The position numbers were made by a program, and so were the translations under genes. 64,000 nt of DNA from Okamejei kenojei (taxonomy: Eukaryota): positions 46,128,001 to 46,192,000 of the forward strand of contig CM069143.1 of the NCBI GenBank assembly GCA_035221665.1, read 5' to 3'. Shown here piece by piece: positions 1 through 64,000 of this stretch. Below the pieces are notes generated by a model. It saw only the letters and a list, made by a program, of their open reading frames with translations, was not told where the DNA came from and ran no database searches. Within the stretch, counting starts at the first letter, position 1. Each line of letters begins with the position of its first letter.

Positions 1-21
1 AACAATCTTATATCAATACAT

Positions 22-135
22 ATCTTCAGTTTCCTCCCACATTCCAAAGACGTACAAAGATGGCTTAATTAATTGGCTTGATAAATGTGAAAATTGTCCA
101 GTATAAAATTGTCCAACTTCCAGTATTGTCCCTGG
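22..135 (+). mobile_element. HE1-like tRNA/V-SINE, partial
   Basis: TCTTCAGTTTCCTCCCACATTCCAAAGACGTAC...TTAATTGGCTT matches the central part of the fuller SINE copies at 13189, 25989 and 44409. Confidence 0.7.
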
Positions 136-364
136 TGGACATAGTGCTGAGTGATGCTCTACCTAGAGCTTTTCAGCATACTACATCCAGATCCAGTATA
201 CCCAACTTGCAATGCTAAGAATTTTGGACCTGAAATATGAGCAAAACTTTAGTAGGTCCCAACTGTACAGGATGCTGATGATTTTAAGTTAGGAACTGCA
301 GCAATGGAGTAAATTCATTGATGACGTCTGGGTCTTTTTAAATGAAAGGAATCGTTTTCAAGTG

Positions 365-536
365 ATAGTTAGATTTAGCTCTAGGGCTAAGGGAATCAAG
401 GGATATGGGGGGAAAAGCCGGAACGGGGTACTGATTTTGGATGATCTGCCGTGATCATATTGAATGGCGGTGTTGGCTCGAAGGGCCGAATGGCCTACTC
501 CTGCACCTATTTTCTATTTTTCTACGTTTCTATTTC
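365..536 (+). mobile_element. CR1 LINE 3' end fragment
   Basis: GGATATGGGG...GAAGGGCCGAATGGCCTACTCCTGCACCT followed by a TTTCTA-type tail; the same 3' UTR occurs at 42740-42858. Confidence 0.8.
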
Positions 537-1789
537 CAATGCTGTTGTATCGCTTCCCCGAGTGCAGAAATTCTGCTGCAATCCCAAAATTCCCCAGACA
601 GCGGAGCCACCCCGATTCTTGTGAAAACTCTGCAGTCTCATGTCGAAGCTGTTGCAGTCAGAGTCACTTCATTTAAGGGATGCTTTCCAAAAGATTCAGC
701 GTTGTCAGTGCTGTCAATTCTTATCTGTAGATTACTGTCAAGGTGTCATTGTTTTATTGCTGAACTAAATGTTTTTACAAGTCAACTGACTTGTTTGTAA
801 ATGACCGACATTTCAGTTTCACACCTATCATGCGTTTAGCCGGTCTCTTCCTTGCAACATCTCACTCTCCAGTTTACTTTCATTTAACGTTTACAATTGC
901 TAAATCGTTGGCACACTGCTCTTTGCAAAGGGAGAGGAGAAATGTATTCAATGCATTTTTTCTTTCTGCAAACATTTTTTTTTATTTGTGGAAGTGTGAC
1001 TGGAAATGTAACCACATTTTATTTCAATATTCGAGCAGCAAGATTTTATCATTCCCATTTCTATAACCCTGCGTTTGGTTGTGCCCCATCCCTACAACAC
1101 GCTGAACAGTTTATTTGATAGGCAAACGATAAAAGAATGGCACTTAGATGTATTCAAAATACTTGATACTTAAATTGAGCCACAATAAGGTGACAACATG
1201 GATTTTCCAATGGAACTCAGGGCATAGAAAACAAAAAGATAAGATAGCTTAAATTCTTTATTCAATCTGATATAATTTGAGCGTCCTCACTCGCTTTATT
1301 GTTCAGGTATTGAATTGAATATCAAAATATAGCTCGGCGATGCAAAAAATGCTCCCTCCTAAAACCTTTACAGTCCATATGCTGTTACCTCAGCAGCATT
1401 ATATTAACCCAATTATGTACGAACCTGTAACCTGTGTTATTGAAAGCACAGCAGATTAGTAAGGGGAGCGGGCAGGTCAGTGATTTCTATTGAAATCCTT
1501 TATTTCATTAGAAAACTGATCAGAACCATTCAACTGTATCAATTTTCTCTTCTGGGTTTTGGAGAAAAGCTATGCATTTTCAGCATTTCTTGCTCATATT
1601 TGAAATATCCCGAATTCACAACATTTCGGACTTCACCACGGTACTTATTTTTTCTGAAGGTAGCCTTGAATCTAAGCTGATAAGAGGCAGCCCGGTGTCA
1701 CGTCGGGCTTTCATCGGAAAGTATCCAGGGGAAAAAAACCTCCCAAAGAAAATAAAAAAAATCCAAGATTATATTTGGTGTAAAGCAGC

Positions 1790-2100
1790 TGCGCAGGAAA
1801 CCAAACAAACGCACTAGTTAATGACTTCCCACAAACATGCAGGAAATCCGGCACTACGAGGGTTAATGACTTCCACTCAAACTTGGCAGGGTCCTAGGCT
1901 GAGAGCGTTTGTTTGACTGTATAGTTATAATAACCTTTGGATTGTCCTAGAGGACAGGCCGGCGGTTTCCTAGTGGGGTGGAGCAGAGAGAAGCTGGCCC
2001 CTCCCGCACGGCCTACGGAGTGCTGAGGTATGAGACGTGAGCCACATGATCGGTTGAGCTCCTATGCATTTAAGACACAGCTTCCCACAAAGACTCCCAG
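1790..2100 (+). promoter_or_regulatory. Putative apelin proximal promoter
   Basis: CpG-enriched stretch upstream of the ATG at 2218, TATA-like TTTAAGA at 2069-2075, ACGTG at 2035-2039, GGAA ETS cores and AAACAAAC forkhead-like sites. The start site is not determined. Confidence 0.55.
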
Positions 2101-2217
2101 CTACTGAGACCCGAACAGCCATTCAGCAAGCACTGGAGCACACACACGCCTCCTCTCGCAGCGACTGATCACTCTACAGCAATCGCAAGTTCACACTGTA
2201 GACACAGCAGAAAGAAT

Positions 2218-2284
2218 ATGAACGTCAAGTTCCACACACTCGCCCTCTTGGTCCTCTTTGTGACTCTGACCCTTGTATCTGGAG
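2218..2284 (+). CDS. apln: Apelin coding exon 1 (signal peptide MNVKFHTLALLVLFVTLTLVSG + G)
   Basis: ATG at 2218, 22 hydrophobic codons plus 1 nt, then a canonical G|GTAAGT donor. Phase 1 joins in frame to exon 2. The N-terminus resembles fish apelins (MNVK...). Confidence 0.93.
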
Positions 2285-5179
2285 GTAAGTCGCTTATTTG
2301 AACTTTTTCCTATTAAATCTTTCCGGGAAGAAACTGATGTGAAGTTGATCAGTTGACATTGTCTATAAACTCAATTTATTGTAGAAACACCTGTTAGTGA
2401 TTATAAGAGGATGAAAATTACAATTATTAAACAGTCAATGACAATAGAGATTGTAGATATAACGGGATTCAGCCAATAATGCATAACTTTTAAATCAACA
2501 TTGTCTTCGATACACAGAAAGTCTAGGTGCAATTCCTTAACTAAGCTTACCTTAGAAATGCGTGCAAAAGAAAGGAAATGATGCTGTGTATATACCTGTT
2601 ATTGGGCCACAGTGACGTTTCAGAGAATATAAACTCATCGTACACACACCATGTTGATTGATGGCGTGATACTTAAATCATAGACTTCGTTGAGCTGTTT
2701 ATCTGCTTCTTGCCCCAACAGAGAGGCCACTGTTCAATTTAATTTTTTTTAAAAAAAATGAATTATTATTTTAAATGTCCACAAATCAGAAAATATTCAT
2801 TTAAACCAATTCCAACTAATACCATATTATAATATTCTCCTTTGTCATTGCCTTGTTTTTTATGTTAAGCCTAATGTTTTTTTATATGAAAAAGAAGCCA
2901 TGTTTATCCTGTGAAGAAAAAAAACTTGCTTTTTTTAAATCCATTCAGAAGACCCTGACATCCTCTGGCTGTGAAATGGAACACCACGTGAGATTGCATC
3001 TGCATGAAATGTCAACATTTTACATTTGCTCTCACTGTAATAGAATTTTGAAAAAAAATACTCAAAGCCACAAAAGCAATTTTTATGTCAGTGTTTTGTA
3101 TCGAGACAAAAGCAAAATATAATTTTAATCAGTGTGTTTATTCATTAGAGTTTTATAAAACAAGGCAACAGCTTGAGAGTAGACAGCTTATAATATCAAT
3201 ACTAACATAAACGGCACAAATACCTTATTTGGTGCTGAAGTATCTATGATTCTGTATGGTTCTATATCAGAATACTCAATGCCATTCAGAGAGGGTATTA
3301 ATGCCAAACCCAGGCACGACCTACACTTGGTTGACCAGCCTTCATGGGTATGCAGTTTTTTGCATTTGGTCTGTCAGCTGATATATTTTCAATGGCATTG
3401 ATAAATGCCAACAGCTCCAAATGGAATCACAACATTTGCTTGTTTAAACAACAGTAAGTCCAGGACGTCTTCTGCAAGTGAAGGAAGAGGGATGGCACTG
3501 CAGTTGTCAATATGTTCTGTGACCGGAGTTGGGTGGCAGAAAATATGAGTTTAGCAGAAGGGGAATTGCCTCTCGGAACCTGTGGTATAATCGAAGAAAT
3601 GGATTTCAATTGGGATTGTAAAAGTGTAGGTAGAAATCAGAAACATAGATCATGGAAACGGGGCCCTCAACTCTAGTCGCCCATATTAACCAAGATGCCC
3701 ATCGGTGGCAGCTTGTAGGCTGGTGGTGGAGCCTTGGCAGCTGTCAAAATGTCTGACAGAATGACCTTGGTGTCCTGGTGGAGGCCTTGTCACTACAAAG
3801 GCTGCTGTGCTGGAGATTGGGATGCTTCGCGTCAGCACGAAAGGCTCTCTACAACTGGTCCAGGTAAGGATGGGTGTGGGTAGACAATGATGCTGATCTG
3901 AATGGTGTGCGTCGGCCGCAAGAGCCATGCCCAAACTAAAACAAGCTTCTTGTTGGGGTTGTTGAGCTTTGGTGCGCTCACTGAATGTTGAGTGTATGCA
4001 GACAATGTTTCATTCCTAGGATGGATCATATAGGGCAATTTGGATTCTGGTCTCTAGCTTCTGAGCTTTATGGAATATTTTCCCTCAGTTATTCATGAGG
4101 ATCAGAATAATGGTCCAAAGTCAAACGTGGCCAATTCAAAAAATGACCATAGATCCAGGTACCCCAATGCAGTTTAGTTTGGACACATTCATGCTCCTCA
4201 TGAATGATTGGATTGTAAGTCAATTCCTAGCTGTACCCTAACCAAACTGAACCCTGATTCTGGAAATCTGAAATAAAAACAGGAAATGTTGGAATGTGAT
4301 TGGGCTGCATTTATGGAGAGAGAAAACGAGTTAATGCTCTAGATTGAGGACAGTTTAGTAACATGATGCATGAACTCTGTTTCTCTTTCCACGGATGGTA
4401 CACAACCTGCTAACTACATCCAGTGTTCTGTTTTAGCTCTAGTTATCCTTCTGTGTTGCATCCTTAGCAATTTGGTGATAACAGGTTGACCCTTTCTATT
4501 CTAAACTTGAGTGATATGAAATAATGCTCCTTGCTTTTATTGTGTAAGTTGATCCATGTCATGTACTTTAAAAGCGAAACTCAAGACAATTGGATAGGAC
4601 TTGATAGTTGAAATATGTGCTCACTCAAGCAACATCTATTGTTTATCAGGAGTGCTATGGTCAGAGTACTCTGATCTAAACCATTAAGACTTTGTGCCCC
4701 TCCCACCGGTACTGAATGCACCTGTGGCTTTTCAACAGATTGTGCAATAATGCTTGAAACAGTTTTCATATTTTTTTTGTGTCCCCATTTTTCTCCTCTC
4801 TCCTCCATTGCTAACTCTACGCTTACCGGCTGTCCTCCTACTCGATATCACAGAAGTGGCAATTAAAATACCAGCCCAACTGACCATTTCAGCAGCTCGT
4901 TCAAGCTTTGAGGCAGAGCTCGCTCATTTTCATGAAATAAATCTGTACATGCTCGTTTTCCAGCAGGAGTCACTGAAGGGCAATTGAAATTCATGTGTAA
5001 TCTCCCGTCCTATATCTTGTGGAGGTACCAAAGCCAATTACATCAACAACTTCCAATTCATAAGAAATTAGCAGAAACCTACAACCTTCTTGGCTCGAGA
5101 AGCAAGAACCATGTTAGGTTGTTAATTTCATTGCTTAATCCACATGCAAGCTATAACGTTTGCAATTTATGATCACAAT

Positions 5180-5657
5180 TAGAACATAGAACAATGCACC
5201 ACAGGGATGGGCCCTTTGGCCCACAATGTTTATGCCAAATATGTTGCCAGGTTAAACTGACATTTGCCCTTACGTGATCCATATCCCCCTATTCTTTGCA
5301 CTTCCATGTATTTATCTTATTGCCTCTTAATACCTGCATTGTATCTGCTTCCACGACCACTCCCGGCAATGCATTCCAGGCCCCGCCAACTCTGTCACAC
5401 TCTGTGTGACAAAAAAACTTTTCCTGCACATCTCCATTAAACTATCCCCCCTCTCACCTTGTAGCTATGCCCTTTAGTGTTAGGCATTTCCACCCTGGGA
5501 AAAAGGTTCTGACTGTCTATCCAATCTGTGCCTCTCATAATCTTACAAACGTCTATAAAGTCTCTCATTAACCTTTGATATTCCAGAGAAAATAATCCAA
5601 GTTTATCCAACCGCTCCTTGTACCTGAAACCCTCAAATTCAGGCAGCATTCTGGTAA
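5180..5657 (-). mobile_element. CR1 LINE 3' fragment
   Basis: ORF 5437-5712 contains FTRMLP...YKERLDKLGLFSLE...KGHSYKVRG (CR1 ORF2 C-terminus); (TTCTATG)-type tail at 5180. Confidence 0.85.
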
Positions 5658-8435
5658 AAAAATGATCTTTGTTTAAATTAAAATTATTTGTGTCTTTATT
5701 CTTTGATTTCACTATATAAAGGAAACAAGCTCATCCAATCACTGATTTGGGGAAACAAAATCCAGAATGTTTTTTTAAGGCTACCAGGTGAAAATAAGAG
5801 ACCATTGGTAAGGGACAGCAGGTTGGATTGTTTGAACTGATCAGTATGGAAATGTTATTATTATGATGGAGCAGACACATGTTAACAAAGCTTCAAAGTA
5901 TAGTGAGCATCCCAGTCTGTTTAAATGGCTGGGCCCTCGTAAATATTCACTATTCAGCCTATTATGCTACATGGTGAAATTCGAGCGGGTTTTTGCATCC
6001 AGATATTGAACCTAATGCCTAGATCTACATGGCCAAAGTTTCCCATAACTGGGTCCAAACATGCATTCCCTTTCCTCCTGGCTGTGGAATATTTGTACCT
6101 ATCTTTGGGACCCACCACTGCTGTTCCAGCAGATATTGTTGTTGGAAAGAATACTCCAAACACAAAATGGTTAAATCATTTCAGGATTCCAATTGGGATA
6201 GAAATGTGATTCGTAAATGCTGAAGGTACATTGGCATTAAAAGGTTTGAGGATCGTCCTTGAGGGCATTGTACATTACTTGCTTTCAAATTCTTTTCCAC
6301 TCAATTCCAGACATAATTACGCACACCTTTTCTTTGTTTTGTTTTGGATTGACAATTTGATAACCAGGAAGTGATTGAGCCTGTAAATAAACATTACAGC
6401 TGCTGGCATCCGATTATGTCGATATAACTCAACTGCTGTAATAAAATCAAGAAACATCACGGTCCTTGGAACCCATAAATTGTTCATACAATCAACTGAG
6501 GCGCACTCCCGAGTATCAAGAAAACCATAATGATTGTTTATGTGGAATTTTTGGAATAGATTTATGCATCCTGCAAGTTAAATCATTCCTACTTGTCTAT
6601 TGTAGATTATCTGATTAATCATAAACTCTTAATGCAATTTACAGTTGATTTACAGTTTAACTCCTTACACTTAATGCAGAAGTGCAAATGACATGGCATT
6701 GAATTCACAATGCACCCCTCCAGTTGTAATATTGTTTGTTCTCTGGCCCTGTGTTCCAGATATTTATGGATATGCTTACATTTCAATTCTTAACAATGAT
6801 GATGATCTGCAGAAGACTACATTTCAAGGAATATTGAACAATTCTCTGAATTCTAGCAATATCATATATTTTTCACTAGTAATCAGCGAGGATTAGCTGG
6901 TCTATACTTAGATTTTTGTTTCACTAATATGTGGCATATTTTGACTCCTAATTTCCTCGGAGGATATTGCTTGTATTATTCGTATCCTTTACAAGGATTC
7001 ACTAATTATAAGAAGCGGTTCATTAGGTCTAAACATTGAACCAGTGGGTGTGGTTTGTTACCAAAGTTGTAGAGTGAGGATCATTCATTTATTTCTATAT
7101 TATTTTTGTCATTACATTTAAACAAGGGGTGCATGCAGTTCATGCAGTCAATGATTGGTTAACAAAAGATATAACCTTTGTGGTTGTATTTATTTTATCA
7201 GGCCTTATCACACTGGTACCAGCCAAATAAAACACTAGAATTTATTGATCAAAGCGTGGATGTCAGAAGCATTATATATGGAAATTAAACCAGCTCAGTG
7301 GCATGTCCCCATGGCTCAATATGTTTGTACAGGGAGTAACTCAGCTGTCTAGTTCAAGATCTTTAGGTCAGCTTGCTGAATGTTGTTAAAGTTAACAAAT
7401 GAAACCAGCTTCAGAACGAGTGAAAATCAACCATTCCCATTTCTTGCTCAGTCTGAGGAAGGGTCTCGATCTGAAACTTGAACTATTACTTTTCTCCACA
7501 GATGCTGCCTGACCTACTGAGTTACTCTGGCTTTTTGTGTCCATCTTCTGATGGTGTCTTTATGGACATCATTTAAGAATGGGATTGGTCCATAACTATG
7601 GCCTTTAAAATTAAATGCCCTGCAAAAATTGTACAGGGTATAAATGAGATAGGATGTACCATCAGAATCTATTGTTTAAATGCATGTAGTCAATGCATTG
7701 ACAATTGTATTTGAGATAACTCTGTTCCCAAAGCCCAAATAAAAAGTGTAGTGGTATAACAATTCTTGAAGGAAGTTTACCAAGTAAACTCCTAAATGGT
7801 TAGATCCTGCATTATTGGCTCTTTATATCAGGCCAAAGATCATCAGCATTTCTTTAAATCACGAGAAGAGGACTTGCAAAGGACCTTGTATTTAGGGGGT
7901 TGTGGAACAGGTGTGTCCTAAACCTTTCTTGTGGCGTCCTGATGACTACACCTGGAGCTCCTGGAATTTCGAGGGAGGTAGAATAAACATACTGTTTGTT
8001 TTTTGTCATTCTTTTATTTGCATCTGGTAGGAATAGGACAAGAGGTTCTTATCTCGGGTCATTAGCTAAAGTATCAGCCAGTGTTTGATGCATGATTGAA
8101 TGCTACATCATCAAAGAACCCTTTACGTGACCATTTTATCCACATTCCTCCAAAAAAAGTAAAATAGAAGACATTAAGGACAGAAAGCGATGAGTGGTTT
8201 ATGCATCGGGTCAATTTGAAGTCTCTAACTGGCTTGTTTCTGCTTAGTGCTTGAGGGTAAAATTTCTGGGTCAGGAGAGGTGGGAGACTGGCTGGGAAGG
8301 CTATTGCCTGTTCAGATGGGGTAAGGGCTTTCAAAAAAATCATGAACATGACTGAGTTCATGCAACGCAGGTTCATTTAAAAATTTACAGTGTTTCTCTT
8401 TCAGATACCAGATAAAAAGATTTTTCCTTCATGGA

Positions 8436-8529
8436 TAGACACAAGATGCTGGAGTAACTCAGCGGGACAGGCAGCATCTCTGGATAGAAGGAATGGGTGA
8501 CGTTTTGGGTCGAGACCCTTCTTCAGACC
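8436..8529 (-). mobile_element. 94-bp Penelope-tail mini-element with hammerhead-like core and TSD
   Basis: Minus strand reads GGT-CTGAAGA-A-GGGTCTCGACCC-AAAAC-GTC-ACC; flanked by CCTTCATGGA at 8426-8435 and 8533-8542. Confidence 0.75.
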
Positions 8530-8650
8530 TTCCCTTCATGGAATTTGATTACCAATTGAGTAATCTTCCTTTCACAATGAAGCTCTCTGCTTCAAAACTG
8601 GAGTAGTGGTTATATTAAACAGTGCTGCCCAGGGGGATCTGTCGGGGAGC

Positions 8651-8938
8651 TTAGTTCAGTTTAGCGATACAGAATGGAACTAGGCCATTCTGCCCATCGA
8701 GTCCACGCCGACCAATGTACACTAATTCTATCCTACACTCTACAATTTACAGAAGCTAATTAACCTACAAACCTGCATGTCTTTGGAATGTAGGAGGAAA
8801 CCGGAGCACCTGGAGGCAACCCACGCAGTCACAGGGAGAATGTGGAAACTGTGTACAAACAGCCCCCATGGTCAGGATCGAAGCCGGGTCTCTGGCACTG
8901 TCAGGCAGCAACTCTAGTGCTGTGCCACTGTACCACCC
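8651..8938 (-). mobile_element. HE1-like SINE
   Basis: Reverse-complement tRNA-like head, central domain and (CTAAA)n tail shared with the other copies. Confidence 0.85.
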
Positions 8939-9708
8939 AGCTGTGAGCTAAGGAGGTGGGAGATGGGGAGAGAGGGATGTTGCAGCTTCTCTATAAAGAT
9001 GTTATAGATTGGGACTCCAGAATCAATAGATACATACAGTACTAGCACGCTCTACTGGGTAGCTCGTCCTGACGTAGGAAATGTGTTTAATGAGAAAGGC
9101 ACAGTGCCGCTGCTCTTTCAGAAACAGTTTGTCAGGTAGCAACAAAGCAGCAAATGTCCCATGTTTTATTAATGAATATTCTGACTTACAATTAGAGAAA
9201 TGAATAGAACTGAAATAGCTATAAATAATTATTAATTTATAATCTCATTCTTATGCAGACATGTTGCTGCAATCCACCAAGAATTATGCACATACTTGAA
9301 GCATTTACCCTGCAGAAGTAGTTCACTCTATTTTCAGTATTTTTTTTCAAAATGTGCAGTTGATGGATTAACAATGCTCATGATTTGAATTAAGTGCAGT
9401 TATTTTCTGCCTGTCTAGAAAAGGCTGAATTCAGTGTTATTTTTACACGACTGATGAATAAGCAGGTCTTTGCTCGGGTAAGGGAGAGCATTGTTTTTCG
9501 AAGGAACTGGCCAATTTTACCACGGAACTGAGCAGGTGAGACTAGTGTAGATGGGGCATCTTGGTCTACATGGGCAAGTTGGGCCGAAGGGCCTGTTTCC
9601 GTGCTGTACGACTTTTGAGCCTGTAAAGAGGTTCTACATTGTACTCTTAATGTTGTTGTCACGGAGATCATGGTAGTAGTTAAGGACATTGGAGAGTCTT
9701 AGCATCAT

Positions 9709-10150
9709 TGAAAAATTTACAACACAGAGGGAGACCATTTGATCCATCCTGTCCATTCTGGTCAAGAAAGAACTGCACAGCCCAACCCCACCTTCTAGCA
9801 CAGTCCACAGGCATCCAAGTCACGATTCTTTTGGTATATATATCCGGGAATTATTTGTGCTTACTGAGGGTGTCTGCCTCTGCCATCTTTCAGACCTTAA
9901 CTTTCTTTGAGGTGAACCATTTTTCCTTGTGCTTCCTCTAATCATTCCACTGTTACTTTAAATCTTGTTCCTTAATCCCTGACCCTTCTGGTAAAGGCAT
10001 TGTTTCCTTTCTATTTATTATAGCTAGGCCCCTCATAATTTCAGACCTTTTTAATTAAGTTGTCCCTCCACCTCCTCTGTTCTAAAGAGGACAATATCTA
10101 CATATGCAATCTTTCAGCATAGCTTCAGATTCCAGACTGGGCAATGCTGG
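9709..10150 (-). mobile_element. Old degraded CR1 3' fragment
   Basis: Diverged similarity to the CR1 ORF2 end and 3' UTR (GCCCCTCATAATTT, CCCTCCACCTCCTCTGTTCTAAAG). Confidence 0.55.
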
Positions 10151-10984
10151 AGAAGAGATTTTTTTTACCAGCAGTTGTTTTGTTTAACAGAACGGTCACA
10201 GTCAATATTAAAATAGGAAGGAACAATGAAAAGTCAAAGGGTTTTGGAGCAATGTTCAGTTGAGATAAGCGATCTGGCCTCAATCGCAAGGGCCGAAGAG
10301 GTAGTAAACAGATCAATGAACTGATACTGGGAAATCTTCAAATACAGATTAAATATTTCTGCAAGGGAAAATATTAGTAGCATTGAAGATTTCCTTGGAT
10401 GACTGAACGGAAAACTAAAGAGTAAGATTTAGTAAACATTTTTAAAAAAGTAAAGTGGCTGTATGTATGAGCATTATATCAGATTTGGGATCTACGTTTC
10501 CTGTCATGAGCTCTCAAACAATATTTCTCCTGGGGTGCACCAATTACCATATTGGATGTTGATGTTGGTGTGCAGACACTGAAACTGGTGTTGGGTCTTT
10601 CCCCTTTACCCCATACTTCCTTTCCCCCCCCCCCCCCCCCCCCCCCCCACACCTCTTCAGGCCAACACCTCAATTTAAAGTAGTTTGCACATGTGTAGAA
10701 CCAGTGATTCTACACATTTAGAATTTAACTTGTGAAATCATAAATATACTGATGTTGCTCAAAAAAGCAATAAAGCGATTTAATAGTTTTATATCTGGAG
10801 CGTGTATCGACGACATTGAGTTGAAAGCAAGATGGGACATGAAGAGCATATGGAATGATACAGGAAATTGTGTGACAAATGGAGTCGGCTTAGAAAATGA
10901 AATCATTTCAAAGAAAAGAGAAGGGGAAGGAGTACAATTGAATCAAGAAAGTTTTTTCCTTTTTCTTCTTCTTTTACAAGATGT

Positions 10985-11446
10985 AGGTGAGACCACACTT
11001 GAACTATTGTGTTCGGTTTGGTCTCACGGCTGCAGGGAAGTTGCCATTAAGCTGGAAAGAGTGCAGAAAATATTAACACGGATGTTGCCAGGATATGAGG
11101 ATCTGAGTTTAAGGAGAGGTTGGGATGTTTTGGACTTTATTCCTTGGAGCAGAGGAGACGGTGGTGATTGTGTAGAGGTGTATAAAGTTATGAGGGGAAT
11201 GCACCCAGTATTTTTTCCCCACGGCAGGGGGAATGAACTAGATAGCATAGGTTTAGAGTGAGAGGGGAAAGATTTTACAAACCTGAGGGGTACATTTTCA
11301 CACAGAGGGTAATACGGTTTGGAACGAGCTGCCAGAGGAAGTGTGTATAATAAAATCACAATGTCCATTTGGACAGGTTCAGGAGAATATGGGCCAAACA
11401 GCCTGGTGCACACTGGGGCGATAGGGACAGTGCTCGGGGCGTGTAT
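10985..11446 (+). mobile_element. CR1 LINE 3' fragment
   Basis: IKLERVQKILTRMLPG motif within ORF 10752-11261, plus a degraded 3' UTR. Confidence 0.8.
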
Positions 11447-11990
11447 TACTTTAAATTGGAGAATTCAATGTTGATACCATTGTGTTGTAGGCTCCCCATG
11501 CAGAATACAAGATGCCGTTCTTCCATATGGTGTGTGGCCTCACTCTGACAGTCGAGGAGACCAAGGGCAGATACTTTGTATGGGAATGCGAAAGGGAGCT
11601 AAAATGGTTTGCAACCAAGAGCTCCAACAGAGAGTGCAAGTCTTGGGTGAAACAGTTGGCTAGTCTGTGCTTGCTTTTGCCGATGCAAAGGAACCATATC
11701 AGAGGCACCAAGTGCAATTGATGAAGTTGGAAAGGGTTTACATTAACCTCTGTCACACCTGGCAGTGCTCATAGGATCCCTGATTGGAAGAGGTGGTGTA
11801 GAGATTACATCTCCTGTGGTTATTGGGAAAAGTGCCTGAATCGGGGGCAAGTGATGTCCTGGAGTGCAATGCTTCATCTTGGAGATTGAGAAATGGAGTG
11901 TAAAGGGATGTCTTCAATACAGGAGGTAAGGTGGGAGAATGTGTAGTCAAGATAGCTGTATAATTCAGTGGGTTTGGAATAGACACAGTC
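11447..11990 (-). mobile_element. Degraded Penelope-like element (GIY-YIG region)
   Basis: CIGKSKHRLANCFTQDL...VANHFSSLSHSHT resembles the GIY-YIG segment YIGETKRRLGDRFAEHLR seen at 62475-62530. Confidence 0.7.
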
Positions 11991-12975
11991 CAGATTTTAT
12001 ACATTTAAAGTAAAACACACACTTAGATGCCAAGTATATTAAATGCGCCAGAGGTAGGCGTGACATCAAAATGATGCAAAGTGCTTTTTAATATGGAGAA
12101 AGAAAGATAGTGAGCTAAAAACAAGTACACTATGAATGTGTTATCTGGGCAGGTGTTGACCTGAAATTAACATATGATCATTCCTGACTGAGCAAGACAT
12201 TCATTTTTAGATGTTGTTTATAAAAATCAGCAAGCAAACTGCAAGTTTTAATATCTTAGCAAGAATATTAATGTTTAATAGGGAGCAGGCAGACAGCTGT
12301 AGCAAAGAACATTACTTGATGGAAAATAAATATTTAATGTCAACTGGGAAATTAACACCTAATCAAAAGTTTACTGCTATTGTATGATTTGAGGAGCCAA
12401 ATATTATTTTTACATGGAAAACAAACTTTGTGCTTCATTCAAAAAATACATATTTTAAAACAAGTCTAATTTCAACTAAATATGGTTCATTATATCTGAA
12501 CATTCACTTTACTCTCAGCACTAATGAGACAGACCTTCCAATGTGAAATGTGAATGATTTAGCTGGAGGCTGCTGGCATTTGAAAATGCTGATTTCCAGT
12601 CACTGTTCACTACTTGTTTTTTTTGGAGAATCATTATTACTCCTTGAATGCAGCCAGACTGTGGTTAAAAAGCGTGCGGTTTTGCGAGATTGTGGTTTAC
12701 TACTTAAAAATACGGTTCTACCATATGCCTCCAGTGTGGTAAAAATTAGTTAATAATCTATTTTCAATTGCTGGTTGGATTCATTTGTTTTGCTGCATGT
12801 ATGTTTGGATGGAATAAACAGCAGTATTGCCTCACTATGACCTCCATTAACCAGTCTTTATTCCAAACTTATTCTGGCTGTTAGTTTGCATTGGAATATA
12901 TTGTGATCTTCCACACTCACATTTTGCCATAAATTTATCCTCATCCTTGACTAATCTTGCTTATTCCATCCCCAG

Positions 12976-13136
12976 GGCCCATTGCCATCCTGTCAGAAGG
13001 GTCAGCACTGGATGAGAGCAGCATCAGGATGTATGTACAAAAAGAAGGCAGAAGGTCCAACCAAAGGCAAGTTCCACTGAAGAAATACAGGAGACTGAGA
13101 CCCCGACTTTCCCACAAAGGACCCATGCCCTTCTGA
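12976..13136 (+). CDS. apln: Apelin coding exon 2: (G)PIAILSEGSALDESSIRMYVQKEGRRSNQRQVPLKKYRRLRPRLSHKGPMPF*
   Basis: Branch-like CTAAT, pyrimidine tract and CCCCAG| acceptor at 12975. Encodes the invariant apelin C-terminus RPRLSHKGPMPF followed by TGA (13134-13136). The exon ends at 13141 with a CAG|GTGAGG donor. Confidence 0.97.
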
Positions 13137-13188
13137 GTCAGGTGAGGAAAATTGCAAGAGTTGCATTTATTGATTGAAATGAAATTCG

Positions 13189-13634
13189 GGACGGCACAGT
13201 GGCACAGCGGGTAGAGCTGCTACCTCACAGTGCCAGATATCCAGGTTCAATCCTAACATGTACTGTCTGTGAGGAGTTTGCATGTTCTCACAGTAGATGC
13301 GTGGCTTTCCTGCAGGTGCTTTGGTTTATTCCCACATCCCAAGGACGTGCGGGTTTGTAGGTTAATTTACTTCTGTAAAATTGCCCTCGGGTGTAGGGAG
13401 TTGGATAAATGGGATAATATAGGACTAACGGACGATCAGTAGTCTGCATGACCCGATGGGCCTGTTTCCATGTGTAGGTGGGAACTGCAGACGCTGGTTT
13501 ACAGACACAAACTGCTGGAGTACCTCAGCCGGTCGGGCAGCATCTCTGGAGAAAAGGAATAGGTGACATTTAGCGTTGAAGTCCTTTCTCAGTCTCAGAC
13601 TATTTCCTTGCTGTACAATATCTCTAAGCTAAAC
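13189..13634 (+). mobile_element. HE1-like SINE interrupted near its tail by a Penelope-tail element (about 13473-13600, minus)
   Basis: GGCACAGTGGCACAGCGGGTAGAGCTGCT head; the tail resumes at TATTTCCTTGCTGTA...CTAAGCTAAAC after the insert. Confidence 0.8.
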
Positions 13635-15821
13635 AATTAATTCATTAATTTATTGCAAAACTTTGCAAATGGTTGTATTATTTAAATCCCTTGTCACAGG
13701 TCCTCTGTATCTTGGAGTATTATTTTTAGTGGCCACACTGCTTTCTTGCATGGCTGCAGTGCATTAAATGCCTTGAGGTGTGGGTGGTCCTTTGCACAGT
13801 GCAGTCCTTTACCTCCCCAGGCTAAAACGTCTAGCATGCTGTTTTACAAATGTGGTTGTTTAAACTTTGAACTCGCCCACAATAGTGTTGAAATAATTAA
13901 AAACAAATTTTCTCCACATTAATTGGAATGCATTATACGAGAGCCAACTCTTGTGTCTATTATTATGAAATGAATCTAACAGTAACTGTCTAAAAGGTTG
14001 CATTCAATGTCTAAAGCCACTGCCCCATTGAGCACATTGCATAGGAATTGAATGACTAAAACACTGAATCAAATTTTCTGTACCCAATCTTATACTATCC
14101 TTCTTTCAAGTATAACGCTGAAAAATATTGCGGCAGTCTCTGGAATACTTAATAATTGATGTAATGTTTCACAGACAAACATGAAGACAGCTAAATCCTT
14201 AATTGAACTAATCCAATTTCCAATATGAAGTGTTTATCACTGGTGGTGAGTTAGCATGGCCTGCCATGCATCAAGGCTACTAAAGATTTAGCTGCAATGT
14301 CTCACATTCCATCCCCTGATAATCTCAAAAGGCTGATGTTATTCTAAACCTTTAGCCCTGTCCGAGGAAAGTGCTTTTTGTGGAAAAAATTTAAATAAGT
14401 GATTTTTCTTTCTCCCCAGTAAGTAGGCTTAGTGTGTTTCCTTTTGTTAATTGAAAAGACACACAGACTTGCAATTATTTAGTGCCTTACATAACTTGGA
14501 ACATTCCACTGGTTTATAGGCATTGAATACTGTTGTATTGTAGGAAATGCGAAAATCAATTTGTGCGTTGCAGTGCAATCATGACCAAATCATTATTTCT
14601 AGGTGTTGGTTGAGGAATAAACATTGGCTAGAACAATAAAGATAATTCCTATGTTTTTCTTTCAAATAGTGCCAGGGGATCTGTGACTCAATAAAGCAGT
14701 CTTGAGCTGTAGTTTAATGCCTCATTCATAGGTAGCACGCGTGTCAGTGCAGAACACTCTGTAGTAGACTGAGACATCGGCATATATTTTTGGTTTTACA
14801 TTTAATCCAGACAATTGTGAGGAAATGCATTTTGGGAAGTCCAACATAAAGGCCAAATTGTAAATGGCTATGAACTCAGCAGAGTTCAGGTACCGAGCAA
14901 CCTTGGGGGCAAATTAATTGCACCAGTGTGCAATTCATTGCTTTCATTGGTGTCACAGGTGGATAGGGTAGCAAAGAAGACATTCTCCATGCTTGCCTTC
15001 ACAGGGGGTTGGGGGAAGAGGGCCGGGGGGGGGGGGGGGGAGAGGAGGTGGCAGCGGCCCAAAGAAAGCTCTGTCCCCAGAGGCCAAACATGAGCTCAAC
15101 AACAGCTGTGTCACCGGTACGTGGGGCGGGTGAAGAAGGGCTTGCAGGTACACTTTGCGAGTCGGGAGTGGGGTCAGAAGCCCTAAACGGCGAGAGACGG
15201 TTGGAGCCGGGAATGGGTCGACAGGTCATTCGATTCACATTCAGTTTACATTTTATATTTATTTTATTTTAGTTTCTGGCGCTCCATGTGCTTTGGAGAT
15301 ACTAAATTGTCATTTCATTATTACGTGATCTCTGTTAGTCTGTAAATCTGGATAATCCAGAAAGGCTCTGGATCCGAGGGCGCTGGAAAATCAGTGTATA
15401 ACCTGTATTCCTGTTGCAGGCTATATGTATCTTAGAGACTAGGAAAATATTATTGTGCAACCTAATAAGATTTCTTTAAACATGTTAGTTCAATTCATTT
15501 CATTTGAAAAGATAGTGCCAGATCTAATCTATTAAGTCAATATGTTACAGGTGTTATCTGACTGTCAAAGTGAAGTAGCCAATATGTTAAGATATCAATA
15601 GAAGGTAAAAGTTAGTCCTTTAGTTGTTAATGTATTAAGCTCATTGTGTCTAACTTAGTTATCTCAAAGTGGCACAGATGTTTGTTTGTTAAACTAACAT
15701 AATGATTTCCATGATACTGAGCTTGAATTAATTCTAATCCAAAAAATATTGGAGATGAACTACTCAAAGGTAACCAGATTTATCACTACTTAATCCCCAC
15801 AACTGCGCCTTTTAGAATTAA

Positions 15822-16406
15822 CTAGACCAAGTGGGACCCGTTGGGTCCCTGTCTTTGACAGGGAGGTCTGGTCCCCCAACGCAACACGTTCCTCAACACA
15901 ATATTCCACCACTAGCCCATAGACCCCACGGGAGGCCTGGTCCTCCAACGCAACCCGTTCCCCTTTCTCCAACACAACCCTTTCCCCCAACACAATATTC
16001 CAGCACTCACCCATAGCCGACAACTGCGCAGGGGCTGCTCATTTCGCCTTATTCAGCCTCCCTCATTTTTAAACTTTAAAAAAATAATCATTTTGCACTT
16101 GGTAGCTAGCTGAACTCAGTGTACTTCGATAGCATCAATGTTGCGAGCAGGGCTAAGCACAGGTTAATAAGAGAAACACAGGTCTTTTTTCCAAGTTTTA
16201 AGAGATTTTTGAACATTTTCATAAATAACTCAAGAAATAATGCATGAAAATTTCAGATAAGGCGACTTTTGACTTCACAGCGTAAATCTCTATTGGAATA
16301 TGTAAAAAGTCACCGTTAGCAGGTCGTGTTTTCAAGGAGATGTGAAATACACTTGAACTTCACACAAATGAATACACATCCAAGATCGTAGTTTTATGTA
16401 TATAGA
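15822..16406 (-). mobile_element. Non-autonomous Helitron (585 bp)
   Basis: Minus strand starts A|TCTATATACATAAAAC and ends with hairpin GGGACCC-AAC-GGGTCCC then ACTTGGTCTAG|T. Inserted between A and T with no TSD; internal imperfect tandem repeats at 15861-16016. Confidence 0.8.
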
Positions 16407-16684
16407 TGTAGACTCATAGGGATTTTTTTTTTGAATAAGTAATTCAAATTTAATTTTGAAATATTGAAAATTAATACCAAGTAGAATAACTCAACTTTCC
16501 TTGATATTCAATGACTTCAAAGAATAGTGAACCATGCAGTTCTATTGGTTGGATTTAATGTACATTTAATATAAAACAACTCATGGTTCCATCCAGAATT
16601 TTGCTCACTGATGCTTTCTCTTGCAATATCATCCTTTAATTTTATTATCTCTTGCAAGTGTGAACTCCTGTAACACAAGCTTGT

Positions 16685-16910
16685 AGTTTAGTTTAAAGAT
16701 ACAGCAAGGAAATAGGCCCTTTGGCCCACCAAGTCAGCACTGACCTGCGATCCCCGAACATTAACACTACCCTATACACACTAGAGAAAATTATATATTT
16801 ATATCAAGCCAATTAACCTAAAAACCTGTACGTCTTTGGAGTGTGGGAGGAAACTGAAGATCTCGGAGAAAACCCACGCAGGTCACAGGGAGAACATACA
16901 AACATCCAGA
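16685..16910 (-). mobile_element. HE1-like SINE, 3' part (5' part at 20951-21018, split by a CR1 insertion)
   Basis: SINE sequence stops at ...CAAACATCCAGATA and resumes after the LINE tail as AGCACCTGTTGTCACTATCGAACCCGG. Confidence 0.85.
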
Positions 16911-17292
16911 TAAATGAATAGATAAGAGGCCCACAGGAGCCGTTGGAAGAGAAGGAGGGGGAGGAGCGACACCCGACCGGTAAGCTTTAAAATCAAGCGC
17001 GGGGCTTGTTTTTTCAGAGGCCCACAGGAGCCGTTGGAAGAGAAGGAGGGGGAGGAGTGACATCCGACCGGTAAGCTTTAAAATCAAGCGCGTGCCTTGC
17101 CTAAATCCATAATGTTTCATTTGGAGAAGTGGGTTTTTTTGAGGAAGCCGCTGATTGGTGGGAAGTGGACTAGGGTAAGCAGCTGATTGGTGGGAAGTGG
17201 ACCAGGGTAAACAGCTGATTTACAGTCAGATTTCAGCAGTTTGTTGTTTGCTTTGTATTGTGTTGATATTGTATCCTGTGTAAGGGGGGAGT

Positions 17293-18018
17293 ATGAAGGC
17301 CAGGGCAGTGTACTGTTCTAGATGTCAGATGTGGGAGGTCAGGGAATCTGATAGCCCTCCAGACGTCCACATCTGCGCCAGGTGTGTCGAGATGGGGCTC
17401 CTAAAGGACTGTGTTAGGGACCTGGAGCAGCAGCTCGATGACCTCCGTCTGGTCAGGGAGAGTGAGGAGGTCATAGAGAGGAGCTACAGGGAGGTAGTCA
17501 CTCCCAGACCACAGGAGGCAGACAAGTGGGTCACGGTTAAGAAGGGCAAGGGGCAGAGGCAGGGGCCAGAGAGTACCCCTGTGACCGTACACCTGGAAAA
17601 TAGTTACTCGGGTTTGAGTACGATTGGAGGGGACAGCCTAGCTGGGGGCAGCAACAGCGGCCGGGCCTCCGGCACAGAGACCGGCCCTGATGCTCAGAAG
17701 GGTAGCAAAAAGAGGAGGGCAATTGTAATAGGGGACTCTATAGTTAGGGGGTCGGATAGGCGATTCTGTGGACGCAGTCGGGAGACCCGGATGGTAGTTT
17801 GCCTCCCTGGTGCCAGGGTCTCGCATGTGTCAGAACGTGTCCAAAAGATTCTGATAAGGGAGGGAGAGGAGCCTGATGTTGTGGTACACATAGGTACCAA
17901 TGACATAGGCAGAAAAAGTGACGAGGTCCTGAAGGGAGAATTTAGGGAGTTGGGGGGGAAAGTTAAGGAGAAGGACCAAAAGGGTAACGATTTCAGGATT
18001 ACTGCCTGTGCCGCGTGA
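17293..18018 (+). pseudogene. CR1 ORF1: zinc finger, coiled coil and SGNH/GDSL esterase; frameshifted and deleted at the 3' end
   Basis: CSRC...HICARC, leucine-zipper-like segment, IVIGDSIVR and VHIGTND esterase blocks. Confidence 0.88.
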
Positions 18019-18060
18019 CAGTGAGAGTAGGAATGAAATGAAAAAGATAATAGACAGAGA

Positions 18061-20858
18061 ATAAGGGATGGTGGGTTTCTAAAATGTGTATATTTTAATG
18101 CTAGGAGCATTGTAAGTAAGGTGGATGAACATAGAGCCTGGATTGACACCTGGAAATATGATGTTGTGGCAATCAGTGAAACATGGTTGCAGGAGGGCGG
18201 TGATTGGAAACTAAATATTCCAGGATTTCGTTGCTTCAGGTGTGATAGAATTGGAGGGACCAGAGGGGGAGGTGTTGCATTGCTTGTCAGAGAAGATATT
18301 ACAGCAGTGCTTTGGCAGGATAGAGGGCTCGTCTAGGGAGGCTATTTGGGTGGAACTGAGAAGTGGGAACGGTGTAGCAACACTTTTAGGGGTGTACTAT
18401 AGACCGCCAAATGGGGAGCGAGAATTGGAAGAGCAAATATGTAAGGAGATAGCAGATATTAGTAGTAAGCACAAGGTAGTGATTGTGGGAGATTTCAATT
18501 TTCCAAAAATAGACTGGGAAACACATTCTGTAAATGGGCTGGATGGTTTGGAGTTTGTAAAATGTGTGCAGGATAGTTTTTTGCAGCAGTACATAGAGGT
18601 ATCGACCAGAGAAGGGGCAGTGCTGGACCTCCTGTTAGGAAATGAGTCAGGTCAGGTGACGGAGGTATGCGTTGGTGAGCACTTCGGGACCAGTGATCAA
18701 AATACCATTAGTTTCAATATAATTATGGAGAGAGTCAGAACTGGACCTAGGGTGGAGATTTTTGATTGGAGAAAGGCCAACTTTGAGGGAATGCGTAAGG
18801 ATTTTAAAGGAGTGAATTGGGACACTTTGTTTCATGGGAAGGATGTAGAAGAGAAATGGAGGACATTTAAAGGGGAAATTGTAAGAGTACAGAATCTTTA
18901 TGTCCCTGTTAGGTTGAAAGGAAATAGTAAAAATTGGAAAGAGCCATGGTTTTCAAGGGAAATTAGGACACTTGTTTCGAAAAAAGAGAGATATCTACAA
19001 TAATTATAGGAGGCATGGAGTAAATGAGGTGCTAGAGGAGTATAAAGAATGTAAAAAGAATCTTAAGAAAGAAATTAGGAAGGCTAAAAGAAGATATGAG
19101 GTTGCTTTGGCAAGAAAGGTGAAAGTAAATCCAAAGGGTTTCTACAGCTATATTAATAGCAAAAGGATAACGAGGGATAAAATTGGATCATTAGAGAACC
19201 AGAATGGACAGCTATCTGCAGAGCCAAAAGAGATGGGGGAGATATTGAACAATTTCTTTTCTTTGGTATTCACCAAGGAGAAGGATATTGAACTCTGTGA
19301 GGTAAGGGGAAAAAGTAGAGTAGCTATGGAGACTATGAGATTCAAAGAGGAGGAAGTACTGACACTTTTGAAAAATATAAAAGTCCTGACAGGATATTCC
19401 CTAGGACATTGAGGGAAGTTAGTGTAGAAATAGTAGGAGCTATGACAGAAATATTTCAAATGTCATTAGAAACGGGAATAGTGCCGGAGGATTGGCGTAC
19501 TGCGCATGTTGTTCCATTGTTTAAAAAGGGTTCAAAGAATAAACCTAGCAATTATAGACCTATTAGTTTGACGTCAGTGGTGGGCAAATTAATGCAAAGG
19601 ATACTTAGAGATAATATATATAAGCATCTGGATAAACAGGGTCTGATCAGGAACAGTCAACATGGATTTGTGCCTGGAAGGTCATGTTTGACAAACCTTC
19701 TTGAGTTTTTTGATGCGGTAACTAGGGAAATTGATGAGGGTAAAGCAGTGGATGTTGTCTATATGGATTTCAGTAAGACCTTTGACAAGGTTCCCCATGG
19801 AAGGTTGGTTAAGAAGGTTCAGTCTTTGGGTGTTAATGGCGGAGTAGCAAGATGGATTCAACAGTGGCTGAATGGGAGATGTCAGAGAGTAATGTTGGAT
19901 GGCTGTTTGTCAGGTTGGAAACCGGTGACCAGTGGGGTGCCTCAGGGATCTGTGTTGGGTCCACTGTTGTTTGTCATGTACATCAATGATCTGGATGATG
20001 GGGTGGAAAATTGGATAAGTAAGTATGCAGATGATACTAAGATAGGTTGTGTTATGGATAATGAAGTAGATTTTCAAAGTCTACAGAGATTTCGGCCATT
20101 TGGAAAAGCGGGCTGAAAGATGGCAGATGGAGTTTAATGCTGTTAAGTGTGAAGTGCTACATCTTGGCAGGACAAATCAAAATAGGATGTACATGGTAAA
20201 TGGTAGGGAATTGAGGAATGCTGTGGAACAGAGGGATCTAGGAATAACTGTGCATAGTTCCCTGAAGGTGAAATCGCATGTAGATAGGGTGGTAAAGAAA
20301 GCCTTTGGTGTGCTGGCCTTTATAAATCAGAGCATTGAATATAGGAGTAGGGAAGTAATGTTAAAATTGTACAAGGCATTGGTAAGACCAATTCTGGAGT
20401 ATGGTGTACAATTTTGGTCGCCTAATTATAGGAAGGATGTCAACAAAATAGAGAGAGTACAGAGGAGATTTACTAGAATGTTGCCAGGGTTCCAGCAACT
20501 ATGTTACAGAGAAAGGTTGAACAAGTTAGGTCTTTATTCTTTGGAGCGCAGAAGGTTAAGGGGGGACTTGATTGAGGTCTTTAAAATGATGAAAGGGATA
20601 GACAGAGTTGACGTGGATAAGCTTTTCCCATTAAGGGTAAGGAAGATTCAAACAAGAGGGCATGACATGAGAATTAAGGGACAGAAGTTTAGGGGTAACG
20701 TGAGGGGGAACTTCTTTACTCAGGTGGCTGTGTGGAATGAGCTTCCAGCAGAAGTGGTGGAGGCAGGATCGATTTTAACATTTAAAAGTAAAGTGGATAG
20801 GTATATGGACGTGAACGGAATGGAGGGGTATGGTCTGAGTGCAGGTAGATGGGACTAG
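18061..20858 (+). pseudogene. CR1 ORF2 (APE endonuclease + reverse transcriptase), frameshifted
   Basis: YFNARS, AISETW, YYRPP, GDFNFP, YRPISLTS, QHGF, DFSKTFDKV, PQGSVLGP and YADD motifs spread over five ORF pieces. Confidence 0.93.
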
Positions 20859-21104
20859 GGGAAAACAAATGGTCGGCATGGACTGGAAGGGCCGAGAGGG
20901 CCTGTTTCCGTGCTGTAATTGTTATATGGTTATATGGTTATATGGTTATAAGCACCTGTTGTCACTATCGAACCCGGTCTCTGGCACTGTAAGGCAGTAG
21001 CTCTACTCCTTCACCACTCCAGCTCTGGAAGAAATAAGCAAATCCTTAGTTTTGTGGATTAAATTTTAGTGTATTTTTTTTCTTCTAAAATCCAGTGAGT
21101 GAAG

Positions 21105-21485
21105 GCCCAGGGGTGTCAAAAGCTCTTCATATGTTAACCCACTTTTTCCTTGGATCATTCCTGTACACCTTGTCTAGACCATCTCCAGACCCAGCACATC
21201 CTTCCTCAGATATGGTGCTCAAAATTGTTTACAATACTCCAAATGCGGCCTGATCAGCTGCTTATAGAGCCTCAGCAGTACATCTCTGTTTTTGTTTTCT
21301 AGCCCTCTTAAAATAAATGCATTGCGTTTGCTTTCTTTACTACTGATTTGACTTGCAGATTAACTTTTTGGGAATCCTGTAACAGTCCTCCCAAGTCCTT
21401 TTGCACCTCTGATTTTTTGATTCTCTCCCCATTTAGAAAACACATTTATTCCTAAGAAAATAGTCTACGCCTTTATTCCTATGTC
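21105..21485 (-). mobile_element. CR1 ORF2 internal fragment
   Basis: Reverse complement resembles the segment encoding LYK.L.RP.LEY..QF...Y.RKD of the full copy. Confidence 0.7.
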
Positions 21486-24311
21486 TTCCGTTTCACCTTA
21501 AAATTCATACTACTTATTAGTTTCCCACAGACCCAAGTTGTTCACGTTTTGTTTAAATTGTCGCCAGACTTCTGACTGCCCTGTGAACTCTATTCCTGGA
21601 AACTGCTATCATTTCAAATTCTCCTTATCCCACAGAAGGCCAAAGAGTAATTTGTATCATATGAAACAATATGCAATGAAGTAAGCCTTCGTGTGAGCAA
21701 GCTTTGATTTAGCAGATATTCTGAAATATTTGAAAGGATAAAAGATATTAAAGCATAAAAAATATCTCCAAGTGAGTCCTTTTAGTCTTCAAAAGTTTCA
21801 TCCAGGGAAACATCACTCGTGCAGGACATAATGTGACTTGTTTTGACTCCATTCCATTAGTGCTCTTTGTCTCTATAATGGCATCAATCTGCCTGTTTCG
21901 AGTTAAATACTAGATACCACCCTTAAATACTAGAGTTGAAATCAACTGTTGCAGATCTTTGCAATACCCACATTTATTAGTTGGTTAGGAAAGCCTGAAA
22001 TGATATAATACCGCAATGGCTAGTTGGAAAAAAAAATGCTTTCTGTGTGTTCTAGATGCACCCCCTCCAGGAAATTAAATCCTGGAAAGTAAATCCAATC
22101 CATGAAGTCTGAAATGTTACAGATAATTGTTCTGCGTTTTTATGTTCTATTTTTATTCTACCCCAGGTGCACCAGTCTACCTCCCCCCAAAACACAAGGT
22201 TATTAAAGTACATGTTTGACATTATCTAATCATTACTGCCTCATTTAGCACCTCCTTATTCTTAGATCTTTGCTGTTGGCTATTCACCAAACCTGTCAAT
22301 AATGGCAATAGGGAGATGTCCAGAAAGGAAATTGAACACCTGTTGAGAATGCCACCTGGAATGGCGGTACAGCTCGGCCAGAGTTTAATTTAGTTCATTG
22401 CTATCTAACTGTTCAGATATTTTGAATATTTCTCTTCCATCACAAGTTCCAACATAACTCGCATTTAGCATTTTGACTTCCCAGTAAATTGTCGTTTTTC
22501 AATACAAAGATTTCCTGATACGCAGCCAATAACTTTAGGCACTGGGAACATTCTGCAATTAATCTCTTCTTTCAAGCTGGTTATGCTGTATCGTGTGCTG
22601 TTTTCTGGAAGATGTTCTTTGGATTTAGTTTTACGGACTAAAAGATTTGGCCGATGCTCTGCTTAGCAAGACGGGCATTGATCTTCATGTTAAAACATCA
22701 TTCACACCACCGTCCCTCTACCTCAAATGGGGGGATTAAATGTCCGATCAAGGTCACCACCCTACCCCTCGTGTATTTGTAGCACAGTGCAGTGGAGAGC
22801 CATTTGTGAGAGAGAGATAAGAGAGGCAGAGTACAAAACTTGGAGTGCCCACTGTACAGTTGGGAAACAAACAAAATTCACTGCTGCTTTGGTTGTCCAG
22901 ATGTGTAGCAGTGGTATTGAAAATAAAACAGTCACAAAAACACACAGTGAATTATGTTTAAGCGCCAACAACTGTTGTGGGGAAAACATATAATCTGTTT
23001 GGCACTAACAAGCAGCAGCAAGATGAATGAGTGATTGTTCATGTTATTTTTTACTTGAGTAAGAGATATTGCCTAGAAGAAATGGTATACTTTTTTTGTG
23101 TAGCGCAGTGTGATTATTCACATTCACTTGAACAAGCCTCCTTTTTTCAGTACACTCTACATATTTAGAACATTGGATGTAGCCATTTAAAAAAAAAAGG
23201 TTTAATATTCCAATATTTATCAATACATTATGACAAACAGATTTGTTAATATCTCTGCTTCTGTTTTGTACCACTACAGCCCAGAACTACACTACATTAT
23301 TAAGACCTATAACTTCAAATTCCATTCAGATATTGCATTAATTCGGGACGCATTATGTGAGTTTGCAATAGATATTAAAATGACGAACATGTAAATAAGA
23401 TGTACATATTATGGAAGTAAGGACTTTGTGAGACCACGAGTGGAATATGTATCTGCACATGTGCCTGCAATTGAGAATGATAGGGACAATATCTCACGTA
23501 CACAGATTAATTTCAATTAACTATACATATAAAAATAAAACCTGAATGTCAAAGAGCCTGGACTTTGTCAGCAATCCAAGTGAGATACTTCAGTTTTTTT
23601 CCGATAGTCATTTTGGCACAAGATACAATGCGTCTCTGACAAGTCTCAACCCATTTCAAATTTATAGAAAGTGAGCCTGCCGAATACTTGCTGTGTGACA
23701 GGTAACTGCCCATTGTTAGATCAACAGCAGGCCCACTCTGAATTGGTCCGATTCCAGCTTGCTTTGCTGCAGTAACGATGATATCAGGTTAATTATTATC
23801 TGCATGTTAACAAAATGAAGAAACTTAAACTAATGGGACTTTTTACTCAGTTGCCAGGAGCCTGTATATCTTTGTGGGATAATGCAAAATCAAACTCAAA
23901 TGAGAATGACATGCTTTCCACACTGGTGGAAAATATTTCCAGATCTGTGGCTACGCGGGATATGCTTCAAACAACACGTCTTCAACACTGGCAACTTGTT
24001 AACAGAATAATTCACAAACAGCTGTTCCGTCCATCATTCTTTCTTTTCTACAAGGGCATTTTGAAAAGGCTGAACTGTTCTGTGCAACAGAAGCCTGTGA
24101 ATGCTGTAACGTTATTCATGTCTAGCTCTCTTGCATACACACACTCACACTGGCATAAACACCGCCAGCATGGTTGGAGCCCAGTTGGTTCAAGTCATTT
24201 AAGGTTGTTTTATTGGCAGAATATTCTTTTAAGAACGTGCCCTTTTAAAAAAAATATTTCAAACCATCCTGACAATCTGTCCAAATAGATATTACATTGT
24301 GCTGCTTCAGG

Positions 24312-24626
24312 TTTTAGTCTTAGCTTTAGAGATACAGCATGGAAACAGGCCCTTTGCCACACTGAGTCCGTGTCGACCAGCGGTCCCCCGCACATTAACA
24401 CTATCCTACACACAGGACGGACAATTTACAATCTTTACCAAAGCCAATTGACCTACAAACCTGTACATCTTTGGACTATGGGAGGAACCCAGAGCTCCCG
24501 GGTTAAACCCACCCAGGTCACAAGGAGAACGTACAAACTCCGTACAGGCAGCATCCATAGTCAGGATTGAACCTGGGTCTCTGGCGCTGTAAGGCAGCAA
24601 CTCTACTGATGGGCCACCGTGCTGCC
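24312..24626 (-). mobile_element. HE1-like SINE
   Basis: Complete head (GGCACGGTGG...CAGTAGAGTTGCTGCCTTACAGCGCCAGAGACCCAGGTTCAATCC) and tail. Confidence 0.9.
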
Positions 24627-25988
24627 CTGTGCCACCGACATGAGCCAACATCTATTAACTTTTGCTTCTACGGTAAAGATAGAGGGAAAGAACATAACCA
24701 GGAATCTTATTTTTGATTTCTATTCAGGAACTAAAACAGATTTAGGCAGGGGCACAATTTAAGCTTGTCAAGTGACCTGCTGACACTTATTTTCTGTGCT
24801 CACATGTGAAGAATGGGCCTTTGGATGAAAGTTGAGGGTAACCAGCACCAGTGAAACGGATTCCATGTGGGAGACAGGATTCTCATGAAAGGATGGTGAA
24901 TATTGAGAAATATTGGAAAGGGAACTAAGATGGGAAAACATTTCATAAAATTACGCAGCATGGAAACAGGCACTTTGTCCACTATGACTATATCAACATT
25001 TTTGCCAATCTATGCTAATCTTGTTTGTCTGCATTGGTACCAAATCCTTGTGTTTCTTAGATGGTTGTTGTTGGAAATGCTTAATGGAGGCACTGTGGAT
25101 GCCTAACTGCTGAGAACATTTGAGGCCCAATTGATTGGTTGTTTGGTCATGAAGGGAAATGGAGGGTTCAGGAATTGAATGTTAAACTGAATGTCCAGCA
25201 TGGGTTCTATTGAAAACCTGTGGAAGGGCAGAGTGGCCTCAAATGGTATTTTCCTACTTCTGCTTTTTTATATATTCTGGAAAGCATATTTAAGCCATAA
25301 TTGCAGACTCAGACACCCAAATACAGTCGTCGAAAAAGCTTGAATATAGTTCAAATGAAAGAAACATTTTTTGCATGCTGATGAAATCTTAAAGAAAAAA
25401 AACATTAATCTTCCCATATTTTGGTACAATTTCGTATCTACTTCATTATATATTAATTCTTTAATGTGTATCAGTTGATCTATTTTTGTACTTGTAATTC
25501 ATAGTCAAAACACAAGTCTTATGTCGGTTACTGTCACTCACTAATATTTCAACAATATGGCAATAAATTACTTTATAATTAAGACTACCAAGTAGTATTA
25601 AATGACTCAAATATGACTTGAGAAAGAGGAGGCTAATTACATTGTGGTACAGTGGTAGAGACGAGTGGATGGGCTGCTGTATCCAAACAAGCACTGCTGA
25701 AACACAGTCACATCTGCACTTACAATTTTCAATTGCTAATCTAACAAACTCAAATTATGTGTGGAGCATTTCAGTTTCATAATGGTGTAATTAAAATTGA
25801 TTATTATGAAATTTGAAAGCAACGGGTTATTTCTGTTGAGCATTTTGGAAGCCAGCAAATTCATTAATGACTTGAAAATATTAGCTTTGTGCATGGTTTG
25901 AACAGGCATTTTTTACATAACTACATCCCTACAGCTATTTCATTTGATGCCCACATAGTATTTGGATTCTCTTTTCCAAAAGCTCATG

Positions 25989-26240
25989 GGTGGCACGGTG
26001 GTGCAGCGGTAGGGTTGCTGCCTTACAGCGCGAAAGACCCGGGTTCGATCCTGACTATGGGTGCTATCTGTACAGAAGGTATTTGTTCGCCACGTGACCA
26101 CTTGGGTTTTCTCCGGGTGCTCTGGTTTTCTCTCACACTCCAAAGATGTATCAGTTTGTAGGTTAATTGGCTTCAGCAAGATGGTCAGCATGGACTCGGT
26201 GGGCTGAATGGCCTGGTTCCACGCTGTGTCTCTAAAGTTG
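25989..26240 (+). mobile_element. HE1-like SINE (internally deleted)
   Basis: GGCACGGTGGTGCAGCGGTAG A-box region and GGTTCGATCC B box; tail GGCCTGGTTCCACGCTGTGTCTCTAAA. Confidence 0.88.
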
Positions 26241-26829
26241 AAAGTTTCTGCTTTCACATTCAATGCAACAAATCTGCCGAGAATGGACCGGATCTGCTGG
26301 CAGATAAGTCCGTATCTGGGCTATTACAAAGTGTCGGCTGAAGTGCAGCTTTCCACTCAATGGGCAGGTTTCCCAGCCTGCTGTGGGACACCTGCTCTCA
26401 GGCTGGGAAATCTGCCCACTGGGCCTGCACAGGATTAAACCTCATGCAAGTACAGAAGTCCCATTAAAACGAATGGGAAAAATTGGCAGCTGCTGACAGA
26501 TAGGTAAGTAGACGTTTTTAGCAGTCAGGAACATGGACCTGTGTTGTTTAATAGCTGGAGTTGCTACCAACTCTACTCCCCATGCACAAGGATGGCCATC
26601 CCTTGTGGCTTGGACAGTGATTAAACACGAGGATGTCAATGCCAGCAATCACAACATTTCCAGAACTAAAACAAATTGCCCAAATCAAAGATCAACTACT
26701 GCCATCTGCCAATTTGGCACGATTTATAAATGACTGGCACGTTAAATGAAAGTCTGATGGTATTTATTCGATAGATCCTGAGATTCATTCCAACTTAAAA
26801 AAAGGACGTAAAAATTATATTATGATTCA

Positions 26830-26977
26830 TTTCTTTTTGCATCAGAAATTGCTCACAACTTTCATGATATCTATTCTGTTTGTATATTAACCAGTGGTTA
26901 AAATCGGTTATACAATGAGGAATCCCAAATGTGGATCAGGATCAGTCATGAGAGATAATAGAGTATCTATCCTTGAA
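26830..26977 (+). repeat. About 150-bp direct repeat, copy 1 (copy 2 at 28570-28722)
   Basis: GCATCAGAA.TTGCTCACAACTTTCATGATATCTATTCTGTT...CCCAAATGTGGATCAGGATCAGTCATG occurs twice. Confidence 0.9.
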
Positions 26978-27630
26978 TCATGACAAATCTTAAAGCGAAT
27001 AGTCCAGTATGTTTTTTTCTTCCCAGAACTTATTAACATTGAGAAGTTGAAGGCAGAGGAAACTGTAACATATTATTGCTCTTTCAAATAAAATACTGTG
27101 GTTCAAATAAAACTTGGGTAGATTCATGAAAGTCTCTTCTGATATAAGATTGGGACCATTGTAATTTCACCCATGTAAACCTAATTAATAATGGAGATAA
27201 AATTCTGTTCTTCGTGAGCTCCTAATAGTTTATAATGCAAGTTGTAATGTGTGATAATGTAATAACTTTGGAGGATAAGCTCCACTTTCATACAAGCTAC
27301 TGCATACAAATATTAACTGCAGACCACTATTGAAAAAAACATTGCAAATATTTTCCAGGTTACTTAATCACCAACATTCAAATAAAATTTGGATTTAGTT
27401 TCTCATCTTTAAAACAGTCGTTGAAGTAAATGAGAAGTGTGATGTAGCAAATAGGTCTAGGGACTCTTTCCTTCAGCAATTGAACTAATTGCTTGAAGGA
27501 AACCAAACAACAGAATTGGATTAATGATCTTTTTGCCCACCTCTTATGATATTTTGCAAAACACCAGTTATTATTCTGTCTGTTTCCTGTTTTTGTCCCT
27601 CCATTGTTACATAGAACATAGAATAGTACA

Positions 27631-27872
27631 CTAGTCGCACTAGCTTCTCATTTTCACACCACAGACAGCTTACAATGGCTTGTTCCCTTTATCATCGATA
27701 CTTTTTTGCATATCTTTCATTCATTGTTCTTTATCTCTCCACATCGTCTATATCTCTCGTTTCCCTGATCCCTGACCAGTCTGAAGAAGGGTCTCGACCC
27801 GAAACGTCGCCTATCTCCTTCGCTCCTTAGATGCTGCTGCACCCGCTGAGTTTCTCCAGCTTTTTGTGTAAC
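27631..27872 (+). mobile_element. 242-bp Penelope-tail element with intact minimal hammerhead core and 14-bp TSD
   Basis: CTGAAGA-A-GGGTCTCGACCC-GAAA-C-GTC at 27781-27808; CATAGAATAGTACA duplicated at 27617-27630 and 27873-27886. Confidence 0.8.
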
Positions 27873-28260
27873 CATAGAATAGTACAACACAGGAACAGGC
27901 CCTTCGGCCTACAATGTTTGTGGCGAACATGATGCCAAGATAAACTGATCTCATCTCCCTGTACATGAACCATATCCCTCTACACCTTGTACTTGCACAT
28001 GCCTATCTAAAAGCCTCTTAAACGGCACTTTCGTATACCACCACCATTACTAGTGGCAATGCGTTCCAGGCCCCCATCATTCTCTGTGTGTAAAAAAACT
28101 TGTCCCGCATATCTCCATTAAACTTTCCACCTCTCCCCTTCCTGTTATGCTCTAGTGTTGGACATTTCCACCCTGGGAAAAAAGTTCTGACTATATACCT
28201 TATCTATGCCTCTCATAATTTTACATACTTCTACCAAGTCTCCCCTCAATGTCCAACATT
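27873..28260 (-). mobile_element. CR1 LINE 3' fragment (tail extends to about 27609)
   Basis: Same family as 5180-5657. Confidence 0.85.
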
Positions 28261-28569
28261 GGCATAATCATTACTCTCAGCCGTTACTCAAATTAATTGA
28301 TGATCTTTGATCAGGTAAAAGGCCCGTTCCAAAATGTCAGACAATCTTAATTCATAACTGCAGCACCTTACCTGGCAAGCAGATTGAGAGCTAGTTAAAT
28401 TTAGTAAGACGGACTGGGCAGGATTATCACAGGCAGGCTTGAGACTTCAACATCAGCTGTTTGAATGAGAATCAAGATTCTGACTACATGAGTTGCCAGA
28501 TCAAAGACTGATTTTATTTAATGTGAATCAATCCTAATCTGTTAACAGCTCTTTCCCTTTCATTTTAGC

Positions 28570-28722
28570 TTTCTTTTCGCATCAGAATTTGCTCACAACT
28601 TTCATGATATCTATTCTGTTTATATATTGCCAGTGGTTAAAAACAGTTATACAATGAGGAATTCCTTACCCAAATGTGGATCAGGATCAGTCATGGGAGA
28701 TGATGGACTATCTATACTTGAA
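28570..28722 (+). repeat. About 150-bp direct repeat, copy 2
   Basis: See 26830-26977; differs by a short insertion and several substitutions. Confidence 0.9.
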
Positions 28723-29333
28723 AATACTTTTAAAATGACTGTCTATGCTTTTTGCTTGGCTAGTAATTAAGGCACATTATGGTAGGTTTTCTAAGCAATC
28801 AACTGATAAAGTTGAATGTTCTTCAAACTAATCAATTAAGGTCAATGGGATAAAATCAGGCAAATTCTATGCAGGGTGGGAAATCCACTGCCTCCATGGT
28901 GCAAATCAAAATCTGCCTCAACCTTTATTGTCAAAAAGAAGTTATAATCAAAACTTTAAACCTTCCATTTGTCCCTTATTAGGGACTTCAACAGCAGAAC
29001 ATACATACTATCTCTATGCTTGGACCTGAGGATATGCATTCTTTTTATCAGAGATTTAAAATTTATATTCATCGGAAAGATGCTCTACGGCTTTATGGGA
29101 CTCTGACAATGGGGAATGGTGTGTTGGTTTTCCATGTAGTTACACCCACAACTCCATACCTTAGTGTTGGTTGGGTAAAGCTACACAGCCGCTGAATGGT
29201 GGCATACGGAATGGTTTATAGCCTGCAATGTGGCTGAAAGCAACACAAAGCCCAAGATATTCCTTTGTATAGTGGAACACTTTGAGAAAGACTGCCATCA
29301 GAAATGAAATTACTAATCTGTTATAGTACTTTT

Positions 29334-29659
29334 ATGAGAGCGATGTTAGAATCTTGAAGTGGACTTGCCTGCAAGTGTGTTCATGTACCAAACTCTATGG
29401 TCACAGTATTATTGCCCCTAATTGAATTACTTAAAGCCTACCTCATTTTTGAACAAGAGAATTTCAAATTGCACTTAATGCCCCAATACATATCTGGGAG
29501 CCTTTATGTGTAAATATAAGTTGGAGCGTCAAAAGGCATTTGAAATTCTCTTGCTTGAGTAAATTTGAGGGGCTGATTTACCTGGTCTGTGGTTATCGAG
29601 TTTTGTATATGAACATTCTTGCAGGCAAGTCCACTTTAAGGTTCGAACATTGCTCACAT
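29334..29659. repeat. 326-bp fold-back (long inverted repeat, possibly an old MITE)
   Basis: Arms 29334-29406 and 29587-29659 are complementary at 60/73 positions without gaps; an inner perfect 16-bp pair lies at 29454-29469 / 29538-29553. Confidence 0.9.
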
Positions 29660-31464
29660 TGACATCATTTCCTTCCTGGAGTCACATTTCTTTCCTCACT
29701 GCAGATCTCCTTCTGTCCCTCATCACCACATCCTAGCTGATTGTGTCTGTGACCATTCAATCCAGCAACATATTGTGACCTCAATCACCTCTTCCAGCGA
29801 AGTATGAAGCTCCTCCCCCGATACTCAACTCTATTCTTGCAGTTTCTCTGTGATCTCCTTCCACTATAATTTCCCCTCACCCCCTTGAATTCTAGTACTA
29901 ATGCAACAATGGCTTTGCGTGCATGCCATTTGCCAGGTTGATATTGTTTGCAAGTTTTTTTGCCGTATGCGCAATAAAGTATTGTGGCTGGGTGCCCAGA
30001 CATAAATCACACTGTCCCATTGCACATTGCTAGTTTTATGTGTCTTTTGAGGCACAGAACAATTTCGCGCCCCAGATATTTGACAAGTCGGCTGGTGTGC
30101 AAGAGGAGCAGCAGCAGCATGGTTAGCTTTGGCATCATGACAGCCAGCTGTGTGAAAGCATTGCATTAAAAACCATGAAAGAGCAATGTCTTTAGTCATA
30201 GTGGTTAGAAGCTGGAACACACCATCTGGAGTCTTCCCAAGTTTAATCTGAAGACTTGGGTAACTCTGAGCTTGTATAACTCTAAGCATTTCAGTTCAGT
30301 TCTTTCAAGAAAGTTGGAGTCACAACTCAAATGCCTCACTAGTAAAGTTCCTGGTGCTACCACATGCAATGGTCGAGTGCACCAACACAAACCACTTCTT
30401 AAAAGTACTTTACACATCTACGCTACGGTAGTGGAATAAGGTTTAATTCAAGTGAAAATGTCAATGTACACTTGTCAAACTGAATGGTTTTTATGCTGCT
30501 AAATTCCATGTGAGTCTGTGTAGATTTGCAAAAGAAAGGGTAACTGGATAGTTGAGGAGCCCTCGAGGGACAATGGGAGGCCGGACATCGTGTCAGATAG
30601 AAAATGCAACCGAGCATGAGGAAACCAGAAATAAAAGGCGGAAATAATTTTCAATGGGGAACTGCAGTTTTATTCTCTTCGTGCATGAGATGGTATTGGC
30701 TAGAAGAAAGGATGGCTTTCATTATTCAAATCTTCTTTGCAATCTCAGGACAAAGTTTATACATTTGTGTTCATAACATTCGAGCCAAAAACACAATTTG
30801 TAAAATTTACCCCAAGGTCACAAAATAAAAATAGATAATGAAGACCATTTGGTTCACCTTAATTCACAATGAATTGAAAAGCATATGGGGCCTACTGACC
30901 TCTTCATTCACATTCCCAACATATGCTCCAAGCAAACAAAGCTGTGCACTCAGAATCCTAACATTTATCCTGTTGTTTTAATGAACAGACTTTCTCTATC
31001 ATATAAGATACACATTTACTTAATGTAACAAAATCAATCTTGAGAAAACTAAATCTCCGCATTCTTACAAATTGAAAAAATCTTCAAAGGTTTTATTTAG
31101 TATGAAGAGGTCTGATTATAATGGAAAGTCAATTAGCTATTGTAAAAAAGCTCCTGATTAGGTGAGTGGCAGGGAAAGTGGTGGATATTGATTGGCTTGA
31201 GAGAGAGAATGGTTTACAGGAAAATAAAGTGGGTAAATAGGACTGAATGGAATTCTCTTGACAGCATAAACCTGATGGGCCAATTGGCCTCTTCCCATGT
31301 GTATCAAATTATTATTGGAAAAGTTGTCACATTCAGCATATATAAAATTAAGGGAAAATTGAAATAACCCATGTAGTTTTGTGTAGTTTTTTGTAACTGC
31401 AATGAAATTGGTATCCTTCAACACGTTTAACATTTTTTTACCTTCTCTCTCTTTTTTTTTACAG

Positions 31465-32130
31465 GAATCCCCTAAATTCTCTTTCCTTTGAATCTCATCA
31501 CTACCTTTTGAAACCTCCATGGAACCCAGGCCATCCCTAGAAGTGGAGCACCCAAGCCTCACCATAGAAACGTGTCCATTTACGAGCATCTTAGTGTCGG
31601 CAATCAAAGGCAACGGAAGAGGCCCTCATTCACATCGCTGACCTGTGACCCTGTCAGGCATTTTGCACTGTGCAACATCTGATTTGAGGGTCTGTTCACG
31701 TCGGTTTTATCTTAACAGAACACAACTGTCTCCTTTGCGAGAACTCAACTATCTCAGGGTGTTTAACATTAAAAAACATGCAAAAATTAGTGCTGATTCT
31801 TATTTATTAAATTTGGAAAATGTATTATTGTTCTGTAGGGCCAAGGAAGATTCTAATTCTTCATAAGATATTCTGTAAATACTTTAATTTTTTGTTACTA
31901 AATTATAAATATATGCTTAGCTCTTTGGAGCACTGCTTTTCTTCTGTAGCTTGAGGCGTTAAAATGTTCCGTCTTATAAAGAATGTGTTGTGCAAATTAA
32001 TCCTAATTATTGTAAAAAAAAGCATAGAAATAATTATTAAAATAAAATGCTTCACTTTATTATATTAAAGAGTCGTGCAGCTAATATATTGTCAATGAAG
32101 AGGCTCCCAAGTTCTGTGAAAATAAAACAA
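31465..32130 (+). other. apln: Probable apelin exon 3 (non-coding 3' UTR)
   Basis: Very strong acceptor CCTTCTCTCTCTTTTTTTTTACAG| at 31464, AU-rich downstream sequence, and AATAAA at 32041 and 32121. Mammalian APLN has a wholly untranslated third exon. No transcript evidence. Confidence 0.6.
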
Positions 32131-32327
32131 AAATATAATTATTTAAGAAAAAACAAGAGCCTCAGTGCCTGATTGCAAGTATCTGACTTTTTCTTAACAC
32201 ATTAAAAAAAACATCCCTCAAAAGTTAGATGTGCTCTCATTGCAATGTGTTTCGAAGGCTTTGAACTTCATTGAGGAGAACTGCTGTTAAGTGCTGGCAA
32301 GAGTTCAGGGATTTTTTAAAGTATATA

Positions 32328-33823
32328 CAGTGGCTTGTAAAAGTATTCATACCCCTTGAACTTTTCCACATTTTGTCACGTTACAACCACAAACGTAAAT
32401 GTATTTTATTGGGATTTTATGTGATAGACCAACACAAAGTGGTGCATAATTGTGAAGTGGAAGGAAAATGATACATGGTTTTCAAATTTTTTTACAAATA
32501 AAAAACTGAAAAGTGTGGCGTGCAAAAGTATTCAGCCCCCTTTACTCTGATACCCCTAAATAAAATCCAGTGCAACCAATTGCCTTCAGAAGTCACCTAA
32601 TTAGTAAATAGAGTCCACTTGTGTGTAATCTAATCTCAGTATTAATACAGCTGTTCTGTGAAGGCCTCAGAGGTTTGTTAGAGAACATTAGTGAACAAAC
32701 AGCATCATGAAGCCCAAGGAACACACCAGACAAGTCAGGGATAAAGTTGTGGAGAAGTTTAAAGCAGGGTTAGGTTATAAAAAAATATCCCAAGCTTTGA
32801 ACATCTCACAGAGATGATGATCAATCCATCATCCAAAAATGGAAAGAGTATGGCACAACTGCAAACCTACCAAGACATGGCCATCCACCTAAACTGACAG
32901 GCCGGGCAAGGAGAGCATTGATCAGAGAAGCAGCCAAGAGGGCCAATGTTGAAACAAAGCCATAAGAAATCCCATTTGCAGCTTGCCACAAGCCATGTGG
33001 GGGACACAGCAAACATGTGGAGGAAGATGCTCTGGTCTGATGAGACCAAAATTGAAGTTTTTGGCCTAAATGCAAAAGGCTATGTGTGGCGGAAAACTAA
33101 CACTGCACATCACCCTGAACACACCATCCCCACTGTGAAACATGGTGGTGGCAGCATCATGCTGTGGGGATGCTTTTCTTCAGCAGTGACAGGGAAGCTG
33201 GTCAGAATTGATGGGAAGATGGATGTAGCCAAATACAGGGCAATCTTGGAAGAAAAACTGTTAGAGTCTGCAAAAGACTTGAGACTGGGGCGGAGGTTCA
33301 CCTTCCAGCAGGACAATGGCCCTAAACATACAGCCAGAGCTACAATGGAATGGTTTAGATCAAACCATATTCATGTGTTAGAATGGCCCAGTCAAAGTCC
33401 AGACATAAATCCAATTGAGAATCTCTGGCAAGACTTGAAAATTGCTGTTCACAGGCGCTCTCCATCCAATCTGACTGACCTTGAGCTATTTTGCAAAGAA
33501 GAATGGGCAAAAATTTCAGTCTCTAGATGTGCAAAGCTGGTAGAGACATATCCCAAAAGACTTGCAGTTGTAATTGCAGCGAAAGGTGGTTCTACAAAGT
33601 ATTGACTCAGGGGGGCTGAATACTTTTGCATGCCACACTTTTCAGTTTTTTATTTGTAATAAAATTTGGAAACCTTGTGTCATTTTCCTTCCACTTCACA
33701 ATTATGCACCATTTTGTGTTGGTCTATCACATAAAATCCCAATAAAATACATTTACGTTTGTGGCTGTAACGCGACAAAATGTGAAAAAGTTCAAGGGGT
33801 ATGAATACTTTTGCAAGCCACTG
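32328..33823 (+). mobile_element. Tc1/mariner DD34E transposon, Passport-like (1496 bp, internally deleted)
   Basis: About 215-bp IR/DR-type TIRs starting CAGTGGCTTG; TA on the left, TT on the right. Confidence 0.95.
32707..33605 (+). pseudogene. Tc1 transposase, disrupted N-terminus and intact DD34E domain
   Basis: MKPKEHTRQVRDKVVEKF start; frameshift or stops near 32815; deletion near 32947; WSDE, FQQD and NPIE with 34 residues between the second D and E. Confidence 0.92.
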
Positions 33824-35569
33824 TTTCTGCATGGAACAGTGAACCACATCAATTGCATACAGATCAACTTGCCAGTTTCCATTAGCTTATACCTGTTAAC
33901 CACTGTCAGAGGTCTTGGACTGCAGCTAATCGGAGTTCACCAAGGTAAAAAGATAATGATCGTGAAATTCACTCGTGTAGCACGTGACTTCTAGGTGCAT
34001 TGCAATCAATCATGCAGCATGTAACTTTGGAGAACAAGCTTCCATGTGCTTGACATGCACCAGGCACTGAAAGTACAAGCCTGCTCCTTCAATCACGTGT
34101 CTGGAAACCAGTTCCTCATCACTCTCCCTCCTGAAAGATAGGACAAATAGATGTTGAACTTTCAATTGACCCCATTGCCTATAAATTATAATGCACAGCG
34201 CCACATGTTGTGATTCCTCTACTACTGATTTTCCGTCTCTGCACAAGCCAGATAAGCTAGAAACAATCAATTACAAATACTAAACATATTTATACTTGTA
34301 GTTGAGAATAAAACCATAAGGTCACCTAGTTTGTGTCAGTTTTCCACAGGCCTTTGCATTTGACCCTTTGCTGCATGGTATGTGAGGTCAAGCTAGTGCC
34401 TGGTTGCTCACCTAAAGTGGAGGATGGATGCGATGGATGCCCATGAGCGTATCTGCCCAATGAGCAGCTACAAGTAACCGTTGGAATAGTGGTGGGACCC
34501 GAATGGTGTCATCCTGAGAGAGATTAGCAGCTTCACAATTAGTGAAGCTATGACCACATACCAGGGTAGACCATCGGCTGAACTCAAAGCCTGCTTGTGG
34601 CTTGATCACTGGAATTCCCACACAAGCTCTCAGGCAGCCAAATAATGGCCAGGTTTCTCTGTGTGTGTTGTAATTAATGTTCATCTATGGATTGCATGAT
34701 AGATAGGGTGATCTGAGAATTCAGGGGGGGAAAATGGGTGCAGCCAAACTATTTTGTGAGATGGCATATGAGCTGCCTTCTCCCCCAGCCACAATGCAGT
34801 CTACTTGTGGCTGGCGATTGAACAGGTGTAGATTCTGCCTTTGAAACCTTTCCTACTGCGCCTGGCAATTTGCTGTCCGCCAGCGACTCCAAGTGTCGGA
34901 GGCAGTGATGTGGTGCCTGCCTTCTTACTGTTCTGACTACTGAGCCCTGCTGCCTGATCCTGGATGAGTGGCATGTATTGCCCAGTGCAGCATTGTGATC
35001 GTGGTGAGGAGAGGGACAGGAAAAACAACAGACTTGGAACATCTGGATGGTGTAAAGCAGATGGGTTTGCAGAATGAAGTGGAGATGAAACACAAGGAGT
35101 AGGATTGGTTAAGAGCAAAACATTATCTTCAGTAATCTGCTGTGTGGCAGCCAAGCCATTGTCGATCTTCTGTAGAATAGTTAATACACAAAAGGACATA
35201 AAGTGCTGGAGTAGCTAACGGGTCAGGCAGCATTGCCATAGAACACAAATAGGTGACATGCAGTCTGAAGAAGGCTCCCAACCTGTCACCAATCCATGTT
35301 CACCAGAGATGCTGTCTAACCTGCTGAGTTACTCCAGCACTTTGGATCCTTGTCAACCTCTATTTTTCAAATAACTGTCTGTAGGCACAGTTGAGTCTCT
35401 TGCCAGTTTGCTGGTTCAGTCTCTCTTTGCATGCATCCTTTTATTGCATGGGACATTAGCATTTTTCAATGTGCATATATGGTATGCCTACAGTGACTGG
35501 ATCGCTAAAGGTTTGAGATGTATGCATGAGTGATGGTATTTGACTGAGGTTGTGTGCATGTCTGCAGAG

Positions 35570-35815
35570 GGGATTTGTTGCGTTTCTACTGGCCTTTATC
35601 TTGTGGAATTGGTACCAAGTTCTAAGGGCTTTACTGCAGCCATTTATCTCCAATGGCCATTTAGATGCTGCTGCACCCGCTGAGTTTCTCCAGCACTTTT
35701 GTCTGCCATTTATTCCTTCTTGCTTATCCTTTCTATCAATGGGAACTTCTCTACAAGTGTCCAACCTTTTCACCAAGATTTCCAGGTCTGCTTCGATGAA
35801 AGGATTGTCCATCCA
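35570..35815 (-). pseudogene. Possible Myb/SANT-like ORF relic of a PIF/Harbinger transposon
   Basis: PFIEADLEILVKRLDTCREV...W.LEINGCSKALRTWYQFHKI resembles Harbinger Myb/SANT domains; interrupted by a 41-bp insert (35664-35704) with a GCCATTTA duplication. Confidence 0.5.
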
Positions 35816-38040
35816 TGCCCATTCTCTGCTGGTTTGGTTGCCCTGAGCTCCCTTTGTGGTGCACAACCAGCAGTTGCCTTCCCTCTTGAGGCATTAGAAT
35901 TGATATCAATCAACACGAGATGGCTTCAGCAACTATGCTTGACTTCCAAAATCATTTATGCTTTACATATGGCAGTATTATGTTAATCGGCAAAACATAG
36001 CAATTGGCAACAGCAAAGTAAACACAAGTTTGAAAGAGATGCAAACGTGAAAATTCAGGCACTACCAAGACCAAGAAGAAAGGGGCATGTGTCCCTGTAC
36101 AGGACCATTTTAATTCTGGCCCATCAGATTCCATGACAAAGCTACAGTTCAGTTCACAGTACAAGTGACAGGGAAAAGACAAGAGACCATTCACCACTAG
36201 GCTAAACTTCATCCCAAATAACAGTGTCCACAGTTCGTCACTTCACACAATCAAAGGACTAGTGTGAAAGAACCTTTCATTAGCTCTGTGAATTTGATCC
36301 CCCATCACAAAGTTGAAAGGCCAGTGTTTGTTACTGCCTTTACAAAAAAAACTAGCTACTTTGTTGATTCAGGCAGATAGAATTATTAAACAGACAATGT
36401 GAGCAAGATAGCAGTTAAAATGGATGGGAGATTTAACCATCAACTTAAAATCTCTGAGATAGAAATTCATATGTGATTGAACGTGGTAACAATATAAACA
36501 GTGTGCATTTTGCCCCATTTCCGAAATTCACTTTCATTGAAGTCAAGCGACCAGGGACATTATCTTCCCCTAAATCTACCCACCCTGGTCTCAAACATAG
36601 AATACAAGGTGATAACTTCCAAATTAGTGAATGCAACAATATAATGTGATGTAGGGTGAAGTCAAACTCTGGACTCTTCCGAAATAGGAAATGTTGCAAA
36701 GGGAAAATGGAAGAAAAACATTCAAAGTGCCATTAAGTTTCATTATTTAACTAGGCTTTTACATAATTTTACTATAAAGTTAATTTTAGTTGCGGGTTAA
36801 CTGGGCTCCTTGATAGATGTGGAGATGATATTAGAGCAGTGGGCATGCCAAGAAAGGATGGCTACTTGCACCAGAGCTCTGATCCAAATTTGACATTTCT
36901 ATTGAACTGGTAAATCCTGGCTGCTAAATGCTGGTTCTGGTGCACCCAGTAAGTCATAAATATGAAATTAATTTGTGGTGGCTCTGGAGCTAAATAATAG
37001 AACTGCAAGACATGGCAAAGTTGAAAGGGGTGAGACCAGAGTGATTATCATTCAATGTACTTTTCTTGAATGGGAGCTTTGGTTGAAGGGGAAAATACTA
37101 TTGGTGGCAAGACTCCAGATCTGGAGTTTAATCAAGTACATACTAAACCCACTATAAAGCAAAGAAACAGGAATAATGGCTAGAGAGGTAATCAAGTCAG
37201 GGTTGGAAAGCACAAGTAAGTTTGGGGACTCTTGAAATGAAGCAATGGCATAGGAATGTGGAAGGCCACAGAGGCTGATTAATGAGAATTGTTTGAGTTC
37301 TCATGGAAATTATGCTTTCTTAAACAAAAAAGAGTTTATTATTTTATAGATATTATTTTTATAGTCATGCCTTCAGCTAGGTCAGATATAATCAAGATAC
37401 AAAAGATTTTTGCAGTGGAGCAGTAAAATTGAGTCACAAGAGACTTTTAGTCTGAAGAAGGGTCCCGACCTAAAACTTCACCTGTCCATTCGCTCCCCAA
37501 ATGCCGAGTTCCTCCAGCAGTTTACGTTGTGCTCAGATATATAATTGCTGGCTAGAATCATGGAAAATTTTAATTCAGTGCTTGATTGAATAAAACCACA
37601 GCTTTTCCATTGATTGCCTTCTCTGTGGAATCTTTATTTGGATCCATATTTTTTCAAATCTGTTTATGGTTAAATTGTTTGAATGACAAGATGAGAAATA
37701 AGAGTCGAGAGTTGAATAGATCTCAGGAAAGTAGATTCCCATTTAGGTGAGTAACCTAGAGTTGAGGTCATGTTCCATGACACTAAAGGACTGAAAACAA
37801 TAGAAGCAAACTCAGTGATTTCACCCATGTCACAATGGCCTGCCAATACTACAGTGCACCAATCTTGTGTGAAGTATAGTACGTCTGATATATTTTGTAT
37901 GGCTGTTTGGTTCCTTCAAGCTTGGCACGAATACTTGCAAAACTCTGAAGCCGTGTTTAAAATTCTTAATGTGCATCTGCTAATGTTTCTTCATTCATCT
38001 CCTTAGATGCATTCAATATGATAATAAAATTCCCATCCCA

Positions 38041-38255
38041 GGACAGGAAGAATTAAACCAGAGGGCAGTGAACCTGTGGAATTCATTACCACAGACAGCC
38101 GTAGAAGTCAAGACATTGGGTATTTTTAAAACAGAGATTGATAGGTTCTTGATTTGGAAGGGCATCAAAGGTTACGGGGAGAAGGCAGGAGATTGGGGTT
38201 GAATTATGGAGAAGACTCGATGGGCTGAATGGCCTAAATCTTCTCCTATCTTATG
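38041..38255 (+). mobile_element. CR1 3' end fragment
   Basis: CAGAGGGCAGTGAACCTGTGGAATTC...GATGGGCTGAATGGCCTA. Confidence 0.75.
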
Positions 38256-38589
38256 GCCCTATCTCATTTTTCTGTTGTACATTATTCATAAACTGGGTGG
38301 GATGTTGAAAATTGGGAAGTAAAAAAAATGGAGTTATTGGTTGAGAGTTTCAGATGGGAGAAGTAATTCAGCACTGAAGACTGCATCTCAGATTTCATTA
38401 TACCTACATCCTACCTGTAAAAACTATGCTCCTGTTCAGAAAATATGCACCCATGATCGAGCAGCATTTTAAGACCCCATACAATCTTTCTTATAAATAT
38501 GCCCCAGACCCAGTACATAGATGCAATCACAAAAAAAAATTCACCAATCCTCAGAATTTTAAGGAGATTAGATATGTTGCCAATTACAC

Positions 38590-39130
38590 TATCAACCTTC
38601 TACAGGTGTACAGTGATAATATACTGACTGTTTGCATCATGTACTGGTTTGGAAATTTAAATGCTCAAGAACAAAGGAGGCTACAAGATCGTGGGGCTTG
38701 CCCAGTCCATAATAGGCACTGACCACAAACAAAGGGATGTATGGGAAGTGCAGCCTCAAGAATGTAACTAATACCATCAAACACCCACACCATCTGGCCA
38801 TGCTCTCTATTTGCTGCTACCATTGGGAAGCCTATTGCAGGAACTTGAGAACAATTTGCACCAAATTCAAGAATAACTTCTTCCCATCAATCTTCAGGTT
38901 CTTGAAACACCCTGCGTAATTCTAACTAAACTCTTGCAAACCACTACAGACTGTGCACTACTATGATTGCTCTACATAGGTTGGTTTCACGGTCTAGTTA
39001 CTTCGAATAACTGATCATTTATTGTTGTTGTTGTTGTGGCGTCTAATAACGGGCTTGCAAATCCGCAGAAAGTAAGAATTTAATTGTTCCGGTTCATATC
39101 TGGTGCATCTAACAAATAAGCATTCTTGAC
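38590..39130 (+). mobile_element. Degraded Rex1/Babar LINE 3' fragment
   Basis: ILTVCIMYWFGNLNAQEQRRLQ and IKHPHHL...KFKNNFFP, homologous to 47012-47632. Confidence 0.75.
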
Positions 39131-42100
39131 TTTAATAACATTACCATTGTTAGATGTTGTACAAGTATAATAATTCTGTTTCTTTGAATCATGAGCGTTT
39201 CTGTGGAAAAGTTGAAAAGGGTCAGATTGACAATAGATAAAAATTATGGTAATGACAAGTGATTCAACCTGTGGATCGTAACGTGTCTAGTAACTAATAA
39301 AAATTGTCTCAGACTTGGATGAAATTGTTCCAAATATAGCATAAAAAAATAGAGCAACCCTGAATTTATAAATATCTCACAGGTCAGCCTGACGCCTACT
39401 GAGTGGTGAACTACTGATAAATTGGTTCAATGTGGTTTTCAGACCATTTTGTGAAAGATATTATGTTATCTTTCCTTGAGACAAATGTAATGGAAAATCA
39501 ACCAACAGTTTTCCAACCCATGGATTTCAAAGTTATTGGCTATATTTCCCCCAAAATAGTGAAGCTAATCTAATAAATAAGGCCTGACTCCACAAAGTGA
39601 AAGATGTAGCTAAACTACAAAAGGAAGGTCTCCTTGAAATGCCTTTGCTCGATGACCATGGCAATTTCATTGAACTAATGAGACAATGGTGATGGACAGA
39701 TAGGAAAATAGAGATTTCCAGTCAGATAATGAAGTCTGATTCCATCTAATCAGAAGTTCTGATTAACCTTGGATCCAGGTTAAGAATGCAAGCAGGCTCA
39801 AAGGACCAAATGACCTACCCCTACTTATTTTCTAAAATGCTGGGAAAAGCTTTCATTGAGAAGTTCATGGTGTTGCTTATGGCTGTAGAGTAATCAGGTT
39901 ATACTCACTATTTCGATTATCAGGAATAATACACAGCCGCTTTAATGATCAGCATTGTAGCATCCCTAATCCATGTCTCATCTTTAAATATTCACTAGCC
40001 ATTGATTCATGTGGTTGAGTTAGTGTGGTATAGCAACATTACTGGTCACTGGATACACTAACGTTGTTACTGTGCTGACTTCATGTGTAAGTAACAGGCT
40101 CTGTACATCCCTGCTCAGGTAATTACAGATGACATTATCAGTGAGTTAAGTTAGAGTTTCAGATGACAAGCCCACAAACAGAAATGAAAATACCGTAGAA
40201 AGCACTTAACTGTTTCTGATTTTAGTGGCCCAGCTCCATCAGTAACAAGAAATATCATATGTCTACATTAATAGTATCTGTCCTTCATTTCTCAGAACTT
40301 TACAATAATCTTTCCATTTTGAACTCCAGAGTCAGGAATACATTTGTCCAGAATTTGCTTAATTTAGGGAAATAACAAAGTCGAGTGTTCACATTGATAA
40401 AATCTTTTTAACATGTTCAACATGATAAAATGCGCTTCACACATCTGGCAGAGTTTCAACAGCAAAGAGCTACACAGCCTAATTTAGTGATTTAATTAGC
40501 ATATTTGTATCTTGTTAGTAAACTTTAATTTTGCTCAAGTAAAATCTCGGTGCTCTTTTATGATTAAAACATAGATTTGCTTTCAAGGATCAATCTAATA
40601 TCCAGTTCACTGCCTCCAAATTTCCACATAAGCTTTCACAGGAGTGACAGTGTCAAATTTCCCGATACTTATGTTTCCTTAGAATCTATTACAGAGCCCC
40701 TGTAATTGCTCTCAGACACGATCCAGAGATAATGTGTAATTTATGTTTTCAAATACCCTAAAGAGAAAAAAGTCAGAAAATATATTTGTCTGAAAAACCT
40801 CTGCTTAAAATTGTAATGTCTGGTGCATCCTCACCAGTCTTGTACGATTGAAAATTGATATGTAACCATGCATTAGGAAACTAAGAAGGTAGTTTGGGAA
40901 ATTAGGCCTCACTCGCTGCAGCAACGTGCACTAGAACACATCAGACATTTGATGCGCAGAACACACACGGAGTGGTCACTCCTTATACAATACCATTCAC
41001 TGCAGCTGTGAGACTTAAAGGGATACTCACACGATTGGTATTTGCTAGCACAGCCTGCTGCAGATTTGTTTGGAGGCTGTTCATTGATTTATGGGTCTTC
41101 TGCTATTTGCGGTGACTATGGGTGGGGTGTTCTGCCATTTACCCACTGCACATCTTTGCCCTCTCAGTGGTGGTACAGCTAAGGGTGCTACAAAAGCTGT
41201 AGCTATGGACTGGCATTTGGCAGTAAGCAGGGACCAACGGAGGAAGTAGTCTGGAAGTATTTGGAAGTTAAAGTTTTAAACTCAACGAAGACAGATATCT
41301 ATAACTTTGTGCCACACTCTCATGACTGGACTGCTCTGCCTGTGGAGGTCACGTTCACCATCGCTCAGAACTTGCTGTGCTTCATATAATTCCTCGCAGT
41401 GCCAACGGATCCATACCACATTTCAGTCGGTTGTAGGTTGCAACATTAAGGAAGCCATTGGTTCAATCAATGCAATAAATAAAATCTGTATCTACTTTTC
41501 CTTTAAGGCCGCGCACTAATAGGGATTTGCTGGAATTTGCATCTCCCCAATGGTTCGGGCAGTGGTAGACTGCTTTCACCAGGCATTTACTGAACATACA
41601 ACATGCTCAATCACAAGTAGAAATATACAACAATATAAGTTCAAGAGTGGGGCCTAATTTCCACACAGGTTAAGTTTCCCACCTGCATCTTAATTCTCTT
41701 CAATGACTTATAAACTCTATAAATTGACCTCTAAATGTGATTTGTACAAAGCCTAATAATCAAATCAATTTAAAAATAGTTACTCAAAACAAATAGCAGA
41801 TTTTAAATTTCCCACAACCAAAACAATATTTACTGGAATTTTACTTTTCTCAAATGAATTAAAATAAACTTGCCCCACTCAAAATAGTTAGAACTCATAA
41901 AAGCAGTTGTCAAACATTAATTTCAAAATCTGGTCCCTTAAATATCATATTCATATCCATATATTCATATCATATTCAAATTAAGAATCACATTTTAACC
42001 AGTGTTCCACAGTACCAGATTACTTGGAGTTTTGATTCAATTAAAGATCTTTAGTTCCTTGATTATAAATTCTCAGAGTAAAACCATTTTGAACATAGGC

Positions 42101-42423
42101 TTATATACGTGCTTAAGTAACAAGTGGTGTCATGACATTAAAATAAATGGGCATATGGTACAACACAATGAGCAGTGGGAGTGATCTACAGTCTAATTTG
42201 AACTTTATTGATTTTTCATAATGTTTTATTGTAGGTTTATATGCAAGTCCATTTATAATAAGGACCAAGTTGACATCACACTTTGTGCATTTTGTATTGA
42301 AGTAACAGTGCTGCAATCAGACTGTAAAATGCATCAAATGTGGTCCACACTCTTGCAGAGCAATAAAACAAACCTAATATTATTGCTAACAGGATGTTAT
42401 GCTGCCTGAATAAAATAGAGCAA

Positions 42424-42858
42424 GGTTAATTCCCAGGACGGCTGGACTTGTACACTCTGGAATTTAGAAGGGTGAGAGGGGATCTTATTGAAACATGTAA
42501 GATTATTAAGGGTTTGGACACTCTAGAGGCAGGAAACATGTTCTTGATGTTGGGTGAGTCCAGAACCAGGGGCCACAATTTAAGAATAAGGGGCAAGTCA
42601 TTTAGAACGGAGACGAGGAAACACTTTTTCACACAGAGAGTTGTTAGTCTGCGGAATTCTCTGCCTCAGAGGGCGGTGGAGGCGGGTTCTCTGGATACTT
42701 TCAAGAAAGAGCTAGATAGGGCTCTTAAAGATAGCGGAGTCAGGGGATATGGGGAGAAGGCAGGGACGGGGTACTGATTGGGGATGATCGGCCATGATCA
42801 CATCGAATGGCGGTGCTGGCTTGAAGGGCCGAATGGCCTACTCCTGCACCTTTTGTCT
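42424..42858 (+). mobile_element. CR1 3' fragment
   Basis: YTLEFRRVRGDLIETCKIIKG...RTRGH...FFTQRVV plus 3' UTR. Confidence 0.9.
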
Positions 42859-42970
42859 TCGTAAGTACCCCAGTGTACCTGCACAAATGCACAGTGTCTA
42901 AAACTATCATTAGTTATAAAAGAAATGGACTGAACGGAATATGGTGCAACTTTTAATTGATGCAAATCAT

Positions 42971-43305
42971 TTCAAGATTTAAGATTCAAGAGAGTTTAAT
43001 GTCATGGTTCCCAGATAGTACAATGAAATTCTTGCTTTGCTGCGGCACAACAGAATTATAGAAGGCATGAATACGGAACAGATCAGTGTGTCCATATGCC
43101 ATTGTATAAATATATACACACATGAATAAATAAAACAGAAAAAGTGCAAATAAACAAATAATGGGCTATTAATGTTCAGAGTTTTGTTTGAGTTGAGTTC
43201 AATAGCCTGATGGCTGTGGGGAAGAAGCTGTTTCTGAACCTGGACGTTGCAGTCTTCAGGCTCCTGTACCTTCTACCTAAATGTAGCGGGGAGATGAGTG
43301 TGTGT
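42971..43305 (-). mobile_element. Rex1/Babar 3' end fragment
   Basis: Close match to 46830-47140, with a (TCTTGAA)-type tail. Confidence 0.8.
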
Positions 43306-43509
43306 CCTTGACCCACACACATTTTTGTTATGATCTACAAAAACAATAGACTAAGAATTAATTCATGTTACATTGTATTCCTCTCCAGTTAAGAAGTCAC
43401 TCAACTTGGAATGGAATATGATTAATTCTTTAATGAGGATGTAGTCAGGACTCGAGGGCCTGGACCACACAGAATATTTGAGCAACCTAGCACTGCTGCG
43501 GAGTGAAAT

Positions 43510-43845
43510 GTGATCTTACGGAGGTGTAAAAAATCCTGAGATAGGGAGAATGCACAGAGTCTTTTTCACAGGGTAGGGGAATTAAGAACTAGGGGCTATA
43601 GGTTTTAGGTGAGAAGGAAAAGATAAAAAATGGAATCTGATCGACAACTTTTCCCCACACAGAGGGTGGTGGCGAAATGGAATGTGCTGCCAGTGGAAGT
43701 ATATGCTAATCGGATGCCCCATCTAAGCTAGCCCCATTTACCCACCTATCCATGTACCTGCCCAAATGTCATTTAAATGTTGTTATTGTACTTTCCTCAA
43801 CTATTTCTTCTGGCAGCTCATTTCATTTACCCACCTTCCACTCAT
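43510..43845. mobile_element. Rearranged CR1 3' fragments (plus then minus)
   Basis: AGAACTAGGGG...CACACAGAGGGTGGT followed by the inverted TATCCATGTACCTG...CTGGCAGCTCATT segment. Confidence 0.6.
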
Positions 43846-44408
43846 AAGGCATAACTCACTCAGTAGAAGTAAAATCTAAAGGTAGATTTTGAAGAATTCA
43901 AGAGAAAAACAGAGAGATATATAGAAGACAATGACACAGAGAGATAGATAGAAGACACTTACTTACGCAATAACAGAACACACAAAATTTCCGAAAGAAG
44001 CAATATTTGAAAAGTGACAGTTAAGAAACATATAGTGCAATAAAAAGGCTAAAGAACAAAATAAAAGCGTAAGATATTCAAATGCAATTTTGAGATTCTG
44101 GAATGCTGTTAATAATTTATTCCTGCAAACCAGCAGTGTTCATATATTACATATTCCAGGTATTTCAGGTATTCCATATTCCAATATGTCCTTTAGAAAG
44201 AACAGATAAAGTGGAAGGGGATGAGGAAAAATGTTATTGACTATATAGACTATTACTATATTAGCAAGGGAGGATAGAGGAACGGGAAGCAATCAGTAAA
44301 TAAACCATAGTCGTAACTGATGAATAAGATAGATCTTAACTGCAATTGGGACATCTGAAAACCCCATATTATTATTGCTGAAGTAACTGCATTAATTCAT
44401 TCAGAGAC

Positions 44409-44720
44409 CGCCACGGTGGCGCAGCGGTAGAGTTGCTGCCATGCAGCAAATGCAGCGCCGGAGACCCTTCGATACTACAGGTGCTGTCTGTACGGGGTTT
44501 GTACGTTCGCCCCGTGACCTGCGTGGGTTTTCTCCGAGATCTTCAGTTTCCTCCCACACTCCAATGACGTACAGGCGTGTGGGTTAATTTGGTAAATGTA
44601 AACAAAAATTATCACTAGTGGGTGTAGGAAGGTGTTAATGTGCGGGGATCGCTGGTCGGCGAGGACCCGGTTGGCCGAAGGGCCTGTTTCCATGCTGTAT
44701 CTCTAAACTAAACTAAACTA
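44409..44720 (+). mobile_element. HE1-like SINE
   Basis: CACGGTGGCGCAGCGGTAGAGTTGCTGCC head; GGCCGAAGGGCCTGTTTCC...(CTAAA)n tail. Confidence 0.9.
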
Positions 44721-46244
44721 TAAAATTAGAGAGGGTCAGAGCACAAGTAAATATATTTTAGTTGAGACTAATGTTCAGTACCTTCAATGAGGACATTGCA
44801 ACAGCAGAACCAATGAGACGGCAGGCCATTCAGGGCTTTGTAATGTGTAGTGAGCCAGATTTAGTTAGTAATTTTTTAGTAAGGGATATACATGTAAAGG
44901 TAATAATAAACATTAATGTGATTGTGACCTTTCAGATTTTTGAATAAGGACCTTTTCCCATTGGTAGGCAAGTATGGAGCAGGATGTAACTGGAACATCA
45001 CCAGGTCAATCAGGAGAGTAAATGCGGAATGTACCTTCACACCAACCCTCCTCCGCAAATATATCAACATTCCTTCATTGCAGACGAGACTGAATTCTGC
45101 AACTTTCTACCAGACAGAATGCATCAACACCTTCTCACAGGCAGCCAAAGCTAACCTTGCCTGTACCACCACATCCTTAAAATGAATAGAAAACCTGACA
45201 GATGTTTGAGCATATAATGCATTAAATATTGTGAACACATTTATCATTGTTGTCAATATTATAAAATGTTATTGTTAACTTCCAATCTGATTATGGAGTG
45301 TGGAAATGCAAGGTTGTATTTTTAATAGTTATATTAGTATCAAGGGATGCCCACTTTATTTTGACTGGAAAATTACTCTCACTGTGCCAGAACTGTCTGG
45401 TCATCAGCCACCATCATATGAGACACTGGATTTGACTAATGACCCAAAGTATCAAACTGATTCATCCTGCACTGCCATTGACCTACCATCTACCTCATTG
45501 AAGACCCTCGGACTATTTTTAATTGGACTTTATCTGACACTCAACATTATTTCCTTTATCATGTATCTGTACACTGTGAAAGGCTTCATTGAATCATGCA
45601 TAATCTTTCCATTGACTGGCTAGCACACAACAAAAACATTTTCCTTGCTGTACTTAGTTACACATGACAATAAAGTAAACTAAACAAAACAATTTTTGTT
45701 TGGTAGTAAGTTCCAGAATTCTGTCTCATCAGCAATAAAGGAATGGTGATATATTTACTGGCCATGATGTTATGCGCGTTGGAGGGAATCCTGCAGATAT
45801 TGGTTATCCTATGTGTCCACAGCCCTCATCTTCCTTGATGGAAGAGGAAAGTTGATGTGAAGACATTCACCACTTTCTTTCTTGAGCCAGGCAGCAGGTA
45901 ATTATTTGAGACCAGTCAATGGCTAAGCATGGCTTTAAAGATGAAACTATTTTGAAATGGAGCCATAGCTTTAACAACAGAGATAGAAACAACCCTACTG
46001 TTGTGTTTTTAATTACTGGGATTGTCAATTATTAAACCTTTCTCATGTTCTTCTTCTTGCGTATGCCGTGCACAGCCTAAGGTTGGAGGTCAACTTGTTC
46101 TATTTGATCTTGTTTGCGCACGTTGCGTTGATAGCATTAGTCGAATCAGGGAGTACCACGTGAAGGTCGCAATCTCCCACCCCTTTCTCATATTACCACA
46201 TAGGCATTCCAAATAGATTACGAAAGTAATCATGAATGAACTGT

Positions 46245-46757
46245 GTTGGACAGTAGAGAGCATACTGCTGTTTGTATCGTGGCCTGGTTCGGCATCTTGA
46301 CATCCATGAGCTGAAAAGACTGCAAAAAGTTGTAAACACTGCCCAGGCCACCACTGGTTCTGACCCCCCCTCCCCACTATCGAAGGGATCTATCGTAGTC
46401 GCTGCATCAAAAACGCAGGCAACATCTTCAAAGACCCACACCATCCTGGCCACACACTCATCTCACCACTGCCATCGGGAAGAAGGTACAGGAGCCTGAG
46501 AACTGTAACGTCCAGGTTCAGGAACAGCTTCTTCCTTACAGCCATCAGGCTATTAAACACTACAGCCTCATAAGCTATGAACTACATTATTCTATTATTA
46601 TTATTATTATTATTATTGCACTGTTATTATTTGTTCTTTTTTCCTGAGTTTTTATTATATTATTTATTATGATTACATATTCTGTTGTGCTGCAGCAAGT
46701 AAGAATTTCATTGTTCTATCTTGGACACATGACAATAAAATATTTTTGACTCTTGAG
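46245..46757 (+). mobile_element. Rex1/Babar 3' fragment
   Basis: KRLQKVVNTAQ and DPHHPGH coding remnants, 3' UTR with (ATT)n and GACAATAAA. Confidence 0.85.
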
Positions 46758-46814
46758 TAGGAAATTTTAAACCAGGCAATCATAAACAAATTGTTATATG
46801 TTTATTGGGATCAT

Positions 46815-48049
46815 TTCAAGTCAAGTCAGGAGTCAAGTGAGTTTATTGTCATGTGTCCCAGATAGGACAATGGAATTCTTGCTTGCTGCAGCACAACAGA
46901 ATATTGTAGGCATAAATACAGATCAGATCAGTGTGTCTATATACCATAGAATATATATATATACACACACACTCATAAATAATCAGATAAAGTGCAATAG
47001 GCTGTTATAGTTCAGAGTTTGTTTGAAGTTGTGTTTAATAGTCTGATGGCTGTGGGAAAGAAGCTGTTCCTGAACCTGGATGTTACAGATTTCAGGCTCC
47101 TGTACCTTCTACCTGATGGAAGCGGAGATCTGAGTGTGTGGCCAGGATGGTGTGGGTCCTTGATGATGCTGGCAGCCTTTTTGAGGCAGCGACTGCGATA
47201 GACCTCCTCGATGGTGGGGAGGTCAGAGCCAGTGATGGACTGGGCAGTGTTTACAACTTTTTGCAGCCTTTTCCGCTCCTGGACGCTCAGGTTGCCGTAC
47301 CAAGCCACGATGCACGAGTCAGCATGCTCTCTACTGTGCACCTGTAGAAGTTCGAGAGATTCCTCCTTGAATATTCCGACTCGCCGTAATCTTCTCAGGA
47401 AGTAGAGGCGCTGATGTGTTTTCTTTATGACTGCATCAGTGTTCTGGGACCAGGAGAGATCTTTGGAAATATGCACGCCCAGGAATTTTAAGTTCTTGAC
47501 CCTTTCCACCATTGACCCGTTGATATAAATGGGACTGTGGGTCCCCATTCTACCCCTTCCAAAGTCCGCAATCAGTTCCTTGGATTTACTGGTGTCGACA
47601 GCCAAGTTATTGTGCTGGCACCATTTGGTCAATCAGTCGATCTCACTTCTGTACTCCAACTCATCCCCATCAGTGATACGTCCCACAACAATGGTGTCAC
47701 CGGCGAACTTGATGATGGAGTTCGCACCATGTCCTGCTACGCAGTCATGAGTATAGAGTGAGTACAGCAAGGGGCTGAGCACGCAGCCTTGAAGTGCTCC
47801 CGTGCTGATTGTTATCGAGGATGACACATTTCCGCCAATATGGACAGACTGTGGTCTGTGAATGAGGAAGTCGAGGATCCAATTGCAGAGGGATGCGCAG
47901 AGACCCAGATCTGAGAGCTTGGTAACCAGCTTGGAGGGGATGATGGTATTAAATGCCGAGCTGTAGTCAATAAATGACAGCCTGACATATGAGTTTTTGT
48001 TGTCCAAGTGGTCCAGAGCGCAGTGGAGAGCCAGTGAGATCGCATACAC
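46815..48049 (-). mobile_element. Rex1/Babar LINE, 5'-truncated, RT domain frameshifted
   Basis: [50 protein letters not shown]; (CTTGA)n tail. Confidence 0.92.
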
Positions 48050-48859
48050 CGTTTCTGCAACTGCAAGATAAATTGCGAAGAAAGAATAACATAAAGGTCT
48101 AATTGTTTGTTATTTTTATATTCGGATATATTTGGAGTTATAAACATACATTTGCAAACATTCAACCAAATCACTGTTTCCAGAAATCTAATCTTTCACA
48201 GGGTTATGAATGTGCAAAAGAATTACCACAACTAGTTGCTCCAGATCAGACTGTGGCATGAAGTGGTCTGTTTTCAATTACACTGATTGACTGGGTGATG
48301 AATGTGTAAGATTTGCCAAGTGCCACAATCAATTGTGTGAAGGGGTCACATCCTTATAAAATCAATCAGTCTTTCCTACAATCCAACTACACTTGGTTCG
48401 AACCCCCATGATTCAATTAGGGTTGTTGAACTGGTTTTAAAAGTTAGTTATAAATAACACTTCTTTGATAAAATGCAAATCTAGAAATTCTATTGCATTT
48501 GAAGGATGTAATTGTGGTCAAACGATACCCACATGAGCAGAGCTACATTTTACAAGCTCTGCGTTGAAGGTGGTGGAATTATGACTAAAAGTGGCCAAAT
48601 TAATTAAAAACAGAGCACAAACATAATAGTATCTGGAGTACTAGCTGAAGCATGCATAAATTAGCATCTGGTTATTGATATTAGAGAGTTGACTGTGAGG
48701 CCCAGTTATCAGTGGAAGAAACAGGTTACAATTCATTGCACAACCATTATTTTACTGAGGACAGAAGAAGCTGTTATGTTGGAATGCACAACTTGAAACA
48801 GACTAGGACTGATTTTATGCCTGTGAATTGTTGGCTTTATCAAGAACATTTGAGGATGA

Positions 48860-49250
48860 TCATATTCCAAATATATAGGGCCCTGGAGAGATCACACCTG
48901 GAAAATTGTGTGCAGGTCTACCCAAAGCAGGGTACGTTTGTGATAGAGGGACAGCGAATAGAAGAAAATCCAGGTTGATTCCAGGCATTGGGCATAATTT
49001 GTTTTTGGGAAATTTTAAACAGAGGCAAGAAATCTTACACTGTAGCTATATTCTCCGAGCCTAATGGAGCAAACGCTGATCCCTTTGAAACTCACTACAT
49101 TCTTACAGCATCCAACAAGATAAATGTAGGAATGATGGTTCCTCTGGTTGGAATCAAAATATGGAGTCAGACATTTAGGGCTGAGATGAGAAGAAATCCC
49201 TTGATCCCTAGAGCAGTGAATCCTTGGACATTTCTACCCAAGAGTGTTCT
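48860..49250 (+). mobile_element. Old CR1 3' fragment
   Basis: YRALERSHLENCVQ and FRAEMRRN...RAVNPW remnants. Confidence 0.65.
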
Positions 49251-49644
49251 GATGACGATGGGCATCAGTTTCAAACCACTTCTTCAAACCCCTTTCTATC
49301 CTAGATGTAAACTGGATACTGTTAGTGCAGTTAAAATAGAACTATTGGCCGAAGCAGGCTAATCACAGCTGCTCGATAACTTCTGTCTGACAAGAATGAC
49401 ACTCGCCTACTAACGAAATGCACAATCTGAAAAGAAACTAATGTCCCATTTTTAAATAAAAGGCAGGCAAAACACAGGGAGATAAATTTATTACCCAAGT
49501 GGTGAAGAAGAAAATTATGCATCATTTCTACCTGCCTCCACCTCGCTGAAATATTACCAGCCACAATAGCTCCAGTCTTAAGATAGCGTGAAGTTGGTAT
49601 ATTCACAGTGCTTCTGACAAAATGTATCCATGGAATGATCACGT

Positions 49645-49858
49645 TCATGTTATAGGAGTAGAATTCGGCCATTTGGCCCATCGAGTCTATTCCGCCATTC
49701 AATCATGGCTGCTTCCATTTTCCTGCCTTCTCCCCATAACCTTTGACAGCCATTCTAATCAAGAATTTATCTATCTCTGCCTTAAAAATATCCGCTGACT
49801 TGGCCTCGACAGCCCTCTGTGGCAATGAATTCCACAGATGAACGACCCTCTGACTAAA
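49645..49858 (-). mobile_element. CR1 3' end fragment
   Basis: Reverse complement of the CR1 3' UTR (TAGGAGTAGAATTCGGCCATT...CCTTCTCCCCATAACC). Confidence 0.8.
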
Positions 49859-50329
49859 TGATAACACAATGTTTATTCCATGTGTTAAGATATGACTGCA
49901 TAAACTCTACTCCTTTTACTTATGTTCTTAATAGACATTTCAAACTAAATTTTCAATATGCGAGTAATGCCAGCTCAATTACATGAAGCATGATACACAA
50001 TGACTCTTCCATTATGATTGTCACAGAAACAATTGGTTTTGAAGAATTCTCTTTCTCTTAAAAGCTAATTTTAAACGGCTTCTATACATCTTTCTGAAGA
50101 CAGTGGTTTAGAAAAGATAGGAAAAATGACCAAGAAATGTGTACCTATAATTTGTTCTTGTTAACGGCAGTCATTTAGCACTCATAGGCACCTGTCAGTG
50201 TAAACACTTATAACATCTACTGAAAGATAACCAACAATATTTTGAGGGAGAACAAGGGAACTTCATTCTGAAATAAAAAATGAAATATAAAATGTCAACT
50301 ATCATTTGACCTCTACTTTCTCAATATTT

Positions 50330-50910
50330 CATAAAGACATTTGCCTTGCTCTTTTCCCTGTGCTATGGAGATAACACATAGCATGGAGGCTCCGGAGGTA
50401 GAGCCAGCCAGGACTTACCAGCGTGGGGCTGGCTGGCTGTGGCGGGTTCAGGCGTTCCGGCGGCCCGACTCGGAGCTGTGGCGGCTTTCCGGTGGTGGTG
50501 GCGGCGACTTCGGAGGTTCGGCCGTGGGCCCAGTGGACGACATCGTCGGGAGCTCGCGGGTCACAGGTTGGTGACCTGTTTTTCCGGAGCTCCCGTGGCA
50601 ACAGCTGCGTCCGCTGGACTGGAGGGCGGCAGCTTCGGCAGCTTCGACCGCGCCGGGCCGCGGAGTTGAACCGGCCCGCTCGCGGAGCGCGGTTCACCCG
50701 CGGGACTTATTTACATCACCCGGTGCGGTCACAACATCGGAGGCCCGGGTCGCCTCAGCGCAGAGGAAGAGGAAGAAGGGAAGAGACAAAGACAAGATTT
50801 TTGCCTTCCACCACAGTTAGGAGGTGTCTGGTGAACTTACTGTGGTGGATGTTAAATATGTGTTTATTATATGTATGACTGCAGGCAACGAAATTTCGTT
50901 CAGACCGCAC
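50330..50910 (+). mobile_element. GC/CpG-rich interspersed repeat with a LINE-like tail (family not identified)
   Basis: Sharp rise in GC and CpG; ends in GACTGCAGGCAACGAAATTTCGTTC, which resembles the Rex1-type tail GCTGCAGCAAGTAAGAATTTCATTG. Confidence 0.45.
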
Positions 50911-53721
50911 ATTTCACATTTCCATAGAATCTTTAATCTTATACACATCCCTGGGAACTTCAATTGAATGCTATCTAAGCCACATAAAGAGCTATTAGTA
51001 AATGAGGTGGCATTTAAATGGTATTGTAAGAGTGGAATGTGAAGCACATAGTGGAAGATATTTAGGAAATAATTTAGGCAGGCAAAAAAGGGAGGAACTC
51101 AACGGATCAGTCAGCATCTGTGGAGGGAAATTGATATACAAGCCACTGCAGATGCTGGAATCTGGAGCAAAAAGAGGAGAACAGCTGGAGGAAATTAGCC
51201 GTTCAGGCGTGGACCAAGATCTTGGCAACTGAAGACATTGTTGCAAATAACGGAGTGCTTATAAATGGTAAAGCGCAAGAGAATCAGGAAAATGAGTGTC
51301 ATTTTGGCCCCTCAAGCTTGATCTACAATTTAGTATGAATTGTGACCCAACACCATATGATATTCCCTTTTAGATAACAGAAATCTTTACCACCAACCTG
51401 ATTGTTAATCTCACATTAATTGAGATTTGGAATAGGCTATTTCAAACTTCTACTTTTGTATGTGGGAGTGTTTCTTAATATTGCTATAGAAACATATGAC
51501 TTACATTTGGACCATGTCTACATTTTACCAGAAGTGACTTTTTATTCTACCCACCACATCATTTCCCGTAACATTTGGAAAACTTCATTAAAATTACTCA
51601 TGCTTAATCTTTCAGATTCCTGGAACTACAACTCAAATTTCTGTTATTACAGCACATAATGTCGTCCTTATCATCCAGGTTTAATTTGCATTCTGTACAA
51701 CAAAACATCTTATTCAAATATGAGTTGCAGTCATCCTTACCCTGACCTTTGATGGTTGTTTTACACCATTTACCTACAATAGGATAGTATGATCACAATT
51801 AGTTAAACACTTTTACTGGCCATGAGAGTGGTAACACAATCCACTGGAGTTGCTTCAATCCTCTGTAAACATTTGTGGAAAATTGGTGGAGTTGCTCGAG
51901 AAAATGTAGTTATTTAAAAATAAGAAGTTACACTATTTCTTATAGGGTTATAGACATCACATTTCCACTAGCAGCAATTCAAGGTCAGATATCCCAAATA
52001 TTAGCTTACAATAAATGTTTCTCAAACTGACGTCATTCTGTGAATCTGCATCCAAAGTCATTGTCCTGTCTGACTGTTCATCTTCCTCTCTCTGTAATCT
52101 TGAACCTCTGCTCCCCTTTCATAACCCACATTGGCTCCCTTACACTCATTAATCCTGAGGAAAATCCATCTATTTGACAGGGTCTTTCCTAATATCTTCC
52201 TCAACTTTGGGCTGTTTAGATTTTAACCCTTTCAGTGGATAAATAATTTATATTCTAAATAATTGCTATCCATTGTAAGAAATCAATCGTTTAATGGTTT
52301 ATTTATTATCATGTGTACTGGGGTACAGTGAAATACTTTTTTTCCATACAACAAGACTATCATACGTAAGCACATTCCCCCAGTTAGTACAGAATGTACA
52401 TAACAGCCCACTGAGTCTATATGCAGGAGGTGCCACTTAGGTGCCATTTTACTCTCCCAGCTACAGCTGGCTACAAAGGCACATGGCAGCCGTCGCCTCC
52501 ATTCTGGTCGTCCGACAAACCATCATCACTCTACTTGCACGACCCTCTTCATCCCTTACTCCCCAGGGGGCACCTCTCACAGCCAACGTTGAGGACATGG
52601 AAGGTAAGACTCCCTGGTTCTTCTTTTGACGGGCCTATTGTCCATCGTCTGTTGCCATTGCCGAGTCCCTCCATCTTCCTCTCCGATTGCTGTTTTTCAG
52701 TGGCTCGCTGTGACTGGGCTCGCTGGGCTTCCCTCCCTGGGCAGATATACTTGGATCATAAACACCAAATTTCAGGCACATTACACATACCAATATCAAT
52801 ACCAATATCAGTTTTATTCATCACTTGCACATAAAGTGGGTATGGGTATCGCCATTCAATTGGCTAAACTAAATGGTCACTCATAAAAACTGCCAAAGAT
52901 ATTTCATAGCCTGATTTTTGTAGGCATTAGAATGCTCCTCCCTGTCCCACAAAAATACTCTGCCAATTATTGGCCTTTTGTAGTTTTTCCTTACCCGACC
53001 CTCAACCCTTAATTCCGTAGATCTCTCTCTTCTCTCCAATTGTTCACTCTTCCAGTTCACTGACAATATCAACTCAAGACTCGGGTCATAAAATGAGTGA
53101 GACCAACAGTGTTGCGGGTCTGAAGACACATTGTGATTCTTAAATCAGCTAAGATGTACTGAAAGACATTCTTCTATGATTCAAACTTCTGTGTTTATAG
53201 TAAGACTGTTTATACATGAGGCACACTGCGAAAGCAATCTTCATTCAACATTTAAGCAATAACAATGATGATAAAGTACAAAATCCTATCACAGCTGAAT
53301 GAATACTCAACATTCAATCTCCACAACATGCTTTAGTGGAAGCGTATATGTCACGAATTTCCATACTTCCCATAATTTGTTGTCCAGGTAATTCTATGTA
53401 ATGTAAATGTCCCAGAGGTGGTGAAAGTGCTAGTTGCTCAGTGGATCTGAACAATAATGAACCATTTACTGCAATAGATCATAGGCTGTAATGATACTGT
53501 GTGTTAATTTGTGCTTGAAAGCTCCATTCTGCAATCAAGCAACATCACCAGTCCATAATGCTGGATGTGATTATCTTTTGACAATTTGCCCATAATGAAT
53601 CACCAGGAACAGGTGCACAATGAATGTGAGTTATTGATTCACTCTAAAACTGCAGGTCTGAAATAAAAACGCAAGGTTCATTTTCCAATCACATTCATCA
53701 GATTAACAGGGTGAACTCAGA

Positions 53722-54498
53722 GAAACATAGACACATAGATAATAGGTGCAAGAGGAGGCCATTTGGCCCTTCGAGCCAGCACCGCCATTCATTGCGATCA
53801 TGGTTGATCATCCACAATCAGTAACCCATGCCTGACTTCTCCTCATACCCCTTGATTCCGCTAGCGCCAATAGCTCTATCATACTCTACTGCCTTCTGTG
53901 GCAGAGAATTGTACAAATTCACAACTCTCTGGGTGAAAAGGTGTTTTTCTCATCTCAGTTTTAAATGGCCTCCCCATTATTCTTAGACTGTGGCCCCTGG
54001 TTCTGGACTCCTCCAACATTGGGAACATTTTTCCTGTATCTAGCTTGTCCAGTCCTTTTATAATTTTATATGTTTCTATAAGATGCCCTCTCATCCTTCT
54101 AAATTCCAGTGAATACAAGCCCAGTATTTCCAATCTTTCCTCATATGACAGTCCCGCCATCCCAGGGATTAACCTCGTGAACCTATGCTGCACTGCCTCA
54201 ATAGCAAGGATGCCCTTCCTCAAATTAGGAGACTGAAACTGAACACAATACTCCAGATGTGGTCTCACCAGGGCCCAGTACAACTCCAGAAGGACCTCTT
54301 TACTCCTGTACTCAAATACTCTTGTTATGAAGGCCAACATACCATTAGCTTTCTTCACTGCCTGCTGTACCTACATGTTTACTTTCAGTGACTGGCGTAC
54401 AAGGACACCCAGGTCTCATTGCACTTCCCTTTTTCCTAATCTGACAACATTCAGATAATAATCTACCTCCTTGATCTTGCCGCCAAAGTGGATAACTC
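53722..54498 (-). mobile_element. CR1 3' fragment
   Basis: ORF 53879-54358 KKANGMLAFI...LVRPHLEYCVQF...RTRGHSL; (TTTCTATG)-type tail at 53722. Confidence 0.92.
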
Positions 54499-55439
54499 GG
54501 GCAGACACCATTAAAACATATGGCACATTCATCAGTTAGATTCTTCCTAATTTATACATTACATATAATTATGTTCGTGTAATCAAAACAGAACAAAGTG
54601 ACTCCCACCAGAAATATTTATATTATTTAAGTCAAGAATGGGGAGCATCAATTTCTCACAATTCTGCCTCCTAGAGATTCAAACAATAACCATGACTGTT
54701 GGAATTAAATAAACTACGACACACTCATCTTAAATCTAAAATAATATTCCATGTTAGTGCAATGCAAAAATATCAATTAATAATTTCATGCTTAAGGGAC
54801 CTTTAAGAGTGCTCATAAAGTGCGAGGAAATGATTTGGTCAACTGGAAACCAAGGTCATAAATCTGAAAAGAGCAGAGGACAAAAAAGTGAAAGTTGGCT
54901 ATGGTAGATTGGAAAACCACATAAAAAGAGACAGAAGAGTAAATCTGAGAGTACTATTGTTTAAACAATGTATAGATTTTTCAGTATATAGATACATATC
55001 CTTTTATGACAAATACTCACCGTGTAAAGTGGTCTTGCCAAGACTACGAAGAGAAGCTAAAGATAAAAAGGGCTGCCAACAGGATCAGGAACATTTCAGG
55101 ATTCAGGAAGAGAAATTGATGAGGAAAGGGAAAGGAAAATGCAAGAATAATCGAGATATCTGGATTGGGTAGCTTACAACCCAATGGTATAAACATTCAA
55201 TTCTCCAATTTTAGGCAGCCTCTAACAACCTCCCCTTTACCTTTCTCCCCCCACACACCTCTTTCTCCAGACCCCTCCCTCCATGATATGATTAGTTAGG
55301 AAGTGGTAAATGAGTACTGAAAAAAACAATGAAAGGCAAAATTCTTCAGATTCTGAAAACTTGAATTAAAAGCAGAAAATGCTGGAACTACTCAGTAGGT
55401 CAGGCAGCATATATGGAAAGAGCATTAGTTCATTGTAAT

Positions 55440-55612
55440 AGACAAAAATGCTGGAGAAACTCAGCGGGTGAGGCAGCATCTATGGAGCCAAGGAAATAGG
55501 CAACGTTTCGTGGCAAAACCCTTCTTCAGACAGGTTGTTGCCTAACCCGCTGAGTTTCTCCAGCATTTTTGTCTACCTTCGATTTTCCAGTATCTGCAGT
55601 TTCTTCTTAAAC
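55440..55612. mobile_element. 173-bp internally inverted Penelope-tail element with hammerhead-like core, nested in an older relative
   Basis: AGTTCATTGTAAT duplicated at 55427-55439 and 55613-55625; minus-strand CTGAAGA-AGGG...GAAAC-GTT core near 55498-55531. Confidence 0.75.
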
Positions 55613-55709
55613 AGTTCATTGTAATGTTATTTTTAGGTTCTGAGGAAAGGTCTCATACCTAAACTGTTTACTGGGCCTCGTTCCACAGATGGGGTGGGAA
55701 GCGAGGTAG

Positions 55710-58700
55710 AATAGTAAGATTAAATGAGAATTTACCAAGTTTGAAGTTTGATCGTTATTTTATGAGGAGTTACGATGAGGGATTACGTGAAGAAGTCCCG
55801 CCTGGCACATGATCGGCATACTTCAAAGCAGCGGCATGAAAATCACAGAACCAATAGCCGGAGTAAGATAGTAAGGCTCAACATAGACTAGAACTACCAG
55901 ATGATCATTTATTTTATGAGGGTTGGGAGTGGAGGGCACGTAATCCCTCATCGTAACTCCTCATAAAATAACGATCAAACTTCAAACTTGGTAAGTTCTC
56001 GTTTAATCTTACTATTTTACTTCGGAGTCACGTGAGTGACTACGTGAAGATTTTGTAGCTCTGTGTTTTTTAGGTCGTAGATTCATTCCATACGACACTC
56101 TGGCTCAATCAACACAGTAGTGAGTAAATAATACTCTTTTAAACATTTCTTTAGTTTATGTAATAAGTCTTTTCATTATAAAAGAATGAAAGTAATAAAA
56201 AGATATAAATCGATAATATAAACAAAGCACAAAGAGAACCCAACACTGCGTGTCCAACCCTGACACCGTGAGAACTGGTTTCTTGTAAACTTTGAAAAGT
56301 TTCTTTTACATCATCCTACGGCCTCTAATTTTTTTTTTTGATCGAGTGGCCCATCCTGTGCCTTTGCCGTGGATGTACCTACCTCCCTGGTGGAGTGATT
56401 TTTAACATCTCAATGTCTACTCCTGCTGAGTCCCAAACCTGTTTTAACCATCTAGAATATAACTATCTGGAACCATCAGTTTGTACTGATATTTTTATGT
56501 GGTTTTTGTGTGTAATAAATAGCGCTGTCTCACCACCATGGAGACTCTTGCCTACTTCAACACATTGAGTCAATGCTTAACCACACACAATTTTTGGTCG
56601 GCAGGATATGCTTTAAAATTTACCTTGGTTCCAGCTCCTCCAGGTCTGCTTTGTTTGGTTAAGTCATAAACATATAAGACAATGTTATCTGCAGCCACAT
56701 GCATACAGTCTAACGTAACATTTGCACTCTTTGTGCTGATACTAGTCATGAGCATTATTACTTCAAATGTTAACTTCCGAAACAGTGATAGAATTGGAGC
56801 CCATTGCCTAAGCAAAGTAAGAACTATGCTGACCTCCCAAACTTCTGTATTTTGGGCAGATTTTAATATATATTCCTTTCCCATATCGGGATATTAACGG
56901 ATGAGACCCGATAGATTCATGGTCAGCAATTTGTCCTAAATAGGACGATAAAGCACTACGAGCCCTATTAATGGCCCTATCGCTTAGGTGCTGATCAAAA
57001 ATGCAATCCAGCAAGGAACTCCAATATATCTTGTTAGCAGTATGAAAATATCTTTGACTGTCTACCAAAGACTTCCAATTTCTTTATATAAACAAAATAT
57101 TGTTTTTTATGCTATGTTTCCAAGCTGCAATTGTAACATTCATGGTCCTATCCAACAGTCCAAGCTCTTGTAATGGTCTGGTCAGAACCTGCAGATTAAC
57201 AAATTCATATGATCATGCCATGGATGAATTTCTGCAACAAATTACTGCAGCTAGGAATCATCATAAATGGTTCAATTATTATTCTAAACATCAATGAGAA
57301 CCATGACTGCGTCCGATTTGGGCCACCAAACCGCCCGTGGCAGAGTCTTGCTATATTTTCATCAGACATTGCCTAATCAGACAGGATGGGGAACATAAAA
57401 GAACATATTTCCCCCCCAATGCAGTGAGAATGCATTCACAGCTACTGCTCCTGGGTTGGGTTCCCATGAGACGTATTTGGGCAATTAGTGATTTAATCTA
57501 GACGCAAACAGATCAATATCAGGTAATCCATACCACTGACAATGTTTTCCAACATTCTGGATTGTCTTTAAATTTTCGTGATCTGTTGTCTGCCACAATA
57601 TTGTCTCTCCCTGAGATAGATAGCTGAAAGCCAAATATTCTTAAAGATACACCAATGCCACATCTGGTTAACCAGATAATCACATGATAATGATCTTACT
57701 CGACCCATGTGATTGATATATGCCACAGCTGTGGTATTGTCTACTTGTAATAGAACATGCAAATCTTTCATGGTAGAACAATAAGCTTTTAATCCATAAA
57801 AGCTCTTAACAACTCCAAATAATTAATACCAAATGTTTGGAGAAATAAGTTTCTTGGACAATCCATCTGCCACCCCCTGGTGCTATAGGTCCGTAGCCCC
57901 CTAGATAAGGGATGTATCAGATATTAACAGATATTACACTTATCTTAGCCCAAAAAAAACAGCAAAAAAAAACGAGAACCTATCCACCATCCGAGGATTG
58001 CTTCAGTTTGTAATGACTGCTGGCTGCTGAGCTAATATGTTTTTAAGCAGCTTGTGGAACATTCTCAATCCACCACTGTAATTCTGATAAAGCTTCCTTT
58101 GGCAATTGCATAGGCCTGTCAAAATGGCCTGCACACTCTTCTAGTGCTTGTGTTTTTGCCCTTTGGAGCTTTTTTGGTAATGCAGTTGACCAACTCTACT
58201 GTAGAAATAGTGTTACTAATTTACCTAAGCTCCTTCTTGGATGGAGGGATAAGGCTTGTCACAAGGCAATGACACACATTTGTAATATTGACACTTTGTC
58301 TCTTGGTAAATTTACTGAACATGGTACTGAATCACTCACAAACCCCAAATAGTAAATTGTTGGGGATGGCTGAAGCTTAGATTTTGTTGGATGAATCAGG
58401 ACCCTAGCCTTTCAACAACTTGTAGTTGCTGCACTAATTTTTCAGCTGACTCCTGATCAGCATTGCCAATTAAAAATGTCATCAAGATAAACCATGACCA
58501 TGTGTCCTTATCAGTGCAAGTGCTGGTTTCAACCATTGTGTGAACAGCCTAGAAGCTGAGCTTAATCCATTAGATAATGCCTTAATTTGCCATAGCTGAC
58601 CCATTTAATTAATTTTCAAGTACCTGTGAACATGATGATAAATTGGTACTAAATCATACGCATCCTTAACGTCTATAGTAACCAATTACAACTTGTTGAT

Positions 58701-60477
58701 AACAACTGCCTTGCAGTGTTGAAGGTGTCCATTTTGAAATGTTTTATACTGGACAAATGTATTAAAGTGTGTGATGTCCAGAATGACTCTACAACCACCA
58801 TCTTTTTTCTGCCTGGGGAAATTATTTGATACAAATTGTTGTGGATGCTTACTCCATTTTTTTCCCCATTACACTTTCCCTAAATAATTTCTTACCTTCT
58901 TTATTTGAGATTTTTCAGGTGCAGAAACATAAAATACGATTAGGTTTATTCTGTACAGGTGGATCAATTCCTTCTACAAATTTTATTGTAGATCCTTACA
59001 CAGTATCTAATATAAACTTCAGCTGTAATGCAATATCATTTATCATAACACACCTGTAATCTACCACCAATCAGAGGTTCAACAAAAACTTCCTCTGTGA
59101 TAGAATAAAGTATTTGTATCTCTCCAAATGCACGTGATGGCCTTCTTCCCCAACAATATGGGTTAACATAAGGCTGTGCTGGATGAAAATACTTCCTCAC
59201 CATACTCCTGCCTCTGTTTGATCCATATATCAAATCCCCTTCACATTGGACCAGCCAATTTTGCAAAAGTTTTATGAGGCTGATAGTCTTTGCCTCTTTA
59301 TCAATGTCTTTGATTTGTTTTAGGCAGGTTTACTCCGTAATAACCAGGAGTTTGAACATAGCTTGATCTGTATTGACCTGCAAATCTAAAGTGCAAAATG
59401 GTCCGAATGGCAATTTTCTCTCATACCATTGAGCTCAACATATGAGCTATAAAACAATGCCACTTGTCTTTTTTAAATTTTGGTCTTTCCATAAGCAGTG
59501 ATGCCACCCGCAAACTTGAAACTCTTTGGAATCGTATTCCCTGTGCCTCCACACTGTTGAAGACATGGGTGCCTTAATCGGATTCACCATTGGCACCCTA
59601 GTAAACCACTAGTGTTTTCATATAAATCTGCTGTTTCAGCCATAACAGCCTCCTGAAGCTGGTGAGAAACCAATTGATGTTGGCCACCATGGTTACCTTC
59701 CATGGCCTCACCGCTTCCTTCAGGTATCGTACTTTGTACCCATTAAGTACACCTGGATTTAACTTGTGCTGTGGTGGGTCCTTATGAACAAAAACACCAC
59801 TTTCAGTTTTTTACTGCCCTGGTACTCTTGAGACTTGCTCAAGGAGACTACCTCCAGCCCAATCCGAGGTTCATATTCCCACAGTGGTAAAAGCACCATA
59901 TACTTGTATATGGAAACCCCTCAGGGCCTGCCTGGGAATATTCTGGGTTTTTTAGACCCTTGGTTGAAAATAATTTGGAGTATTTCTCCATTTAATTTAT
60001 TCTAAGCCACAAGGCTTTCTTGTCTGGAGGGCTTTCCTTATTAGAATCATCTAAAACCACGGCCTCTCAGACTTCTTTATTTTCTTCCCCACTGGAGATT
60101 CTTCCCGTGGCTTTAGTTTGTGGAGCGACTAAATGCTCCCTACGGTTAATTTTAACGGCCACCGGTATCGGAACCGGCTCCGCACTAATCTGCCGTCCCG
60201 ATCGCTGAGCTTCTACCCAGGACGCATTTTAACCTCCGGTTTTCCTCCGGAGTTTTTTCTCTTTTCCTTTCAACTCCTGCTGGCTCTGCACGCCAGCACC
60301 ACGGAGTTTGAAACACGCCCTGTAAATCATTCAATCCACTTACTTGCGGGCCTGTTCCTTACCGCTGGTGGAGCTGCGCTCTGCAGCTCTTTGCCTACCG
60401 ACAGCGTCGACGTAATGACGATCATGCGCCAGATGGGACTTCTTCACGTAGTCACTCACGTGACTCTGAAGTAAAAT
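55710..60477 (-). mobile_element. DIRS1-like tyrosine-recombinase retrotransposon, full extent, ORFs decayed
   Basis: RNase H (VDNTTAVAYIN), methyltransferase-like (DIDLFASRLN), and YR remnants (INRARSALS, KQSRPG, LCVV). Short ITRs, an internal complementary region at 55937-56050, and AAT at both ends. Confidence 0.9.
57897..57983 (-). pseudogene. 3'-truncated U2 snRNA pseudogene inside the DIRS element
   Basis: Minus strand ATAGGTTCTCG...GGCTAAGATAAGTGTAATATCTGTTAATATCTGATACATCCCTTATCTAGGGG aligns with the first ~85 nt of U2, with a ~10-nt deletion and T-run expansions. Confidence 0.85.
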
Positions 60478-61984
60478 CATCCCATTACCTGCCCTTCCAA
60501 TGGATGTCCTGCCCGCATCCCTATCCATCCCTATCAATGGGCAGGCCAACATTTGCCAGAGGAAGACCAAATAATTCATGGTCAATAAAAAGGAATGGAG
60601 AATTGATGCAAGTGGTGTCAGCCCCACTTTTACTGTTTTACTCTTATGGGACTTTTATTTACTGTGCATTTTAGGAAAAGCAAAGCAAGTGAGAAACCAC
60701 AATGGCAGAGTTAATGAATGGCTCAGTTTGTATTTACTTCAGGAATGCAAACAAGCTTCATACTGAAACACTGAACATTTTGTTTTATTTACAGGCTGTG
60801 CATTCCCTGTTGCTTGTGTACTCCTTATACAGGATGTATCAATGAAGTCTAGCCAGCTCGTTGATCATAAAAAAACCTTTACTGTACATCAGTGATAGTT
60901 GGAAGATTGAAATTATATATGTGTATATCTCTAGGTGATAATTAGTTAATTATGTAAAATAGAGTTGCAATAAATGAATCGCCATTTCTAAACTAAAATT
61001 GTTTTTTGGAATTCACCTATTAAACCTTGTCAGGGTTGATTATTGAACAGGTGAATGTGTTGGAATGCAACAGAAATCATTTCCCAACTGGAAATTGTGT
61101 ATACATGTGCGAGTTGATTTTATTTCTTTAAGTAAAGAAATAGTGCCAAAGTAAGAAATGAGTTATGGCCAGCAAGCAGACTTAGAATTAACTAATCCAT
61201 CAACCTGGTCTTCATGAAGTGTTTTCATTAAAAGCAATGTGAGGGCTTTCAGTCTTGGCTAAAGCTACGCGGAAACTCTGGAGAAATAGTGTCAACAGTG
61301 TTGATGATGTTTCTTTGGCATTTCTGTGTGACTTTGTCAAAGTTAAAGTGGACAATCCCTGTAATTTAACCCACATGTGGTTAATCCTGGAGTGAAGCTT
61401 AAGTACACAACTTTCTGCCATAGATTTGAGAAATTCACCAGTTCAGCTGCACAGATACTTAAAATTAATTTTGTTTCAGTGATGAGAAGGATGCATGTAA
61501 AAATATTCATATGTTTATTTTACCCACGAAATCAATTTTATTATGACAGTAGTAGGTTTATGGTTTCATAAAAACATGCATCAAAGCCTGGCACTGTTAC
61601 AACCTCTTGTCTGTTAGGGAAGCATTAAGTAATATAGCGACAGCGGACAGGAATACCATCTTGTTTTTCTGTAGCATTGTAAGTTCCACACAGGAGACAC
61701 TTGCCCTACCCATCACAAGGAAGAGATATTAGTTCACCAGTTTCCCCCCCACAAATACACAGTTTGTGTTTTTGGAGAGTCTTGCAGATTCTTTTTGTCG
61801 AATTTTCAGAATTTCCAAACATTCACTAGTCAATGGATCAGTTTAGTCTATTAAGGGTATTGCAAGGAGAAAATTAAAGCCCTGCAAGCCCTCACACACT
61901 ACACGTTCACTTTCCCCATTACTGTCCATCCCTGACATGTTGCTTGGAGTCTAAACTTTTCATCTATCCATATTTCCCAGCAAA

Positions 61985-62535
61985 GAGTCTGCACAGATAA
62001 GTAGTTCCACGTTAGGAAACAGGGGTTCCCCTATGCAGTTATAGATGAGGCTCTCACTAGGGTCTCGATATCCCGCAACTCCGCTCTTGCTTCCCCCCCC
62101 CCCCCCCCCCATTCACAACGAGGACATAGTCCCCCTTGTTCTCACCTTCCACCCCATCAGCCATCACATACAGCATATAATCCTTCAACACTCGCCACCT
62201 CCAACGGGATCCCAATACTGGCCACATCTTCCCATCTCTACCCCTTTCTGCTTTCTGCAAAGACCGTTCCCTCCGCAGCTCCCTGGTCAACTCGTCCCTT
62301 CCCACCCAAACCACCCCCTCCCCAAGTACATTCCCCTGCAACCGCAGGAGATGCAACATCTGCCCCTTTACCTCCCCCCTCGACTCCATCCAAGGATCCC
62401 AACAGCCTTTTCAGGTTCACTTGCACCTCCCCCAACCTCATCTACTGTATCCGTTTTACTAGGTGTCAACTTCTGTACATCGGCGAGACCAAGCGCAGGC
62501 TCGGCGATCGTTTCGCTGAACACCTCCGCTAAGTC
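61985..62535 (+). mobile_element. Penelope-like element fragment (RT-EN linker and GIY-YIG endonuclease)
   Basis: VPLVLTFHP, FPCNRRRCNICP, FTCTSPNLIYCI and YIGETKRRLGDRFAEHLR in shifting frames. Confidence 0.88.
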
Positions 62536-62678
62536 GGCCTTAATCCCCTGTCCTACGGTTCGAGTTCATTCCAAGAGTTCTCCCGAGTTTACCCTGATTC
62601 GAACTCGGAGATTTACGGTAATTGCCACTCGTGGACATTTTTCATCATGTTGAAAAATCTTCACGAGTCTTCCCGTGC

Positions 62679-62925
62679 ATAGAGTCATAGAGTGATACAG
62701 TTTGGAAACAGGCTCTTCGGCCCAACTCGCCCACACCGGCCAACAATGTCCCATCTACCCTAGTCCCACTTGCCTGCACTTGGTCCATACCCCTCCAAAC
62801 CTGTCCTATCCATGTACCTGTCCAACTGTTTCTTAAACAATGAGATAGTCCCAGCCTCAACTACCTCCTCTGGTAGCTTGTTCCATACACCCACCACTCT
62901 CTGTGTGAAAATGTTACCCCTTGGA
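62679..62925 (-). mobile_element. CR1 3' end fragment
   Basis: [19 protein letters not shown]...GKWD*, 3' UTR and (CTCTATGA)n tail. Confidence 0.9.
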
Positions 62926-62964
62926 TTCCTAAGCATGATAAACAGGGATGCACCCACAATTGTA

Positions 62965-64000
62965 TGCAGAGGGGGGGGGGGGGGGGAGGGGGGAGGGAGG
63001 GGAGGGAGGGGAGGGGGGGGGGGAGGAGAGGGGGGGTGAGGAGAGGGGGTGGGAGGAAGAGAGAGAGGGGGTAGGGGGGTGGGAGAGAGGGGGGGTGGGG
63101 AGAGGGGGGGAGAGAGATGGGAGAGAGGGGGGGAGAGAGGGGGGCGGAGAGGGGGGGAGAGAGAGGGGGGCAGGGGGGCGGAGAGGGGGGCGGAGAGGGG
63201 GGCAGAGGGGGGGGAGGGGGGGGGAGAGGGGGGCAGAGGGGGCGGAGAGGGGGGGGCGGAGGGGGGGGGGGCAGAGAGGGGGGGGCAGGAGAGGGGGGGG
63301 CAGAGAGGGGGGGGCAGAGAGGGGGGGGCAGAGAGAGGGGGGGGGCAGAGAGGGGGGGGGGGGGCAGAGAGGGGGGGGCAGAGAGGTGGGAGAGGGGGGG
63401 CAGAGAGGGGGGGGGCAGAGAGGGGGGGGGGGGGGGCAGAGAGGGGGGGGCAGAGAGGGGGGGGCAGAGAGGGGGGGGCAGAGGGGGGGGCAGAGAGGGG
63501 GGGGAGAGGGGGGGCAGAGAGGGGGGGGGGGGGGGGCAGATGAGAGGGGGGGCAGGGGGGGGGGCAGAGAGGGGGGGGGGGGGCAGAGAGGGGGGGGCAG
63601 AGAGGGGGGGGAGAAGTCAGAGAGGGGGCAGAGATGGGGGGGGGGCAAAGAGGGGGGGGCAGAGAGGGGGGGGCAGAGAGAGGGGGGGGGGGGGGGGGCA
63701 GAGAGGGGGGGGAGAGGCAGAGAGGTGAGGGGGGGTGGCAGAGAGGGGGGGGGAGCAGGGGGGGGGAGGGGGGGGGAGAGGGGGGGCAGAGAGGGGGGGG
63801 GCAGAGAGGGGGGGGCAGAGAGAAGGGGGGCAGGCAGAGAAAAAGGGGGGCCAGAGAGGGGGGGTGCAGAGAGGGGGGGCAGAGAGGGGGGGGGGGGGGG
63901 AGCAGAGGAGGGGGGGCGCAGAGAGGGGGGGGCAGAGAGGGGGGGGCAGAGAGGGGGGGAGAGGGGGGGGCAGAGAGGGGGGGGCAGAGAGGGGGGGGCA
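62965..64000 (+). repeat. G-rich minisatellite, unit about G6-8CAGAGA, runs off the window
   Basis: More than 1 kb of almost pure purines with dozens of GGGGGGGCAGAGA variants. Confidence 0.97.

What the first reader, a model, noticed from the sequence alone, without database searches (positions are those of the whole stretch)
27617..27886. Intact minimal hammerhead ribozyme core on a young insert, sense to the apelin pre-mRNA
Seen: CUGAAGA, an extra A, stem II GGGUC/GACCC, GAAA, then C-GUC (27781-27808), in a 242-bp insert with a perfect 14-bp TSD. Related cores occur at about 7453, 8500, 13570, 35264, 37452, 55510 and 55640. Known: Penelope-like elements carry minimal type I hammerheads whose tiny palindromic stem III (here ACGU) is thought to work as a dimer. 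Inference: a very abundant non-autonomous, ribozyme-bearing mini-retroelement family in this genome. Sense intronic copies might cleave host pre-mRNA in pairs, although stem I is weak in this copy.
Basis: partly seen in the sequence, partly recalled or inferred. Interest (0 to 1): 0.7.

Follow-up and report, generated by a model that had tools for sequence, protein, structure and literature searches.

The report
Penelope retrotransposon end with cutting scars
The insert is the clipped end of a young, protein-coding Penelope-type jumping gene sitting in an apelin intron, and its self-cutting RNA motif is likely idle there, but rare scars in sister copies likely record that the motif does cut the element's own RNA, 31 bases after its likely capped start.

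Summary
Observation confirmed: hammerhead core at 27781-27808, 242-bp insert, 14-bp TSD, sense in apelin's last intron. The interpretation needs correcting. The insert is not a non-autonomous mini-element. It is a 5'-truncated 3' pseudo-LTR (98% identical) of a young autonomous Penelope-like element (RT + GIY-YIG, about 1,180 aa, Neptune/Nematis-type linker); the core 34-mer has 25,755 exact matches. Minimal hammerheads in such elements are known, and this scan noted the family before on other DNA of this genome.

Not in the notes or papers I saw: sister-copy junctions mark two RNA ends. (1) 54 of 100 copies begin within -7..+6 of the core, and restarts at A(-3) follow a G in 13 of 14 loci, as a reverse-transcribed cap would leave. 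(2) Rarely, junctions fall exactly on the predicted cut: oligo(A) between C17 and G1.1 (4 of 95, against 0 of 187 at two distal controls) and duplications restarting at G1.1 (9 of 25). Bulk junction counts at the cut are no higher than 4 nt downstream, and two A-tracts occur there too.

Paired cleavage of apelin pre-mRNA is unsupported: the only other sense core is broken and the predicted fold hides this one.

The parts
27617..27630 (+). left copy of the 14-bp target-site duplication
   Evidence: exact match to 27873-27886; single copy in other members of the host repeat
27631..27872 (+). 5'-truncated 3' pseudo-LTR of a young autonomous Penelope-like element; starts 83 nt after the ORF stop (-150 from core C3) and ends at +91, the tail-less 3' end class
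   Evidence: 238 identities, 4 mismatches, 2 gaps against full-length copy L038; 3' end classes
27669..27779 (+). pyrimidine-rich, AG-free tract ending in CAG: looks like a 3' splice site just before the core (use not shown)
   Evidence: 110-nt AG-free zone, 74% pyrimidine, in L038; exact donor-to-acceptor joins at 2 loci only
27776..27782 (+). initiator-like CCAGTCT (YYANWYY consensus, recalled); likely capped transcription start of the element at A 27778 (-3)
   Evidence: 54 of 100 copies begin at -7..+6; G before A(-3) in 13 of 14 restart junctions
27779..27810 (+). minimal type I hammerhead: stem I 27779-80 with 27809-10 (2 bp); C3-A9 27781-87; extra A 27788; stem II 27789-92 with 27797-800; GAA 27801-03; palindromic ACGU 27804-07; C17 27808; predicted cut 27808/27809
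   Evidence: sequence; subfamily conservation; junction scars in sister copies
27873..27886 (+). right copy of the 14-bp target-site duplication
27873..28250 (-). older host repeat that was interrupted (looks like the 3' end of a LINE on the minus strand; family label recalled, not tested)
   Evidence: 44 BLAST pieces in fetched DNA, those printed 65-79% identical
2218..2284 (+). apelin coding exon 1 (signal peptide, phase-1 GT donor)
   Evidence: only hit of a motif search over 63 kb; inferred
12976..13141 (+). apelin exon 2 with the stop codon
   Evidence: Pfam PF15360 E=5.7e-16; contig X1 record 1
31465..32140 (+). apelin exon 3 (3' UTR); end inferred from AATAAA at 32041 and 32121
   Evidence: contig joins exon 2 to 31462; acceptor and poly(A) signals
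7453..7480 (+). old family stub, the only other sense core in the apelin pre-mRNA; broken (G17, ACUU instead of ACGU)

Best explanation
The insert is the truncated 3' end of a young autonomous Penelope-like retrotransposon, likely copied from uncut read-through RNA, and its hammerhead is likely a passenger in the apelin intron. Numbering: core C3 = 0. Shown: the parent is pLTR-ORF-pLTR with RT and GIY-YIG; copies end at about +92 or +127; this copy runs from +91 back through an intact core to -150 and has a 14-bp TSD. Inferred mechanism: the element's RNA starts capped at A(-3), three bases before the core, so stem I can only be 2-3 bp. The protein primes reverse transcription inside the RNA at +92/+127, as shown in vitro for the anole element. 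On RNA that starts in the 5' pLTR this yields the abundant 95-130 bp stubs that stop at the cap. On RNA that reads into a downstream pLTR it yields long, variably truncated copies such as this one. The ribozyme likely cuts only a small share of RNAs, probably when bound by the element's protein. A cut at C17 would remove the capped 31-nt leader, and the enzyme sometimes joins across the cut ends, which leaves the oligo(A) and repeat scars.
For: Parent element. Ends: of the first 100 matches on contig C1 of a 36-mer lying 3' of the cut, 54 begin at -7..+6, 23 run past -288, 10 end between -247 and -12, 13 at +10..+31; 57 end at +88..+99 and 31 at +125..+127. Cap signature: in 30 of 434 tandem junctions fetched, 14 restart at -3; 13 have G before it (11 not templated by either side), 1 A, 0 T, all with different flanks (P=3.5e-7). 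By eye over the 100 listed: 33 G, 4 A, 0 T, 63 native C. At the +28 restarts only 2 of 9 have G (P=0.001), so the G is not a general habit of the enzyme. Cut signature: 4 of 95 insertions at the scissile bond begin with 3 or more A, against 0 of 100 seen (of 243) at +14/15 and 0 of 87 at +44/45 (counted by eye; P=0.012). Nine fetched loci show 3-34 nt A- or U/A-rich inserts between an intact C17/U17 and G1.1. Duplications restart exactly at G1.1 in 9 of 25 (P=9e-7 against uniform), and in 7 of those 9 the outer 5' end is also G1.1. 63-64 nt tandem units start at G1.1 at 3 loci. Literature: internal priming, protein-assisted cleavage, uncut RNA as main substrate (PMC11167929, parts 1-2 read).
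Against: Bulk junction counts at the cut (97) equal those at +32 (90; P=0.66), although both exceed +20 (62) and +40 (27); both sites form palindromes in head-to-head twins, which inflates them. A-tracts also occur at +31/32 (2 of 24 AAA-preceded loci against 5 of 20 at +28; P=0.22), and 6 of those 24 are joins to another RNA's poly(A) tail. Genome-wide the base before A(-3) is G 2,143, A 2,449, T 1,214, not G-dominated; at least 13 of 30 sampled A cases are re-amplified composites and solo junctions are ragged. Some stubs carry templated bases to -6/-7, so the start is not a single base. No read pile-up at -3 or +28 in the one raw RNA run (another organism, poly(A), 6% read). ViennaRNA predicts neither the monomer nor the dimer hammerhead fold. 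No cleavage was tested.
Confidence: 0.78

Rival explanations
1. Same parent element, but the pile-up of 5' ends at the core marks a block to reverse transcription (splicing factors on the acceptor-like CAG, or bound protein or structure), not the RNA's start. The scars at the cut are ordinary microhomology and repair junctions, and the ribozyme never cuts in vivo.
For: A 110-nt AG-free pyrimidine tract ends at CAG exactly there; ends spread over -7..+6; no bulk excess at +28 over +32; the D. virilis intron ends at helix I (PMC4209133, part 2 read).
Against: A block does not explain a non-templated G at -3 (13 of 14) but mostly A at +28, nor inserts bounded by C17 on one side and G1.1 on the other (9 loci), nor 9 of 25 restarts on one base.
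Confidence: 0.12
2. One reading: a self-propagating, non-autonomous ribozyme mini-retroelement (retrozyme-like) of about 240 bp.
For: Most copies lack the ORF (77 of 100 end before -288); 15 of 38 solo stubs have an exact TSD of 8-25 bp; animal retrozymes derive from PLE pLTRs (bioRxiv 2026.07.22.740005, parts 1-3 read).
Against: None of the 29 other best matches shares the -150 boundary; stubs match the autonomous element base for base; no tandem arrays of hammerhead-bearing 170-400 nt units were seen in the samples; 33 of 71 short copies are head-to-head twins, a known PLE insertion form.
Confidence: 0.04
3. Sense intronic copies cut or mis-splice host pre-mRNA, here apelin, either as ribozyme dimers or through the acceptor-like site.
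For: Core intact and sense in the last intron; the family leaves scars of cutting; Xenopus retrozymes are depleted in introns (bioRxiv 2026.07.22.740005, part 2).
Against: The only other sense core in the pre-mRNA lies 20 kb away and is broken; P(stem II) is at most 0.035 in five contexts because the core pairs with the downstream pyrimidine run; the anole ribozyme cut only with protein (PMC11167929); a normally spliced exon 2-3 contig exists, though that sample may lack the insert.
Confidence: 0.06

Closest known systems
Minimal type I hammerheads in pseudo-LTRs of metazoan Penelope-like elements (Cervera and De la Pena 2014, PMC4209133; parts 1-2 of 4 read)
   Same: Core, extra base between 9 and 10.1, G10.1-C11.1, palindromic 15.2-16.2, short helix I, most copies solo and from truncated elements.
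   Different: Helix II is 4 bp and helix I 2 bp; that paper states there was no in vivo evidence of cutting, whereas this family shows junction scars at the predicted bond.
Poseidon of Anolis carolinensis, PAc (Frangieh et al. 2024, PMC11167929; parts 1, 2 and 4 of 4 read, supplements not read)
   Same: Two 3' end classes about 35 nt apart (the tail), downstream of the hammerhead; both target strands can be extended; uncut RNA is the main template.
   Different: Here the ATG lies 163 nt after C3, beyond the tail, not inside the ribozyme; the protein has a CX4CX2C linker; those authors found no RNA-seq reads at the cut, while this genome keeps rare DNA scars there and a likely cap signature.
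Neptune/Nematis clades of EN+ PLEs (Craig et al. 2021, PMC8557442; passages read)
   Same: C-terminal GIY-YIG with internal cysteines, CX2-5CxxC linker, 5' truncation, inverted copies, 30-40 bp tail, tens of thousands of copies.
   Different: The ORF is longer (about 1,180 aa, proline-rich insert before the RT); clade not placed on a tree here.
Animal non-LTR retrozymes (PMC7229834, passages; bioRxiv 2026.07.22.740005, parts 1-3 of 5)
   Same: Type I hammerhead, PLE-related, small, many copies.
   Different: Retrozymes are tandem arrays of 170-400 nt units cut to monomers and circularised; here the copies are dispersed truncation products of an autonomous element.

Membership tests
EN+ Penelope-like element | single ORF with RT and C-terminal GIY-YIG endonuclease | tested here: met
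   1,185 and 1,178 aa ORFs; RVT_1 E=4.5e-6 and GIY-YIG E=0.004, both under Pfam's gathering score; 978 homologues at E<=1e-30, the listed ones mostly with RT and partly GIY-YIG domains
EN+ Penelope-like element | pseudo-LTRs from partial tandems, optional 30-40 bp tail, inverted 5' copies, variable TSD | tested here: met
   L038 and L072; ends at +92/+127; 33 of 71 short copies head-to-head, TSD 8-25 bp in 15 of 38 solos
Neptune or Nematis clade | CX2-5CxxC linker between RT and EN | tested here: met
   CX4CX2C in both full ORFs; definition in PMC8557442
Neptune or Nematis clade | RT phylogeny with named references | not tested
   no named PLE references were at hand; no tree built
minimal type I hammerhead (min-HHR) | conserved core, NUH triplet, extra base at 9/10.1, G10.1-C11.1, palindromic stem III | tested here: met
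   unchanged between the two main subfamilies
minimal type I hammerhead (min-HHR) | helix I and helix II supported by pairing or covariation | tested here: inconclusive
   N1.1 alternates A/G opposite U2.1 (124 and 27 of 225); no double-sided changes among the common pairs; predicted fold is a different hairpin
minimal type I hammerhead (min-HHR) | self-cleavage (dimer or protein-assisted) | not testable with these tools
   only indirect scars at C17/G1.1; no read pile-up
non-LTR retrozyme / non-autonomous mini-element | fixed short unit without ORF, amplified as such, typically in tandem arrays | tested here: not met
   0 of 29 other best matches share the insert's 5' end; upstream runs into the ORF

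The most novel reading that the evidence does not exclude
Tens of thousands of copies form a fossil record of the Penelope RNA cycle. The RNA starts capped three bases before its hammerhead. The minimal ribozyme does cut in the germ line at the predicted bond, which removes the cap-bearing 31-nt leader as a self-limiting switch. The telomerase-related reverse transcriptase then jumps across tailed cut ends or re-anneals and recopies, making short repeats that start at the cut.
Probability: 0.5. Interest if true: 0.7.

Novelty: new member of a known kind. Interest (0 to 1): 0.5.

Why it matters
The insert itself is ordinary. The family matters because the role of PLE hammerheads is stated to be unclear (PMC8557442), in vivo evidence was stated to be absent (PMC4209133), and RNA-seq reads at the cut were not found (PMC11167929). 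If the scars are what they seem, they give in vivo evidence of cutting at the predicted bond and place the element's start at the ribozyme's 5' edge. That would explain the tiny stem I and the mass of short stubs, and it offers a purely computational test that can be run on any PLE-rich genome. I did not find this in print in ten searches; Lunse et al. 2017, Arkhipova 2006 and the supplements of PMC11167929 were not seen and may bear on it.

Tried and rejected
Rfam at E<=10: no hammerhead match. Cap test on solo junctions: inconclusive; it resolved only in tandem junctions. Bulk excess of 5' ends at the cut: not seen against +32. The +29 count (280) was discarded because the native G satisfies the pattern. 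Spliced or back-spliced template: the exact join of the donor-like site before the ATG (+159) to the acceptor-like site (-1) occurs at 2 loci (3 arms, older subfamilies); a looser search added 3 unrelated hits, the +176 control gave 0 element-to-element joins of 3 hits, and one non-splice join at +189 exists (L199), so this is unresolved. Per-copy conservation of core bases in old copies (0.80) is not above the 3' flank (0.84, on which copies were selected), as expected for neutral decay. Sequencing runs: no RNA holder on record was listed; the lays showed no begin or end pile-ups; contigs show only that the start of the ORF is present. Folding: forced monomer hammerhead -4.2 against MFE -7.6 kcal/mol; forced double hammerhead -6.7 against cofold -19.7; these ignore Mg2+, tertiary contacts and protein. 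Lunse et al. 2017 was not held; I know it only through a review's passage (PMC6765202). Rows dropped: 132 of 611 copies selected on the core were left out of the conservation counts; one of the 100 ends (L145, -15) is a misaligned deletion and was kept in the count; 4 of 29 duplications starting at +41..+44 were left out of the 9-of-25 count, and two more +28 starts with internal changes (L437, L438) were not counted as +28.

Full report
Numbering: core base C3 (window 27781) = 0; the predicted cut lies between +27 (C17) and +28 (G1.1).

1. Observation. The core, the 242-bp insert (27631-27872) and the 14-bp TSD are as described. The target is an older repeat in which the 14-mer is single. Apelin lies on +: exon 2 matches Pfam Apelin, a contig joins it to 31462, and splice sites give intron 13142-31464. 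The insert is therefore sense, in the intron after the stop codon. Of the seven other cores listed, one keeps all core bases (55529, antisense, outside the gene); the only other sense core in the pre-mRNA (7453) is broken. The genome is 2.76 Gb. The closest homologue of the element's protein is from a bamboo shark (69%), and earlier notes call the genome a skate.

2. What it is. Of 538 candidates 40 were scored and 30 fetched. All 29 non-self loci continue upstream by 64 to more than 1,400 bp, into an RT and GIY-YIG frame. A search with that 1.7 kb gave 7,516 candidates. Of 39 long loci fetched, two hold pLTR-ORF-pLTR with ORFs of 1,185 and 1,178 aa. The insert matches the 3' pLTR at 238 of 244 columns, starting 83 nt after the stop. 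The CX4CX2C linker points to Neptune or Nematis (PMC8557442 passages); no tree was built. Exact counts: 25,755 for the core 34-mer and 41,214 for a 36-mer 3' of the cut, controls 0.

3. Copy anatomy. Among the first 100 matches of the 36-mer, on contig C1, 3' ends cluster at +88..+99 (57) and +125..+127 (31), the PLE tail. 5' ends: 54 at -7..+6, 23 beyond -288, 10 between -247 and -12, 13 at +10..+31. Of 71 short copies, 33 are head-to-head twins and 15 of 38 solos have TSDs of 8-25 bp. The finding's insert belongs to the rare intermediate class, and its template carried an intact or seamlessly rejoined core. I measured this pile-up before consulting earlier notes; several of them report it for other DNA of this genome.

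4. Why copies stop at the core. The sequence at -5..+1 fits the initiator consensus (recalled), and other PLEs have Inr-like starts in the pLTR (PMC2377424 and PMC3846280, passages). Solo junctions were uninformative (G 2,143, A 2,449, T 1,214 before A(-3)). Tandem junctions, where the enzyme appears to restart after reaching the RNA end, were clear. In 30 of 434 fetched, 14 restart at -3 and 13 of these follow a G, 11 of them non-templated, at unrelated loci. An extra G from copying the cap is recalled from other retrotransposons; my search for a paper on it returned none. The rival is a block at the acceptor-like CAG that ends a 110-nt AG-free tract.

5. Does the ribozyme cut? Positions 0-27 are unchanged between the young and the main older subfamily (170 copies not selected on the core), while 13 of 62 downstream positions differ; N1.1 alternates A/G opposite U. 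Two small old clusters show A at G12 as often as or more often than G, from CpG decay or a dead lineage. Folding predicts the core paired with the downstream pyrimidine run, not the hammerhead. Bulk junction counts are +20: 62, +28: 97, +32: 90, +40: 27, so there is no sharp bulk peak. Rare junctions are sharper. Nine loci carry 3-34 nt A- or U/A-rich inserts between an intact C17/U17 and G1.1. Oligo(A) inserts number 4 of 95 at the cut against 0 of 187 seen at two distal sites (by eye; P=0.012). Duplications restart at G1.1 in 9 of 25, usually after extra A's (P=9e-7). Pieces of ORF, leader or tail plus A's are joined to G1.1 at three loci, and 63-64 nt tandem units begin there at three more. 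Against: two A-tracts at +31/32 and six joins to a foreign poly(A) tail there (5 of 20 against 2 of 24, P=0.22). These scars are on the order of 1 in 1,000 copies or fewer. Whether the A's are RNA tails or non-templated additions before a template jump (known for R2 RT; PMC8857657, abstract) is not resolved.

6. Mechanism. Shown: parent element, end classes, junction sequences. Inferred: capped start at A(-3); internal priming at +92/+127 as in PAc (PMC11167929); stubs from the 5' leader and long copies from read-through into a downstream pLTR; occasional protein-assisted cutting that would remove a 31-nt capped leader. For apelin the motif is likely inert: no intact sense partner, an unfavourable fold, and the PAc ribozyme needed protein.

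7. Comparison and novelty. The element meets the tested PLE and min-HHR features and fails the retrozyme test. It is a new member of a known kind. The cap and cut scars were not in the short earlier notes I saw or in ten literature searches. Papers seen: PMC4209133 parts 1-2; PMC11167929 parts 1, 2, 4; bioRxiv 2026.07.22.740005 parts 1-3; passages of PMC8557442, PMC2377424, PMC6765202, PMC3846280, PMC7229834; abstract of PMC8857657. No supplements were read, and Lunse et al. 2017 was not held.

8. Verdict. Observation confirmed, interpretation partly supported. The locus alone would score about 0.2; the family's junction record, which bears on an open question and is directly testable, lifts it to 0.5.

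Noticed in passing
L228, L234, L235, L237, L241, L242, L243, L253 (around 340-1730): Eight unlinked loci share more than 1.3 kb of flank at 89-94% around one inverted-plus-direct PLE stub, with internal ~108-bp tandem units: the stub sits inside another repeat that amplified afterwards. A second composite is shared by L224, L225, L229, L251, L120 and L174.
   Followed up: partly
L362, L363, L364, L370, L371, L373: Six loci join the same foreign 3' end (AATAAA plus poly(A)) to the PLE at +32, as if the enzyme jumped onto another element's poly(A) tail.
   Followed up: no
L284, L285/L286: Exact join of the donor-like site just before the ATG (+159) to the acceptor-like site before the core (-1); both arms of one head-to-head twin carry it. 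Possible cDNA of a spliced or 160-nt back-spliced RNA.
   Followed up: partly
L317, L330, L333, L356, L358, L359, L365, L366 and others; L346, L347, L351: Recurrent small deletions spanning the predicted cut (+24..+31 or +24..+27 missing), possibly trimmed and rejoined ends; no control at other positions.
   Followed up: partly
window 27789-27800: The stem II sequence is nearly self-complementary between two molecules (-16.9 kcal/mol duplex against -1.7 for ACGU) and might nucleate, or trap, dimers.
   Followed up: no
window 35150-35345, 55370-55700: Old head-to-head and nested stubs of the same family, the twin form seen genome-wide.
   Followed up: partly
L072 and L038 ORFs, residues about 170-460: A proline-rich, low-complexity stretch of about 290 aa before the RT makes the ORF longer than most listed homologues (about 900 aa).
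   Followed up: no
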